Source: an uncultured Acidobacteriota bacterium (GTDB taxonomy: Bacteria; Acidobacteriota; JAQAZP01). Taken from it: DNA of 64,000 bases. Each line of letters begins with the position of its first letter. Position 1 is the stretch's first letter. Under the pieces are notes generated by a model. It did no database searches. It saw only the letters and a list, made by a program, of their open reading frames with translations, and had not been told where the DNA came from. The DNA lies in assembly GCA_963836075.1 (NCBI GenBank), contig CAWIIB010000009.1:3392001-3456000 (forward strand), in the 5' to 3' direction. Below, one piece after another: positions 1 through 64,000 of the stretch. The translations under genes and the position numbers were made by a program.

Positions 1-1225
1 CATGGAGCAAGGCCAGCATTCCGAACCGGATGGCGGTGCTGCGCCAGGCCGTTCGGGCGAGGAAGGCGAAATATCCGCCTTTGACCAGCGTGTTGCTCAT
101 CATCGCCACCAGGATGGCCATGACGGTCATGGGAATCTGGCCCTCCGGACGCACGACCCGGACCAGGGAGAGGATGTAGGGGTCGATGTCGGTCACGCCG
201 ACAATCGCGGAGAGACCGAGCAGGCCGGCATTGCCGAAGTTCTGCTCGATAAGTACGGTGGCGACGGAGAGCGCCACGAACACGAGGGCGAAGAGCAGGG
301 CCGGCCTGATCTCGAAGGGGTTTTGCAGGTTGTTGATCTGCTCCGTGTCGGCGGGTTTACCCCCCTTCCCGGACCAGAAGGAGAGCAGGGCGCCGGCCAG
401 GGCGAGAACCGCCAACGGCCACCAGAGGAATGGCACCACGCTGCGGTTGATGATCCAGACCAATACCAGGACCCGGAGATACATCACGCTGCTGGCCAGC
501 AGGGCTGCCTGAAGGGCGTTGTTCGCCCGATTTTCATCATGCTGGACCAGCCGGCCCATGGCGATGGCTACTGCGGTGCTGGAGACCACGCCCCCGAGCA
601 AGCCGGCGAGCCACAGCCCATAGCGGGCGCCGAACTTTTTCACCAGGAAGTAACCGACGAACCCCACGGTGGAAACAAGGATTACGATCTGCCAGATCCG
701 TGCGGGATTAAGCTGGAACCTGGTGAAGGACTCGTTGGGCAGGGCGGGGAGAATGATCACGGTGACGATGAGGAATTTGAGAACAGCGAGGAACTCCGCC
801 TTGTCCAGCCGTTCGACAAACCGCTCCAGCCCCGCCTTTTCGGTGAGGAGCAGCGTGTTGACCACCGCCAGTGTCACCGGCACCCAGATGTCGGTGATCA
901 GGGCCAGGGCGCCGGTGATGTAGGTCAGTGCGGCGGCGATTTCACTGGTCCAGCCGGCCTGCCCCTCCCTGATCCGGGCCATGTAGCCGGCCACGGCCAG
1001 GGCGGTCACGGTGAGCAGGCCCAGGGGCAGGGCTGAGGGGATACCGGACTGGTGGAGCCAGGCACAGCCGAATCCGAACAGGCTGATGATGGTGTAGGTG
1101 CGTACGCCGATCAGGATACGCCTGTTGTCCCGCAGCTTGACACTTTCGCGTTCGAGACCAACCAGCAGGCCGAGACCCAGCGCCACGAGAAAGCGGAGCT
1201 CAAATGTCCATTCGAGGTTTCCCAT
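1..1225 (-). CDS. MgtC/SapB-family membrane protein with DUF4010-like C-terminal region (3' end runs off the window)
   Basis: Absent from the ORF track because there is no stop in the window. Manual translation from ATG at 1225 gives MGNLEWTFELRFLVALGLGLLVGLERE...LIGVRTYTIISLFG, matching the MgtC 'GLERE...G.RT' signature, followed by many hydrophobic segments. Confidence 0.8.
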   Translation of the reverse strand, partial: MGNLEWTFELRFLVALGLGLLVGLERESVKLRDNRRILIGVRTYTIISLFGFGCAWLHQSGIPSALPLGLLTVTALAVAGYMARIREGQAGWTSEIAAALTYITGALALITDIWVPVTLAVVNTLLLTEKAGLERFVERLDKAEFLAVLKFLIVTVIILPALPNESFTRFQLNPARIWQIVILVSTVGFVGYFLVKKFGARYGLWLAGLLGGVVSSTAVAIAMGRLVQHDENRANNALQAALLASSVMYLRVLVLVWIINRSVVPFLWWPLAVLALAGALLSFWSGKGGKPADTEQINNLQNPFEIRPALLFALVFVALSVATVLIEQNFGNAGLLGLSAIVGVTDIDPYILSLVRVVRPEGQIPMTVMAILVAMMSNTLVKGGYFAFLARTAWRSTAIRFGMLALLH

Positions 1226-1408
1226 CGCAATACCTTTCCGGCTGGCGGCGTCTGACGGGACGGCAACCTTTGCTTATTGTAACAGCAACCGCGGACGGGA
1301 AAAATAGAACGTTTGCTGCGTTCCTGTTTTCGGATGTAACATGGCGAGTGTGATCGATTCACGTGCCCTGATAACGATGCCATCACTGTTGCCGGGAGAA
1401 TTCCGTCG

Positions 1409-3493
1409 ATGGCCGTCCACCTCACCGCCTGCCCGAGAAATTGCTACAGCACCTGCGCCATGAAGGTGACGGTGGAGGAGGGGCGGCTCACCGCGGTGGA
1501 GCCCCACCCGGGCAACCGGGCCACGGCCGAAGGCCCATGCCTCAAGGGGCTGAGCTACGTGGAGCGGCAGCACAGCCCCGACAGGCTGCTCCACCCCCTG
1601 CGGCGGCAGCCTGACGGTTCATTGGTGCAGGTGGGCTGGGACGAGGCGCTGGACGCGGTGGCCCGGCAGCTGCGATCGGTGCTCGAGACCTACGGTCCCC
1701 GGGCGGTCCTGCACTACGCCGGCAGCGGCACCAAGGGTCTGCTCAACGAGTGCAGTCTCGCCTTCTGGCGCCGTTTCGGCGGCTGCACCACCACCTACGG
1801 CGACCTCTGCTGGCCGGCGGGGCTGGAAGCCGCCCGGCTGACCCTCGGCGAGAACATCCACAACGCCCCCTGGGATCTGGCCAATGCCCGGCTCATCGTG
1901 CTCTGGGGCAAGAACCCGGCGGAGACCAATATCCACCAGCAGATCTTCATCAACCAGGCGCTGGATGAAGGCGCCCGGCTGGTGGTGGTCGACCCGCGGC
2001 GCACCGAGAGCGCCGAACGGGCCCAATTGCTCATCCAGCCCAAACCGGGCACCGACGGCTTCCTCGCCCTGGCCGTGGCCAAACTGCTGGTGGAAAGGGG
2101 AGGGGTGGACGAAGAGTTCGTCCACCGGCACGTCCTCGGATTCGACCGCTTCGCTGCCATGGTGCGGGAGATCGATCTCGAAGAAGTGGTCCGAACCTGC
2201 GGGGTGCCGGTGCCGGCCATGGAGACGCTGGCCGGCCTGTTCGCCCGTGTCCATCCGGCAACCATCTGCGCCGGCTACGGCATGCAGCGCTACACCAACA
2301 GCGGCCAGACCATGCGGGCGCTGCTTTCGCTGCCGGTGATCACCGGCAACATCGGCAAGCCGGGCGGGGGATGGGTCTACGCCAACCTGCAGACCCATGT
2401 ATTCGGCGGCCCCCGGGACCCGGTGGCCTGTTTTCCGCCGGAAACGGACGACGGCCCGTTGAGGGTCTCGGTCTCCACTGCCCGGCTGGGCCGGGACATG
2501 CTCGAGCAGCGCGACCCGCCGCTGAAACTGGCCTGGGTGGAGCGGGGCAACCCCCTGGCCCAGAACCCGGAGACAGGCAAGGTGCGCGAAGCCTTTCGGG
2601 CCCTCGATTTCCGGGTGGTGGTGGACCAGTTCCTCACCGACACCGCCCGTGAGGCCGATCTGGTGCTGCCGGCCAAAACCATGTTCGAGCAGACCGATGT
2701 CATCGGCGCATACTGGCACCACTATCTCCAGCTGCGGCCGGGAATTATCGACCTGCCCGGTGAGGTGCGGCCGGAGACGGAGATCTTCCGCGACCTGGCC
2801 CGCCGGCTTGGTATGGACGGACCGGGGCCGGGAGGAAAAGACCTGGACCAGGAGATCCCCGGGCCAGGTGACCGTGAAGTTCGGGCCTGGCTGGAGAAGC
2901 GGCTTGATCCCCTCGGGCTTTCCCTGACCGATTTTGACGACGGACCGGTGTTGGCGCCCGGCTCAGTGGAAGTGGCTTTCAGTGACGGCGTGTTCCCCAC
3001 GCCATCGGGAAAGATCGAACTCTACTCTGAAGAGGCCGTGAGTCGCTGGGGTGTGGACCCACTGCCGCGCTGTTCCCTGCCCTTGGAGACGGCGTCCCGC
3101 CCGCAGAGTAATCAAGAGACGCCGCTCCAACTGCTCACCCCGAACACGAAGAACCGCATCCACTCACAGTTCGGCAACCTGGAGCTGATCAAGGCCCGGG
3201 AGCCCGGGCCTGAGCTGCAGATCCATCCCGACGATGCCGCGGCCCGGTCCATTGGTCCCGGCGACCGGGTGCGGGTGTTCAACGAGCGGGGCGACTTTAA
3301 CCTGCCCGCGCGAGTGGACGCCGGCATCCGCCGGGGCTGTGTGGCTGTGCCCAACGGCTGGTGGGGCGAGGAAGGCGGTCCGGTGAACCTCACCTCCATG
3401 GGGCGCGAGACCGACATGGCCCACGGCGCGGCCTTTCACGACAACCTGGTGCAGGTGGTTCGGGAAACGAAAGCAGGGAAGGGACGGCGATGA
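1409..3493 (+). CDS. Molybdopterin (Mo/W-bisPGD) oxidoreductase catalytic subunit, DMSO-reductase superfamily, no Tat signal
   Basis: N-terminal CPRNCYSTC...C Fe-S motif, LWGKNPAETN, VVVDPRRT, ADLVLPA and C-terminal HSQF...IHPDDAAAR molybdopterin-binding domain. Confidence 0.92.
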   Translation: MAVHLTACPRNCYSTCAMKVTVEEGRLTAVEPHPGNRATAEGPCLKGLSYVERQHSPDRLLHPLRRQPDGSLVQVGWDEALDAVARQLRSVLETYGPRAVLHYAGSGTKGLLNECSLAFWRRFGGCTTTYGDLCWPAGLEAARLTLGENIHNAPWDLANARLIVLWGKNPAETNIHQQIFINQALDEGARLVVVDPRRTESAERAQLLIQPKPGTDGFLALAVAKLLVERGGVDEEFVHRHVLGFDRFAAMVREIDLEEVVRTCGVPVPAMETLAGLFARVHPATICAGYGMQRYTNSGQTMRALLSLPVITGNIGKPGGGWVYANLQTHVFGGPRDPVACFPPETDDGPLRVSVSTARLGRDMLEQRDPPLKLAWVERGNPLAQNPETGKVREAFRALDFRVVVDQFLTDTAREADLVLPAKTMFEQTDVIGAYWHHYLQLRPGIIDLPGEVRPETEIFRDLARRLGMDGPGPGGKDLDQEIPGPGDREVRAWLEKRLDPLGLSLTDFDDGPVLAPGSVEVAFSDGVFPTPSGKIELYSEEAVSRWGVDPLPRCSLPLETASRPQSNQETPLQLLTPNTKNRIHSQFGNLELIKAREPGPELQIHPDDAAARSIGPGDRVRVFNERGDFNLPARVDAGIRRGCVAVPNGWWGEEGGPVNLTSMGRETDMAHGAAFHDNLVQVVRETKAGKGRR

Positions 3494-4830
3494 GCGGCCA
3501 GGGCGCATTCGTCATCGATCTCAATCGCTGCACCGGCTGCCGGGCCTGCGAACTGGCCTGTGTGATCGCCAACCAGCTGCCGGCGGACAGCACCTGGCGC
3601 GGAGTCCGCAAGTTCAACGAAATGCATATCCCCGGGGTGGAGTCCTTTCACCTCTCCCTGGCCTGCAACCACTGCTCAAAGGCTCCCTGCATGGAGCAGT
3701 GCCCGGCCCGGGCCTACCACCGTGACCCGCAGACCGGCGCGGTGCTGATCGACGACATGAAATGTATCGGCTGCGGCTACTGTGCCTGGGTCTGTCCCTG
3801 GGATGCTCCCCGAATGGACGAAAAACGGGGTGTGATGACCAAGTGCACCTTCTGCCATGAACGGCTGGAGCAGGGGAGGGAGCCGGCCTGTGTCATTGGC
3901 TGTCCCACCGCCGCCCTGGGCTGGACCGAGCGAGAAGAGGGGCAGCCACTGCCACAGGTCCCTGGATTTGCCGATGCCGACACCGGTCCCGCCGTGCACC
4001 TGGTGCCTCTCCTCGATACTCGCCGGCTGCCCGAGATAGCCGAACCGCCGGCCATGCCTCCATGGCGGGAGGCTTTTCAGCGGCTGGCACCCCGTATCAC
4101 TCTGGCGGCGGAGTGGCCCCTGGCGCTGTTCACCTTCCTGCTGTCGCTGTTGGCCGGGTTTTTTGCCGCAGCGCAACTCGGCGCCCCGGCCCTGGACTGG
4201 CGGCTCTTCGCCGGCATCGGCCTGATTGGTTTGCTGTTCAGCACGGCCCACCTGGGGCGCAAGGGACGGGCCTGGCGAGCCGGCCTGCACGCCGATGCCT
4301 CGTGGCTCAGCCGGGAAGTGCTGCTCTATGGTGGTTTCCTTGCCTCGGGGACTGCGGCGCTGTGCACCTGGAGCGGTTTGTCCTGGCTGGGCTGGATCGC
4401 GGCCCCACTGGGCCTCGGTGCCGCCCTGGCCGGAGACATGGTCTACCGCGTGGCCCGGGGGCGGGGCTCGGGGCCGCTGCACAGCGCACTGATCCTGCCC
4501 ACGGCGCTGCTGATCACCGCCGCCTGGGGCGGGGCCTTGCGCGCGGCGCTGATCATCTCCACGCTGAAGATGGCCCTCTACGTGGCGCGCAAGGTGTCGC
4601 GGCGGCGCCAGGGTCTCGACGTGCGGCCAATGGCCACCCTGCTGCGTATCACGCTGCTGTCGTCCGGGACTGTCTGGCTGGCCCTTGAACCGGGGCCGTC
4701 TCCTGTGGCCGCGCTGCTGCTCATTGCCGCATCGGAGTTGGTGGACCGCCTCGAATACTACGACGAACTGGAGATCCCCACTCCTGCCTCGCTGATGCTC
4801 GATGGCCTGGAAGCAAGAGCGCTGCAATAG
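3490..4830 (+). CDS. Fused 4Fe-4S dicluster (DmsB-like) and DmsC-like membrane anchor subunit
   Basis: ATG at 3490 overlaps the upstream stop (ATGA). Motifs CTGCRAC, CNHCSKAPC..CP, CIGCGYC..CP and KCTFC...PAC..GCP are followed by hydrophobic helices with 'STAHLG' and 'SWLSRE' DmsC-like motifs. Confidence 0.88.
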   Translation: MSGQGAFVIDLNRCTGCRACELACVIANQLPADSTWRGVRKFNEMHIPGVESFHLSLACNHCSKAPCMEQCPARAYHRDPQTGAVLIDDMKCIGCGYCAWVCPWDAPRMDEKRGVMTKCTFCHERLEQGREPACVIGCPTAALGWTEREEGQPLPQVPGFADADTGPAVHLVPLLDTRRLPEIAEPPAMPPWREAFQRLAPRITLAAEWPLALFTFLLSLLAGFFAAAQLGAPALDWRLFAGIGLIGLLFSTAHLGRKGRAWRAGLHADASWLSREVLLYGGFLASGTAALCTWSGLSWLGWIAAPLGLGAALAGDMVYRVARGRGSGPLHSALILPTALLITAAWGGALRAALIISTLKMALYVARKVSRRRQGLDVRPMATLLRITLLSSGTVWLALEPGPSPVAALLLIAASELVDRLEYYDELEIPTPASLMLDGLEARALQ

Positions 4831-4891
4831 AGCGGGTCCGGCGTTGATCCTTTACAACTCCATGGTCAAATGCGGCGGCGACGACAGGCGC

Positions 4892-5719
4892 TCAGCCGTC
4901 CAGCAGCCCTTTCCCGGTGGCCCAGGCGGTGAAGCCGTCCTCCAGCTGTTCGAAGGAGTCGATGACGTAGAGCAGCGGCTGCATGTGCCAGACGTCGTAT
5001 TCCTGCTCGGCAATGACCTCGGGGACAAAGGGCTGTTTCTTCACCTGGTCGGTGAGGCTGTGTTGCACCTCGGCAAAGGAGGAGAGGATGCCGTTGCCGT
5101 AGATCCGCATCCCGTCAGCTGTGCCGATCAGGCCGAACTCCACGGTGAACCAGTAGATCCGCTCCAGCCGCCGGCGGTCATCGCCCCGGGCGGCCATGGC
5201 CGCCTGGCCCATCTTCTGATAGAAGTCGGCGAACACCGGGTTGGTGATCATCGGCATATGGCCGAATACGTCGTGGAACATGTCCGGGGCCGGGGTGTAG
5301 TCCAGTTCCTTCCGTGAGCGGATATAGTCGGTGGAAGGGAAGACGCGGTCGGCCAGCTGGGAGAAAAACTCCTCCTCGTGGAGCAGGCCGGGGGTCCGGG
5401 AGACCCGCCAGTTCACCGCCTTTTCCAGGCTGCGGCTGGAGTCGGCGAGGCTGGGAATGCGGTCATCGGGGAAGGCCATGATTTTCAGGCCGTCCATATA
5501 CTCCTGGCAGCCACGCCCCACCAGCAGTTCCTGCTGCCGGGCGAAAAGGGTCTTCCAGATGTCGTGTTCGTCGTCTGTATAATCGGGGTACGGGATCTGG
5601 TCGCCAACCGGAGGCGGCCCGTCCAGTTTTACCGGGATACAGCGTGGGTCGAGAGCGTCGTCGGACGCCTTGTCGAATGCCGAGCGCAGTTCGCCCGTTT
5701 CTTCTGTCTTGTTTTTCAT
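4892..5719 (-). CDS. phhA: Phenylalanine 4-monooxygenase
   Basis: YTPAPDMFHDVFGHMP Fe-binding motif, YWFTVEFGL and IYGNGILSS. Confidence 0.95.
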   Translation of the reverse strand: MKNKTEETGELRSAFDKASDDALDPRCIPVKLDGPPPVGDQIPYPDYTDDEHDIWKTLFARQQELLVGRGCQEYMDGLKIMAFPDDRIPSLADSSRSLEKAVNWRVSRTPGLLHEEEFFSQLADRVFPSTDYIRSRKELDYTPAPDMFHDVFGHMPMITNPVFADFYQKMGQAAMAARGDDRRRLERIYWFTVEFGLIGTADGMRIYGNGILSSFAEVQHSLTDQVKKQPFVPEVIAEQEYDVWHMQPLLYVIDSFEQLEDGFTAWATGKGLLDG

Positions 5720-5729
5720 TTGATCCTCC

Positions 5730-6350
5730 TCAGGGTCCTTCGGGACGTCCCAGCTCGAACATGCTGCCGGCGGTGACGTGGGTGTAGTAGTCGGCCCCGC
5801 AGCGGCCCACCTGGTCGAGCTTCACCGGGTCGGGCATGCCGTCGGTGAGCACGGCGTCGTCAACGTGAATGTGGACGATCTCGCCGATGATGTAACTGGA
5901 GGCCAGCGCCCCCTGGCCATGCTCCACCACCTGGAAGAGACGGCACTCCATGGCCACCGGGCTTTCCTCCACCCGTGGCGCGGCAACCACCCGGCTGGTG
6001 GCCCGGTGCAGACCGGCCTGGTCGAACTCGTCCACTCCACGGGCGTAGGTCCAGGATGACTGGTTGACCTTTTCCGCCATGGGCCGGGTGACGACGTTGA
6101 TCACGTATTCCTTTGTCTCGCGGATATTGAGCAGGGAGTCCTTCGCTTTGCCGTGACGGTCGTTCAGGGGGCAGAAGACCGCTGAAGGCGGATTGGCCCC
6201 GCCAAGGCTGAAGAAACTGAAGGGGGCGAGATTTCCCAGGCCGTTGCTGTCCAGCGAACTGACCAGGGCGATGGGCCGCGGGGCCACCAGCCGGTTGAGC
6301 AGCAGGTAACGGTCGCGGATCTCGAGGTCTTTCATCGGGTATTCGGTCAT
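5730..6350 (-). CDS. Flavin reductase-like FMN-binding protein
   Basis: VAPRPIALVSS...NLAPFSFF...KDSLLNI...EYVINVV...PRVEESPVAMEC signature. Confidence 0.9.
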   Translation of the reverse strand: MTEYPMKDLEIRDRYLLLNRLVAPRPIALVSSLDSNGLGNLAPFSFFSLGGANPPSAVFCPLNDRHGKAKDSLLNIRETKEYVINVVTRPMAEKVNQSSWTYARGVDEFDQAGLHRATSRVVAAPRVEESPVAMECRLFQVVEHGQGALASSYIIGEIVHIHVDDAVLTDGMPDPVKLDQVGRCGADYYTHVTAGSMFELGRPEGP

Positions 6351-6353
6351 CGC

Positions 6354-7508
6354 TCACTCCGCCCAGGACTTGTAGTAGTCCCGGTCCTCGATCTCCAGCG
6401 CCGCCTTGGCCACCTGGAGCGGCTTGAAGGTGTCCACCATCAGGGCCAGTTCCTCGGTTCTTTTTTTGCCCATGCTCCCTTCGTAGCGGCCGGGGTGCGG
6501 GCCGTGGGGCATGCCGTCGGGATGCAGGGTGATCGAGCCGTGCTCGATGCCCTTGCGGCTCATGAAGTTCTTGCTCAGGTAGTAGAGCACCTCGTCGGTC
6601 ATCACGTTGGAGTGGGCGTAGGGCGCCGGGATCGACTCGGGGTGGAAGTCATAGGGCCGCGGGACAAAGGCGCAGACCACGAAACCGTCACCCTGGAAGG
6701 TCTGGTGCACCGGCGGCGGCTGGTGGATCATCCCCACGATCGGTTCGAAGTCGTGGATGTTGAAGGCCCAGGGGTAGTAGTACCCGTCCCAGCCGACCAC
6801 GTCGAAGGGGTGGTGGTCGAGCAGTGACTCGGTGAGGCCGCCGCGCTGCTTGACCACCATCCGGAACTCGCCCGTCTCGTCATGGGTCTGCAGCTCTTCC
6901 GGCCGGCGGATGTCCCGCTCGCTGAACGGCGCCCCCTCCACCAGTTGGCCATACTCGTTGCGGTACCGCGCGGGGGTGCGGACGTAGCCGCGGCTCTCGG
7001 TGATGAAAAAGGTCTGCGGGACGTCATCAAGCTTGAAGCGGTGCAGAATGCCGCGGTGGATCAACAGGTGGTCGCCCTCGCGGTAGGGCAGGTCGCCGAA
7101 CTGGGACTGCAGGACGCCGCTGCCCTCGGTGACGTAGACGATTTCGTCGGCCAGGCCGTTGCGGTAGAAGTGCTCGTCCTGGCGGTCCGGGCTGACGTGC
7201 TGCAGGGCCACGTCGCTGTTGAAGAGCAGCGCGGTGCGGTCCAGGGTGGGGCTGCCGCCGCGCGGGAGGCGGCCGCTGCGGAAGTGGCGCAGCCGCAGGG
7301 CCGGGTCGGGGTCGGCTTCCCAGACCACCGGGCCCAGGTGGCGCACCGCGATCACCGAGGTGGGCGGGCGGAGATGGTAGAGCAGCGAGGCCGGGCCGGT
7401 GAAGCCCTTGTTGCCCATCAGCTGTTCCTGGTGGATTCCGCCGTCCGCCTTGCGGAGTGCGGTGTGCCGCTTGGGCGGCAGCATGCCCAGCCGGTGATAC
7501 CACGGCAT
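6354..7508 (-). CDS. hmgA: Homogentisate 1,2-dioxygenase
   Basis: Start MPWYHRLG at 7508. Motifs PPKRHT, GFTGPASLLYH, HPFDVVGWDG, HQPPPVHQTF, PYAHSN and TLHPDGMPHGPHPG. Confidence 0.95.
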   Translation of the reverse strand: MPWYHRLGMLPPKRHTALRKADGGIHQEQLMGNKGFTGPASLLYHLRPPTSVIAVRHLGPVVWEADPDPALRLRHFRSGRLPRGGSPTLDRTALLFNSDVALQHVSPDRQDEHFYRNGLADEIVYVTEGSGVLQSQFGDLPYREGDHLLIHRGILHRFKLDDVPQTFFITESRGYVRTPARYRNEYGQLVEGAPFSERDIRRPEELQTHDETGEFRMVVKQRGGLTESLLDHHPFDVVGWDGYYYPWAFNIHDFEPIVGMIHQPPPVHQTFQGDGFVVCAFVPRPYDFHPESIPAPYAHSNVMTDEVLYYLSKNFMSRKGIEHGSITLHPDGMPHGPHPGRYEGSMGKKRTEELALMVDTFKPLQVAKAALEIEDRDYYKSWAE

Positions 7509-7510
7509 GG

Positions 7511-8477
7511 TCAGTTCTCCTCTGCAGATGGTGCCACGATGCTGTTGGTCAGGGTGCCCAGAAGGTCGATCTCCAGTTCCACCACGTCCCCCGCGGTGAG
7601 CCAGCCGTCCACCGTGTCCGGGCCCAGCTCGAGGATGCAACCGGTGCCCACGGTGCCGCTGCCGATGACGTCACCCGGATAGAGGGTGACATTGCTGCTG
7701 GCCCGTTCGATCATCTCGCCGAAGGAGTAGTGGATGTCCTTCCAGTTGCCGCGGGAATAGACCCGGCCGTTGACCCGGGCGGTCATGCCCAGGTCGAACC
7801 CCTTGCCCGAACGGAACGGTTCCAGCTCGTCCGGGGTGACCAGCAGCGGGCCGATGCTGGTGGCAAAGTCCTTGCCCTTGGCCGGGCCCAGTCCCACCTT
7901 CATCTCCTCGCGCTGGGCGTCGCGCAGCGACCAGTCGTTCATCACCATGTAGCCGGTGATGTGGCGCTCCGCCTCGCTGGCCCGGATGTCGCGGCCCGGT
8001 GTGCCGATCACCGCGGCCACCTCCAGCTCGTAGTCCAGCCACTGGCCGCCGGCGGGGAAGGGCAGTGGATCGCCGTGGCCCAGCATCGCCGTGTGGTTGC
8101 TGAAGTAGAAGACAGGGAAGTGGTACCACTCGGGGATCATCTCCAGGCCCCTGCGGCCGCGAGCCGTCTTGACGTGGGCCTCGAAGGCGTAGAAGTCGCG
8201 CAGGCTGGCCGCGGGAAGCACCGGCGGCAGAAAGCGGAGGCCGCCGGGGTCGAGGGCCGAGTCGGCCCGGAACAGTTGCGGGCCCGACATTGCGCATCCG
8301 GGTGGTGAACCCCTCCAGCAGCGGCAGCGCGGCCGGGTCGATGGGACCGGAGAGCCGGGTGGCTCCCTCGTGATCCGGGCCTGCCGGCATGGTGGCCAGG
8401 GGATAGACAAGGCCTTCGTGCATCACTCCGGCCCGCGCGCCCCCTCCGTCCAGCTTTTCGTAGTTGCAGTATCTCAT
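7511..8477 (-). CDS. Fumarylacetoacetate hydrolase family protein (apparent 1-nt frameshift near 8284)
   Basis: N-terminus MRYCNYEKL...GVMHEGLVYPL is in one frame. The catalytic part RDFYAFEAHV, LDYELEVAAVIG, MNDWSLRD, KGKDFATSIGP, GDVIGSGT is in another. It lies between hppD and hmgA. Confidence 0.85.
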
Positions 8478-8479
8478 GA

Positions 8480-9568
8480 TCAGAGGGTACCCCGCAGGGC
8501 CTGCTCCCGCTCGATGGACTCGAACAGGGCCTTGAAGTTGCCCTTGCCGAAACCCCGCGCGCCGCGGCGCTGGAGGATCTCGTAGAACAGCGTGGGCCGG
8601 TCCTCCACCGGGGTGGTGAAGATCTGCAGCAGGTAGCCTTGGTCGTCGCGGTCCACCAGGATGCCCAGTTCCCGCAGGTCGTCGATGTTTTCCTCGATTT
8701 CTCCCACCCGCTGGGGAAGCGTTTCGTAGTACTCATCCGGAACATGGAGGAAATCCACGCCGTTTTCCCGCAACTGGCGCACGGTGGCGACCACGTCCCG
8801 GGTGTGCAGAGCCAGGTGCTGGATACCGGGACCGTTGTAGAAATCGATGTATTCCTGGATCTGGCTCACCTTGCGCCCCATGGCCGGTTCGTTGATCGGG
8901 AACTTGATCGTCATGTCTTTGCTGGCCATCACCACGCTCTGCAGGGCGGTGAATTCGGTGGAGATGTCCTTGTCGTCGAAGGAGATGTAGCGGTGGAAGC
9001 CGAGCACCTTTTCGTAGTAGTCGGCCCAGTGGTTCATGCGGTCCAGTTCAACGTTGCCCACGATGTGGTCGATAAAGTGCAGTCCGGTGGATGGCTGTTC
9101 GATCAGGCTCTCCTCATACCCGGGCAGAAATGGCCCCTGGTAATCCATGAGGGTGAGGAAGGAATGAATGGTGTCGCCGTAAGTCCGGATGGCAGCGCGA
9201 CGTACCGTGCCCCGTTCGTCGGTTATGTCGAAAGGCTCGCTATGCGGGATCGCTCCCCGGCTGACCGCTTCCGCGTACGCCGCATCGACGTCCTGCACCT
9301 CAAAGGCGATGTCACAGGCGCCGTCGCCGTGCTTGCTCAGATGTTTGGCGATCCAACTGCCCGAGCCGTAGGGGGTGGTGAGCACCAGTCGGGCCTTCCC
9401 CTGCTCCAGAACATATGAGGCCTCCTTGCGGTTACCTGTTTCCAGGCCGCTGTAAGCGGTGCGGGTGAACCCGAAAGCACGGCGGTAAAAGAATGCCGCC
9501 TGCTTGGCGTTGCCCACCAGATACGCCACGTGGTGGATCCGTTTCAGGCCCAGGTCATTGTTGGACAT
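8480..9568 (-). CDS. hppD: 4-hydroxyphenylpyruvate dioxygenase
   Basis: Start MSNNDLG at 9568. Motifs [47 protein letters not shown] and [15 protein letters not shown]. Confidence 0.96.
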
Positions 9569-9608
9569 GACATGCTCTCCATTGGGATGGGACAGGGCCG
9601 GCGGCCCG

Positions 9609-9951
9609 CTACAGGGCGTCGATCTTGGCCGCCACGATGAAGTCGTTCTCGCTGAGGCCGCCGATGGCGTGGGTGAACAGTTCGAGGTCCACCGTGTTCC
9701 ACGATATGGCGATGTTGGGGTGGTGCCCCTCCTCCTCGGCCACGTCGGCGACCTTGTTGACAAAAGCCATGGCCTCGACAAAGTCCCTGAACTGGTAGTT
9801 GCGGGTCAGCCGGTGCACCCCTTCCCGGCTGAGGGCCCACTCCGGGATCAGCGGGGTGAACCCGTCCTCCTGGCTGTCGGTGAGTACCCGGCACACCGCC
9901 TTCGCAGGGGACGCACTTCTTGTCGATCAAACAATTGCTCTTTTCGTTCAT
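9609..9951 (-). CDS. phhB: Pterin-4-alpha-carbinolamine dehydratase (apparent 1-nt frameshift near 9888)
   Basis: [21 protein letters not shown] is in one frame and continues in another as VLTD...[18 protein letters not shown]...[19 protein letters not shown]. Confidence 0.9.
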
Positions 9952-10253
9952 TGCTGCACCGTTCATGTTTTCGCCCCGCGGTGTCATCCCCCCCCAGGGA
10001 GGCGACACCCGGGCCGGGTTGGTTTTCATTGCATAAATATCTAAGCGGGAGCTAACCATTTCACCATGCCGGACCGTTCAATTTCAAGGGTTTGACTTAC
10101 TGTTTTTATGGATCATGCCCGGATCGGACGGCGTGGATGGATTTGCCCTAACTGCAACCTGTTATTTTTTAAAGAGATAGATCGAAAGTTGGCGGTTTTT
10201 TGAGAGAAGGAAATGTATTCGTGCCCAGCCGGGCAGAACGGTATGTAAGGAAA

Positions 10254-10297
10254 CCCGGGCACTCCGGGGGGCGTGAACAGCCCCCTGAGTGCCCGGG
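10254..10297 (-). terminator. Probable intrinsic terminator hairpin
   Basis: CCCGGGCACTC...GAGTGCCCGGG forms a perfect 11-bp stem with additional inner GGGGG/CCCCC pairing. It is followed by TTTCC on the minus strand, about 20 nt downstream of the stop at 10318. Confidence 0.6.
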
Positions 10298-10317
10298 GTG
10301 GATGGTTCCTGGTCAGA

Positions 10318-11558
10318 TCACTGTCCGGTGACCGTGCAACTGTCGGTCGCCTCCGGGCCGCCAGCCACATCCATCGCGGTCAGCAGTCCGGTGGTGTCAC
10401 CCACCAGGCCGGGCCAGGGCCCCATGTAGTAGCTCCAACAGTTGTAGTAGGTCTCGCCGCCGCCAAGAGTAACGTTCCCGCTGCGCCAGCCGTTGATCAC
10501 TCCGCCGCCCGCCAGGGTCACGTCGATCTCCCCGTGGAAAGTGCGTGAATCCATGGTCAGATTTTCCAGACCCGCGCAGATCTCCACTGTGAACGGCAAT
10601 ACGCCGCTGTCCGGCAGGCAGGTGAGCATTGCCGCCACGGTGGGCGGTTCCCCCCCCCGCTGTAGAGTTCGATGAACCGGCCTGAGGTGCCGGGGTTTTC
10701 GTTCTCGATCAGCGCCCCGGTGGTGGCATCCATCTCCCAGACACCGTCACCGGCGGTGCAGAGGATGTTCCCGTTGCCCAGCCGGTAGACACCGCGGCCG
10801 CCGTTGAAGAAGAACTGGGTGTGCAGCGTCCCGTCCAGGTCGAAATCGGTGATCCAGTCGGCGCTGAAGGACGCGTTCAGGTAGTCGCCCGGAGCAACGC
10901 TGTCGACCTGGACCTGCTCCGGGAAGTTGACGGCGAAGATCTCGCCGACCAGCGCACCCGCCGCGTCGTAGAGCCTCACGTTGTCGGTGGTGCCCTGGAT
11001 GTCGGTCAGCAGTGAGCTGCCATCGTCGAGGAACAGGATGTCGAAGGGATCTGAGCCGTCGGCGATGAAGTCGGCAAGACGGCTGTGCGGGCCGTCGAAC
11101 TCGGCCACGTAATCGTCCCCGCTGGTGACGAAGAGGTGACCGTCGCGGAAATCAATTCCCCTGATGTTGTTCAGCCCGTCAGTGGCGTCGGCATAGGTCA
11201 GGAGGTGGTTGCCGGCCGTGTCGAAGACATTGACCGAATCGTTGAGCTGGTCCGAAACATAGATGTTGCCGTCCGGCCCCTGCACCGCATTGATCGGGGT
11301 GGAGAACCCGGTGAACCCGGAGATGATGTCCCCCATGTACGTCCCATCGAACGGGTCGTATATACCAACAACGTCATTGGTGGAATCGGGGATCATCAGG
11401 AATTCAGTGGGCAGGCCGTCCATAGCGATCTGTTGTCCGGACTTGGTTGCACTGGTGGGCTCCAGTCCCTGCTCCTCGAGGAAATCATCCCCGGCCATCA
11501 CGGCTGGAACTAACATCAGACAGCAGACGGCGATGAGAAAAGTCACTCCATGCCTCAT
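10318..11558 (-). CDS. Secreted NHL/SMP-30-like beta-propeller protein with conserved C-terminal domain (frameshift in G9 run at 10650-10658)
   Basis: RBS GGGAGG and signal peptide MRHGVTFLIAVCCLMLVPAVMA. Propeller-like repeats (GPDGNIYVSDQ, IRGIDFRDGHLFVTS). Adding one G at the run joins ...SGGG-EPPTVAAMLTC... to ORF 10318..10638. Confidence 0.75.
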
Positions 11559-11692
11559 CTGGCACCTCCCTGGCCTCGCGGGCCAAAACTGGGTTGAAAA
11601 GAAAGGGTAGTGGATAACGCAGCCTGTGTGCAGGCGTTCTGTGGTTAATATACGTCTTGTTGCCCGATAAGGCAATGAAAATAATTAATGTC

Positions 11693-12643
11693 TCAAGCGG
11701 AGATGTCGGGTGGGGCCTGCTGCTGTGGGTTGAGGCCGCGGCTGACCGCTTCGGCCTCGATGAAGACACGCTTGACGCGGGGGTGGGCTTTCTTGATCCG
11801 CCGGTCCAGGCCGGCGATGGCCTGCTCCACCTCACCCGCGGTGGCGCTGTCGCGGAAATCGACATTGATATTGACCAGGATGAACTCCGGCCCCACGTGC
11901 ATGGTCAGCACCTCGCTGACCTGTTCGATAAGCGGGTTTTCCCGGGCGAGACTGCGGATGTTTTCCACCACCTCGGGTCGGGCGCTCTCACCGATCAACA
12001 GGCTTTTTGTCTCCCAGGCCAGCCAGGCCGCGGTGGCGCCGAGGATCAGGCCGATGACCACCGAGGCCGCCCCGTCCCAGCGGTAGTCGCCGGTGAGCTG
12101 GGCGGCGAGGATGCCGGCAAAGGCCGCCACCAACCCGAGCATCGCCGCCGAGTCCTCGAAGAGCACCACGAAGATCGAAGGGTCCTTGCCGCGGTGCACC
12201 GCCTCGATGATCCCCCGCTCGCCCCGTTGCCGCTCGAACTCCCGGAAGGCGAAGATCCAGGCCGCGCCCTCGAAGATCATCGAGAGGCCGAGGACGATGT
12301 AGTTGATCATCGGGTTGGCCACGACCTTGGGGTGCCGGATGTGGTGCACGCCCTCGTAGAGCGACACTCCGGCGCCCACGGCAAAGATCAGGATGGCCAC
12401 CACGAAGCTCCAGAAGTAGATCTCCTTGCCGTAGCCGAAGGGGAACTGCGGATTCGGAGAGCGTTTGCTGCGGCGCAGGCCGTAGAGCAGCAGCACCTGG
12501 TTGCCGGTGTCCACCAGTGAGTGAATGCCCTCGGAGAGCATGGCCGAGCTGTGGGTGATGGTGGCGGCGCCGAACTTGGTGATGGCGATGAGGCTGTTGC
12601 CGACCAGTGCGGCGTAGATCACTTTTTTGGACGATGAGGCCAT
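11693..12643 (-). CDS. Cation diffusion facilitator family transporter
   Basis: Motifs SSAMLSEGIHSLVDTGNQ, FPFGYGKE, VLFEDSAA and LLIGESA, with about 6 TM helices and a C-terminal dimerisation domain. Confidence 0.92.
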   Translation of the reverse strand: MASSSKKVIYAALVGNSLIAITKFGAATITHSSAMLSEGIHSLVDTGNQVLLLYGLRRSKRSPNPQFPFGYGKEIYFWSFVVAILIFAVGAGVSLYEGVHHIRHPKVVANPMINYIVLGLSMIFEGAAWIFAFREFERQRGERGIIEAVHRGKDPSIFVVLFEDSAAMLGLVAAFAGILAAQLTGDYRWDGAASVVIGLILGATAAWLAWETKSLLIGESARPEVVENIRSLARENPLIEQVSEVLTMHVGPEFILVNINVDFRDSATAGEVEQAIAGLDRRIKKAHPRVKRVFIEAEAVSRGLNPQQQAPPDISA

Positions 12644-12722
12644 GGATTTTCCAGCTCTCCCCTGTTCTGCGGTTTGGTCAATAATGCCACGAAACCGCCC
12701 GGCGGCCAACCCGGTTTCCGGG

Positions 12723-13976
12723 TCACCGTCTACGCTTTGTCTTTCGTGGCTTTGCCGGAACAGCGTCCAGGGTCAGCCGGTTGCGGCCTCGCCGCTTGGC
12801 CCGCAGCAGCGCCTGGTCGGCGGCTTTGACCACCTCCTGGGCGGTGTGGTGCTCCTCCCGCCGCTGGGCGGCGCCGATACTGATCCGCACCCGCACGTTC
12901 TTCTTCTTTCCCCGCGGGGGCCGCGGCCGCACCGGCGGTTTCCGCGGGCGGCCCCGGCCGCGGACGGTGAAGGCGGCGCCGGCCACCTTGCGGCGCAGGT
13001 GTTCGAGGTGCGGGGCCGTCTCTTCCAGATCTTTGCCGGGAAAGAGCAGGGTGAACTCTTCACCGCCATAGCGGAAGGCCCTGCCCCCGCCGCCCACCGC
13101 GGCCAGGCTGCCCGCCACCATGCGCAGCACCTGGTCACCCACGTGGTGGCCGTGACGATCGTTGAATTTCTTGAAGTGGTCGATATCCACCATCGCTGCG
13201 GTAAAGCGGCCGCCGATCTGGTTCAGGGCTTCATTGAGCGCCCGTCGTGTCGGCAGGCCGGTCAGTTCATCACGAAAGGCCATGGAATAGGAGGTGTTGA
13301 CCACGGCCACCACCAGAATCAGGCCGGCGGCGGAGAAGAGCAGGGTGGCCGGCGAACCGCTCTGCGCTGTCAGGGCGAAGCAGGCGGTGAGCAGCGACCA
13401 GAACAGACCGGCGCTCAGCGGTCCGGGACGGCTCACCGCCCGGCCGGCCAGCAGCAGCACCGCCAGGGCGGCTGCCACCAGGGCGAGGTGCGGGACACCG
13501 CCGGTGTCCGGGGGAAACCCGGGAATGGAGACCTGGAGGAAGCGGACCGATTGATGCAGTGTGCGGTGGATGACCAGGGCCACCAGGGCCGGCTGCACCA
13601 GCACCGCCGCCAGGCGCCACACGCCGCGGGCGGTGAAGAACCCCCGCTCGTTGAGCAGCGAAATCACGAGGAAGTTCAGCGGCAGCAGGATGGCCACTGC
13701 GCTGAAGACGAACGGCCCGGCACCTGGATCGCCGGCGGCGTCAGGACCGTAGCGCCGCAGCGATTCCTCAGCCAGGGCGAGCACCAGCAGGGACAGCACC
13801 GGGCGGAGACGGTTGAACCGCCAGCCGAGGAGCAGTCCTGCGCCCAGCACAACCAGGGGAAGCACCTCGGCAGCGGCGGTGAGCAGCTGGGGCAGGGGGC
13901 GTTGGGCCAGGATCAGTGCCGCGCCAAAAATCAAACCGCCGGGAAGTATGGCGGAGAGAAATGCCCGTGGACGCAC
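12723..13976 (-). CDS. Membrane-bound diguanylate cyclase (GGDEF)
   Basis: Multi-TM N-terminus, then RDELTGLPTRR, DIDHFKKFND.HGH.VGD, RYGGEEF and ADQALLRAK..GRN. No RxxD I-site. Confidence 0.92.
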   Translation of the reverse strand: MRPRAFLSAILPGGLIFGAALILAQRPLPQLLTAAAEVLPLVVLGAGLLLGWRFNRLRPVLSLLVLALAEESLRRYGPDAAGDPGAGPFVFSAVAILLPLNFLVISLLNERGFFTARGVWRLAAVLVQPALVALVIHRTLHQSVRFLQVSIPGFPPDTGGVPHLALVAAALAVLLLAGRAVSRPGPLSAGLFWSLLTACFALTAQSGSPATLLFSAAGLILVVAVVNTSYSMAFRDELTGLPTRRALNEALNQIGGRFTAAMVDIDHFKKFNDRHGHHVGDQVLRMVAGSLAAVGGGGRAFRYGGEEFTLLFPGKDLEETAPHLEHLRRKVAGAAFTVRGRGRPRKPPVRPRPPRGKKKNVRVRISIGAAQRREEHHTAQEVVKAADQALLRAKRRGRNRLTLDAVPAKPRKTKRRR

Positions 13977-13981
13977 CCGGC

Positions 13982-15577
13982 CTACCTCCCGTCGCCGGTT
14001 GGCGGTTCTCCGGCAAGCCGGAGGTCGAAGAGGTGGCAGCCATGGGCCGGCAGGTCGAGGTACAGGCCGCGGACCACCAGGTCATCACCCTCGCGGCTGT
14101 AGGACGCCTGACCCAGCAAGTCGTCGAAGTGCCAGGTCATCCCGCCCAGGCCGGGGAGGTTCAGCGGCAGGAAGCACTGGGCCGGTTCACCGGAAAGATT
14201 GGCCACCACCACCCGGCGGTGGCCGCGAAAGACCCAGCGGTGGGCGATGATGTTGCGGAAGGAGGGATTGCCGAACCACTCCTCCTGGGGCTCCAGCGGG
14301 GCCCACTGGCCGAGGTGAAACACCGGGTGACGCAGGGCCTGGATCAGGCGGTGGTAGAAACCGGCCAGTTCGGCATCGGGCGGTTCCGACGGGCGGCGGC
14401 CCAGCTGTACCGGCACCTGCAGCCGGTTGCCCTCCAGTTGACCGTCGTGGAACAGCCGCATGCCGGGCAGGGTCATACCCACCACCGCGGCGGGCCGCAG
14501 CCGCTCACAGCCGAAGGCGGTAACTGCCCGTTCCTCGTCGTGATTCTCGATAAAACGGGTCAGGCGGTTCTGGAACTCCACCGCTCTGGTGAGCCGCTGC
14601 CGGGTGGCCCGGGGGTCGCCCCCCACCAGCAGGTCGTAGAGCCGTTTGTCATAGGTGTAGTCGAAACCCTGCTGCTGCAATTCACCTTCCATGTCCCAGT
14701 AGACCTCGCCGATGGTCAGGAATTCCGGGTGCAGTTTCTTGACCCTGGCGATGGCCCGCGGCCAGAACTGCGCTTCCGGCGGTTCGAAGTGGCCGCCCCA
14801 GGTACGGAGGAAGATGCTGCGCGTGGGCAGCATGGCCATGTCGCAGCGCACCCCGTCACAGCGGCCGGCGATCTCCATCAGGCAGCGCTCCATGGCCTCC
14901 CGGGTCTCGGACCGGCGGTAGTCCAGCTGCACCGTGTCGGTCCAGCCGGGGAAGTTCGGGTCGCGGCCGTGGGCGAACACCCGTTCCCGTCCGTTGTCCC
15001 GGTGCAGGAAGTAGTTGTCCGGTGCCTTGAGCAACTGGTCCCGGTCGCCCTGCATCAGCCGCTGGGGCTGCTCATCGATCCAGCTGTGATCAGCCGCCAG
15101 GTGGTTGGGGACGAAGTCGAGGATCAACCGGATGCCGAGCCGGGCCAGTTGCCGGCGCAGTGCCTGCAGTTCGCCGTCGCCGCCCAGGGCCGTGTCGGTG
15201 CGGTAGTCGGCCACCGCATAGGGCGACCCCACCACATCCTGGTCATGGTAGTCGGGAAGCAGCTCGGCGAACCGGGCTTTCAACTGGGGGTGGCTGCGGG
15301 CGCGCCGCCGGCTCCAGCGGCTGCGCTGCCAGACGCCCATCAGCCAGACGCCATCAAAGCCGTACCCGGCGATGCGGTCCAGCTCCTGCTGCGGCACCGT
15401 GCCCAGGGTCACCGGCTGCCCGTGCGTGCGGCTCAGGTCGCGGAGCCAGGTCCAGGTGTTGATCTCGTACACCGCCGGGTGGGCCGGCCAGGGCCCGGCG
15501 GGAGCGGTGCCCGCCGCCTCCACTTTGCGCAGCAGGCGTCCCAGCTGTTTTGTTGTCGCTGTATCACGGTGGGTCAC
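13982..15577 (-). CDS. GH13 alpha-amylase family glycoside hydrolase
   Basis: Motifs YEINT, GSPYAVADY, LDFVPNH, and catalytic GVRCDMAM, IGEVYW, FIENHDE. Start uncertain (GTG at 15577; ORF open to 15667). Confidence 0.9.
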   Translation of the reverse strand: MTHRDTATTKQLGRLLRKVEAAGTAPAGPWPAHPAVYEINTWTWLRDLSRTHGQPVTLGTVPQQELDRIAGYGFDGVWLMGVWQRSRWSRRRARSHPQLKARFAELLPDYHDQDVVGSPYAVADYRTDTALGGDGELQALRRQLARLGIRLILDFVPNHLAADHSWIDEQPQRLMQGDRDQLLKAPDNYFLHRDNGRERVFAHGRDPNFPGWTDTVQLDYRRSETREAMERCLMEIAGRCDGVRCDMAMLPTRSIFLRTWGGHFEPPEAQFWPRAIARVKKLHPEFLTIGEVYWDMEGELQQQGFDYTYDKRLYDLLVGGDPRATRQRLTRAVEFQNRLTRFIENHDEERAVTAFGCERLRPAAVVGMTLPGMRLFHDGQLEGNRLQVPVQLGRRPSEPPDAELAGFYHRLIQALRHPVFHLGQWAPLEPQEEWFGNPSFRNIIAHRWVFRGHRRVVVANLSGEPAQCFLPLNLPGLGGMTWHFDDLLGQASYSREGDDLVVRGLYLDLPAHGCHLFDLRLAGEPPTGDGR

Positions 15578-15682
15578 GGTGCCTGGTCCCCGAGCCGAAA
15601 GCAGCGGCCTCCATGGCCGCCGGCGGTTCCTGGCCGAAGAGTATACACGATTCCGCCACCCGGACACAGGACACGGGGGCTC

Positions 15683-18600
15683 TCACGGCGCTTGAGGCGA
15701 ATGCGGGAGAGGTTTCAAACCGGTCACGGTGCACCTGTCGGTATCGGTATCACCGGAAGGTGGATACGGGGGGTGGTTGTACGGGGCGGGTGTGACGTCT
15801 TCCACGACCAATGTGAATATATTGGTGCCCACCACCGGAGCCAGATCGGGGATCGTCTGCTGCCAGGCCGTGGAGTAGGTGGACCCGGCAGAGAGGTTGG
15901 TATACCCCGATCGCCAATTGGGGTAGAACGAGCCGTTGCCCAACTGCACGCTGATCCGGGCAGCTGCGCGGCGGGATTGACCAAGATACCGATTGGTCAA
16001 ATAGACCGTATGTGTCGTGGTGAAGGGGATGGTGCCGCTGAGCGGCGCAATGGTGTAGATGCAGTTCGTCGTGACAGTATCGAGGTTGAAGAAGTATGCC
16101 GATCCCGCTTCATCCCCCCCCTCATGGTCATCCCTGGGCGCTCCCACAATCGCCGTGTTGCCGTCGATGCCCAGTGCTGTACCGAAGCCATCGTCCGCCG
16201 CCGCGTCGGACGCACTCAGTTTGGCCTGCTGGAACCAGGTCCCGCGTTGAAGTGAAAACACGTATGTCGAACCGGAGTTCACGCCGCCGGCATGATCGTC
16301 GCCCGCTGCCCCGATCAGGGCAGTGCCGTCCTGAATCGATACCGAGTAGCCGAAGTTGTCTTCCTCCGCCGGATCCCATGCGGTCAGTTTGATCTGCTCG
16401 GTCCAGGTTTCTCCAGAGCGCACGAACACGTATGCCGACCCGGCATCGGAAAAGCCGCCGTGGTCGTCGCTGCTGGCGCCGATCACGGCCATGTCGCCAC
16501 GAAGGGCCACCGCGAAGCCGAACCGGTCATCCTCGGCGGCGTCCGAGGCGGTCAGTTTGGCTTGTTCGGTCCAGACGCCGTCCGCACGGGTAAATACATA
16601 TGCCGAGCCCGCATACGCCATTCCTTCCCGGTCTTCCTTGTATGCTCCGACCAGCGCCGTATCGCCATCGATGGCGACGGAGTAACCAAAGAAGTCGTCC
16701 GGCCCCGCGTCCGAGGCGGTCAGTTTAGCTTGCCTGGTCCACTTGTCCCCGGAGCGAGTAAAGACAAAGACCGATCCGGATTCGGTCAGATCATAGTAGT
16801 CATCCCCGCATGCCCCGATCACGATGGTGTCGTCATCGATGGCCACTGAGCAACCGAAAAAGTCGTCATACTGTCCCTGGAAATCGGACAGTTTCGATTT
16901 TTCGGTCCAGACGCCATCGGAGCGACCGAAGACGAATGCCGAGCCCACCTTTTCTTCGCCCGAGACCATGCCCCAGCAGGCTCCGACTACTGCCGTGTCG
17001 CCCTGGAGGTCAACGGCGCAGCCGAAGAGTTCGAATGAGGTCGCACCCGAAGCGGTCAGTTTGGCCTCTTCCGTCCAGGATTCACCGGCGTCCTTGAAGA
17101 TGTACGCCGACCCCGCTCGTATGCGACCCGCATGATCGTCATCCACGGACCCGACAATGGCCAGACCATTGTCGATGGCCACCGAGTAGCCGAACCGGTC
17201 TCCCGCGGCACTGTCCGACGCGGTAATCTTATACAACTCCGTATCACCGTAGTCACAGGCATCACCTGCACCGTCTCCGTCCTCGTCGGCCTGGTCGGGG
17301 TTGTTCACCGTCGGGCAGTTGTCCATATCCCCGCAAAGGCCGTCCCCATCGACGTCGTTCTCAGGATCATCCGGGCATGTATCGCAGGCATCGCCGATAC
17401 CATCTTCGTCGGCATCTTCCTGGTTCGGATTGGAAATGCCGGGACAGTTGTCACAGGCATCCCCCACATCGTCATCGTCCACGTCTGACTGGTCCGGATT
17501 GAACTCGTCAGGACAGTTGTCCACATCGGCACAGAAACCGTCGGCATCGACGTCGTCCCCCGGATCATCCGGGCAATCGTCACACGCATCCCCGATCCCG
17601 TCGCTGTCCGCATCCTCCTGGTTCGGGTTGGGCAACGCGGGACAGTTATCGCAGGTATCACCCAACTCGTCTTCATCGGTGTCCGCCTGGCCGGGGTTAT
17701 GGTCAAACGGACAGTTGTCGAATTCGTCCAGGACACCGTCCCCGTCATCATCGGGATTGCACCCCAGATCGAAAATGTAGACTGAGCCGGCGTCTAACAG
17801 GTCGGAGTGGTTGTCACCCTCTGCTCCGATCAGTGCAAGGTCGCCATCCAGGGCGGCTGCTCGTCCGAAGTAATCGCCCAACGCCGTATCGGAGGCAACC
17901 AGGATATGCTGCTCGGACCAGTTCTGGCCGGAACGGCAATAGATATACGCCGAACCGGAATAGATGCCGCTGCCATTGTCCTTATGTGCGGCCCCGATCA
18001 GCGCCACATTGTCCTCAAGGGCAAGTGAGGAACCGAAACGATCCTCCTCCGCACTATCCGATGCGGTGAGTTTGGCTTGTTCGGACCACCCCCTGGCTGA
18101 TTGGAAGAAGACATACGCCGAGCCGGCATTGGTGCCGCCGGCGTGGTCATCGAGAGTGGCCCCGATCAATGCGGTATCGGCGTGGAGAGCGATGCGGCCG
18201 CCAAAAGCGTCACCGGCCGACGCGTCCGAGGCGGTCAACATGGACTGCTCGGTCCACTCGTCGCCGCTGCGGGTGAAGACGTAGGCTGCGCCTGCCCCCA
18301 CATGACCCTGGTGGTCCCTCCCCGAAGCGCTGATCACCATCGTCTCTTCATCGAGAGCAATCGCGTGGCCAAAGTGATCACCGGGCAGGCCATCGGACGC
18401 GATCAGCTTCGTCTGCTCTATCCAGTCTTCGCCTGTACGGACGAAAACATAGGCCGAGCCTGCATCGTTTTCGTTTGGCAGATCGTCTCCGGATGCCCCG
18501 ACGACGATCATCTCTCCCTCAATCGCTACTGAGCCGCCAAAATAATCACCAGCCGATGCATCGGAAGCGGTCAGTTTGGCTTGCTCTGTCCAAACCCCGT

Positions 18601-19021
18601 TCGTACGGACAAAGACATAGGCCGCGCCGGCATCGCTCTCGCCCGAGTGGTTGTTCCCCGAGGCCCCGATCACCACAGTGTCGCCGTCAATGGCCACCGA
18701 ACTGCTGAAGTAGTCAGACGCCCACGCGTCGGAAGCGGTCAGTTTGGCCTGCTGGGTCCAATCACCGACTGCACGAACAAAGATGCAGGCCGAGCCGCTG
18801 TGATCAGCTCCGTCAGCCCCGACAATTGCCGTGTTGCCGTCAACGGCAACCGAGCGGCCAAAGTTGTCGTTTGCCATGGCATCCGCGGCGATTAATCCCG
18901 TCAATTCCTCCGGATTACATTGCGCAGATACGGGCACTCCAGTCCACGGGGTCAAGAGCCACAAACTCGAACAGGTGAACAGTGCGACCGCCCGGAAAAA
19001 CCGCTTGTCCATCAATGTCAT
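15683..19021 (-). CDS. Large secreted protein: two 7-repeat FG-GAP beta-propellers, thrombospondin type 3 repeats and a conserved C-terminal domain
   Basis: RBS GGGAG, signal peptide [23 protein letters not shown]..., 7 + 7 repeats of KLTASD...D.FG.SVAIDGD...GA...GSAYVF, and a central DNCP..NP.Q.D.D.DG.GDACD array. Confidence 0.9.
17250..17755 (-). repeat. Thrombospondin type 3 (Ca-binding) repeat array within CDS
   Basis: Repeated DNCP...[17 protein letters not shown] units. Confidence 0.85.
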
Positions 19022-19190
19022 CGTTTGACTCCCGCGTTCTGGACTGGTGAATGTATCTCTAGCGTCAGTAAAAATGGGTATTGTCCATGAAAATGGCTGT
19101 GCAGCTGTCGGTTGCCACCAGAAAAACAAACATGTTCTTTTTACAACGTGGTTCTTTTATTCAAGGAAGTCAAGTGGCGTCCGGCTGGGA

Positions 19191-20049
19191 TTATTCAGGA
19201 AGGATCCCCAGCGCGACAAAGATCTTCCGGGTCAACTCCACCCGGGGGCCCCAGATTTCCTGGTAGCTGTCCGCTTCGAGGTTCAGCGCGAAGGTGAAGG
19301 TCCGCTCACCCCGTTCCACCCAGCCCACCAGCCAGCCGATGCGCCGGCCGTTGTCCAGTTCCCCGCCGCCGGTCTTGCCGCGAAAGACGTAGCCGTCGCC
19401 TTTCTCCCGCTCGATGATCCCTTCCACGATGGCCGTGGACCGTTCGGAATAGCCCATCCGCCGGTCTTTCAGCCGCCGCAGGAATTCCACCTGTTCGGCG
19501 GCGGCGATCTGCAGGGTGGAGGAGAGCCAGAACTGGTCGATGCCGCCGGAGATGTCCTGGTTGCCGTAGTTGATCCGCCCCAGGTGCTTTTTCATCCGCT
19601 CGGTCCTGATGCGGCGGGCCACTTCCTGGAAATACCAGACCACCGAGTTGGTCATCGCCGAGCGCAGGTCGTGATCCCGGGGCCACTCACCGAGGATCGG
19701 TCCGCTCCACCAGTCCTGTTTGGGGTCCTGCTCCGGGTCCCAGGGAATCACGTGATCAGCGTCGGCCAGCACGCCCAGTTCCAGGGCGATGAGGCTGTTG
19801 GGGATCTTGAAGGTGGAACAGGGGGGGAAGCGGGTGGCCCCGCGCAGGGGGTTGTGGCGCAGATAGACGCCGCCGGCCGAATCGTGGATCACGATGCAGC
19901 CCTCGTATCCCTCGAACAGCTGGTCAACGATGATCTGTGCTTCCCGGCTGCTGAAGTCCAGCGGCTCCGGCTCGGCGGATGAACACGGGCAGCCACGCTG
20001 CGCTGAGCAGACAGAGCACGATTCCGGCAACCGGGTTACGGTTCTTCAT
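19191..20049 (-). CDS. Class D beta-lactamase (OXA/YbxI/BlaR-like) with signal peptide; apparent frameshift near 19988
   Basis: Motifs PCSTFK (SxxK), SVVW (SxV), YGN and KTG. Signal peptide MKNRNPVAGIVLCLLSAAWLP starts at ATG 20049, after an RBS, in an adjacent frame. Confidence 0.85.
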
Positions 20050-20066
20050 TCTCTTCCCCCGTGGCA

Positions 20067-21299
20067 TCAGCGCGGATCCACGACCCGGCCCATGAAGAGG
20101 ATTTCGTTGTCCGGCCCCATGATCATGTAGATGAACGGGTGGTCGGCCCGGAACAGTTCGGGCGGCATCGGCATTGAAGTGGTGGCGATCATGCCGGCGG
20201 TGGCCGCCGCGGCCTCGGTGCCCTCCTCGTTGACCTCCACGAAGGCCTGGTGGATCACCGCCGAGAGGAAAAGCCTCTTTTGCGGGTCCATGCCCGAGAA
20301 GTCGGCGCTCGGTTTGAACGCCTCCTTCATCCCCAGGGCGGCCAGCGCCTGGTTCAGCTGGAACTTTGTCTCCACCCGGAAGCGGGGCAGCAGCAGGTCC
20401 ACTTCCTGCCGGCGCATGTTGGCCAGCCAGTCATTCAACAGATCGACCTCCAGACGGCGTTCCAGGGCCGGGAGCCCTCCGGCCTTTTCGGGGAGCAGGA
20501 CCACCATGGAGAGCCCGCCCTTGCCGTAGGACATCCGCAGCAGCTGCAGCCCGTCGGCTTTCCCGTACTGGAAATACTCCTTGATCCGCATCAGCGGCAC
20601 GTCCACCTCGGAACCGGAGGCCAGAGTGAAGGGCAGGTCGCTGGTCCGTTTCTCGTCGAAAGGTTCCTTCCATCGGCCCTTGAAGTAGATGGCATTGGTC
20701 AGCACCAGCCGGGTGTTGCTGTTCAGCACCCCCGGCTGGATCAGATCCTTGATCCGGTCCTCGGTCTGTTCCTCCACCCAGCGGTTGATGGTCTGGCGGG
20801 ACTGCTCGGTGGCCCCGACAAAGTCGAGGGGCCGCAGTTCGGCCTCATAGTTGGCCTGCACCGTGTCGATGAACGGCCTGGCGAACTCGAAGCCCTGCTG
20901 GGGCCAGAGGGCGTTGGCTGTTCGCAGCTTGACCCCGCTCTCCTCGCGGGCCCGTTCCAGGTTTGCCACCAGCTCGGCAAACGCCGGGTGGAGCTGTTGC
21001 TGACCGAGGGTGAAGCCCAGTGCCCGGGCCATCTCTTTTTCCGTGTCCCCCCGGGCTCCGGCCCAGGTCATGGCCAGGGCGGTGGAGATGCTGTGCGGAG
21101 AGAAGAAGATGTTCCCCTCTTCCTGACCCAGCTGGCGGTACAGCCTCAAGGCAAAGTCGGTGTTGTCGCGGGCCAGTTGCATTGCGGCTCCCTCCATCGG
21201 GCCGGCGCTTCCGGCAACCGGCCGGGGTGTGCAACAGAGCCCCAGGCAGGCCATCAGGGCCGTCATCAGTACCATCGTGCTTTTTCTGGTCATGATCAT
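20067..21299 (-). CDS. Serpin (serine protease inhibitor), secreted or lipoprotein
   Basis: Motifs NIFFSPHSIS.ALAM, INRWVEEQTEDRIKDL, LVLTNAIYFKGRW, hinge EVNEEGTEAAAAT and FRADHPF...ILFMGRV. Confidence 0.96.
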   Translation of the reverse strand: MIMTRKSTMVLMTALMACLGLCCTPRPVAGSAGPMEGAAMQLARDNTDFALRLYRQLGQEEGNIFFSPHSISTALAMTWAGARGDTEKEMARALGFTLGQQQLHPAFAELVANLERAREESGVKLRTANALWPQQGFEFARPFIDTVQANYEAELRPLDFVGATEQSRQTINRWVEEQTEDRIKDLIQPGVLNSNTRLVLTNAIYFKGRWKEPFDEKRTSDLPFTLASGSEVDVPLMRIKEYFQYGKADGLQLLRMSYGKGGLSMVVLLPEKAGGLPALERRLEVDLLNDWLANMRRQEVDLLLPRFRVETKFQLNQALAALGMKEAFKPSADFSGMDPQKRLFLSAVIHQAFVEVNEEGTEAAAATAGMIATTSMPMPPELFRADHPFIYMIMGPDNEILFMGRVVDPR

Positions 21300-21378
21300 C
21301 CTCCCCTTCAGGGATGGCCGTTCACCGGTTGTCGGTCCAGATCTCTCACTCCATGATACGGGATTCCGCGCCGGCCTG

Positions 21379-23571
21379 TCAGTTCAGGCCTTCCCGGGAC
21401 AGCGGCACCAGTTTCGCCGACTTCAGCAGCAGGTCAAATGGCTGGTGGGCCGGGTTGGCCTGCACCAGACAGTTTATCCGGTAATGGGCCGCTCTGCCCA
21501 CCGCCACGGGGATCCCCTCCAGGGTCTCCGCTCCCCGGAGATCATCGATGTTGATCAGTTCCACTCCGGCCAGTTCCAGGGAGAGGGACAGGGGCACGTC
21601 CCCGTTGGCCACGCTGCCTGTGTGAGCCAGCTCGAGCACCAGCTGCCAGTCCCCCCGGGGGATCCGGGTCAGCCAGCGGAAGTGGACCCGTTCCCTGAAA
21701 CGCAGTCCCTGTCCTTCCCTGGTCATCTTCACCGGCCGGTTGAGGGTGGAGGGGAAGGCGTTGCGGCCGTGCAGCAGCAGGACATCTCCCGGACCTGGTT
21801 CCACCAGGATGCCGTCCAGGGGGGCGACATCCTTTTCCTGTCCCTGCAGCGCATCCAGACGGTAGAGGACGTCGCGGTTCTTGTAGCGGGTGACCGGTTC
21901 CAGGCCGTCCAGCCGGCTTAGCCGGTCGAGGATCAGCTGGTTGGTTTTCATCGTGCTCCAGTTGCGGTGCAGCAGGACGGTGTTGACCCCGCAGTTGATC
22001 ATGTGGTCCAGGAAGGCCGGACCCAGGCCATGGGGCAGGGTCTGATCGCTCACCCGGTACATCCACTCGGTCACCGGCGGAATGATGCCCGACCGGCCGA
22101 TGGCCAGCGGGTGAAAGTGAAAGGTCGAGCAGTACATCGGGAGATACTGGTGATGTTTGGCGTGGGTGGGCAGCTCGAGCAGCACAGTGCCCTCCGGCAT
22201 CGCGGCGATGTCGCGGTAGGATGGGGACATGGACGAGGGCAGGGGCAGCGGCTTGGCCGGCAGCTGCAAGCTCACCGCCTCCATGAGGACGAGGAGCGCG
22301 AGCAGCAACGCGGCGGACCAGGCGCGGGCATTGGTTTTACCGGCCAGGATCCTCTGCAGGCCCAGGCCGGCCAGCAGCGCGCCCGAGAAGTGGAAGAGCA
22401 GCACCAGCCGGGCGGGGACCCGCAGGCCCTGGACTCCCGGCACCCAGTGGTAGAGCAGGGCATAGGGCAGGGGGATCAGTCTTCGGCCCTCACCGGTGTC
22501 CAGAAAGAAGCCGGGCCCCAGAGAGAATATCAGTGCTGCCCCGGCGGTGAGCAGGAGCAGGATCCAGGTGCGGCGGTGCGGTCGCAGTGCCGGCCCGGCC
22601 CGCACCACGGCGCAGAGCCCGCAGGCCAGCAAGAGGGTGAAAACGAGGCCCGGGTAGAGTTGGTGTTCCCCGGCACGGACCTCGGTCGACGGCTCCGGCG
22701 GCAGCAGTCTGAACAGACTGCGGTGCAGCAGGGTGTAGTGGGAGGGGTGAAGAAAATCTCCCGGCCTGGCCGAGAACTTGATGTTCTCACCCGTGGACCG
22801 CACCAGATCATAGTGCCGGCTGACCTCGAAATAGGTCGGCACAAAGGGCGCCAGCGCCGTGGCAATGACCAGACCGGCGCAGAGCAGCCCCGCGGCTTTG
22901 CGCCGGCCGTCTTTCATGCCGAAGCTGAAAGCGGCCACCGTGCCGCAGGTGAGCAGCGTCCAGATCAGGGCCTGGTAAAAACTGCAGAGCACCTGGAGCA
23001 CCGAAAAAAGAGTGAACAGGGTCAAAGGGCGCCAGCGGGTCCGCCCGGCGCGCAGGAAGCTGAGCAGGAAGTAGAAACAGAAGGGCAGCCACTGGGTGGA
23101 GAGGATGTGCAGGTGCTTGATCTGGGCCGTGCGGTAGGGGAAGAAGGCGAAGAGGATGCCCGCGGCCAGCGACGCCGGTCGCGAGAGGCCGAGGCTGCGG
23201 GCGCAGAACCAGACGCCCCAGCCGCTGAGGGTCAGGCTGAGCGCCAGCAGCAGGTTGTAACTGAGCACCGGGTTGCCGGTGAGCCGGTAGAGCGGTATGA
23301 AGAAGAGTGCCTGGGAGAAGAGGTGGTCGGCAAAGGCCAGCGAGTTCTTTTCCGGGTGGCAGATGTTGGCATCGAAATAGGACGGCGCCGCACCGGAGAA
23401 CCAGTGGTCGTTCCAGCAGAGCGTCCAGAGCTCCAGCAGCGGGTCTCCATCGCCGCCGATGATCTCGTTGCCGCCGGTCAGGGGGAGAGGCCACAGAAAG
23501 ACCAGGGCGAGGGCAAAGAGCATCGCGCCAACACCGAGGTGCACCAGGCTCCTTTTCAGCACCTCCCGCAT
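21379..23571 (-). CDS. Polytopic membrane protein, GT-C/YfhO-like putative glycosyltransferase
   Basis: Start MREVLKRS. Motifs GDGDPLLELWTL.W, FDANICHPEKNSLAFADH, AFFPYR...HLH and GLRVPARL, with more than 10 TM segments and a soluble C-terminal part. Confidence 0.65.
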   Translation of the reverse strand: MREVLKRSLVHLGVGAMLFALALVFLWPLPLTGGNEIIGGDGDPLLELWTLCWNDHWFSGAAPSYFDANICHPEKNSLAFADHLFSQALFFIPLYRLTGNPVLSYNLLLALSLTLSGWGVWFCARSLGLSRPASLAAGILFAFFPYRTAQIKHLHILSTQWLPFCFYFLLSFLRAGRTRWRPLTLFTLFSVLQVLCSFYQALIWTLLTCGTVAAFSFGMKDGRRKAAGLLCAGLVIATALAPFVPTYFEVSRHYDLVRSTGENIKFSARPGDFLHPSHYTLLHRSLFRLLPPEPSTEVRAGEHQLYPGLVFTLLLACGLCAVVRAGPALRPHRRTWILLLLTAGAALIFSLGPGFFLDTGEGRRLIPLPYALLYHWVPGVQGLRVPARLVLLFHFSGALLAGLGLQRILAGKTNARAWSAALLLALLVLMEAVSLQLPAKPLPLPSSMSPSYRDIAAMPEGTVLLELPTHAKHHQYLPMYCSTFHFHPLAIGRSGIIPPVTEWMYRVSDQTLPHGLGPAFLDHMINCGVNTVLLHRNWSTMKTNQLILDRLSRLDGLEPVTRYKNRDVLYRLDALQGQEKDVAPLDGILVEPGPGDVLLLHGRNAFPSTLNRPVKMTREGQGLRFRERVHFRWLTRIPRGDWQLVLELAHTGSVANGDVPLSLSLELAGVELINIDDLRGAETLEGIPVAVGRAAHYRINCLVQANPAHQPFDLLLKSAKLVPLSREGLN

Positions 23572-23600
23572 CGATCCGGCTCCCCGGTTCGTCGCGCTTC

Positions 23601-24794
23601 CTACCGTCCCGGGCCTACCGCCTCGAGCAGCGCCTCGTTGGTCGGGTACTGATCCATCAGCTGCAGCATCTTCTCCATGGCGTCCCGCGGCTGCATCTCG
23701 ATGAGAATCCGGCGAAGTTTGTTGATCCGCTGTCCTTCCTCGGGGCCAAAGAGTCGCTCTTCCTTGCGTGTGCCGCTGGCCGGGATGTTGATCGCGGGGA
23801 AGATCCGCTCTTCGGCCAGCTTGCGGTCCAGGATGATCTCGCTGTTGCCGGTCCCCTTGAACTCTTCGAAGATCAGGGTGTCCATCCGCGAGCCGGTGTC
23901 CACCAGCGCCGTGGCCAGGATGGTCACCGATCCGCCGTTTTCGATGTTGCGGGCCATACCGAAGAAACGGCGCGGGATCTCCATCGCCCCGGCGCCCAGA
24001 CCGCCGGACATGGTCCGCCCGGTGTTGGTGCTCTTCAGGTTGTAGGCCCGGCCCATGCGGGTCAGGCTGTCCACCAGTATCGCCACATCCTTGCCGCACT
24101 CCAGCTCGGTGCGCGCGTGGGCCTGAGTCAGCTCCACCAGCTCCACCTGCTGTTCCACGCTCTGGTCGCTGGAACTGGCCAGCACGTCGGCATACTCCAC
24201 CGCGCGGCGGAACCAGGTCACCTCTTCGGGCCGCTCATCCACCAGCAGGACGATGATCCGGGTGCTGGGGTCGTGGGCGTGGATGGCGTTGGCCAGCTTC
24301 TCGAGGATCATCGTCTTGCCCGCCTTGGGCGGGGAAACGATCAGTCCCCTGGTACCCTTGCCGATGGGGGCCACCATGTCGATGACCCGCATGGTGATGT
24401 CACCGCCGGCCGCCAGGTGAAACCGTTCCTCGGGATCGAGGGCGGTGAGTTCGGTGTAAGGCCGGCGTTTGCGGAAGTCCTCCGGCGGCTGCCCGCAGAC
24501 AGTCTCCACCGAGAACAGTTCGAGACCCCGTTTGCCCTTGCGCGCCTCGCCGGTGATCGCCGCGCCGGTGACCAGCCCGTAATTCTTGATCATCGAGGGG
24601 TGGACGCTGGCATCGCCGGGGCCGGGCCGGAACGATTTGGCCGGGTCGCGCAGGATGCCGAACCCCTTGGGGTTGATTTTCAGGATGCCGCTTGCTTTCT
24701 CCGGCATGGCGGTGTTTCCTCCTCGGGAAGGTTCTCTGCGCCGTGAACGGTTGCTGTTCCGGCGGGCCCGGTCGCTTTTCTTGTTGTTGTGCAT
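23601..24794 (-). CDS. rho: Transcription termination factor Rho (short, divergent N-terminus)
   Basis: Motifs PIGKGTRGLIVSPPKAGKT, LVDERPEEVT, DSLTRMGRAYN, FFGMARNIENGGS, FEEFKGTGNSE and SGTRKEE. Confidence 0.93.
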   Translation of the reverse strand: MHNNKKSDRARRNSNRSRRREPSRGGNTAMPEKASGILKINPKGFGILRDPAKSFRPGPGDASVHPSMIKNYGLVTGAAITGEARKGKRGLELFSVETVCGQPPEDFRKRRPYTELTALDPEERFHLAAGGDITMRVIDMVAPIGKGTRGLIVSPPKAGKTMILEKLANAIHAHDPSTRIIVLLVDERPEEVTWFRRAVEYADVLASSSDQSVEQQVELVELTQAHARTELECGKDVAILVDSLTRMGRAYNLKSTNTGRTMSGGLGAGAMEIPRRFFGMARNIENGGSVTILATALVDTGSRMDTLIFEEFKGTGNSEIILDRKLAEERIFPAINIPASGTRKEERLFGPEEGQRINKLRRILIEMQPRDAMEKMLQLMDQYPTNEALLEAVGPGR

Positions 24795-24802
24795 CGATAT
24801 CC

Positions 24803-25870
24803 CTATACGTTGAAACGGATGCTCAGGATGTCGCCATCCTGAACCGGATACGTTTTTCCTTCCAGGCGGAAGCGGCCCTTTTCCCTGACCACCTTTTCCG
24901 AGCCGCTCTCCATCAGGTCGTCATAGGAGAAGCACTCGGCGCGGATAAAGCCGCGGGCCAGGTCGCTGTGGATCACCGCGGCGGCCTCCAGGGCCGTTTG
25001 CCCGCGGATGATGTTCCAGGCCCGCACTTCATCCTCACCGACGGTGAAGAAACTGATATTGCCCACCGTCTCGTAGGCCAGCCGGGTCAGCCGGGCCCGG
25101 GCCGACTCGCTGATCCCCAGGTCCTCCATGAAGGCCGCAGCCTCCTCCTGGTCCATGCGGGCCAGTTCCATCTCGAAGTTGCCGGCGAATTCGATCACCG
25201 TGTGGTGCTCCCGGAGGTGCTCCACCAGGCTGTTGTTCTTGCCGTAGGTCTCCTCGTCGGCGTTGAGGATCACGATCAGCGGCTTTTGCGAGAGGAACTG
25301 GAACCCGCGCACCGCCCGCGCCTCTTCGGCGGTCATTTCCATCCGGCGCAGGGGCAGGCCGCCCTCCAACTGCTCCATCATCCGCCGCAGCACCTGCTCC
25401 TCGACCTTGGCCTCGTTGTCCTGCAGGCCCCGCTTCTTGCCCCACGCGATCCGCTCCAGCCGCTTCTCGGCCACGATCATGTCGGAGATGATCAGCTCGT
25501 CCTCGATCTCGGCCACGTCCTGCACCGGGGTTGGCGGGTCTTCCAGTGCGTCGACGAACCGGCGGACCACCAGGGCCAGAGCGTCGGCGTTGCGCACCAT
25601 GGTCATGGCCTCTCCGGAGAAGAGGCCCTCCCGGGCCGAGCCCTCGCTGAGACCGGCGAAGTCCACCAGCTCCACCGTGGCCCGGACGGTCTTCTTTGGC
25701 TTGTAGAGGGCGCTCAACCGCTCCACCCGGCCGTCCTCCACGTCCACCATTGCCAGGTTCGGTTCGCCCCTGGTGTTGGCGAAGCTGGTCACTTCGGCCT
25801 CGGAACGGGAAAGGGCGTTGAAGATGGTGGTCTTGCCGGAGTTCGGCAGACCGATCAGTCCGATTTTCAT
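24803..25870 (-). CDS. ychF: YchF/Ola1-family Obg-like ATPase (divergent)
   Basis: Motifs MKIGLIGLPNSGKTT, VDFAGL, FFTVGEDEVRAW, IHSDLARGFIRAE and RLEGKTY.VQDGD. Confidence 0.85.
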   Translation of the reverse strand: MKIGLIGLPNSGKTTIFNALSRSEAEVTSFANTRGEPNLAMVDVEDGRVERLSALYKPKKTVRATVELVDFAGLSEGSAREGLFSGEAMTMVRNADALALVVRRFVDALEDPPTPVQDVAEIEDELIISDMIVAEKRLERIAWGKKRGLQDNEAKVEEQVLRRMMEQLEGGLPLRRMEMTAEEARAVRGFQFLSQKPLIVILNADEETYGKNNSLVEHLREHHTVIEFAGNFEMELARMDQEEAAAFMEDLGISESARARLTRLAYETVGNISFFTVGEDEVRAWNIIRGQTALEAAAVIHSDLARGFIRAECFSYDDLMESGSEKVVREKGRFRLEGKTYPVQDGDILSIRFNV

Positions 25871-25989
25871 GTTGCGGTCTCGTCCAGATGGTCCGGACCA
25901 CGGGTGCAGTACAACGGCGGCCGAAGGCCGCCCGCCGCGGAGCCGGGACCGGGATGTTTTCGATTCAGGGAGCCTCGGTCTACCGGAGG

Positions 25990-27906
25990 TCACTCGACAT
26001 AGATGGTCAGCATGTCTCCGGGGTAAATGCGCACCGATGGGAGCTCGTTCCAGCGGCAGATGGAACGGACCGAGGTTTTGTATCTCTTGGCGATGGCGGA
26101 GAGGGTATCCCCCCGCCGGACCCTGTAGGCCACCCTCTGGCTGCCGCCGGAGGAACCGCCGCCCGATGACCGCTGGCCGCAGTGGATGGTCAGCCGCTGG
26201 CCAGGGTGGATCAGGCTTCTTTCCGAAATCTTGTTCCAGCGGGCGATGCTGGAGCTGGTCGTGCCATACCTGGCGGCGATCTTGTTCAGGCTGTCGCCCC
26301 GCCGCACCCGGTAGGTGATCCGCTTTCCCGGTTCGTAATCAGCGGCCCTGCTGCCGCCGGAGGCCCCCTGGCCGGTCCAGGACGGCGCATTGGGCCCGGT
26401 GGGGATCAGCAGTGTCTGGTTCAGGCTGAGCACGCTCCTGGAGTTGATGCCGTTCATCTGGCAGATGGCGGTCACCGTGGTGCGATACTTGCGGGCCAGG
26501 TCGTAGAGCGTGTCCCCCCGGCGCACGCTGTGGATCTTGGGCACCACCCGCTGATCGGCGGGGATTTTGGCAAAGGCGGTGTCGAACGCCGCGGCCCGGC
26601 CGTGGGGGATTTTCAGTTCGTAAGGCACCCGGTTGGGCGGGGTGGTTCCATACTTCAGGTCGAGGTTGAGGTCACGGATGGTGCGCAGGTCGGTGCCGGC
26701 GCAGAGCGCCACCTTGTCCAGGTCGACCCAGCTGTCCACGGTCACCTTGTCATAGAGCATCGGCTCCGCCGGCGTGATGTGAAAGCCGTACCGTTCGGGG
26801 TCGCGGAGGATGATCACCGCGGCCATGATGGCCGGCACATAGTTCCGTGTTTCGCGCACCAGGTGGCGGGAACTGGATATCTTCCAGAAGTCCCGGGTGC
26901 CGGAACGGCGGATCGCCCGCTCCACCCGGCCCTGGCCGGCGTTGTATGCCGCCATGGCCAGTTTCCAGTCGCCCAGGTCCTGGTAGAGGTCCTTGAGGTG
27001 CCGGGCCGCGGCGCGGGTGGCCTTTTCCGGATCTCCCCGTTCGTCCTGCCAGCTGTCGATGCGCAGGTCGTAGAGCCGGGCCGTCCCCTTCATGAACTGC
27101 CACATCCCGTAAGCCTTGGCCCGGGAGAGGGCCTTGGTCTTGTAGCCGCTCTCCACCAGGGCCATGGCGGCCAGCTCGGTGGGAACCCCTGTTTCGGTGA
27201 AGATCTCGCGGATCATGTCGATCCAGGCGCCGCGGCGGACCATCGAATCCTGGAAGAACTTGCGGTCCTGGTTCTGGTAACGCTGGATGAAATAGCGCAC
27301 GCGGCTGTTGGTCTCCACCGGCAGGTCCTGGACCGCGGCGCGGCGGGATTCCTCCACCACCGGCGGTTCCTCCGGTTCACCGTCACCGGGAAGTTCTCCG
27401 GCGTCGAGGTCGGCCAGGCCGTCCACCGGTGCCGGCTCGCTCTCCTCCACCCACTTTTCCTCCTCCTCCATGTGCAGGACCACCGTTTCCTTCAGCGGGG
27501 TGACCCGGGAGTAGAGGTCGTCGAAGGCCGCGGCCAGCCGCTGGTCATCCCGCATCATGTCGGAGTGACCGGCGTAGACGCTGAGGGCCAGGGCGAACTG
27601 GGCTTCGGCCCGTTCCCAGTCCTCGTCGATATAGGCCTGGCAGCCATCGCGGTAGTGCTGTTCGGCCCGGGAGATGATCTGGTCCACCAGGGCGTTGACC
27701 GTCGGCTCCGGATCTTCGTAGGTCACCGTGGCGTATCCCCGCTCCGGGGTCGTTGCCGGCGGGGACGGCTGGTGCCGGGCACTGCAGGAGGAGAGCAGGG
27801 GGACAACGATCAGGAGGGCGCAGAGCAGGGCCGTCAGACCGCTGCCGCCAATACCGACCGTTGCTGGAGATTGTCGTACGCGGGAGGGTGAATCAAACTC
27901 GCGCAT
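25990..27906 (-). CDS. MltD-like lytic transglycosylase lipoprotein with 3 LysM domains
   Basis: Lipobox LLSSC, SLT motifs LVESGY, AYGMWQFM, AAYNAG and ETRNYVP, and three VRRGD(T/S)L..(I/L)A.(K/R)Y LysM repeats. Confidence 0.93.
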   Translation of the reverse strand: MREFDSPSRVRQSPATVGIGGSGLTALLCALLIVVPLLSSCSARHQPSPPATTPERGYATVTYEDPEPTVNALVDQIISRAEQHYRDGCQAYIDEDWERAEAQFALALSVYAGHSDMMRDDQRLAAAFDDLYSRVTPLKETVVLHMEEEEKWVEESEPAPVDGLADLDAGELPGDGEPEEPPVVEESRRAAVQDLPVETNSRVRYFIQRYQNQDRKFFQDSMVRRGAWIDMIREIFTETGVPTELAAMALVESGYKTKALSRAKAYGMWQFMKGTARLYDLRIDSWQDERGDPEKATRAAARHLKDLYQDLGDWKLAMAAYNAGQGRVERAIRRSGTRDFWKISSSRHLVRETRNYVPAIMAAVIILRDPERYGFHITPAEPMLYDKVTVDSWVDLDKVALCAGTDLRTIRDLNLDLKYGTTPPNRVPYELKIPHGRAAAFDTAFAKIPADQRVVPKIHSVRRGDTLYDLARKYRTTVTAICQMNGINSRSVLSLNQTLLIPTGPNAPSWTGQGASGGSRAADYEPGKRITYRVRRGDSLNKIAARYGTTSSSIARWNKISERSLIHPGQRLTIHCGQRSSGGGSSGGSQRVAYRVRRGDTLSAIAKRYKTSVRSICRWNELPSVRIYPGDMLTIYVE

Positions 27907-28163
27907 TATCTATCTGGTCCTTCCTGGAGTACGTCGTCCGTTGTGTATGAAACACGTCCACTGCGGCCACTGCTCACCGTGCCGCCGTTCTGTTCCGCTG
28001 CCATTCAGGTTACCGTACAGCCGTTCGGCAACATGATGGCTTTTCTGGAGGGGGGGATTGACTTCCGGGGGTGGAACAGGCACCGAAAGCCTTTATTGTT
28101 GTTATTGTGCGGGAAAAGTAGCACAGCCACTGTATAACGTCAAGACGATTCCGGGCCATTGAG

Positions 28164-28206
28164 TGTCATCGCGAGGAGCAGGCGCAGCCTGCGACGTGGC
28201 GATCTC
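28164..28206. repeat. Short palindromic REP/RPE-like element
   Basis: TGTCATCGCGAGGAGCAGGCGCAGCCTGCGACGTGGCGATCTC resembles the widespread GTCATTGCGAGGAGC...GCGAC..GGCAATCTC intergenic repeat class (recognised from memory). It has an internal GCAGGC/GCCTGC stem. Confidence 0.55.
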
Positions 28207-28207
28207 C

Positions 28208-30811
28208 CTACGGCAAGTATGAAAGATGCTGATACGGGTTCCCCAGGGCGATCCGTGCCCCGGCCAGATAGCCGCCCTCTTCGAAGACCAGGAAACTCTT
28301 GCCCGTCACGAGTGCCAGTTCATTGCCGTCATAGTTCCAGGTCTTGACGTATGCCGGGTTGTCGGGATGGGGACCGGGAGCGGTGAGGATCTCGGCCACC
28401 CGGTCGTTGTCGACATCGCCGCAGGCCACGATACAGCCCTTGGAGTGAGGAAAACTGGAGTAGGCGATGAAATTCACCCCGGGGATCGGTTCCAGCACCT
28501 CGCCATCATAGTTCCACCCCCTGACGTGGGAGCTGAACTGAGTGCTGGGCCCCGGCCCGGTGACGATTTCCGCGATCCCGTCGCCGTCGATATCCCCACT
28601 GGCCACGTTGACTCCCCAGCGGAGGGTGCCATAGGCGAAGTAGCTCACCGCCGGGATCGGCACCGCAGAACCCCCGTCCACGTCCCAGCCCCGGACATGC
28701 GGTCCGAAAACGTCTCCGGGCCCGGCCCCGGTGATGATCTCATCGCTGTTGTCACCGTCGATATCGCCACAGACCACATTGACCCCCCAGCGGTTGGTGC
28801 CGTAGGCGAGGAAACTGACCCCGGGGAGCGGTGCGACAGAATCATCTCCATCCCATTGCCACCCCCGCACATGGGGCCCGTACACCGCACCCGGCCCGGC
28901 GCCGGTAACGATCTCATCAACACCATCACCATCAAGGTCGCCGCAGGCAACATTCACGCCGTATCGGGGTGTGGCATAGGCCTGGAACGAGGCAAGCCTT
29001 TTCCCCACTTCATCGAGCAGCAGGACACGGGCGGGATGATACGGCCCCGGCCCCGGGCCGGTCACGATCTCGTCATACCCATCGCCGTCAAGGTCACCCC
29101 CGGCGGTAACGAGGCCATAACCATCAACTAGGTACGGCAAGAACCTACCCGTCCATCCGTCATGATCAAACGGGTCATATAATCTCAGTTCCGGAGGATT
29201 GGTTGCATAGAGGCCAGGTGAGGCAAGAATCCTCGGCGGATTGAACAAAGCGCCGTCGGAGAGAATCACGTAGATTTCGCCGGCGCTGATTGCCCAGGCA
29301 TCGTCCTCCCGATCTGCATTTGGCGCACTGACTATCAGGTCGATCAACCCGTCTTCATTGACGTCCGTCATCTCGCTCAGTAAATGCATGCTGTCTGAAG
29401 GAAAAGAGCCGAGTGCCTTCATACTGGGGCTATTCGCGGACAAATCAACGGCCATATGGGAAGCGTAGTCGGGTGAGCCAGGAATTACGTATGCCACACC
29501 CTCATCTTGAAATCGCTCTCGGCATCTATAGCCGGCAATTACGAGTTCCTCGCACCCGTCACCATCCATGTCGCCTGCTTCCATATAAGTGCCAAGGTAC
29601 GCTTCCTCGACTTCGCCGATGATCTCCAGGTCCGCCTCCTCCGTTTCAAGGTCTAGGTAGAAATTAGCTGGAAAATCAGCACGGCCGAAAACCACGTATA
29701 CAACCCCTCGGTTTTCCGGCGTGGTTTCCCGCCAAGGCGAATTGAAACAAATATCATCGGTTCCGTCACCGTTCAGGTCGCAGACGGCAACCTCGTATCC
29801 GGTTCGAGAATAGTAGTGCGGACCCTTGATTTCGATGTCCGCCTGATCAATCGCCAAGTCAATCACGTGCTCATTGGGGAAACTGTCTGAGCCATATACG
29901 ACGTAGACGCGGCCGCAATCCTCCTCACCCACGGCGAATCCCGCCCCTGTGACGATGTCGTCGATGCCATCCCCGTTCACGTCCCCGGCCGTGACTCTGA
30001 GGCCCAATTGATCGGCGTATTCCACCCCGAAAATGGTGATGTCCGCGGGGGTCTGGAATATGTCGATGACAACGGGTGGATCGAAGGACTCTCTCCCGAA
30101 CACCACGTGGACAGCTCCGGTGGGTGTTCCGGAATGATTCCGGCCGAGGTATTCACCGATGAGAACGTCCGAAATGCCGTCGTTGTTTATGTCACCAGAA
30201 GAGATATCTTGTCCGAAATAGAAGCTGGAGGGGCCGCCGTCCTCATGCTTTATCAGAACATCCGGTGGATCGTCAGGTAATTGCAGGGTAGTCCCTTTTA
30301 CCCACTTTTCTGAACCAAAATAGCAGAACACGCAGTCATTACTGTCAAAGGAACTGAAAAAATCTTGCGTGTTGTCGCCGTTGAAATCGACGGTTAGTAA
30401 GGTGTGCCCCGGATAGATGGCGGAGTTCCCTGTTGATCCACCCAGAATAGTAACTTCTGGAATATCTGATAATAAGTCAATGAGAGTATTGAAAAGTGAT
30501 AGATCGGGATCGAGGAATATCGATATTTTACCGGTTCCTCCTGGGGAGCAAACGATGAAATCCCCTGTACCGCTTTGATCTAAGTCAAACCTTGAGAGGT
30601 AATTTATATAGTCATGCCGGCCCTCGCCTAATATTCGAAGGTCACCATTGATTTCACCCATGTCGTAAATGGTCTGTCCACAAAGATTAGCTGGGTGGAG
30701 AATTAGAAGGGGAAAAAGGAGGAGATGAAGAATACACAACAGCTTAGTTATGAGGCGCATCGTATGCAACCGTTGATATTCCTGCCAGTCAGCCATTTGC
30801 AGCATCTTCAT
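28208..30811 (-). CDS. Secreted FG-GAP/integrin-alpha-like repeat protein with a C-terminal GPGPG-type repeat module
   Basis: Hydrophobic signal (LLCILHLLLFPLLIL), GDINNDGISD and GDVNGDGIDD repeats, and five C-terminal GVNVA.GD.DGDG.DEIVTG.GPG repeats. Start may be 30760. Confidence 0.85.
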   Translation of the reverse strand: MKMLQMADWQEYQRLHTMRLITKLLCILHLLLFPLLILHPANLCGQTIYDMGEINGDLRILGEGRHDYINYLSRFDLDQSGTGDFIVCSPGGTGKISIFLDPDLSLFNTLIDLLSDIPEVTILGGSTGNSAIYPGHTLLTVDFNGDNTQDFFSSFDSNDCVFCYFGSEKWVKGTTLQLPDDPPDVLIKHEDGGPSSFYFGQDISSGDINNDGISDVLIGEYLGRNHSGTPTGAVHVVFGRESFDPPVVIDIFQTPADITIFGVEYADQLGLRVTAGDVNGDGIDDIVTGAGFAVGEEDCGRVYVVYGSDSFPNEHVIDLAIDQADIEIKGPHYYSRTGYEVAVCDLNGDGTDDICFNSPWRETTPENRGVVYVVFGRADFPANFYLDLETEEADLEIIGEVEEAYLGTYMEAGDMDGDGCEELVIAGYRCRERFQDEGVAYVIPGSPDYASHMAVDLSANSPSMKALGSFPSDSMHLLSEMTDVNEDGLIDLIVSAPNADREDDAWAISAGEIYVILSDGALFNPPRILASPGLYATNPPELRLYDPFDHDGWTGRFLPYLVDGYGLVTAGGDLDGDGYDEIVTGPGPGPYHPARVLLLDEVGKRLASFQAYATPRYGVNVACGDLDGDGVDEIVTGAGPGAVYGPHVRGWQWDGDDSVAPLPGVSFLAYGTNRWGVNVVCGDIDGDNSDEIITGAGPGDVFGPHVRGWDVDGGSAVPIPAVSYFAYGTLRWGVNVASGDIDGDGIAEIVTGPGPSTQFSSHVRGWNYDGEVLEPIPGVNFIAYSSFPHSKGCIVACGDVDNDRVAEILTAPGPHPDNPAYVKTWNYDGNELALVTGKSFLVFEEGGYLAGARIALGNPYQHLSYLP

Positions 30812-30838
30812 CTCCCCAACGTTTAGTTCATTTCCGAG

Positions 30839-33800
30839 CTACTCAACCGGCCTAATCATTACCGCATCGGAGATGAGTAGAGAGGATGGGTTGTAAAGCT
30901 CTGTCTGATCATGAGCAGAGCTAAGCTTAATCACGATGCTTTTCAAAGCCGGCTCCTGCAGCATAACTTCAATGGTTCCGATTGAAACAAAACCTTCATC
31001 ATCCGCTGCAGAGGAGTAGGTCGCTGAATCTGTTTGATCGATTACCGTGGTGATTAGCGGTTCGCCGAGATCCGCTTCGCCTGCCGGGCCCTCGAGATAG
31101 TCAGTGACAAAGACATCGTATCGAGCCGCGGCTGTGGCTTGCCTGGATGGAGGAAAGTGGGCCAACACTTCAAGCACCTCACTCTCTCCAGTGCTGAATG
31201 TATAATAGACACACGCCTCAGGATCTGAGATGGCTACCGCGTCCACGGTACCATTATATCCCGCGCTTTCGTAGGTCTGCCATCCGCTGCCGTAGCGCTC
31301 GTAGTGATCGCCGAGATACACCGAATCTGCTGTGCTTTCGCGGCTGGAAGAACTTTGTTCACCACCATCAATGTCGCCGTTGTCCACCTTGCGGTCGATC
31401 CAGAGTTTGAACACCATCAGGGCTTTGTTTGGCACGGTCAGGTAATCCTGGATACCGCTTTTTGGCCAATCACCGCCGATCCTCAATGCCCCTCCAAATA
31501 CTAGCAGTCGCTTGATGGAGTAATGCATGGAGTCGGAGCCCTCAGAAAACGACCAATCCTGAATGTATGGCCAATTGCATACCGATGGTTTCGGCGGGCA
31601 ATGAACCAGTTGTATCCCCTTGATGTTGCCGCTGCCCAACATGCGGAACTCTTTGGTGTTGTAGATGTTGAGGAACAAGCTCTTCTCCTTGTCTTCAAAC
31701 TCCAGTGGGCATTGGCCTGGAAAGTCGGAGCAGGAGAAATCCAATTCGCAGATTTCGAGTTCGTCTGTACTCCTCCAGTTCCTCGATCTCACCTATTGAC
31801 TTCGCTGCCGGAGTCCCAGTGGCCCCGATTTTCGCTAGATCGACGGTCGTCACCGTCAGGTCATCGTTGTTCAAAACCGTGAAACATACGGAGTCTCCCG
31901 GGCTGTTGCTGTCGCCGGTATCCCCGAAACGCTCCACACGAATTCCTGTTTCTGGTGTTACTCCTTCATAAAGGACCTCTATGTTGGTAATCGGCCGCCA
32001 TCCTGAGAGGTGAAGCTCCCGGAAGATATTGGTATAGCTCAGCCCATACTGAGGATCGGTTTCGAACAGAGGGAGTATGTGGCTGTCGAAGAAGTTGTCA
32101 TCAATGACTCTAAAGATATTGGAAATCGAAGGCATGAAACCCCAGGCAAGGGCCACCCAGGCGGCTTCGTTCACTATTTGGATCTGGAAATCGTTATAGT
32201 TTCCAGTACCCCACAGATTATCCCAGTTGGAACAACCGGAGGTTTGCCACACATCCAGGATGCAGTCTTTCAAGGGTACTTGACCAATGAGCCTTGCCAT
32301 GTTCTTGTCCCGAGCCATTGCCCGTCTGAAATTTTGAGCTTGTTCCGACCTGTTGAACCTATTGAAACCCTGTGCGATTCTGCTCTCGAAACCGCCTATA
32401 TCACAGTTCATAACCCCATATTTTGAGGCGCCAAACAGCGGTTCGTTGAAGTTGCCGGAGAGGATCTCATCTTCGATATGGGTTGGATTGCTTCCATCAC
32501 CAAAAGGGAAAACCGCATCGATCTCACCTAACTTGTCCTGCATGTCTTTCAGAAACAGCACATTTGCGGCCACTTGAGGAATTGCCGGTGCGAGATGGTT
32601 GATGCTGTAGGTCAATCTTCCACCAATGGCTACATATTTTGAAAGGCGGTTCGATGTCTGGTCGAGGTGGTTGGCATCGTACCTGGAGTAGAAGGCATTG
32701 TCGCATTCCATTCCTTTCAGGCCGGCAACGGTATCGTTGCTGACGTTGCCATAGGCGTCTCCGATATACAACCTCTCTTTAGCGAGCAAGTCCGCATCTC
32801 CGATATTGCTGTCAACCAACAGTGTGGGGAAGTTGTATTTCAACTTGTCTGACGAACCAGAGAAATCATCGATCCTCTGGCCGAACAAGGTTGTGCCGCC
32901 GGGAAGATGAAGAGCATTGTCTCGTTTGGCGAAATACATTTGCTCCCAAATTTGTCCGGCATGGGGCGGATCATCAACGGGGCTGTAGTTGGTCATTTCC
33001 AGGTCCAGGGTAGTGTACTGGTTCATGCTTGTGCCGGTGGGGTTGTGGAAAGAGGCCAGCCAGGGCTGCTCATAGACCAGCGTGCCGACGTGGATTGAAT
33101 TGAACAGATTAACCACTCCCTGCATCCAGGTCTGGTTGTCCACGCCGGTATACGGCTCCTGGGTATAGCGCAAGCCGTAGCCGCTAGCGTGATTGTTAAA
33201 AGTGTTCGAGACTAGCTGTGGGCTTCCCGAAACATTGATGACTTCGCCGTTGTAGAAGCCGCCGCCGAATTGCCAGTCATGGTCGGGATGACTTGATGGG
33301 AGTGTGGGGCGAGTGAAGTATTGCGGGAAAAATTCGACCTGGTATCTATTCGCTGCTTCGCGGAACGTCGATTTTTCACGCCAGGAGGTGTTGTCGCCGC
33401 GGAACAGGATAAAACTGAAGGGAGTTTCGTTGAGGTTGTTCAGCGTATTTTCAGGCAGAATCCCAAGGTTGAACTCAACATAGTAGAGTCCAGTATAGGG
33501 TGCGTCAGGCTGGAGCACCCGGTATCCGAAGTGCGAGACGGCAACGGTGTCAGCCGACAGATCATCCCCGAAGGAGATGCCGCGGAGGTACGTTGAATCG
33601 TCGATGGAGAGAGCGCTGAAGGGATACGAAGACATCATCGTGCCTTCGGTGTGCAGACTGAAAAAATCATCATTTGCGCTGTCGGGGTAGGCATGGTACT
33701 TGCTGGTCTGCCTCGGCCTCACATCGACGGGGCCGGCATTGCGGAAGGGAAGGATCTGGACGCAATCCCCGATAATCTCTGATTGACCCATGTCATCCCA

Positions 33801-34997
33801 CCAGGTGAGTTTCTGGTCAGTCTGGTGATAATCGATGGGCAGGGCGAAGCCCAGATCGAGGGCACGGGCCGGCAGGTCGTTTGATGGATTCAAATCAAGA
33901 TTCTTGATCACGCCGTCGATCAGCAGGTATCCGCCGCCAGTGGTTTGGATGGTATTGACGCTCGCCTTCATCTGGAGATTGGGCAAAACAGGGGTGCCGC
34001 CAAGTTCCTGAAGGAAGTCAAAATCCGTGTCATCTTCAGTCAGAAGGTCATCGGTTTTGACATGGACGATAGGCGGTGCCTTGTAGAAGGCGAAATTGTC
34101 GAAATAGACCGCGTTGTCCACGCCGGTGTTGGGCAGGTACCCCTCGACGATGACTCCGACCCTGACGTATGTTGCATCGAGCGGCCGGTAGGAGCGGATT
34201 CCGCAGGAAAGGAACTCATCAAGTCCCGGGTCATCCGATGAGGCCAGTCCCGTCGACTCCCACAGCAGGGCTTGAGTGTAACCAACGGCGGGCAAATCCC
34301 CAGGGGGAGAGGGGGTGAACGGAACGGATGTTGGTGCTTCAGAGCCTGTAAACCAGTCGATCCTGGAAATGATCTTGTGTTCGCCATGCTCATCGAGCGT
34401 ACCATCCGGGTGATCTTTGGAGCGGAAACCGCAGGCGGTGGCCAGGTCGAAGGAAAAGCAGAATAGATCATGGGTCGTGGGATTGGGGTAGAGGCCAAGC
34501 TGGCTGAGATGGATGTCCTGGTAGATGCCGATGAAGAAAGGGCCAGTGTCATCCTCTGGCAACACGAGTTTTGCGACGGTCGTTGATCCGGAAGTTAGCG
34601 TCAAATCGGCGCAGGTGATGTCAGGATCCACAAGAATATCGGTATCGATTGTCCAGACTTCTTCATTCAATAAACAGGAAGTGCAATCCGAATCGAAATC
34701 ACTGCAATCGAGCAAATTCCCGTGTGTGTCCAGGTTTCCAGGCAGCCCGGTTGTTGGATCGACTGTGTAATCCCGTATATAGAACCCGCCGCTTCCCGGA
34801 ATGCAGAAGTCCGGCTCCATGATGCCGATTTTCAGGTCCGTGACTCGCCCATTGGCGATGGTGAGTTCGAGGCCGTCGTCCGTCTCATGCCCATGGACGA
34901 GTGCTTTTGAACCGAGGGTAAAGGTCGGCAAGCTGACCATTATCATTAACAGGATGAATCGCGAGGCCTCGAACAAGTTGGCTGGCCTTGTGTTCAT
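30839..34997 (-). CDS. Large secreted hypothetical protein (~1385 aa if joined), putative glycoside hydrolase-like core with a golvesin/xanthan-lyase-CBD-like C-terminal domain; frameshift near 31770
   Basis: RBS AAGGAG and signal peptide at 34997. ORFs 31695..35024 and 30839..31792 overlap and read through at EELEE/STDELEICELD. The C-terminus AHFPP...AARYDV...IDQT...FVSIGT...IKLS...ISDAVMI resembles the golvesin-like domain. Confidence 0.6.
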
Positions 34998-35106
34998 TCG
35001 TACTCTCCTTGTGGGGGCTGACAATTCGAGGGCGTTCCTTCCACGACCGGATAGAAGCGTGGGGGCGCGCGGTTGTTGGGGGAAAGATTTTGGTGAGGTC
35101 CCGACC

Positions 35107-35147
35107 CCTGAGGCCTCAGGTGCAGGACGGACGGACGGACGGACGGA
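35107..35147. repeat. 14-bp palindrome followed by a (GGAC)5 microsatellite
   Basis: CCTGAGGCCTCAGG at 35107-35120 and GGAC x5 + GGA at 35125-35147. Confidence 0.8.
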
Positions 35148-35436
35148 TCTTATCTCTCCTTGATTCGGGTAAGAGGCGAGACTCGGCTGAGAACAAAGTT
35201 GTCATTAGCGTCATAATGAATATACAAGAAAGCATAGAAATGTGTGTTGTGGTTGTCAAGCGAATATTGAGGGTAACGGGGAAAATCTTTCGTTATGTGT
35301 CTGGGTTTTATTTTGAACCAGGAAGCGCTTAGTGCGTTTGATCCTGGCGAAGCGGGTGCATTTTTTTACCAGCTTGCATTTGGAATTGATCTGAGCGATT
35401 CTGTGGCGCATATATTCAAACCGGGGAGGGAGTTCA

Positions 35437-37383
35437 ATGAATCGGACCGTCTGTCTGCTGGCGCTGGTTGCGCTGGCTGTTGTCATCGTCTTGCCGGTGG
35501 AAGCCGGCGTTGAGCGCCGGGAGGAGGGGAACCTGGTGATCGAGGGGATACCGGAGATCCCCCAGCGGATCATCGACCGGATGTTCCAGTACCAGAGCAC
35601 CCGCGAAGCCTCGTTCCAGGACTGGAATCATGACGGGGGGATGCTGATCTCCACCCGGTTCGGGGAGACGGCACAGATCCACCAGCTGGCCGGCCCCGGG
35701 GCCGCCCGGCGGCAGATCACGTTCTTCGACGAGCCGGTGCGCGGCGCCGCGGTCTGTCCCGATTCCGCAAGAAACGGTTTTATCTTCTCCAAGGACGTGG
35801 GCGGCGCCGAGTCGTACCAGATCTTCTGGTTTGACCTGGAGACCGGGCAGTACGCCCTGATCACCGATGGAGAGTCGAAGAACGGCAGCCCCCTCTGGTC
35901 GAACAAGGGGGACCGGTTCGCTTTTTACACCACAAAGCGCAACGGCCGGGACTGGGACCTCCACCTGGCCGCGGTGGACAAGCCCGGTGAGTCGAAACCG
36001 ATCCTGGAGCTGGGCGGATTCTGGTTCCCGGTGGACTGGTCGCCTGATGACAGGCAGCTGCTGGCCCTGAGCTATGTGTCGGCCAACGAGTCGACCTACC
36101 ACGTCATCGATCTGGAGAGCGGCCGGATCACCCAGCTCAACCCCAGCGACCAGCAGATATCGTATGGCGGTGCCCTCTGGTCAAAGGACGGCAGGGGGAT
36201 CTACCTCACCTCCGACCAGGGCGGCGAGTTCAGCCGGCTGCAGTATTACGACCTGGCAACAAAGACCTTCACCGTGCTCACCGCGGATCTCAACTGGAAT
36301 GTCGGCGGTATGGATCTCTCGGAAAAGGGTGACCTGCTGGCCTTCACCGCCAACGAGGACGGCATCAGCCGGGCCTACCTGATGGATACCGCCGCCGGGA
36401 CCTACCAGCCGATCCCCGGGATCCCGGTGGGGCAGGTGGGCGGGTTCCTCTTCCACCCCGACGGCAAGCGGCTGGCCATGTCGATAGAGACCGCCCGGTC
36501 CACCACCGACGTCTACACTCTCGAACTGCAGTCGAAGGAACTGGTGCGCTGGACCTTCAGCGAGGTGGGCGGACTGAACACCGACGGCTTCGTCGACCCG
36601 CAGCTGGTGCACTTCGACACCTTCGACAAGGTGGACGGCAAGCCGCGGCAGATCTCGGCTTTCTACTACCAGCCATCCGGGAAGGGACCGCACCCGGTGG
36701 CGATCAATTTCCATGGCGGGCCCGAATCCCAGTACCGGCCCGGCTTCTCGCCGCTGGTGCAGTACTTCGTCAACGAGCTGGGCATCGCCGTGCTGGCGCC
36801 CAACGTCCGCGGGTCGTCCGGCTACGGCAAGAGTTTCCTGCTGCTGGACAACGGCTTCAAACGGGAGGACTCGGTGAAGGACGCCGGCGCCCTGCTGGAC
36901 TGGATCGCTGCGCGGCCCGAGCTGGACGCCGGGCGGGTGGCGGTGTTCGGCGGTTCCTACGGCGGCTACATGGTGCTGGCCGCCATGACCCACTACAACG
37001 ACCGGCTCAAGGCCGGCATCGACGTGGTGGGGATCAGCAATTTCGTCACCTTCCTCGAGAACACCAAGGACTACCGCCGGGACCTGCGCCGGGTGGAGTA
37101 TGGCGACGAGCGCGAACCGGCCATGCGCGAGCACCTGCAGAAGATTTCGCCGCTGACCCACGTGAAGAAGATCACCAAGCCGATGCTGGTGGTCCAGGGT
37201 CTCAACGACCCGCGGGTGCCGGTGGGCGAGGCGGAGCAGATCGTCGCGGCGATCAGGGAGAATGGCGGCACGGCCTGGTACCTGCTGGCCAACGACGAGG
37301 GCCACGGGTTCCGCAAGAAGAGCAACCGTGATTTCTACTACTGGTCGATGGTCCTGTTCATCGAAGAGCACCTGCTGAAGTAG
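35437..37383 (+). CDS. S9 family (prolyl oligopeptidase/acylaminoacyl) peptidase, secreted
   Basis: Signal peptide, beta-propeller, HGGPE, nucleophile GGSYGG, QGLNDPRV and EGHGF. Confidence 0.95.
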   Translation: MNRTVCLLALVALAVVIVLPVEAGVERREEGNLVIEGIPEIPQRIIDRMFQYQSTREASFQDWNHDGGMLISTRFGETAQIHQLAGPGAARRQITFFDEPVRGAAVCPDSARNGFIFSKDVGGAESYQIFWFDLETGQYALITDGESKNGSPLWSNKGDRFAFYTTKRNGRDWDLHLAAVDKPGESKPILELGGFWFPVDWSPDDRQLLALSYVSANESTYHVIDLESGRITQLNPSDQQISYGGALWSKDGRGIYLTSDQGGEFSRLQYYDLATKTFTVLTADLNWNVGGMDLSEKGDLLAFTANEDGISRAYLMDTAAGTYQPIPGIPVGQVGGFLFHPDGKRLAMSIETARSTTDVYTLELQSKELVRWTFSEVGGLNTDGFVDPQLVHFDTFDKVDGKPRQISAFYYQPSGKGPHPVAINFHGGPESQYRPGFSPLVQYFVNELGIAVLAPNVRGSSGYGKSFLLLDNGFKREDSVKDAGALLDWIAARPELDAGRVAVFGGSYGGYMVLAAMTHYNDRLKAGIDVVGISNFVTFLENTKDYRRDLRRVEYGDEREPAMREHLQKISPLTHVKKITKPMLVVQGLNDPRVPVGEAEQIVAAIRENGGTAWYLLANDEGHGFRKKSNRDFYYWSMVLFIEEHLLK

Positions 37384-37405
37384 TTCAGTGGGGTAAGGAG
37401 TGTGA

Positions 37406-38383
37406 GTGATGCCGAATCTGATCCGGCGGTCCCCGGCGGCCGCCCTGCTGGTCCTGTTGGCCCTCTGTTCTCCGGCGGCCCTTGCCGGCGGCGATGAGGG
37501 GCTCTTTTTCTGGGAGGTTCGCTCGGACAAGGCCACGGTCTACCTCCTCGGTTCGATGCACGCGGCCACCGCGGACCTCTATCCTTTGGACCGGGCGATC
37601 CGGAAGGCCTGGCAGCGGTCTCCGGCCCTGGTGGTTGAAGTCAATCTCGATGCCGTGGACATGAACGAGCTGCAGATGAACCTGCTCACCCGCGGGATGT
37701 ATGAACAGGGCAAGACGCTGAAGGACTCGGTCTCCGGGGAGACCTGGGAGCTGTTCGAGGGGTATCTGGAATCGAGGGGGCTTACCGCGGCCGGGTTCGG
37801 GTCGATGAAACCGTGGTTCCTCTCCATGGTGCTCACCGTAACCGAGATGACCCGGTCCGGCTACCAGGAGCAGTATGGCATCGACCGGCACTTCCTCGAC
37901 CTGGCCGCCGAAGAGGGCAAGAAGGTCCACGAGCTGGAGAGCGGCGATTTCCAGCTGGAACTGCTCTCCGGTTTCGACGACCGGATGCAGGAGCTCTTCC
38001 TGGTCACCACCCTCAAGGAGATCGAGGATTTCGACGCCCACATGAAGGAAATGGTTACCGCCTGGACCTCGGGCGATATCGCCTCCATGGACCGGCTGAT
38101 CACCAAGAGCTCCCGGGAGGACAAACGGCTGGAAGCGGTGATGGAAAAACTGATCTACCAGCGCAACGAGACCATGACCGGCAAGATCGTCGAATACCTC
38201 AGGGACGGCAAGAGCTGTTTCGTGGTGGTCGGGGCGGCGCACCTGGTGGGCCGGAGGGGGATTGTGGAACTGCTGCGCGGCATGGACAGTTCCACCTGGA
38301 AGGTCACCCGGGTGGCGCCCGCCGGCAGGGGAGAGCCGGAAGCGGTTCCGCAGCATGAGCCGGTGGCCGTGCCCTCCCGTTGA
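37406..38383 (+). CDS. TraB/GumN (TIKI-like) family protein
   Basis: Signal peptide and motifs YLLGSMH, VVEV, GID, ELES, QRN and VVVGAAHLVG. Confidence 0.9.
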   Translation: MMPNLIRRSPAAALLVLLALCSPAALAGGDEGLFFWEVRSDKATVYLLGSMHAATADLYPLDRAIRKAWQRSPALVVEVNLDAVDMNELQMNLLTRGMYEQGKTLKDSVSGETWELFEGYLESRGLTAAGFGSMKPWFLSMVLTVTEMTRSGYQEQYGIDRHFLDLAAEEGKKVHELESGDFQLELLSGFDDRMQELFLVTTLKEIEDFDAHMKEMVTAWTSGDIASMDRLITKSSREDKRLEAVMEKLIYQRNETMTGKIVEYLRDGKSCFVVVGAAHLVGRRGIVELLRGMDSSTWKVTRVAPAGRGEPEAVPQHEPVAVPSR

Positions 38384-38403
38384 CGGTCTCCAACGATCCA
38401 CCG

Positions 38404-41400
38404 TCAACCGGTGATGGTCTCAGTTTCGCCGAGATAGCGGACCAGGCCGCCCCAGCGGTTGTCCGGCCGGAACCCCCGGGGGATGAAGAAACTGCGGTGG
38501 GAGAAGTGGGTCCGCACCACAGCCGTGCCCAGCTGGGCCATGCGGGTGCAGAAGTCCTCCAGCAGGGCTGAACGGATGCCGCGGCGGCGCAGTGAGGCCA
38601 TCACGGTGATCCCCTCCAGCTGCACCAGGCCGTCCTCCTCCACGCGATACCGTATCCCCCCCGCGATCCGGTCGTCACCGTCCAGCACCAGCAGGTGGCG
38701 GTCCAGCTCCGAGAGCTTGATCGGCAGCCCGCGTTTGAGGAACAGCCGGTAGAGCCGGCCGATCTCGCCGGGGCCCAGGGGCTCGCGCACGGCATAGGAC
38801 ACACCGTGCCGGTCGGTGATGTGCGAACTGACCACCAGTTGCTGATCACCGCCCACTTCGATGAGTTCCAGCGGCTGGTCCTGCCTGAGCAGCGGGAAGA
38901 CCAGCCGGCTGAAGACCAGCCGGTCGTCGTCGTTCTCCAGGGCCGCCTTCAACTCGGAGAGTTCCAGCAGCTGGGTGGGGTGCGCTCCGGGATGGTGGAA
39001 CATCGCTTCCAGCAGGACGCGGAACGCGTCCCGCAGACCGGGGGCGGCCTGCCGGAAATAGGTTTCGAGGAAGAGGGTGTAGCGGGCGATCTCGCCGTGC
39101 CGCCGCAGCCGGTAGTGACGGTGCATCTGGCCGGCCATCTGCTCCCGGGCGCCGGGAGTGACGCCGGGGTTCTGGGTCTCCCACTGCAGGTAGCGCTGGA
39201 TGGCGCAGCGCAGGGCCAGCGGCTGGTGATAGGCGCTCTTCAGCCGTTCCCGCTGCGCCCGCAGCCTTTGGACAATGCCCTCGTGGTCCCCGGGCGCCCG
39301 GTGCCGGGCCAGGTCGTTCTCCAGTTCCCCGAGAAATGCCGAGGCCTCTTCCACGCCCAGGGCCTCGATGCAGGATTCGAAGATCCAGCCCGGGTCCAGT
39401 TCGGCCCCGCACCAGGGGTAGTGGTGCGCCGTCTGCCGGTAGAACCAGCGGATCATCGGCGCCACCAGGGAGAGTGGACCGTCGTAGGGTTTCCAGCCGG
39501 CCAGGGAGAGGATCTGCCCGCCCTCGCGCCAGTCGTCCCGCGGCACCACCACGTTGCGCGGGCTCACGGTTCCCGGGACGATCTGGCGGCTGCTGTTGTT
39601 CCAGCCGGTGAAGAAGGTGGCCATGGCCCTGATGAACAGCGGCTCCCAGGACCTGCTCTCTCCCCGGGAGGCGTCGGCCCGGCCCTCGGCCAGTTCGTGG
39701 ATCGAGTTCCAGACCGTCTGTCCGCCCACGAAGGCCACGGAGAGCGCGCCCAGCGCCGGGCGGCAGCAGCCGAAGTGCGGCACCACCGGCACGCCGTGGG
39801 GATGGCCGTAGATGGCGATCAGCCAGAGGTTGGTCTGCCGCACCCGCGCCTGGTCGAAGTCGGGCCTGGCGCTGAGCAGCAGGTCGTAATGCCGGCCGCC
39901 ATCGGTGTTGACGCTGATCCGGTAGAGCCGCCGGGCGCCGCCGGCGCTGACCCGGGTGATCCAGATCCCGTCCCGGGGCACCTGGCCGATGTCGAAGCTG
40001 CTCTGCTGGGAGAAGGCCAGCATGATCGATTCCCTGAGGAAACTGGTGCCCACGAGGATCTTTTTCAGATGGTCGATCTCCTCCTCCGGGAGACCTTCCT
40101 GAAAGATGATCTTGCCCTCCCACTGCTCGGGACGGCCATCGCCTTCCGCCGCCAGGTGGGTCTCGAACCAGTCACCCAGCTCGCCGAAGATTTCTTCTGC
40201 CGCCGCCGCCAGCTCGGGATCGTCACGGTGCATGGCCCAGCTCACCAGCTCGGCGCGGACCGCACCGTAGTAGCGGGTGTTCTGCCGCACGAAGCGGGCC
40301 AGCAAGTGGAATACATCGGTGAACTGGCGGCGCACCGCCTGGCTGGCCGGCCAGGAGAGCCGCGTGCGGTAGGCGTAGAGCCGTTGCCGCAGGGCGTCCA
40401 GCCGCCGGGTGCCAAAGCCGCTGGCCGCGATGGCCGCCATACTCTCCTCGTTGAGGAAGGGCCGTCCCGATTCGAGAAAACTGGGCAGCAGTTGGCTGTA
40501 GTCCACCAGCGGTTCGTCCAGCAGCAATACCTTGTAGGCCTCGCAGCGCACCTCGTCGTCGGGGTGGCGGGCCAGGGCCTCCAGCCGCCGGCGGATCACC
40601 CGGGCCGTGCGGTAGCCCACCGTGCGCAGTTCACTCTCCAGCCGGCGCAGCGCGGCCAGTGCCTGCGGGCTGGAAGAGAAGAGCGCGGCGGCGCAGAGCG
40701 ACGAGGCCCGGGCCAGTTCGCCGCTCCCCTCGGATGCTTCGGCATCTCCGTTCCCGGCAGGGTTCTCCCGGCCGGCGGGCAGGAAGACCTGTTCGGCCAC
40801 CCCGTGGAGCGCGCGGTCCCAGCTCTCGCGGCAGGGGGCAAAGGCAGACAGTGAGGGGTTGGCGGCCCAGAGCTGGGGCTGGTGGGCGAAGAGGCCCAGG
40901 TCGATCTGATCCCCATTGACGGCATAGGCCAGATCACCCACCTGGACCAGGCCATTGCCGGGTTCGGCGGCCAGCGGGAGGAACGCCGACGTCCGCCGGT
41001 TGAGCAGTCCGCCGCTGGTGCTGACGATGTCGGTGAGCAGGATGCCCAGGTCGCGGTAGAACCAGCGGGGGATGCGGACGGTGTAGCGGTCCAGCTGCAG
41101 CTCGGCAAAGTCCTGCTCGTAGAGACTGTCGATCAGCCCGCTGAAGCCGGCCTCGATCACCTTGCGGCGGTAGGAGCCCTTGGGTGTCAGTTCCTGCCGG
41201 TCGGCCTCGAAATCGCGGTGCAGCACGGCGAAGTTCACCACCCGCTGGTACGGGGCCAGCTTGAGGTTGGCCGCGGCCACGATCTGGTGGAAGTACTCGA
41301 CGATCTCGTCCTCGGAGGGCAGGCCGGCGATCACCGGGTCCTCCCGGTCGGGGACGATGAGCAGCACGTTGTAGGTCCGGCCGTCGCCCACCAGGAAGGT

Positions 41401-42987
41401 CCGCTTGATCCCCGGCACCTCGGCGAACTGCTGTTCGGTCTGCCGCGGGGCCACCGTCTGTCCACGGCTGTTCTTGTAGATGTCCTTGATCCGGTCGACG
41501 ATCTCGTAGTAACCGCTGGGCCGGACCTGGAAGACGTCGCCGGTGGGCAGCCAGTATTCCTCGCCGGCCTGCGGTTCGGGGTCGTCGAGGTAGCGGGCGA
41601 TGTACTCGCCGGCCAGCTGCAGTTCGCCGCCCTCGCCCAGCCGGGTCTTCACGCCGGGGAGGGGAATGCCCACCGTGTCGTCCTCGTAGGCCCCGGGCGG
41701 GGTCATGGTGATGCCGCCGGTGGCTTCGGTCATCCCGAACCCGCAGCAGAGCTCCACCCCGGCGTCCTGGAAGAAGTGGAAGACCTGCGGGTCGAGGTAG
41801 CCGGCGGCGGAGAGGCCCCAGCGCAGGCGGCCGCCCACCGTGGAGCGCAGGGCCGCGGCTTTGGCCTCGGGGCTGCGGTCTTCGCCCAGCAGCGCCAGGC
41901 ACCGCTCGTGAAGCTGGGCCCAGCGGCGGGGGATGCTGATCAGCCCGGTGGGGTTCCAGCTGCTCATCCCGGCGGCCAGGGTCTGGATCGAGGGGTTCCG
42001 GGCAAAGACATAGGTCCCGCCCCAGAAGAGCATGCCCATCATCTCCAGGTAGCGGCCAAAGGTGTGGTAGAGCGGCAGGTAGCTGATCAGCCGCTCCTCC
42101 TCGCCCACGTCGGGCAGGGCCGCGGCCCGGGCAAAGCGTTTGGAGATCAGGTTGTAGGCGGTGAACAGCACACCCTTGGGCATCCCGGTGCTGCCCGAGG
42201 TGAACATGGCGGTGGCCGGCTCGTCCAGCCCCGGGGCGGTATGGCCCCGGAGGATTTCGGCCACCCGCGCGGCGCCCAGCCTGGTGGCCGCCTCCACCAG
42301 GCGGACGTCGTCCGGCCCGCCGGCACTGCAGCGGGGGTCCAGCTGCAGGATGCGAAACGGCTTCTTCGTCGAGCCGCGAACCGTCTCCAGCCGCGCCTGC
42401 AGCTCGGCGGAGTCGGTGACCGCGGTGTCGATGCCGATGCGGTCGAAGATCCAGGTCAGCACGTCGGCGGGGAAGTGGGGGCTCAGCGGCGAGACGAACA
42501 GGCCGTAGGTCAGGCAGGCCAGGTCGCAGCAGGCGGCGTCAAAGCCGTTGGCCCCGGTGAGGATGGCCACCCGCGGCGGTTCGTCCCGCCCCTCCAGCAG
42601 TGCCGCGGCCAGGTTGCGCAGCCGGCGGGTGGTTCCGGCGTAGGTCCAGCCCTGCTCCGCCTGGCGGCCCAGCTCGTGGAACAGGATCCGCTGCGGGTGG
42701 GCCGCCACCCGCTGCTCCAGCATGGTCTCCAGGGTGTAGCCTGAGAGCCGTATGGCCCGGAAAGCGGTTTCGGCCCAGCGCTCCCGTTCCTCCCGGCCAG
42801 GGAGGCTCTTCAGCCAGGGGGATCTGCGGGTCCAGTCGAGGTAGCGGTGCCAGAGCTCCGCTTCGCCCCGCTGGCCCTCGGGGCCGTCCAGCATTTCCTC
42901 GGCTGCCCGGAGCAGGGCCGGGCCGTTCTCCGGCGTGCTGGAGGCCTCGCAGGCCTCCACCATTCCGAGCAGCGCTTCACTGGTCAA
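38404..42987 (-). CDS. Multidomain protein: long-chain acyl-CoA synthetase-like AMP-binding domain, long unknown region and C-terminal GNAT acyltransferase
   Basis: Adenylation motifs FTSGSTGMPKG, SYLPLYHTFG, GFGMTE, LPTGD and DRIKD. C-terminal GNAT motifs EGITV..SLRRRGI.SALL and FFIPRGF. Confidence 0.8.
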   Translation of the reverse strand: MTSEALLGMVEACEASSTPENGPALLRAAEEMLDGPEGQRGEAELWHRYLDWTRRSPWLKSLPGREERERWAETAFRAIRLSGYTLETMLEQRVAAHPQRILFHELGRQAEQGWTYAGTTRRLRNLAAALLEGRDEPPRVAILTGANGFDAACCDLACLTYGLFVSPLSPHFPADVLTWIFDRIGIDTAVTDSAELQARLETVRGSTKKPFRILQLDPRCSAGGPDDVRLVEAATRLGAARVAEILRGHTAPGLDEPATAMFTSGSTGMPKGVLFTAYNLISKRFARAAALPDVGEEERLISYLPLYHTFGRYLEMMGMLFWGGTYVFARNPSIQTLAAGMSSWNPTGLISIPRRWAQLHERCLALLGEDRSPEAKAAALRSTVGGRLRWGLSAAGYLDPQVFHFFQDAGVELCCGFGMTEATGGITMTPPGAYEDDTVGIPLPGVKTRLGEGGELQLAGEYIARYLDDPEPQAGEEYWLPTGDVFQVRPSGYYEIVDRIKDIYKNSRGQTVAPRQTEQQFAEVPGIKRTFLVGDGRTYNVLLIVPDREDPVIAGLPSEDEIVEYFHQIVAAANLKLAPYQRVVNFAVLHRDFEADRQELTPKGSYRRKVIEAGFSGLIDSLYEQDFAELQLDRYTVRIPRWFYRDLGILLTDIVSTSGGLLNRRTSAFLPLAAEPGNGLVQVGDLAYAVNGDQIDLGLFAHQPQLWAANPSLSAFAPCRESWDRALHGVAEQVFLPAGRENPAGNGDAEASEGSGELARASSLCAAALFSSSPQALAALRRLESELRTVGYRTARVIRRRLEALARHPDDEVRCEAYKVLLLDEPLVDYSQLLPSFLESGRPFLNEESMAAIAASGFGTRRLDALRQRLYAYRTRLSWPASQAVRRQFTDVFHLLARFVRQNTRYYGAVRAELVSWAMHRDDPELAAAAEEIFGELGDWFETHLAAEGDGRPEQWEGKIIFQEGLPEEEIDHLKKILVGTSFLRESIMLAFSQQSSFDIGQVPRDGIWITRVSAGGARRLYRISVNTDGGRHYDLLLSARPDFDQARVRQTNLWLIAIYGHPHGVPVVPHFGCCRPALGALSVAFVGGQTVWNSIHELAEGRADASRGESRSWEPLFIRAMATFFTGWNNSSRQIVPGTVSPRNVVVPRDDWREGGQILSLAGWKPYDGPLSLVAPMIRWFYRQTAHHYPWCGAELDPGWIFESCIEALGVEEASAFLGELENDLARHRAPGDHEGIVQRLRAQRERLKSAYHQPLALRCAIQRYLQWETQNPGVTPGAREQMAGQMHRHYRLRRHGEIARYTLFLETYFRQAAPGLRDAFRVLLEAMFHHPGAHPTQLLELSELKAALENDDDRLVFSRLVFPLLRQDQPLELIEVGGDQQLVVSSHITDRHGVSYAVREPLGPGEIGRLYRLFLKRGLPIKLSELDRHLLVLDGDDRIAGGIRYRVEEDGLVQLEGITVMASLRRRGIRSALLEDFCTRMAQLGTAVVRTHFSHRSFFIPRGFRPDNRWGGLVRYLGETETITG

Positions 42988-43016
42988 GTGGTCCGCTCCG
43001 TTGGTGGTTCAGACGT

Positions 43017-44219
43017 TTACTGGCCCTTGAGCACCCGGTTGATCTCTTCCTGGGACGCCTGGTAGTCGGTCTTGCGGGTGAGGAAGATGATCGCCCCGAC
43101 GATGTTCAGCGTGATCGACACGAAATACCACATCAGGGAAGCGAGGATGGTCTTCGGTCCCACCCAGACACCGGAGGAGCGCAGGAACCCGGCAAAGGCG
43201 CCTTCACGCAGTCCGATGCCGGCAATGGAAGCCGGAATCATGGTGGCGATCTGGGTCAGCGGCCCGACGGTCATCACGCTGCCCAGGGAAAGGCCCTTGC
43301 GGATGAATGTCTCATCGCTGACCGCGTCCTGCAGTTCCACGCCCGAGGCCACCAGCCGCGACTCCTCATCCGGGGTGATAAAAATCTGGGCCATCCCGGT
43401 GGAGTCACCCGCTTCGTTCTTCTCCTCCATGAACTCCACGTGCATCCCGGCCAGCGTACCTTTCACATCGTCGCTCAGCTCCACCGCGGCCAGCCGGCCC
43501 TCCGGGCCCCTGGGCAGGTTCAAGGCCTGGCCGTTGGTGTAGAAGGTGGCGAAAAGCGAGGCGTAAACCAGGATGCCGAAGAAGACCGAGGCGAAGAGGG
43601 CGCCCTTGTTCCGGCGGTAGCGGTTGAAGGCTTCCACCGCGTTGTTGATGATGCCCTCGATCTTGCCCTTGGCCGGCAGGGGGAATTTGAGGATCAGCTG
43701 CAGCAGCGTCGGCTTCACCACCAGCACCGTGGTCACCAGCAGCAGGAAGCCGAAGAGGCCGAAAACGGCCACCAGAAATTTCATCGGCAGTGTGATGACA
43801 AAGAGGGAGAAGATCACCATCAGCGACAGGGCGAGGATGGTGAGGAACTTCTCCACCACCACCACCGAGACGCTCTCGGTGGGTTTCTTGGTGTAGCGGG
43901 CGATGTCATAGGCCTTGTAGGCTTCGAGGCCCACCCCGGTGGGGGTGAAGGTGCCGAGAAAGCGCCCCACCAGGTAGGTTTTGGTCAGGTGGCCGCCGGG
44001 GACGTTGAGGTTCTGCGGCGTGAGCAGTACCCGCCAGCGCATGATGGAAAAGAAGATGGCGGCTGCCTGGGTCAGCAGCGATGCGCCCCACCAGGCGGGG
44101 CTGGAGGTCTTCAGCGCAGTGGTGATGTCGGACATATTGATCTGGAACTTCTTGAAGATCAGGAAGAGGATGATGGCGGTGACCGCCACCTTTACGACGT
44201 TGACAATGATTTTTTTCAT
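43017..44219 (-). CDS. Lysylphosphatidylglycerol synthase TM-like (UPF0104) flippase-family membrane protein
   Basis: Motifs MRWRVLL, YLVGRFLGTFTPTGVG, VVVEKFL and IPASIAGIGLREGA, with multiple TM helices. Confidence 0.8.
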   Translation of the reverse strand: MKKIIVNVVKVAVTAIILFLIFKKFQINMSDITTALKTSSPAWWGASLLTQAAAIFFSIMRWRVLLTPQNLNVPGGHLTKTYLVGRFLGTFTPTGVGLEAYKAYDIARYTKKPTESVSVVVVEKFLTILALSLMVIFSLFVITLPMKFLVAVFGLFGFLLLVTTVLVVKPTLLQLILKFPLPAKGKIEGIINNAVEAFNRYRRNKGALFASVFFGILVYASLFATFYTNGQALNLPRGPEGRLAAVELSDDVKGTLAGMHVEFMEEKNEAGDSTGMAQIFITPDEESRLVASGVELQDAVSDETFIRKGLSLGSVMTVGPLTQIATMIPASIAGIGLREGAFAGFLRSSGVWVGPKTILASLMWYFVSITLNIVGAIIFLTRKTDYQASQEEINRVLKGQ

Positions 44220-44380
44220 CTGTTGTGCATTCCTTTATTCAGTACCTGCCCCCAAAAATGCTCCATCCGATCCGGCACGCGGCCGGCCCCCGGGACATGT
44301 GGGTTGAGATCCGGCCGGGGGGAGGGGCGGTTCCCGACGGGAAACCGAAAATAGCAAAAGGGTGTTGACCTGTCAAATAT

Positions 44381-44566
44381 GGGGACAGCTACCATCTCCA
44401 TCAAATTGCTGACTCACAACGAGATGAAAATGGCCGGGACAGTTACCTGATCCAGCGGCCGTGCCGCGGCCGTAGTGTTGTGCAGGCGAAGGGGAGGGAG
44501 GTAACTGTCCCGCTCCCTGGCAACCTCAACAATTCGGAGAGGATGGGGAGAGAGGTAGCTGTCCCC
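44381..44566. repeat. Nested inverted repeats (REPIN-like)
   Basis: GGGGACAGCTACC (44381-44393) pairs with GGTAGCTGTCCCC (44554-44566). CGGGACAGTTACCT (44435-44448) pairs with AGGTAACTGTCCCG (44499-44512). Confidence 0.8.
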
Positions 44567-44706
44567 GTTCCCGGTGACCATTCCGTGACACACCGTGACT
44601 TTTCTATGACACAAGTAGGGATTGTGGGCTTTAATATGGGCGGGTGCCGTACGGCTCCGCGATTCTCACGGGGAACCGGCCGCACCGAACCGGAGGAAAA
44701 CCACGG

Positions 44707-45750
44707 ATGATGAATGGAAGAGAAAGAATGATCGCCGCCTGCCGGGGTGAGGCTGTGGACCGGCCGCCGGTCTGGCTCATGCGGCAGGCTGGACGGCACC
44801 TGCCGGAATACAACGAGCTTCGTGGTGCACACAGCTTCTGGGAGATGGTGCGCACACCGGAGCTGGCCGCGGAGGTCACCCTGCAGCCGGTGCGCCGTTA
44901 CGGGATGGATGCGGCAGTGGTGTTCAGCGACATCCTGATCGTCCTCGAGGCCATGGGCGCCGAGGTGCGCTTTGAAACCGGGGGGCCGGTGCTCGCCGAA
45001 CCGGTACGTTCACGTCAGGCCCTGGACCGCCTGCGGCCGGTGGACGCTGAATCGGCTTTTGACTATCTGGACCAGGCTCTGCGCATCCTCTGCCGTGAGC
45101 TGCATCCCGAAACCGCGGTGATCGGTTTTGCCGGGGCGCCGTTTACCCTGGCCGCCTACCTGGTGGAGGGACGGTCGAGCAGGGACGTGCGCAACCTCAA
45201 GGCGCTGGCATACAACGACCCGCAGCTGGCCCGGGACGTCCTGACCCGCCTTGCTGAAGTGGTGAGCGACCTGCTGCTGCTGCAGGTGCGGGCCGGAGCC
45301 GACGTGGTCCAGCTTTTCGACACCTGGGCCGGCTATCTCTCACCCGAGGATTACGAGACGCTGTCCCTGCCCTACAACCGGATGATCGTGGCCCGTCTGC
45401 AGCAGGCCGGGGTGCCGGTCATCCTCTACCTGCGCAACGCCGCCGGCCACCTGGAGGCGGCAGCCACCACCGGGTGCCAGGTCATTTCCGTGGACTCCAG
45501 CCTCCGTCTGGCCGATGCCCGCCGGAGACTTCCCGCGTCGGTGGGTCTGCAGGGCAACCTCGACCCGGCGGAACTGCTGGGGCCCCCGGAACGGATCCGT
45601 CAACGGGTCCGCTCACTGATCGAGGATGCGGCCGGCGGCGGCTATGTGGTCAACCTCGGACAGGGAGTCACGCCGGACGTGCCCATCGCCGGAGTGGAGG
45701 CACTGGTCTCGGCGGTGAAGGAGGGGGTTGGATGTCCGGTGCTGAACTGA
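44707..45750 (+). CDS. hemE: Uroporphyrinogen decarboxylase
   Basis: Motifs PVWLMRQAGR, DAAVVFSDIL, IGFAGAPFTLAAY, QLFDTWAG and LQGNLDP. Confidence 0.95.
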   Translation: MMNGRERMIAACRGEAVDRPPVWLMRQAGRHLPEYNELRGAHSFWEMVRTPELAAEVTLQPVRRYGMDAAVVFSDILIVLEAMGAEVRFETGGPVLAEPVRSRQALDRLRPVDAESAFDYLDQALRILCRELHPETAVIGFAGAPFTLAAYLVEGRSSRDVRNLKALAYNDPQLARDVLTRLAEVVSDLLLLQVRAGADVVQLFDTWAGYLSPEDYETLSLPYNRMIVARLQQAGVPVILYLRNAAGHLEAAATTGCQVISVDSSLRLADARRRLPASVGLQGNLDPAELLGPPERIRQRVRSLIEDAAGGGYVVNLGQGVTPDVPIAGVEALVSAVKEGVGCPVLN

Positions 45751-47120
45751 AGAGCGTCGATCCCCGGTTGCGGGAAAAATACGACGTGCGCGGGCCGCGC
45801 TACACCAGCTATCCGGCGGCCCCCCATTTCCATGAGATCGACATCGCGGCTCTCGGTGCCCGCTGGCGGGCGAGGCAGGACCTCGATCCGGACCCCGGAC
45901 TGTCCCTCTATCTCCACATCCCGTTCTGCAACCAGCGCTGTCTCTTCTGCGGCTGCCACACCCTGGGCCGGCGCAGCGTGGAAACCGTTCGCTCCTATCT
46001 CGACGCGTTGATCAGCGAGATGTCCCTGGCGGCGGAAGCGGCCGGTGCCCACCGGCCGGTGCGCCAGGTGGCCCTGGGTGGCGGGACGCCGAACTTCATG
46101 ACCGTGGAACAGACCCGCCAGCTGCTCAACGCCCTGACGTCCACCTGGTCGGTGGACCGGGGCGCCGAACTCTCGGTGGAAGTGGATCCCCGCACTGCCA
46201 CCCTGAACAAACTGGACGTTTTTCTCGATCACGGGTTCAACCGTTTCTCCCTCGGCGTGGAGGACTTTGCCGCCCCGGTGCTCCAGGCGGTGAACCGCGA
46301 CCAGGAACTGATCCAGGTGGAGGAGGTGGTGCGCTACCTCCGCAGCCGGGGCTGCCAGGCGATCAACTTCGACCTGATCTACGGCCTGCCGCGGCAGACT
46401 CTCGAATCGGCTGAGCAGACCACCCGGCGGACCCTGGCCCTCCGCCCGTCCCGGATCGCACTCTACAGCTATGCGCACGTGCCCTGGATTCACCCGCACC
46501 AGCGGGTTCTGGAGAAGCGGGCTCTTCCCGACGCCGAGATGAAGAGCCGCATTTTCATGCGGATGTCCGAAAGCTTTCTGGAGGCGGGCTACCTCCAGGT
46601 GGGGATGGACCATTTCGCCCTGCCGGGGGATGAGCTGGTGACGGCCCTGGAGCAGCGGACGCTGCGCCGGACCTTCATGGGCTACACCACCGGGCGGGGC
46701 CTGGACGTGGTGGGCCTGGGCCTTTCGGCCATCTCCGGGGTGGGGTCGACCTATTCCCAGAACGCCAAGGGAATGGATTCCTACCTGGAGCAGGTGACCG
46801 CCGGCCGGCTGCCGGTGGAGCGGGGCTACCTGCTGGACCGGGACGACGAGATCCGGCGCGAGCTGCTGCTGGAGCTGTTCTGCACCTTTCACGCCGACCT
46901 GGAAGCCCTTTCCCGGCGGTTCGGCATCGAGGCCGCGGACTATTTCGCCGAGGATTTCCAGCGTCTTGCTCCGTTGGGCGATGACGGGCTGGTGGCCTGG
47001 GACAGCGAGGCGATCCGGGTCAGCGAAGCCGGTCAATTCTTCATCCGCAACATCTGCATGGTCTTCGACCGCCACCTGGAGAGCGGTGCGGCCCGGCAGA
47101 CATATTCAAGGACGGTCTGA
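45732..47120 (+). CDS. hemN: Oxygen-independent coproporphyrinogen III oxidase (radical SAM)
   Basis: Motifs GPRYTSYP, SLYLHIPFCNQRCLFCGC, GGGTPN, NFDLIYGLP, YAHVPW and GMDHFA. Confidence 0.95.
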   Translation: MSGAELKSVDPRLREKYDVRGPRYTSYPAAPHFHEIDIAALGARWRARQDLDPDPGLSLYLHIPFCNQRCLFCGCHTLGRRSVETVRSYLDALISEMSLAAEAAGAHRPVRQVALGGGTPNFMTVEQTRQLLNALTSTWSVDRGAELSVEVDPRTATLNKLDVFLDHGFNRFSLGVEDFAAPVLQAVNRDQELIQVEEVVRYLRSRGCQAINFDLIYGLPRQTLESAEQTTRRTLALRPSRIALYSYAHVPWIHPHQRVLEKRALPDAEMKSRIFMRMSESFLEAGYLQVGMDHFALPGDELVTALEQRTLRRTFMGYTTGRGLDVVGLGLSAISGVGSTYSQNAKGMDSYLEQVTAGRLPVERGYLLDRDDEIRRELLLELFCTFHADLEALSRRFGIEAADYFAEDFQRLAPLGDDGLVAWDSEAIRVSEAGQFFIRNICMVFDRHLESGAARQTYSRTV

Positions 47121-48118
47121 TGCAAGTGGCAGCCCTAGATCAGCCCATCGGAGTGGCCCTGCTCAACATGGGCGGTCCGGCCACGGTGGACGAGATCCGT
47201 CCCTTCCTCACCCGGCTCTTCTCCGATGCGGTGATGCTGCCGCTGCCCGCGCCGCTGCGCCAGCTGCTGGCCCGGTTCATTGCCTGGCGCCGCTCGCCCA
47301 GGGTGGCCGGGCGCTACCAGGCCATCGGCGGCGGCAGTCCGGTGGGGCCGCAGACGGCCAGGCAGGTCGCGGCGCTCCAGCAGCGGCTGGGGGATGGCTT
47401 TGCGGTGCGCCACGTCTTCCGCTACAGCGATCCCGGCCCCGCTGCGGTGCTGCACCAGTTGATCAGCAAGGGGGTCACCCGGCTGGTGGCTCTGCCGGCC
47501 TATCCCCAGTGGTCCTCCACCACTTCCGGTTCATCGGTGGAGCACCTGGGCCGCGCTGCCCGCCGGCTGGGGGTGGAGTGGCTGGAGACCCCGCCCTATC
47601 CGGTGGGGGAGGGTTTTGTCAAATCGCTGGCCGCGGGCATCCGGCCTCTACTGGACGGTGCGGACCACCTGTTGTTCACCGCCCACGGTTTGCCCCGCCG
47701 GGTGGTGGAGCGGGGTGACCCGTATGTGGCGCAGGTGGAACAGACGGTTGCGGCGCTGGGTCGCCAGGTTCCGCATAACGTGCCCCGGTCGCTGGCCTAC
47801 CAGAGCCGGCTGGGCCCGGTGGAGTGGGTGGGGCCGCACATCGATGATGAAATCAGGAGGCTTGCCGAAGCCGGGGTGCGCCGGCTGGTGGCGGCCCCGG
47901 TGACCTTTGCCTGCGAGAACCTGGAGACCATGTGGGACCTCGACCGCGAGATGGCGGAACTGGCCGGGCAGTGCGGCATTGTGGACTACCGGCGGGCACC
48001 GGCGCCCGGCACGGATCCGTTTTTTATCGAGCAGCTGGCGCAGCTGGTCCTCGACCGGAGCCGGGGGGCCGGCTGGCTCCCCGGATCGGGAACCGTGGAG
48101 ATAGACGATGAAGCATGA
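47120..48118 (+). CDS. hemH: Ferrochelatase
   Basis: Motifs LLNMGGP, YQAIGGGSP, YPQWS.TTSGS, FTAHGLP, YQSRLGP.EW.GP and ENLET. Confidence 0.93.
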   Translation: MQVAALDQPIGVALLNMGGPATVDEIRPFLTRLFSDAVMLPLPAPLRQLLARFIAWRRSPRVAGRYQAIGGGSPVGPQTARQVAALQQRLGDGFAVRHVFRYSDPGPAAVLHQLISKGVTRLVALPAYPQWSSTTSGSSVEHLGRAARRLGVEWLETPPYPVGEGFVKSLAAGIRPLLDGADHLLFTAHGLPRRVVERGDPYVAQVEQTVAALGRQVPHNVPRSLAYQSRLGPVEWVGPHIDDEIRRLAEAGVRRLVAAPVTFACENLETMWDLDREMAELAGQCGIVDYRRAPAPGTDPFFIEQLAQLVLDRSRGAGWLPGSGTVEIDDEA

Positions 48119-49505
48119 CCTGATCATAGTGGGCGGCGGCATGGCCGGGCTCTCCTGTGCCTGGCGTCTGGCTGCGGCCGGAATGCGGCCGCTGCTGCTG
48201 GAGGCGGCGCCCGAGGCCGGCGGAAACGTGCGCAGCGAGACGGTGGACGGGTTTCTGCTGGAGCGCGGGCCGCACACCTTCCTCTCCTCGGCGGAGCAGA
48301 TTTTCGACCTGGCGGTGCAGGCCGGCCTGGAGGACCAGCTGGTCCAGTCACGCCCCAGCGCATCGGCCCGGTTCATCGTTCGTGGCGGCCGGTTGCACCG
48401 GGCGCCGGACGGCCCGGGCAGCTTTTTCTCCACCCGGCTGCTCAGCTGGCGCTCCAAACTTCGTCTGGCCGCCGAACCGCTGTGTACCGGACGGGGGCAT
48501 CCTGACGATTCGGCACTGAATTTCTTTGAACGCCGTTTCGGGGCCGAGGCGGCACGGGTGATCGCCGGGGCCTTTGTCTCGGGCGTCTATGCCGGCGACC
48601 CGGCGACGCTTTCCGCACCGGCGGCGTTCCCGCTGTTCTGGGGCTTTGAGCAGGAGACGGGGAGCATGATCCGTGGCGCCTTCAGACTTCAACGGCAGAG
48701 AAAAGCAGCCCGGGAAGCCCTGGGCGAGGCAGCCCCCCCGCGCCGCAACGGCCTGTGGTCCTTCCGTAACGGCCTGGGGCAGTTCAGCGGATCGCTGGCG
48801 GCAAAATTTGGTACGCAGTTTCGGGCCGGCAGCCCGGTGCTGCAGCTGGGTGAGGATGCCGGGGGATTTCGTGTTGCCGGAGACTGGGGCACACATCACG
48901 CGCCGCAGCTGGTGCTGGCCGTGCCGCCCCACGAGGCGGCGAAGCTGCTGGCCGGACTGGATCACGAACTGGCGGCCCTGCTTCAGGGAATCCCCATGTC
49001 GCCGGTGGCGGTGGTCTCTCTCGGTTTTCGGGAACGGCTGACCTCCCTGCCCGACGGGTTCGGCTTTCTCGCCCCGCGGGGCGAGGGGGTTCGTTCGCTG
49101 GGGGTCCTCTTCCCCTCCCGGGTTTTCGAGGGCCGCGCTCCCCAAGGCGGGGACCTGCTCACCGGCTACCTCGGTGGAATGCTCGATTCCGGGACGCTGG
49201 AACTGGACGACGAGGCGCTCAGCGAACTGATGCGTAGCGACCTGGCCCGGCTCACCGGATCCCGGCCCGAACCGTGCATGGTCCGCGTGGCCCGGCACCG
49301 GTCGGCCATTCCCCAGCTGGTGATCGGGCACCTGGAGCGGATGGCTGATGTCAGGCGTCGCCTGGAGCGTCTGCCCGGCCTGCACCTGGCCGGCAACTAC
49401 CTGCGGGGGGTGGGGATAAAGGACGCGGTGGCCTCAGGGCTGGACGCGGCGGAAACCATACTCCGCCGGAACCGGACCGGCCGCCGGGTGGAGGCCGTGG
49501 CATGA
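48108..49505 (+). CDS. hemG: FAD-dependent protoporphyrinogen/coproporphyrinogen oxidase (HemY type)
   Basis: Motifs IVGGGMAGL, ERGPHTF, SGVYAGDP, GFGFLAP, AIPQ and LAGNYL.GVG. Confidence 0.9.
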   Translation: MKHDLIIVGGGMAGLSCAWRLAAAGMRPLLLEAAPEAGGNVRSETVDGFLLERGPHTFLSSAEQIFDLAVQAGLEDQLVQSRPSASARFIVRGGRLHRAPDGPGSFFSTRLLSWRSKLRLAAEPLCTGRGHPDDSALNFFERRFGAEAARVIAGAFVSGVYAGDPATLSAPAAFPLFWGFEQETGSMIRGAFRLQRQRKAAREALGEAAPPRRNGLWSFRNGLGQFSGSLAAKFGTQFRAGSPVLQLGEDAGGFRVAGDWGTHHAPQLVLAVPPHEAAKLLAGLDHELAALLQGIPMSPVAVVSLGFRERLTSLPDGFGFLAPRGEGVRSLGVLFPSRVFEGRAPQGGDLLTGYLGGMLDSGTLELDDEALSELMRSDLARLTGSRPEPCMVRVARHRSAIPQLVIGHLERMADVRRRLERLPGLHLAGNYLRGVGIKDAVASGLDAAETILRRNRTGRRVEAVA

Positions 49506-50719
49506 ACGAACCTGCGACCCGGGCAGCGATACCCCTGGCCGTTGTGGGCTGCGACTTCCGCGTCGCCTCGTCCCGCTACCGCTCCCGGCTGGTGCTCACC
49601 GAGGAGGAGGCGCTGGGAATGGCGCTGGACCTGTCTCGCACCGCCGCCGCCGACGGCTTTGCCGACCTGGCCACCTGCAACCGCAACGAGTGGATCGTCA
49701 CCGGTCCGGACCCGGCCTGGGCGGTTCAGCTGCTCCGGGGCCGGATGGTGAAGCGGCTGCCCCGCGGAGTGGTCCGCCGGGTGGAGCCCTATCTCTACCA
49801 GGGCCGGGAAGCGGCACTGCACCTCTTCCGGGTGGCGGTGGGCCGCGAGTCGCTGGTGGTGGGGGAGAGGCAGATCGCCGGTCAGTTTTTCGGCGCCCTG
49901 GAGTCGGCCCGGGAGCGCGGCACATCTTCCCGCACGCTCAACGGCCTGGGCTCCATCGCCGGCCGCCTGGTGCACATCGCCGACCGGCGCTGCTGCCTGG
50001 GGGACCGGGCCCGGGGAATCCACGGCCTGGCCCTGAGCTACCTCCGGCAGCGCTTTGACGAGGATCAGCGGTGCCGGGTGGTGGTGGCCGGGCTGGGCGC
50101 CATCGGCAAACTGGTCCGGGGCCTGCTGGAGCAGGACCCGCGGTTTGAAGTCCTGACCTGCAACCGCACCGTCCCCCAGCCGAACAACGGCAATGTGCTG
50201 CCGCTGGACCAGCTGCCCCGGTTGCTGGACGACGCGGATGCAATGGTGGTCTGCACCGGTGCTCCCGGCCCGGTGGTGCGCGAAGATATGCTGGCTCCGC
50301 GGCCGCCCGAGCGACCGCTGCAGCTGCTCGACCTTGGTGTTCCCGAGCAGGTGGAGCGCAGCCTGCCGGAAGGGGTGACCCGGGCCGGTCTGGACGAACT
50401 GACCGCCGAAGCAGGCGCCGGAGTCAACTGTGCCGTGGAATCGGAAGCCGACCAGCTGGTGCTGCGCGCGGCCAGCGAGTTCGCCCGGTTTTGCGGCGAG
50501 CCGGAATATGCCGAGATCCTCTCCGTCGTGCAGGAACACCACGAGCAGGTGCTGCACGAGGAGATCCCCCACCTGGTGGCCGGCCGTCTGGGCTACCTCA
50601 GCGATGACGACCGGGCACGGGTCGAGGCCGACCTGGACGGCATCCTGCACCACCACACCAGCACGCTGTTCAAGCAGATCCGCACGCGGTGCGGCAGACG
50701 GACAGATGAAGAGCAGTAA
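49502..50719 (+). CDS. hemA: Glutamyl-tRNA reductase (divergent)
   Basis: Catalytic TCNR.E motif, HLFRVA.G.ES.VVGE.QI.GQ, Rossmann AGLGAIG, NRT and LLDLGVP. Confidence 0.85.
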   Translation: MNEPATRAAIPLAVVGCDFRVASSRYRSRLVLTEEEALGMALDLSRTAAADGFADLATCNRNEWIVTGPDPAWAVQLLRGRMVKRLPRGVVRRVEPYLYQGREAALHLFRVAVGRESLVVGERQIAGQFFGALESARERGTSSRTLNGLGSIAGRLVHIADRRCCLGDRARGIHGLALSYLRQRFDEDQRCRVVVAGLGAIGKLVRGLLEQDPRFEVLTCNRTVPQPNNGNVLPLDQLPRLLDDADAMVVCTGAPGPVVREDMLAPRPPERPLQLLDLGVPEQVERSLPEGVTRAGLDELTAEAGAGVNCAVESEADQLVLRAASEFARFCGEPEYAEILSVVQEHHEQVLHEEIPHLVAGRLGYLSDDDRARVEADLDGILHHHTSTLFKQIRTRCGRRTDEEQ

Positions 50720-50721
50720 AA

Positions 50722-50816
50722 CGGTGACTGTCACCGGGTGATTTCCGCTCTCGCGGTCAGCGGCTATTTGTGAAAAAATAGGTGACTGTCACCGCTTTCA
50801 AACAGTGCCAGGCACC
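50722..50816. repeat. Cluster of short palindromes (REP-like)
   Basis: CGGTGACTGTCACCG (50722-50736), GGTGACTGTCACCG (50781-50794) and GTGCCAGGCAC (50805-50815). Confidence 0.7.
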
Positions 50817-50833
50817 TGTATCGAGGCGCATCC

Positions 50834-51972
50834 ATGGAACACGGGCGCGGGTATCACATTCTGTTCGGGGTCACGCTCCTCGCCCTGCTGGCCCTCGGCA
50901 GCTGGTGGACGGTTTTTTTCATGCGGTCGGTGGAGATGGAGACGATGTCCGCCATGGAAAAGCTGCGCCACCGTGCCGAACTGACGGCTGTGCACCTGGG
51001 TGCTGCCGGCGCCCAACCGAAAACCGGGCCGGTGAGTGGCGAAGTGGAGCTGGAGGTGATCCGGCTGCCGAACCGGGACGAGGGCGACATGTCCGTCACC
51101 ACCCTTCCCGGTCACCCCGGGTATGCCGTGCGCCCATCCCGGATGGCGGTGAGCCGGATCGAGGAACGGAATCGACGGCGTCGCAAAATGGTCACCGGCG
51201 AGGGCGTCCTGCTCTTCTCGCTGCTGGCCATCTGCACCGTGATGCTCTACCGCCAGGTGCGGCAGCAGCGGCTGCAGATGAACCGCATGGAAAACTTTAT
51301 CGCCGCGGTGAGCCACGAGATGAAGACGCCGCTCACCGGGATCAAGTCGATGCTCCAGACCTTTGTCGAGGGGCGGGTTCCGGATGACCAGCGGAACAGG
51401 CTCTTTGCCATGGGCCTCAAGGAGGCCGAACGCCTGGAGCACACCATCGAGAATGTCCTGCTCACCGGCCGGCTGCGGGCGGCGCAGCTGGAGACCCAGG
51501 TGGAGCTTGTTTCGCTGCGCACGGTGCTGGATCGTTTCGTGGTCCACCGGAGGAGGACGCTGGCCGACCGGCCCGAATCGCTGGGCCTGGACTGGGACGC
51601 GGAAGGGGAGCTGCACGTGGAGGCCGACAGCTCCGCCCTGCGGCTGATCCTGGACAACCTCACCGACAACGCCTATAAGTATGGCGGCCCCCAGCCGGTG
51701 GTGACCATCCGTGTCCGCCGGGAGGCGGGACAGGCTCTGGTGGCGGTGGAAGACCGGGGGATCGGTTTCCCCCCGAGAAGGCGGAGCAGTTGTTCACCCC
51801 GTTCCAGCGCACGTCCGAGGCGGTGGATGCGGTGCAGCACGGAACGGGCCTCGGGTTGTCCATCGCCCGCACACTGGCCCGCCGGATGGGCGGGCAACTG
51901 ACCGCGGAAAGCGACGGGCCGGGTACAGGCAGCCGTTTCACACTGCGGTTGAAGGAGGCACAGGTATCGTGA
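50834..51972 (+). CDS. Sensor histidine kinase (frameshift in C6 run at 51769-51774)
   Basis: Two TM segments, H-box VSHEMKTPL, N-box DNLTDNAYKY and G1 VEDRGIG. F and G2 boxes (LFTPFQR...GTGLGLSI) are in the next frame and are restored by one extra C. Confidence 0.88.
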
Positions 51973-52661
51973 GCGTCAAGGTTCTGCTGGTGGAAGACGA
52001 GGAACTGGTGGGCACCATGGTGCGGATGAACCTGGAGGGCGAGGGCTTCCAGGTCTCCTGGGTCCGTGACGGGGAGGATGGCCTGGCTGCCGGAATGCGC
52101 GAGCAGTTCGACCTGATCCTGCTGGACATCGCCCTGCCCGGGAGAAATGGTCTGGAGCTGCTGGCCGACCTGCGGGGCGCCGGGGTTTCCACACCGGTGC
52201 TGATGCTCACCGCCCGCACCGAGGTCAAGGTCAAGGTGGAGGCGCTGGACCGCGGTGCCGACGACTACCTGGCCAAGCCGTTCGACGTCTCCGAACTCCT
52301 GGCCCGGGTCCGCGCCCTGGTGCGGCGCTCCCAGTCCGAGCGGGAACTGCCCTCGGATCGCATCATCCGTTTCGGCGAACAGTACGAGATCAACCTCGAC
52401 ACCCGCGAAGCCCGGACCAACGAGGGGCTGGTGACCCTCTCCGAAAAGGAAGCGGCGCTGATGCGGATGCTGGTCAGTTTCCAGGGCCAGCCTCTCCCGC
52501 GGGCCGACATGATCGAAGAGGTCTGGGGGATGGACAAGTTTCCCACCGGCCGCACCGTGGACAACTTCATCCTCCGCCTGCGCCGCTGGTTCGAGGTGGA
52601 GCCGGAACGGCCGCGCCACATCCTCACCGTCCGCGGTGTGGGCTACCGTTTTGTCCCCTGA
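51969..52661 (+). CDS. OmpR/PhoB-family response regulator
   Basis: GTG start, VLLVEDE, LILLDIALPG, GADDYLAKPF and winged helix RTVDNFI.RLR...TVRGVGYRF. Confidence 0.93.
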   Translation: MSVKVLLVEDEELVGTMVRMNLEGEGFQVSWVRDGEDGLAAGMREQFDLILLDIALPGRNGLELLADLRGAGVSTPVLMLTARTEVKVKVEALDRGADDYLAKPFDVSELLARVRALVRRSQSERELPSDRIIRFGEQYEINLDTREARTNEGLVTLSEKEAALMRMLVSFQGQPLPRADMIEEVWGMDKFPTGRTVDNFILRLRRWFEVEPERPRHILTVRGVGYRFVP

Positions 52662-54259
52662 GCTGCGGTTTTCGCCCTGCCACGGCCCTGCGGCAGCACC
52701 TTCAGCAACTGGACGGTCTTCGGCGACTTCCCCCCTGGCCGTTCGCGGTGCACCAGCTTCAGCTGGTCCCGCGGCAGTTCGCCCCGGAACTGCAGCCGCG
52801 AATCCCAGCGCTTCTGCGGCGGCATACTCAGGTCGGGCCCGTCGTAGTCGGCGATGTATCCGATCCCCTGGCTTCTGATGTAGTCGATCACCGGCAACTG
52901 CTCCTTGAGCCGCAGGGCATAGGCCTGGTCATTGACCAGGCCGTCGAGGTTCACCACGGAGAGGCCGGAGAAAAAGGCGAGCTGGCCGGCGTTCCACGAC
53001 CCCACCACCGCGTCCGGCGGCAGTTCCGCTGCCATCCAGCGGGCCATGCGGAATCGGCGCTGGTAGAGGTTGTTCGGGTCGGGCAGTTCGGTCATCCGGT
53101 CCACCGCGGTCCAGACGGCCAGGCCGCAGACTGCGGCCAGCAGCAGTATCCCCAGCGGGGCCAGTTTCTCCGGCAACAGGGCCGCCAACCGGCCCAGGGC
53201 CACCGAGGCGCCGATGAGCACCATCACCATCAGCGGGGCGTAGTACCAGCCGAGGCCCGCGAAACGGCCGATGGAAGCGGCCATGATCACCATGTGCAGC
53301 AAACCGGCCAGGGCCACCAGCCCCAGCCGCCAGCGCCAGCGGGCGGCCAGCAGACAGCAGCAGAGGGCGGCGAGGCAGGCCCAGCGCTGCTTGAAGGCTT
53401 TCTGCCGGGGAAACAGCGTCTCCAGAGGGGCCGAGACCATCCGCGAGGCGCTGTTGGCCGCCTTGCGGAACCAGGTGGTGAACGTCTTTTCCGCGTGCAC
53501 CGGGCCGAGGTAGTCCGGGCCCAGTTCCTGCTGCTGATAGATGGTCTTCACCCGGCCCGACACCGGCAGGTGGTGGTCGAAGCTCACCAGGTTCCAGCCG
53601 AGGTAGGCGGCGAGGATCAGCAGCAGCGGCAGGCCCAGTCGAAGCAGATCCTTCCCGCGGCGGGGCCGGGCGGCCAGCAGGCCGGCCCCGGCAAAGACGA
53701 TGGCGTCCAGGCGGCAGAGCACCAGCAGGCCGCCCAGCAGCGACAGACGCAGCGGTGGCACCTTGTCACGGAGCAGCTGGTCCAGAAAGACGGTGAAGAC
53801 CAGCAGGTAGAGGCTGGTCTCCATGGCCGAGAGGAACGGTTTCCAGGTGGAGAGCATCCAGATCCAGCCCACCAGCAGGGGCAGGGCCACCCGGCGGCCG
53901 CCCAACCGTGAACCGATGCGGTAGAGCATGACGGTGCTCCCCAGGTTGAGCAGGGCACAGAGGCCCAGCGAGGCACGGAGAAAGAGCACCGGTTCGCGCA
54001 CCAGCGCGGCCAGGGGGACCATGCAGAAGAGCCACAGCGGCTGGAACCCGTTGGTGCGGTGGATGCCGTCAAAAGTGAAGCCCTCACCCATCCCCACGTT
54101 CCAGGCCACCTGCAGGTAGAGGTAGGTGTCATCGATGGTGAAGTTGTCGATCAGGCGCGGCAGGTCGATGACGCAGGCTCCGAACTGCAAAACGGCCAGG
54201 ATGACCAGAGCCGCGGCCAGCGGCCAGTGGGCTCGGAGTTGGGTGGCCGGCGACGACAT
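52643..54259 (-). CDS. Polytopic membrane protein, GT-C-like putative glycosyltransferase
   Basis: IDDTYLYLQVAWN...FTFDG..RTNGFQPLW first-loop acidic motif, AMET, LCRLD and AGQLAFFS...NLDGLVN, with about 11 TM segments. Confidence 0.6.
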   Translation of the reverse strand: MSSPATQLRAHWPLAAALVILAVLQFGACVIDLPRLIDNFTIDDTYLYLQVAWNVGMGEGFTFDGIHRTNGFQPLWLFCMVPLAALVREPVLFLRASLGLCALLNLGSTVMLYRIGSRLGGRRVALPLLVGWIWMLSTWKPFLSAMETSLYLLVFTVFLDQLLRDKVPPLRLSLLGGLLVLCRLDAIVFAGAGLLAARPRRGKDLLRLGLPLLLILAAYLGWNLVSFDHHLPVSGRVKTIYQQQELGPDYLGPVHAEKTFTTWFRKAANSASRMVSAPLETLFPRQKAFKQRWACLAALCCCLLAARWRWRLGLVALAGLLHMVIMAASIGRFAGLGWYYAPLMVMVLIGASVALGRLAALLPEKLAPLGILLLAAVCGLAVWTAVDRMTELPDPNNLYQRRFRMARWMAAELPPDAVVGSWNAGQLAFFSGLSVVNLDGLVNDQAYALRLKEQLPVIDYIRSQGIGYIADYDGPDLSMPPQKRWDSRLQFRGELPRDQLKLVHRERPGGKSPKTVQLLKVLPQGRGRAKTAAQGTKR

Positions 54260-54373
54260 GGTGACCGTAAAGATAAGAAGTGTCGGGAATTCAGGGTGAA
54301 GCGTCATCGTAAGCGCCGCCCCGTGCCTTGTCAACAAACAGCAGGTGATCTACCCTTGCTGAGAGGAACAGGC

Positions 54374-55714
54374 ATGCGCACTCATCCACTATTCATTGCC
54401 GCCGCTCTGCTGGTGCTGCTTTCCCTGTCCGGCTGCGCCGAAACGGAAACCTATGGGCCGGCGCCACAGGAGCCGCCTGACCAGAGCGCTCAGGTGCCGC
54501 CGGCAGAGGGGCGCTGGCACCGGGTCTCCGGCTTTCAGGATACGCCGCCCGACCAGGCGCAGGAGGAGGAGTTGGCCCGTCTGGAGGCCATCGGCTATGT
54601 CACCGGGTCTCGTGCAGCAGGCGGGACCGGCGTCACCATCCACGATCCGGGCCTGGCCGGCCGGGGATACAACCTCTACACCTCGGGTCACGGTCCCGAG
54701 GCGCTGCTCATCGACATGAACGGCCGGGAACTGCACCGCTGGCGATATCCGTATCACAAGATCTGGGGAGCGGACCAGGAGTCGGCTTCGGCAAAGAAAA
54801 AGGGTCGAGGGCCCGGACCAGGACCCGACGTGGCGTACTGGCGCAATGCCCGTCTTCTCCCCAACGGTGATCTGCTGGCCATCTTCGAGGGGCGGGGCCT
54901 GATCAAGCTGGACAAGGATTCCAACCTGCTCTGGGCCAGCCGCTGTGGCGCCCACCACGACCTGGACCTGCTGGACAATGGCGACATCCTGGTGCTGACC
55001 CGTGAAGCCCGAACCAATCCGCTGGTCAGCGAGGACCAACTGATCCTCGAGGACTTTATCGCCACCATCGGTGCGGGGGGTGAGATGAAGCACCGTATTT
55101 CACTGCTGGAGTGCTTTGCCCGTGCGCCGCGCTATGAAGACATCTGGCGTGCCTCGGAAAACGAGACCGGCGACATCTTCCACACCAATACCCTCTTCCT
55201 GCTGCGCGATCCACCGGCCGGTGCACTGCCCGCCTTTACAGCCGGCCGGGTACTCACGTCGATGAAGTGCCTCAACGCACTGGCCGTGGTGGACCTCGAA
55301 CAGGAAAAGGTGGTCTGGGCCAGAACCGGCCGCTTCAAGGCCCAGCACGACCCCCGGCTGCTGGCCAACGGCAACCTGTTGCTCTTCGACAACCTGGGCG
55401 TTCCCGGCCGCTCACGGGTCCTGGAATTCGACCTGGAGACCTGGAGGCCTGTCTGGTCTTACCGCGGCACCGCCGAGCACCCGTTCTTCAGTGAAACCTG
55501 CGGCACCTGCCAGCGGCTGGACAACGGCAACACCCTGGTCACCGAATCGGACGGCGGCCGGGCCTTCGAGGTAACCCCCGGCGGCGAGATCGTTTGGCAG
55601 TTCTGGAATCCCCACCGTGCCGGCGACAGGGGCCAGTTCATCGCCAGCCTCTTCACCGTCAGGCGGCTCGATTCCGACTTTCCCGTCCACTGGGCATCCG
55701 GCGGCCCTCCTTGA
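54374..55714 (+). CDS. Arylsulfotransferase (ASST)-family lipoprotein
   Basis: Lipobox LSGC and motifs AHHD, IFHTN, QHDP, LLFDN, SRVLE and QRLDNGNTLVTE. Confidence 0.8.
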   Translation: MRTHPLFIAAALLVLLSLSGCAETETYGPAPQEPPDQSAQVPPAEGRWHRVSGFQDTPPDQAQEEELARLEAIGYVTGSRAAGGTGVTIHDPGLAGRGYNLYTSGHGPEALLIDMNGRELHRWRYPYHKIWGADQESASAKKKGRGPGPGPDVAYWRNARLLPNGDLLAIFEGRGLIKLDKDSNLLWASRCGAHHDLDLLDNGDILVLTREARTNPLVSEDQLILEDFIATIGAGGEMKHRISLLECFARAPRYEDIWRASENETGDIFHTNTLFLLRDPPAGALPAFTAGRVLTSMKCLNALAVVDLEQEKVVWARTGRFKAQHDPRLLANGNLLLFDNLGVPGRSRVLEFDLETWRPVWSYRGTAEHPFFSETCGTCQRLDNGNTLVTESDGGRAFEVTPGGEIVWQFWNPHRAGDRGQFIASLFTVRRLDSDFPVHWASGGPP

Positions 55715-55865
55715 CGGCGGAGGGGCCTCATGTTAGAAATCTCTCCTGAGTTGAACGATCATTAATCATTAGCATTTTCTACTGTTTCCGCAGTGAACCC
55801 CCGCGGGCGGTCCGGTGCGGTACCGGCCGGGAATCGGCGGACGATTGACATTGAGGAGGAGGGGC

Positions 55866-56798
55866 ATGTCCAGGAATCAGGTGGCGGGACGGCGTTCGGT
55901 GTTGTCCGGGAGACCTTGGAGAGCCGGTCTGTGGCGGCTGGGTGTGGCACTGGTGGCGGCCGTCATGCTGCTGGCCCCGGCGGCCTGCCGTAAAGCGCGG
56001 AGCAATATGGATGTTCGTCCGGAAGCCCGGCAGCTCCACGGAACCATTCCAGCCAGCGGTCCCCTGGAAGTGACCTACATCTGGAACGTCAGCGAGGACT
56101 TTGTCCCGGTGGACCAGGACTTTGCGGTTTTCGTCCATTTCTGGGGTGAGGATGACGAACTGTACTGGCAGGACGACCACCGTCCCCCGGTGCCCACCAG
56201 CCGCTGGCAACCGGGGCAGACCATCGAATACACCCGGATCCACTTCCTGCCCCGCAATATCCCGCAGGATGAAATGACCCTGACCCTGGGCCTCTACGAC
56301 GTCGACGGGACGGGGGAGAAGGTGCGGCTGGAGGGACGCCAGACCCACAGCCTGGAGTACGAGGTGTGCCGTTTCGAGGTCATCCCCCCGGACCAGCTCC
56401 CCGAGATCGTTTACGAGGACGGGTGGTACAACCGCGAGTTTGTTCCCGGTCAACCAGATGGCGCTGTGTGGCGCTGGAGCCGCCAGGAGGCATTCTGCAA
56501 ACTGGAAAACCCCCGCCGGCCGGCGGCCCTCTACCTCGAGGCGCAGGCCCCCGTGGATCTGCTGGAAACAGCCCAGCTGGTGACCATCGAGATCGCTGGT
56601 GAACAGTTGACCTCGTTCGAGGTCAGCGGTACCGAGCGGTTCCTCAGGAAGTTCCCCATACCGGATCATCTCCTGCGTGACCAGCAGTTTCTGCCGATGA
56701 CCCTCAGGGTGGGGGAATCGGTGGTGCCCAGCGAACTCATCGGCTCCGGTGACGAGCGCGAGCTTGGACTGAAAGTCTACAACCTGTCGCTCTTCTGA
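55866..56798 (+). CDS. Hypothetical lipoprotein
   Basis: RBS GAGGAGG and lipobox-like PAAC. Beta-rich domains VFVHF...DDH.PP.PT..W.PG and GWY..E...WRWS. Confidence 0.65.
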   Translation: MSRNQVAGRRSVLSGRPWRAGLWRLGVALVAAVMLLAPAACRKARSNMDVRPEARQLHGTIPASGPLEVTYIWNVSEDFVPVDQDFAVFVHFWGEDDELYWQDDHRPPVPTSRWQPGQTIEYTRIHFLPRNIPQDEMTLTLGLYDVDGTGEKVRLEGRQTHSLEYEVCRFEVIPPDQLPEIVYEDGWYNREFVPGQPDGAVWRWSRQEAFCKLENPRRPAALYLEAQAPVDLLETAQLVTIEIAGEQLTSFEVSGTERFLRKFPIPDHLLRDQQFLPMTLRVGESVVPSELIGSGDERELGLKVYNLSLF

Positions 56799-56853
56799 CC
56801 GGCACGCCAGCAGAGGCGGCGGCCGGTGTTCCATCTCCAACCGGGGCGGACCG

Positions 56854-58557
56854 ATGCTCGTTCGGCTCACAGTAGACAACCTGGCGATCATCAGCGAGGC
56901 CGATGTGCGCTTCGCCCCGGGGCTGAACGTGATCACCGGTGAGACCGGCGCCGGCAAGTCGATCCTGATGAATGCCCTGGGCTTGCTCACCGGCGGCCGG
57001 GCTCACCGTGACCTGATCCGCACCGGTGAGGGGTCACTGCAGGTGGAGGGGCGGTTCCAGGCCGACAGTTCTCCGGAACTGGGCCCGGAACTGCAGGCGC
57101 TGGGACTGGCTGAAAACGATGGCCTGCTGGAGATCCAGCGGTCGTACACCGCGGCGGGTCGGGGCCGCATACGGGTCGGCGGCCGTCCATGTCCGGCCAG
57201 TGCCTTGCGGCGGATCGGCCGCATCCTGGTTGAGATCCTCGGCCAGCATGACCACCGGTTGCTGCTGGATGTCGATGCGCACCGCGGCCTGCTGGACGAG
57301 TTCGGCGGGCACGGCGACCTGCTGGACAGCTGTGCCGCCGCCCACCAGGAACTGGAGTCGGTGACGGCGCGGCTGCGGTCGCGGCGAATGGACCAGCAGG
57401 AGAAAGCCCGGCGGATCGACTCCCTCACTTTCCAGATCGGCGAGATCGAAGCGCTGCGGCCGCTGCCCAACGAGGACGTGGCCCTGCGTGAAGAAAAGAG
57501 GATCCTGGCCCATGCCGAAGAGCTCAGCCAGCTCTCCCGCGAATCCCACGCCATCCTCGATAACGAGGAGTCCGGGATGCTGGCCGGGCTGGTGCGGGTG
57601 GAGCGGAACCTGCAGCGGCTGGCCGAGATCGACGAAGGGACCAGCGCCCTGGCCGGGCAGTGTTCGGCCCAGCGCCTGGAACTGGAGGACCTGGCGGCTA
57701 CCCTCGGCGACTACGCCCGGGAGAGCGAGTTCGACCCCAACCGGTTGGCCGAGGTGGAGGAACGGCTCTACCAACTGGAGGGGGTGAAGAAAAAATACGG
57801 GCCGGAGCTGACCGACGTGTTGGCGTTCCTCGACACAGCCCGTGATGAACTGGCCTCGCTGCTGCGCCAGGAGGAAGAGGGCGCCGGGCTGGAAGAGCTG
57901 CTGGCCGAGGTCGCCGGGAGGTTTGCCGGCCAGGCAGCCAGGTTGAGCGCCGCACGCACCCGGCAGGCCAGGCGTCTGGAAGAGTCGATGCAGCAGGAAC
58001 TGGCCGGGCTGGCCATGGAAAAGGCTGTCTTTCGGGTGCGGATGTGGCAGGATGAGGAGGTGGCATCGCCGGTGGTGCTGGGCGGCCGGGCGGTGGGCTA
58101 CGACCGGGGCGGGGTGGACCATGCGGAGTTTCTCATCTCCACCAACCCCGGTGAGGAGCCGCGGCCCCTGGCCCGCGTCGCCTCCGGCGGCGAACTGTCC
58201 CGGATCATGCTCGCCCTGCGCAACGTGGCCCGCCCGGAGGCCAGTTCAGGCCGGGTGCTGGTCTTCGACGAGGTTGATGCCGGTATCGGTGGCCGGGTGG
58301 CGCGGGTGGTGGGGCAGAAGCTGAAGGCCATTGCCGGGAAGGACCAGGTGATCTGCATCACCCACCTGCCGCAGATCTGCGCCGTGGCCGACCACCACCT
58401 GGCGGTGCGCAAGTTTGAAAGGTCCGGCCGCACGGTGGTGCAGGTGGAACCGCTGGAGGGCCGGGCGCGTCTCGAGGAGATTGCCCGGATGCTCGGCGGC
58501 GAGGAAACCCCGTCGGCGGAAGTGCTTGAATCGGCCCAGCGGCTGATGGAGGGTTGA
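56854..58557 (+). CDS. recN: DNA repair protein RecN
   Basis: Motifs ITGETGAGKS, coiled coil, ASGGELSRIMLAL, VFDEVDAGIGG and ICITHLPQ. Confidence 0.96.
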   Translation: MLVRLTVDNLAIISEADVRFAPGLNVITGETGAGKSILMNALGLLTGGRAHRDLIRTGEGSLQVEGRFQADSSPELGPELQALGLAENDGLLEIQRSYTAAGRGRIRVGGRPCPASALRRIGRILVEILGQHDHRLLLDVDAHRGLLDEFGGHGDLLDSCAAAHQELESVTARLRSRRMDQQEKARRIDSLTFQIGEIEALRPLPNEDVALREEKRILAHAEELSQLSRESHAILDNEESGMLAGLVRVERNLQRLAEIDEGTSALAGQCSAQRLELEDLAATLGDYARESEFDPNRLAEVEERLYQLEGVKKKYGPELTDVLAFLDTARDELASLLRQEEEGAGLEELLAEVAGRFAGQAARLSAARTRQARRLEESMQQELAGLAMEKAVFRVRMWQDEEVASPVVLGGRAVGYDRGGVDHAEFLISTNPGEEPRPLARVASGGELSRIMLALRNVARPEASSGRVLVFDEVDAGIGGRVARVVGQKLKAIAGKDQVICITHLPQICAVADHHLAVRKFERSGRTVVQVEPLEGRARLEEIARMLGGEETPSAEVLESAQRLMEG

Positions 58558-58575
58558 CAACGTGGAGATATCCCG

Positions 58576-59097
58576 ATGAAGAAGAAAATCGCCGTCTATG
58601 CCGGCACCTTTGATCCCCTGACCCTCGGCCACCTCGATATCATCCAGCGCAGCCGGCTGATCTTCGACGAGATGGTGGTGGCCCTGCTGAGCAACCCGGG
58701 CAAGGAACCGTTGTTCTCCGTGGAGGAGCGCCGTTCGATGATCGCCGAGTCGTGCGCCACCATGCCCAACGTCCGGGTGGAGGCCTTTGACGGCCTGCTG
58801 GTGGATTTTGCCCGTCAGATGGGGGCCGGGGTGATCATCCGCGGCATTCGCGCGGTGAGCGACTACGAGTACGAATTGCAGATGGCCCTGATGAACCGCA
58901 AGCTGGATGAAACCATCGAGACCATTTTCATGCTGCCGGGAGAGATGTACAACTTTGTCAGTTCCCGGCTGGTCAAGGAGGTGGCATCCCTGGGCGGCAG
59001 CGTGGAGGGCTTGATGCCGCCGCACATCGAGAAGCTGCTTCTCGAGCGGATTCCCGCCTGGAAGGAGAAGAGTTCGCGCCAGGACGACCTGCTGTGA
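58576..59097 (+). CDS. coaD: Phosphopantetheine adenylyltransferase
   Basis: Motifs YAGTFDPLTLGHLDII, IRGIRAVSDYEYE and VSSRLVKE. Confidence 0.97.
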   Translation: MKKKIAVYAGTFDPLTLGHLDIIQRSRLIFDEMVVALLSNPGKEPLFSVEERRSMIAESCATMPNVRVEAFDGLLVDFARQMGAGVIIRGIRAVSDYEYELQMALMNRKLDETIETIFMLPGEMYNFVSSRLVKEVASLGGSVEGLMPPHIEKLLLERIPAWKEKSSRQDDLL

Positions 59098-59118
59098 TCT
59101 GAACCGGGGAGACCGACC

Positions 59119-60435
59119 ATGGGGTCAGCACTGCCGGACAGCCTGCCCTTCGGATCGGGGAAGATGCCGTTCACTGCCGACCCCCGGTATCACTGGCAGG
59201 AGCTGCGGCCCCTGGCCGAAGCGCCGGGCATGGTTTCCGGCGATCCCGATCTCCTGGTCCGCCGGGCGCTGGATGCTCCGCTGGGCTCCATGCCGGTGGA
59301 ACAGCTGGAGCAGGTGACCGGGCGGGTGGCCATTGTGGTCCCCGACGCAACACGCGCTGCCGCTGTTGATCAGATCCTTCCGCCGCTGCTGCAACGGCTG
59401 CTGGCCGCCGGCGCCGATTCTGGACAGGTCACCATCCTCTTTGCCACCGGCATCCACCGCCCGGTCACTGCCGCCGAACAGGCGGCGATCCTCGGCGCGG
59501 AGATCGCGGGCCGCTACCGTCTGGTGAACCATGTTTCGGATCACCGGGGAGACTTTGTCACCGTGGGCAGTTCATCTGCCGGCACGGCCATCCGTCTGAA
59601 CCGGCTGCTGGTGGAGTCCGACCTGAAAATTCTGCTGGGTGCGGTGGGTCTGCACTATTTCGCCGGATTCACCGGAGGCCGCAAGGCGGTGCTTCCGGGC
59701 CTGGCCCACCGCGATACCATCTTTGCCAACCACCTCAAGGTGCTGGGCGGGGACGAGGGGCTGCGCCACCCCGGGGTGGGGCCGGCGCGGCTGGACGGCA
59801 ACCCGGTGCACCGGGAAATGGAGGAGGCGGCGCAACTGGCGGGGATCGACTTCATCGTCAACACCATCCTCGATGACCAGGGCCGGGTGGCCGAAGTCTT
59901 TGCCGGCCACTGGCAGGAAGCGCACCGGGCGGCCTGCGAGCGGGTGCGGCTCACCCGCACGGTGGCCATCGATGCCAGACGGCCCCTGGTTGTGGCTTCG
60001 GCCGGCGGCCACCCCAAGGACATCAATATGATCCAGGCCCACAAGGCGATGGAATACTCGGTCGCGGCACTGGAGGAGGGCGGGGTGCTGCTGCTGGCCG
60101 CCGCCTGTGGCGAGGGGCCGGGTCATCCCGATTTTTTCCCCTGGTTCGCCCTGCGGCATGACGTGGAGCAGATGGCTTCGAGGCTGCGGGAGAACTACCA
60201 GGTCTATGGCCAGACGGCCCTGGCCCTCACCGCCAAGGCCCGCCGCTTCCGGGTGGGACTGGTCAGCGGGATGCCCGCGGAGACGGTGGAAGCCATGGGG
60301 ATGACACCGCTGGTTTCGCTGGACCAGGGGCTCCGCTGGGCCAGCGGTTTTCTCCCCGATGGCTCGCCGGCCTGGGTCATCCCCCATGCCGGAGCGGTCC
60401 TTCCGGTGGTGGGGCAGAAGGAAATGGAGGCCTGA
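59119..60435 (+). CDS. larA: Nickel-pincer-dependent lactate racemase (LarA) family epimerase
   Basis: Motifs VPDATR, ATGIHR, VNH, HYFAGFTGGRKAVLPG, ANH and GGHPKDINMIQAHK. Confidence 0.8.
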   Translation: MGSALPDSLPFGSGKMPFTADPRYHWQELRPLAEAPGMVSGDPDLLVRRALDAPLGSMPVEQLEQVTGRVAIVVPDATRAAAVDQILPPLLQRLLAAGADSGQVTILFATGIHRPVTAAEQAAILGAEIAGRYRLVNHVSDHRGDFVTVGSSSAGTAIRLNRLLVESDLKILLGAVGLHYFAGFTGGRKAVLPGLAHRDTIFANHLKVLGGDEGLRHPGVGPARLDGNPVHREMEEAAQLAGIDFIVNTILDDQGRVAEVFAGHWQEAHRAACERVRLTRTVAIDARRPLVVASAGGHPKDINMIQAHKAMEYSVAALEEGGVLLLAAACGEGPGHPDFFPWFALRHDVEQMASRLRENYQVYGQTALALTAKARRFRVGLVSGMPAETVEAMGMTPLVSLDQGLRWASGFLPDGSPAWVIPHAGAVLPVVGQKEMEA

Positions 60436-60439
60436 CGCG

Positions 60440-62374
60440 ATGTGCGGAATCTGCGGCATCATCTCCCGCCGGGTCACCGAAGAGGAAGCCCGGCAGGTGG
60501 TCCCGGGCATGGTGAAAATGCTCCGGCACCGCGGCCCGGATGAGGAGGGCTTCAAGTTCTTTCCCGGCGCCGCCCTGGGCCACTCCCGGCTGAGCATCAT
60601 CGACCTCTCCACCGGCCAGCAGCCGCTGTCCAACGAGGACGGCACCATCTGGGTGGTCTTCAATGGCGAGATCTTCAACTACATCGAACTCCGGGAGGAG
60701 CTGGTGGGGAAGGGGCACACCTTCCGCACCAGCTCGGACACCGAGGTGCTGGTGCACCTCTACGAGGAGGAAGGCGACGACTTCCTCCAGAAGCTCAACG
60801 GACAGTTCGCCATCGCGCTCTGGGACGCTCCCCGGCAGCGGATGCTGCTGGCCCGGGACCGCTTCGGCATCTGCCCCCTCTTCACCTGCCGTCACGGCGG
60901 CCGGCTCTATTTCGCTTCGGAGATCAAGGCATTTCTGGCCATCCCCGGCCTCTCGCTGAACATCGACCCCCAGGCGCTGGACCAGGTCTTCACCCTCTGG
61001 ACCGTGTTGCCGCGCAAGACCATCTTCAGCGAGGTGCGCACCCTGCCCGCCGGCCACCTGCTGGTGGTGCGCCAGGGGCGGCGTGAGCTGAAGCGTTACT
61101 GGGACCTCCGCTTCCCCGGTCGTGACGACTTCGCCGACCTTTCACTGGACGAGGTCAGCGGGACGATCCACGAGATGGTCAAGGACGCGGTGCGCATCCG
61201 GCTGCGGGCCGACGTGCCGGTGGGCGGCTACCTCAGCGGCGGCCTCGACTCGTCGATCATCGCGTCCTCGGTGCGCCACTTCACCGACACGCCGCTGGAG
61301 ACGTTTTCCATCGCTTTTTCCGACCCCCGGTATGACGAGTCGCCATACCAGGAGCAGGTGGCCGCGCACCTCGGCACCAGGCACAACGTGGTGCGCATCG
61401 CTTACGACGACGTGGGGCGGAGTTTCCCCCGGGTGATCTGGCACGGTGAAAAACCGGTGCTCCGCGCTGCCCCGGCGCCGATGTTCCTGCTCTCCCGTCT
61501 GGTGCGCCAGCGGGACTTCAAGGTGGTGCTCACCGGGGAAGGGGCGGACGAGCTGTTCGCCGGCTACGACATCTTCAAGGAGAGCAAGGTGCGACGTTTC
61601 TGGGCCCGGCAGCCCGACTCGGCCTGGCGCTACCTGCTGCTGCAGCGGCTCTATCCCCATGCGCAGATCGACCTGAAAAAGGGCGGGGGGATGTTCGTCG
61701 CCTTCTACCGTCGCGGCCTCGAGGAGACCGGCGACTTCGGCTACTCCCACCGGACCACCTGGAACAACACTGCCGCGATCAAGATGTTTCTCAATGCCGA
61801 CCTGCGGGACGAGCTTGATGGCTACGACTGCACCGAAGAGATCGAGTACTCGCTGCCCGCCGATTTCCGGCGCTGGCACCCGCTGAACCAGGCGCAGTAC
61901 CTGGAGTGCCGCTTGCTGCTCTCCGAGTATCTGCTGAACAGCCAGGGCGAACGGATGGCCATGGCCCATTCGGTGGAGGGCCGCTTCCCCTTCCTCGACC
62001 ACCGGCTGGCCGAGTATGCCGCCACCATCCCCCCCAGGCTGAAGATCCGCGGCCTCAACGAGAAATACGCATTGAAAAAAGCCTTTGTCGGCCTGCTCCC
62101 CGAGGAGATCACCGCGCGGAACAAGCAGCCCTACGGCGCGCCGAACAAGGAGAGTTTCTTCACCGACCCGCTGCCCGGCTACCTGGAAGAGGACCTCTCG
62201 CCGGAAGCGGTGAAGCGGGCCGGGCTCTTCGAGCCGGCGGCGGTGGAACGGCTGCTGAAGAAGTGCTCGGTGGGCAAGGCCGCCGGCTTTCGCGACAACG
62301 CGGCCTTCCTCGGCATCCTCTCCACCCAGATCCTCCACCGGCTCTTCGTGGAGCGGAAGTTCGAGGATATCTGA
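60440..62374 (+). CDS. asnB: Asparagine synthase (glutamine-hydrolysing) family amidotransferase
   Basis: Motifs MCGICG, HRGPD, RLSIID, FNGEIFNY, LSGGLDSS, GEGADELFAGY and EGRFPFLD. Confidence 0.93.
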   Translation: MCGICGIISRRVTEEEARQVVPGMVKMLRHRGPDEEGFKFFPGAALGHSRLSIIDLSTGQQPLSNEDGTIWVVFNGEIFNYIELREELVGKGHTFRTSSDTEVLVHLYEEEGDDFLQKLNGQFAIALWDAPRQRMLLARDRFGICPLFTCRHGGRLYFASEIKAFLAIPGLSLNIDPQALDQVFTLWTVLPRKTIFSEVRTLPAGHLLVVRQGRRELKRYWDLRFPGRDDFADLSLDEVSGTIHEMVKDAVRIRLRADVPVGGYLSGGLDSSIIASSVRHFTDTPLETFSIAFSDPRYDESPYQEQVAAHLGTRHNVVRIAYDDVGRSFPRVIWHGEKPVLRAAPAPMFLLSRLVRQRDFKVVLTGEGADELFAGYDIFKESKVRRFWARQPDSAWRYLLLQRLYPHAQIDLKKGGGMFVAFYRRGLEETGDFGYSHRTTWNNTAAIKMFLNADLRDELDGYDCTEEIEYSLPADFRRWHPLNQAQYLECRLLLSEYLLNSQGERMAMAHSVEGRFPFLDHRLAEYAATIPPRLKIRGLNEKYALKKAFVGLLPEEITARNKQPYGAPNKESFFTDPLPGYLEEDLSPEAVKRAGLFEPAAVERLLKKCSVGKAAGFRDNAAFLGILSTQILHRLFVERKFEDI

Positions 62375-62475
62375 GATTTTCAGCTTGGCCTTTCATCCAT
62401 AATCGTCTAAAATCATGCACGATATCCCATTGTAGACAATACACTGATATTCCAGACAACCTTCAAGGAGGAAAA

Positions 62476-63060
62476 ATGCCTTCACTACGTCTGTTTGGTG
62501 TTGTGCTCCTGCTTCTAGCTTTGCCTTTCACCGTGGCTCTGGCCGAAGAGAATGACCCCGGGAAATACGAGGAGGCAAGAACGGTCTTCGTCAATGCCGG
62601 TGAGAGCGGCCACTACTTTGACAACTGCTACGGCTATGCCCTCTTTCCCACCATCGGCAAGGGCGGCATGGGGATCGGCGGCGCCCACGGCGAGGGCCGG
62701 GTCTATGTCGGTGGCAAGCATGTGGGGAATACCAAGATGAGCCAACTGAGCATCGGCTTCCAGTTCGGCGGCCAGGCTTACAGCCAGATCATCTTTTTCG
62801 AGGACAAGAGGGCTTTCGACGAGTTTACCAGCGGTAATTTTGAGTTCGGCGCCCAGGCCACAGCGGTGGCCATTACGGCCGGCGCCTCGGCCACGTCCTC
62901 CACGGCGGGCGGCGCTTCCGCCGGCGCCAGCGGTGGAAAGAACGATGCCACCACCACCGGCAATTACCACAAGGGGATGGCGGTCTTCACCGTGGCCAAG
63001 GGCGGCCTGATGTACGAGGCGACCATCGGCGGGCAGAAGTTCAAATACAAGGCAAAATAG
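62476..63060 (+). CDS. Ysc84/SYLF-like lipid-binding domain protein (copy 1)
   Basis: RBS AAGGAGG, signal peptide, and motifs YGYALFPTIGKGG, GFQFGGQAYSQIIFF and AKGGLMYEATIGGQKF. Confidence 0.85.
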   Translation: MPSLRLFGVVLLLLALPFTVALAEENDPGKYEEARTVFVNAGESGHYFDNCYGYALFPTIGKGGMGIGGAHGEGRVYVGGKHVGNTKMSQLSIGFQFGGQAYSQIIFFEDKRAFDEFTSGNFEFGAQATAVAITAGASATSSTAGGASAGASGGKNDATTTGNYHKGMAVFTVAKGGLMYEATIGGQKFKYKAK

Positions 63061-63153
63061 CTCTTATATTTTGAGTTTTTTGCTCCACGAGAACAGCGAG
63101 TTGATCTCTTCGGTGTCCAGCAGAAACGTTTCAACAACCGTCAAGGAGAAAAA

Positions 63154-63738
63154 ATGCGTCTATTCATTCGTCTTTCGGTGATCTTCCTGGTTTTGGCATT
63201 GCCCTTCACCGTGGTCCTGGCCGAAGATGACGACCCCGGGAAGTATGAGGAGACAAAAACGATCTTCATCAATGCCGGGCAGAGCGGTACTTTCTTCGAA
63301 AACTGTTATGGCTATGCCCTGTTTCCCACAATCGGTAAGGGCGGTTTGATTGTTGGAGGTGCCCATGGCAAGGGCCGGGTCTATGTGGATGGCAAACATG
63401 TCGGAGACACCACGATGGACCAGATGACGATTGGTCTTCAGGCCGGCGGAGAGGCGTTCAGCCAGATCATCTTCTTCCAGGACAAGCGTGCTTTCGACGA
63501 GTTCGCCAGCGGCAGTTTCGAGTTCGGTGCCCAGGCCAAGGCGGTGGCCATCACCTCCGGCGCTGCGGCCGGATCCTCGACAGGCGGCGGAGGAACCGCC
63601 GGGGCCAGCGGCGGAAAGAATGATGCGGTCACCGCCGGCGACTATCACAAGGGTATGGCTATCTTCACCGTGGCCAAGGGCGGGCTGCTCTTTGAAGCCA
63701 GTATCGGTGGGCAGCAGTTTACATATACCGCCAAGTAG
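63154..63738 (+). CDS. Ysc84/SYLF-like lipid-binding domain protein (copy 2, tandem paralog)
   Basis: Same motifs as the upstream gene and collinear with it over the whole length. Confidence 0.85.
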   Translation: MRLFIRLSVIFLVLALPFTVVLAEDDDPGKYEETKTIFINAGQSGTFFENCYGYALFPTIGKGGLIVGGAHGKGRVYVDGKHVGDTTMDQMTIGLQAGGEAFSQIIFFQDKRAFDEFASGSFEFGAQAKAVAITSGAAAGSSTGGGGTAGASGGKNDAVTAGDYHKGMAIFTVAKGGLLFEASIGGQQFTYTAK

Positions 63739-63874
63739 TATCGCCTCTGTTCCCGCTGGGGACGACGGTTATATCGTTTCCAGCGGGGGCCGCGCCAGGC
63801 TCGAGTATCGGGTCGCCACTTTCTGAATGATTCTCTTGGTCATAGATCCCGGTGCCCCAATGTGAGGTGACCAG

Positions 63875-64000
63875 GTGCCTCTGCTCGTATCCGTGGTTGT
63901 GCCCTTCCTTAACGAGCTTGAAAACGTGGAGCCGCTGGTGCGGCAGGTGGGCGAGGTCTTTGCCGGTCTTCCGGACTGGGACCATGAACTGATCCTGGTG
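63875..64000 (+). CDS. GT2 glycosyltransferase, N-terminal fragment (runs off the window)
   Basis: Manual translation from GTG at 63875 gives MPLLVSVVVPFLNELENVEPLVRQVGEVF...HELILV, the typical GT2 'SVVVP.xNE..N' start. Confidence 0.75.
   Translation, partial: MPLLVSVVVPFLNELENVEPLVRQVGEVFAGLPDWDHELILV

Follow-up and report, generated by a model that had tools for sequence, protein, structure and literature searches.

A conserved C-terminal beta-sandwich domain as a putative sorting or anchoring tag of secreted proteins in an uncultured bacterial lineage

Can a domain of about 120 residues, recurring at the ends of unrelated secreted proteins, be a signal that sorts them to the cell surface or anchors them there? 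The question is raised by two neighbouring genes in a 64,000-nt stretch of DNA, referred to below as the window. One gene encodes a beta-propeller and the other a long repeat protein, and the initial annotation had placed the same C-terminal domain on both. The copies near the propeller gene and in the repeat protein gene are called tail 1 and tail 2, respectively; the coordinates are given in Table 1.

Table 1. Positions in the window of the two tails, their passengers and the propeller/tail junction
Feature	Positions	Strand	Remarks
Tail 1, short-loop subtype	10321..10649	minus	PPTVAAMLTCLPDSG ... TDSCTVTGQ; frame differs from that of the upstream propeller
Stop codon of tail 1	10318-10320	minus	
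NHL/ScyF-like beta-propeller ORF	10557..11675	minus	likely start 11558; signal-peptide-like start MRHGVTFLIAVCCLMLVPAVMAG
G9 homopolymer (C9 on the plus strand)	10650..10658	minus	propeller/tail junction, site of the frame break
Secreted FG-GAP_2 (x14)/TSP type 3 repeat protein	15683..19021	minus	1112 residues; bears tail 2
Tail 2, C-terminal beta-sandwich domain	15719..16078	minus	ends DRCTVTG; BLASTP E=7e-14 against tail 1
End of tail-2 protein	15683..15718	minus	LKP, 8-residue LPHSPQAP and stop codon

The two tails are homologous. A BLASTP alignment of tail 1 (10321-10653, minus) with tail 2 (15686-16108, minus) has 38 identities over 118 residues (32%), and the consensus written out in the initial annotation is present in both sequences. 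When the window's 834 six-frame ORFs were searched with a profile built from the two tails, only tail 2 (278 bits) and tail 1 (194 bits) were retrieved, and the best of the remaining matches had E=0.92; both tails match this profile by construction, since it was built from them. The passengers are non-homologous, as had been proposed: the repeat protein matches Pfam FG-GAP_2 in 14 stretches (E=1.5e-231) and TSP_3 in five (E=3.7e-17), and the propeller matches the NCBIfam ScyF NHL model (E=2.4e-5). According to a crude hydrophobicity rule, the N-termini of both proteins look like the Sec signal peptides claimed for them, that of the FG-GAP/TSP3 protein being positive by this heuristic.

The statement that one tail stands on two unrelated proteins holds for the homology but not for the propeller, whose frame does not read into tail 1. 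The tail-1 ORF (10318..10638, minus) lies in another frame and overlaps the propeller ORF at the G9 run, which is the longest homopolymer in the window and its sole run of nine or more. Past this run, the propeller ORF reads 33 wrong-frame codons and stops at 10557-10559; as sequenced, the propeller protein does not finish with tail 1, contrary to the initial annotation, which missed the frameshift. The tail is in frame with the propeller in the three closest homologues, P0200-P0202, which have the same short-loop subtype; the junction of P0200 reads ..ELYSGGEPPTVAA.. in frame. The main family has an 11-residue proline-rich loop that is missing from tail 1. Judging from the letters, one G added to the run, or two removed, would restore the propeller-tail frame. 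Either the homopolymer was assembled wrongly, or the gene has really been inactivated, possibly in a reversible way. The frameshift falls precisely where the passenger gives way to the tag, which is a warning that genes of this sort will be split by automated annotation.

The FG-GAP/TSP3 protein (P0001, 1112 aa) has an intact tail with a small extension. Family members usually stop directly after ..TG[IVL]AP; the LKP of tail 2 corresponds to these last three residues, and the protein overruns the usual end by the eight residues LPHSPQAP. A homologue with 59% identity, P0002, terminates in ..VTVTGIKP. Tail 2 has NHPPY where the family reads NQPPY.

The tail family is tight and isolated. Among 1.84 billion representatives, 504 matches were found at E<=1e-3, 384 of them at E<=1e-30. 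Two family alignments, A1 and A2, both with tail 2 as the first row, give identities to family members of 43-59% for tail 2 and 35% for tail 1, and the A2 profile matches the window tails over its full length and at the C-terminus. The initial annotation had not recognised a named family; neither tail matches any Pfam or NCBIfam model at E<=1, and a profile search of the PDB returned no sequence match (best E=0.18). Across 55 members, no Pfam family occurs in more than 8 and no NCBIfam family in more than 9, the common ones being families of the passengers.

Many paralogues had been predicted, and many were found. In 185,579 species genomes there are 108 matching stretches, and the best 80 of the 108 all come from two metagenome-assembled genomes (MAGs), one with at least 52 distinct tail copies and the other with at least 39; these numbers cover the two genomes and are lower bounds, because it was the domain itself that served to select the 80 best loci. 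A genome with only two copies, named beforehand as a contrary outcome, was thus not what these MAGs contained. The window's own genome probably carries at least three copies. The YchF protein of the window is 84-90% identical to eight clusters and at most 64% identical to the others among the matches listed; a deep-branching, uncultured lineage is suggested. The range of lineages with the tail is narrow.

The position of the domain is highly constrained. In 197 domain proteins, 185 have a single copy at the extreme C-terminus, eight have a terminal tandem pair and four have an internal copy followed by further domains. A C-terminal copy, as predicted, is therefore present in 193/197 proteins, and frequent internal copies, which had been named as an argument against a tag, were not observed (4/197). 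All 54 strong matches end 0-12 residues from the C-terminus, and 87 of the 93 matches in the fetched loci stop 0-1 residues short of the stop codon. The tails typically close with ..CTVTG.AP, with no basic end, and the last residue is proline in 84 of 88 full tails. A flanking pair of cysteines co-varies (69 tails have both, 12 have neither and 7 have a single one), a pattern in the sequences that fits a disulfide. Signal-peptide-like N-termini, also expected for family members, were recorded by the hydrophobicity rule in 138 of 174 members starting with M, against 0/120 cytoplasmic YchF controls.

The passengers are as diverse as had been anticipated, comprising subtilases (S8), M28 and M36-like peptidases, metallophosphatases, beta-helix proteins, a peptidyl-arginine deiminase, FG-GAP proteins and BNR proteins. 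Some belong to families whose NCBIfam models bear the names T9SS-dependent, rhombosortase-dependent, myxosortase-dependent or MYXO-CTERM. For the propeller, 404 homologues were found (51-80% identity among the 120 listed rows); of 119 of these, 41 match the T9SS type A domain, 32 FlgD_ig, 8 PEP-CTERM, 2 IPTL-CTERM and 3 Dockerin_1. By motif, PEP-CTERM ends numbered 18 and dockerin-like ends 10. One and the same propeller passenger bears established sorting tags in other lineages.

In related uncultured bacteria, each genome has dozens of distinct secreted proteins that end in this domain, which therefore has the appearance of a new tag for surface sorting or anchoring. A lineage-specific C-terminal tag of this kind, whose partner and role we infer, is given a probability of roughly two in three. 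The corresponding proposal of the initial annotation is supported, since each of its predictions was borne out and none of the contrary outcomes it had named was seen; the role is still putative. A beta-sandwich, possibly stapled by a disulfide, would terminate Sec-exported proteins of many unrelated kinds, and a common cell-envelope partner would recognise it and bring the cargo to the cell surface or hold it there. This dedicated partner may be a translocon, a peptidase or a receptor; the elements recognised would be an invariant 13-residue surface loop and the free C-terminus. In view of the four internal and eight double-copy proteins, a free C-terminus is nevertheless not required for the domain to fold and persist. 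In its putative role, the tail is probably an analogue, not a homologue, of the T9SS C-terminal domain, PEP-CTERM or dockerin.

A more specific proposal is that the tail is the cargo signal of an undescribed sorting or secretion system with its own outer-membrane translocon and/or processing enzyme; this is possible, although we regard it as rather doubtful. Such a system would be confined to the deep-branching uncultured lineage, doing the job of T9SS or exosortase there, with the invariant 13-residue loop and the terminal proline as recognition elements. No processing site is evident in the tails. In the 604 kb covered from the two MAGs, no machinery was found beside the tail genes; their neighbours are unrelated housekeeping genes or other secreted proteins, and the window contained no candidate export or sorting machinery.

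The fold brings in a different explanation. The AlphaFold2 model of tail 2 (pLDDT 96.8) is a beta-sandwich of eight strands, and that of tail 1 (pLDDT 97.2) has the same strand order, so that the beta-sandwich proposed earlier agrees with confident predictions. The models are wholly without helix, and the tail therefore has no TM helix, as had also been stated; across 89 tails, the highest 19-residue Kyte-Doolittle mean reaches at most 1.89 (median 1.09). Foldseek retrieved only generic Ig/FnIII/MG-like sandwiches, including the FnIII domains of the biofilm-matrix protein RbmA of Vibrio cholerae (TM 0.80-0.81, rmsd 2.2-2.9) and, at rank 48, CARDB of PF1109 (3idu; TM 0.69); this is a likeness at the level of the fold, with a sequence identity of 13-17%. 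The tail might accordingly be a module for binding or adhesion of the ordinary kind (CBM-, CARDB- or FnIII-like), spread by domain shuffling, which binds substrate, matrix polysaccharide or cells and has no part in sorting. The MG-domain matches, the CARDB-like leads of an Atlas search (all <0.9) and the internal or tandem copies in 12/197 proteins are consistent with this, and the near-invariant W55, R56, N61, W72, Y100, N101 and Q102 could make a ligand site, for which the positions with conserved Trp, Tyr, Asn, Arg and Asp in the alignments would also be suitable. However, such modules are not normally restricted to the extreme end of a protein, with a proline conserved as the final residue, and they seldom occur in exactly one copy on peptidases, phosphatases, deiminases and propellers alike; the propeller passenger, moreover, has true sorting tags elsewhere. 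To our knowledge, CARDB/FnIII-like domains are not confined to the extreme C-terminus. CARDB (PF07705) was rejected as an assignment: it matches neither window tail at E<=1 and is not among the 25 families listed for the 55 members, the rarest of which occurs in 2/55. A binding module is considered unlikely.

Still less probable is that the tail is a highly divergent T9SS C-terminal domain and the cargo signal of a type IX system in this lineage. The likeness is considerable: both are terminal beta-sandwiches on Sec-exported, unrelated passengers with signal peptides, both occur as dozens of paralogues per genome, and they occupy the equivalent place on orthologous propeller passengers, 41/119 of which have type A tails. 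In addition, HMMs of T9SS C-terminal domains gave no credible copy in the window and 604 kb of the two MAGs (controls: 42 and 41/120), and the new tail is therefore not found beside classical T9SS tails in those loci. However, neither window tail has a match at E<=1 to TIGR04183, PF18962 or PF13860, and these models are likewise missing from the 25 families listed for the 55 members. In hhalign, the probability for A2 was only 1.7% with a set of 28 type A tails and 0.9% with a set of 8 FlgD-type tails, as compared with 99.5% (E about 2.3e-22) for the positive control of type A against FlgD-type tails; a confident match to a described family, which would have spoken against novelty, was thus not obtained with these or with Pfam and NCBIfam. 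Among the top 50 PDB rows that Foldseek returned for each model there is no T9SS C-terminal domain, in a comparison where all Ig-like sandwiches resemble one another. The new tail has a cysteine pair, an invariant proline-rich loop and a terminal proline; its ~120 aa also make it longer than T9SS tails usually are, and its paralogues are much more strongly conserved than theirs. Neither the tail-gene flanks nor the window contained the T9SS components PorV, PorU, Sov/SprA or PorK-N. A GldK-like match in the flanks was rejected as such a component, being an FGE-type domain fused to a kinase.

It is very improbable that the tail is a C-terminal propeptide or intramolecular chaperone, which, like the bacterial pre-peptidase C-terminal domain, would aid folding or latency and be removed after export: it is indeed terminal, folded and present on several peptidases (S8, M28, M36-like), but most passengers are non-peptidases (beta-helix, FG-GAP, propeller, metallophosphatase, BNR), a pre-peptidase-domain match is not common because no Pfam family exceeds 8/55 members, and its very high conservation on passengers that are themselves unrelated is better explained by one external partner common to all than by passenger-specific folding.

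Several known tags resemble the domain in distribution. PEP-CTERM, IPTL-CTERM, MYXO-CTERM, GlyGly-CTERM and LPXTG are also lineage-restricted C-terminal tags on many paralogous secreted proteins, and the first two stand in the place of the new tail on the propeller in other lineages. However, these signals combine a motif and a TM helix with a basic tail (~20-35 residues in all), whereas the new tail is a soluble fold of ~120 residues; with its ..CTVTG.AP end, helix-free models and lack of a basic end, it was rejected as a PEP-CTERM or other short TM-type signal, and no PEP-CTERM-like ends occur in the fetched loci or the window. Dockerin is usually a C-terminal single-copy module too, placed on diverse secreted enzymes and docking to a common partner. 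Dockerins are small helical calcium-binding repeats, whereas the new domain is predicted to be an all-beta sandwich; Dockerin (PF00404) was rejected on these models and on the lack of a Pfam match on the tails. TIGR03437, known from Solibacter, is an earlier case: a folded C-terminal domain, specific to its lineage and shared by many paralogous secreted proteins of an acidobacterium, for which the machinery is likewise not known. As far as tested, the tails and TIGR03437 are different families, since no NCBIfam model matched at E<=1.

C-terminal sorting tags have repeatedly led to envelope machinery, as with sortases, exosortases, rhombosortase and T9SS. An unnamed, very well conserved, many-copy tail that takes the place of known sorting tags on an orthologous passenger is a clean handle for finding such machinery, and the A2 profile is usable for phylogenetic profiling in search of the partner. 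With the same profile, about 500 clusters of hypothetical proteins could be labelled as cargo that is secreted or lies at the surface, and the exoproteome of the uncultured lineage could be defined.

Two minus-strand genes of the window are associated with the same C-terminal domain of about 120 residues, referred to here as the new tail. Tail 2 constitutes the final ~120 residues of an FG-GAP/TSP3 secreted protein, which contains 14 FG-GAP_2 and five thrombospondin type 3 stretches; tail 1, a short-loop version, accompanies an NHL/ScyF-like propeller. A BLASTP comparison of the two tails gave 32% identity (38 of 118 columns; E = 7e-14), and a two-tail profile run against 834 six-frame ORFs found no third copy in the window (next best E = 0.92). 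The likeness between the two protein ends reported in the initial annotation is, therefore, genuine and far greater than chance would give.

Coordinates of the tail genes of the window and of the FG-GAP proteins with a VAAG[RK]F end in the loci around tail genes (L numbers)
Feature	Location	Strand	Remarks
FG-GAP/TSP3 secreted protein gene	ORF 15683..19129, likely start 19021	minus	1112 aa, as in P0001 (tail-2 protein)
NHL/ScyF-like propeller	ORF 10557..11675, likely start 11558	minus	signal-peptide-like N-terminus
Tail 1	10318..10653	minus	directly downstream of propeller ORF
FG-GAP protein, VAAG[RK]F end	L004:305-2626		
FG-GAP protein, VAAG[RK]F end	L024:7132-9351		
FG-GAP protein, VAAG[RK]F end	L027:3-1997		
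FG-GAP protein, VAAG[RK]F end	L039:5207-6376		
FG-GAP protein, VAAG[RK]F end	L042:8852-10354		
FG-GAP protein, VAAG[RK]F end	L047:402-3176		
FG-GAP protein, VAAG[RK]F end	L047:5249-8146		
FG-GAP protein, VAAG[RK]F end	L049:3976-7215		

The propeller protein itself was initially described as ending in tail 1; in this sequence it does not, since translation of the three minus-strand frames places tail 1 in another frame. The propeller frame reads ..FIELYSGGGNRPPW.. and continues to a stop at 10557, and the tail-1 frame reads ..GEPPTVAAMLTCLPDSG... The frames switch at a run of nine G (10650-10658, coding strand), exactly at the passenger/tag junction. This run is the longest homopolymer in the 64 kb and the sole one of nine or more; about three (1.9 of G and 1.2 of C) are expected in the window from base composition alone, and seven were counted in 604 kb of related loci. 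The fusion would be restored by one extra G or by the loss of two. The break could be a homopolymer assembly error, a real frameshift or pseudogene, or a slippage-based switch. The three closest propeller homologues (P0200-P0202; 78-80% identity, 413-416 aa) have this short-loop tail fused in frame; the junction of P0200 reads ..ELYSGGEPPTVAA.., with fewer Gly codons than in the window. Because these homologues encode the junction in frame, programmed frameshifting at the G run was set aside.

The tail-2 protein has eight extra residues (LPHSPQAP, 15686-15709) beyond the normal ..TG.xP end of the family; its homologue P0002 ends at ..TGIKP and lacks this extension, which gives the impression that the usual stop codon has gone. 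Immediately upstream of the FG-GAP/TSP3 gene, two neighbouring genes (19191-21299, minus) encode a small transpeptidase-domain protein and a bacterial serpin (Pfam E = 1.8e-121) whose start resembles a signal peptide or that of a lipoprotein. The window also contains an aromatic amino-acid catabolism cluster (4892-9896, minus) comprising a biopterin-dependent hydroxylase, a flavin reductase, homogentisate-dioxygenase-like and 4-hydroxyphenylpyruvate-dioxygenase-like proteins, fumarylacetoacetase and pterin-4a-carbinolamine dehydratase.

Tail 2, used as the query of a word-seeded search in longer proteins, yielded 55 matches from 1073 candidates, 54 of them with E from 5.5e-24 to 8e-88; P0055 (E = 9e-6, 22% coverage) was discarded as a partial repeat match. 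The domain lies 0-12 residues from the C-terminus in all 54 strong matches, with the typical end ..CTVTG[IVL]AP. The passengers are unrelated and include subtilases, M28 and M36-like peptidases, metallophosphatases, right-handed beta-helix proteins, a Porphyromonas-type peptidyl-arginine deiminase, and FG-GAP, BNR, BACON and MAM proteins. Scanning 185,579 genomes, one per species, for the motif TP[AS]PYN[QL][PA]P[YF], a pattern that would miss tail 2 of the window (NHPPY), returned 108 stretches; the best 80 of the 108 fall into 70 loci, all from two MAGs, one labelled Acidobacteriota bacterium and the other uncultured bacterium. HMM searching of these loci revealed 93 domain matches, never two per ORF, with the end 0-1 residues before the stop in 87, 2-16 residues in five and one cut by the locus end. 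After removal of overlaps, distinct copies number at least 52 in one MAG and at least 39 in the other, lower bounds for these two genomes. Tail genes are often adjacent, with two or more in 22 of the 70 loci.

The tail-only alignment (89 sequences, mean column identity 56%) was used as a profile against 1.84 billion cluster representatives and retrieved 504 proteins at E<=1e-3, of which 466 pass E<=1e-10 and 384 pass E<=1e-30. The domain forms a small family, both tight and isolated. Among 197 domain-bearing proteins, 185 have a single copy at the extreme C-terminus. Rare architectures comprise eight proteins ending in two tandem copies (P0056-P0062 and P0162) and four in which the domain is internal and followed by further domains (P0063, P0071, P0085 and P0137); a free C-terminus is, therefore, not a strict requirement of the fold. 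A signal-peptide rule was positive for 138 of 174 members starting with M and for none of 120 controls of the cytoplasmic protein YchF; the rule is crude, and fragments or wrongly placed starts account for many of the negatives. The many paralogues, the C-terminal position, the signal-peptide-like N-termini and the diverse passengers predicted at the outset were all observed.

Neither tail of the window has a Pfam or NCBIfam match at E<=1. In a scan of the full first alignment (55 members), no family was matched by more than eight (Pfam) or nine (NCBIfam) of them, and those matched were passenger families; the tail family is absent from Pfam (2025 copy) and NCBIfam 20.0. A profile search of PDB sequences gave a best E of only 0.18. 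Comparison by hhalign with tails cut from T9SS-tagged homologues gave probabilities of 1.7% (type A) and 0.9% (FlgD-type), versus 99.5% (E = 2.3e-22) for the control of type A against FlgD-type tails. These checks bear out the initial view that the domain is not a recognised named family. The ESM Atlas leads were CARDB-like, all below 0.9; Pfam gives no support for a CARDB identity, which was rejected. A description of the domain was not found in the titles and abstract openings returned by full-text literature search.

AlphaFold2 models built with the family alignment have a pLDDT of 96.8 and pTM of 0.86 for tail 2, and 97.2 and 0.87 for tail 1. Both are predicted to be beta-sandwiches with the same strand order, in agreement with the fold guessed previously; the loop between the last two strands is a 16-residue, ordered one in the tail 2 model and short in that of tail 1. 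Since the models hold no helix, the claimed lack of a TM helix is likewise supported by prediction; the 19-residue Kyte-Doolittle mean reaches 1.89 in one of 89 tails, and the median of per-tail maxima is 1.09. Foldseek against the PDB retrieved only generic Ig/FnIII/MG-like sandwiches for both models, including a fold-level match to RbmA of Vibrio cholerae (TM 0.80-0.81), protein 4.2 and factor XIII barrels and complement MG domains. A CARDB domain appeared at rank 48 (TM 0.69), and no T9SS C-terminal domain ranked among the 50 best matches of either model. A pair of cysteines, placed close to the two ends of the domain, co-varies: of 88 tails, 69 have both, 12 neither and seven only one. Judged from sequence, this pattern fits a disulfide and hence a location outside the cytoplasm, in an oxidising setting.

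The most telling evidence that the domain is read as a tag is passenger swap. The propeller passenger is strongly conserved (404 homologues; the 120 listed ones are 51-80% identical), and its C-terminal appendage varies with lineage among 119 of the homologues listed. NCBIfam assigned these 119 the T9SS type A sorting domain (41), PEP_CTERM (3) and IPTL_CTERM (2); Pfam assigned FlgD_ig (32), Por_Secre_tail (28), PKD (12), PEP-CTERM (8), Dockerin_1 (3) and IPTL-CTERM (2). Sorting of the ends by motif gave 30 T9SS-A-like, 18 PEP-CTERM-like, 14 PKD-type, 10 FlgD-like, 10 dockerin-like, two IPTL, nine with another, unassigned ~130-residue tail, 23 other or fragmentary and three with the new tail. 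Source names point the same way, for example PEP-CTERM proteins from Planctomycetes and one T9SS type A protein from candidate division WOR-3. The new tail, therefore, occupies the place of established sorting or docking tags on orthologous cargo. Several tail-bearing passenger families also match NCBIfam models named for T9SS, rhombosortase or myxosortase dependence. The ~130-residue domain (..FTLDAG..LLGS.SGT.PG..SNAV.v.IVP), which replaces the tag on nine homologues of the 10659-11558 propeller (P0203, P0223, P0243, P0281, P0283, P0285 and P0310-P0312), lacks any Pfam match, and hhalign relates it neither to the new tail nor to T9SS tails; it is another candidate tag.

With a probability of roughly 0.65, the new tail is a tag for sorting or anchoring that a common partner in the envelope recognises; this partner might be a T9SS-like translocon, a processing enzyme, a scaffold resembling cohesin or a glycan of the envelope. 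Alternatively, the tail could be a mere binding module, but its near-obligate extreme C-terminal position, the single copy per protein, a terminal Pro kept in 84 of 88 tails, the very strong conservation on otherwise unrelated passengers and the passenger swap argue against this. In 604 kb around tail genes and in the window, neither a PEP-CTERM-like end nor a credible HMM match to T9SS tails was found (one match at E = 0.0017, in a 65-residue ORF; controls 42/120 and 41/120); the new tail is, therefore, the dominant tag in this sample, which is biased, its loci having been chosen by the tail itself. The window annotation includes no secretion machinery. In the 70 loci, the recurrent neighbours of tail genes are confined to sulfatases, radical-SAM enzymes, ABC ATPases, RNA-binding proteins and further secreted FG-GAP proteins; none is a candidate translocon or peptidase.

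Large FG-GAP proteins adjoining tail genes lack the tail and have their own conserved end, ..VKV[FY].YDG....W.SL.A.......G..VAAG[RK]F-COOH. A related end is present in an 867-aa FG-GAP protein of the window (28208-30811). This protein lies, with a 317-aa ORF and a 1109-aa ORF without a Pfam match, in a low-GC stretch (28000-36000; 0.50-0.59 versus about 0.65 elsewhere) that may be an acquired island.

YchF of the window (24806-25993), used as a lineage marker, is 84-90% identical to eight clusters and then at most 64% identical to relatives named by source as Desulfobacterota-type, Acidobacteriota, KSB1, Zhuqueibacterota and Chitinispirillaceae; this places the organism in a lineage that is deep and sparsely sampled. 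Two of the close YchF clusters lie on contigs of the same length (1,394,456 and 362,998) as contigs with tail proteins, which suggests that the tail family may track this deep-branching uncultured lineage. C-terminal tags on secreted proteins are of a known kind; the family itself appears new, and its taxonomic range is given by two MAGs and the source names of YchF relatives.
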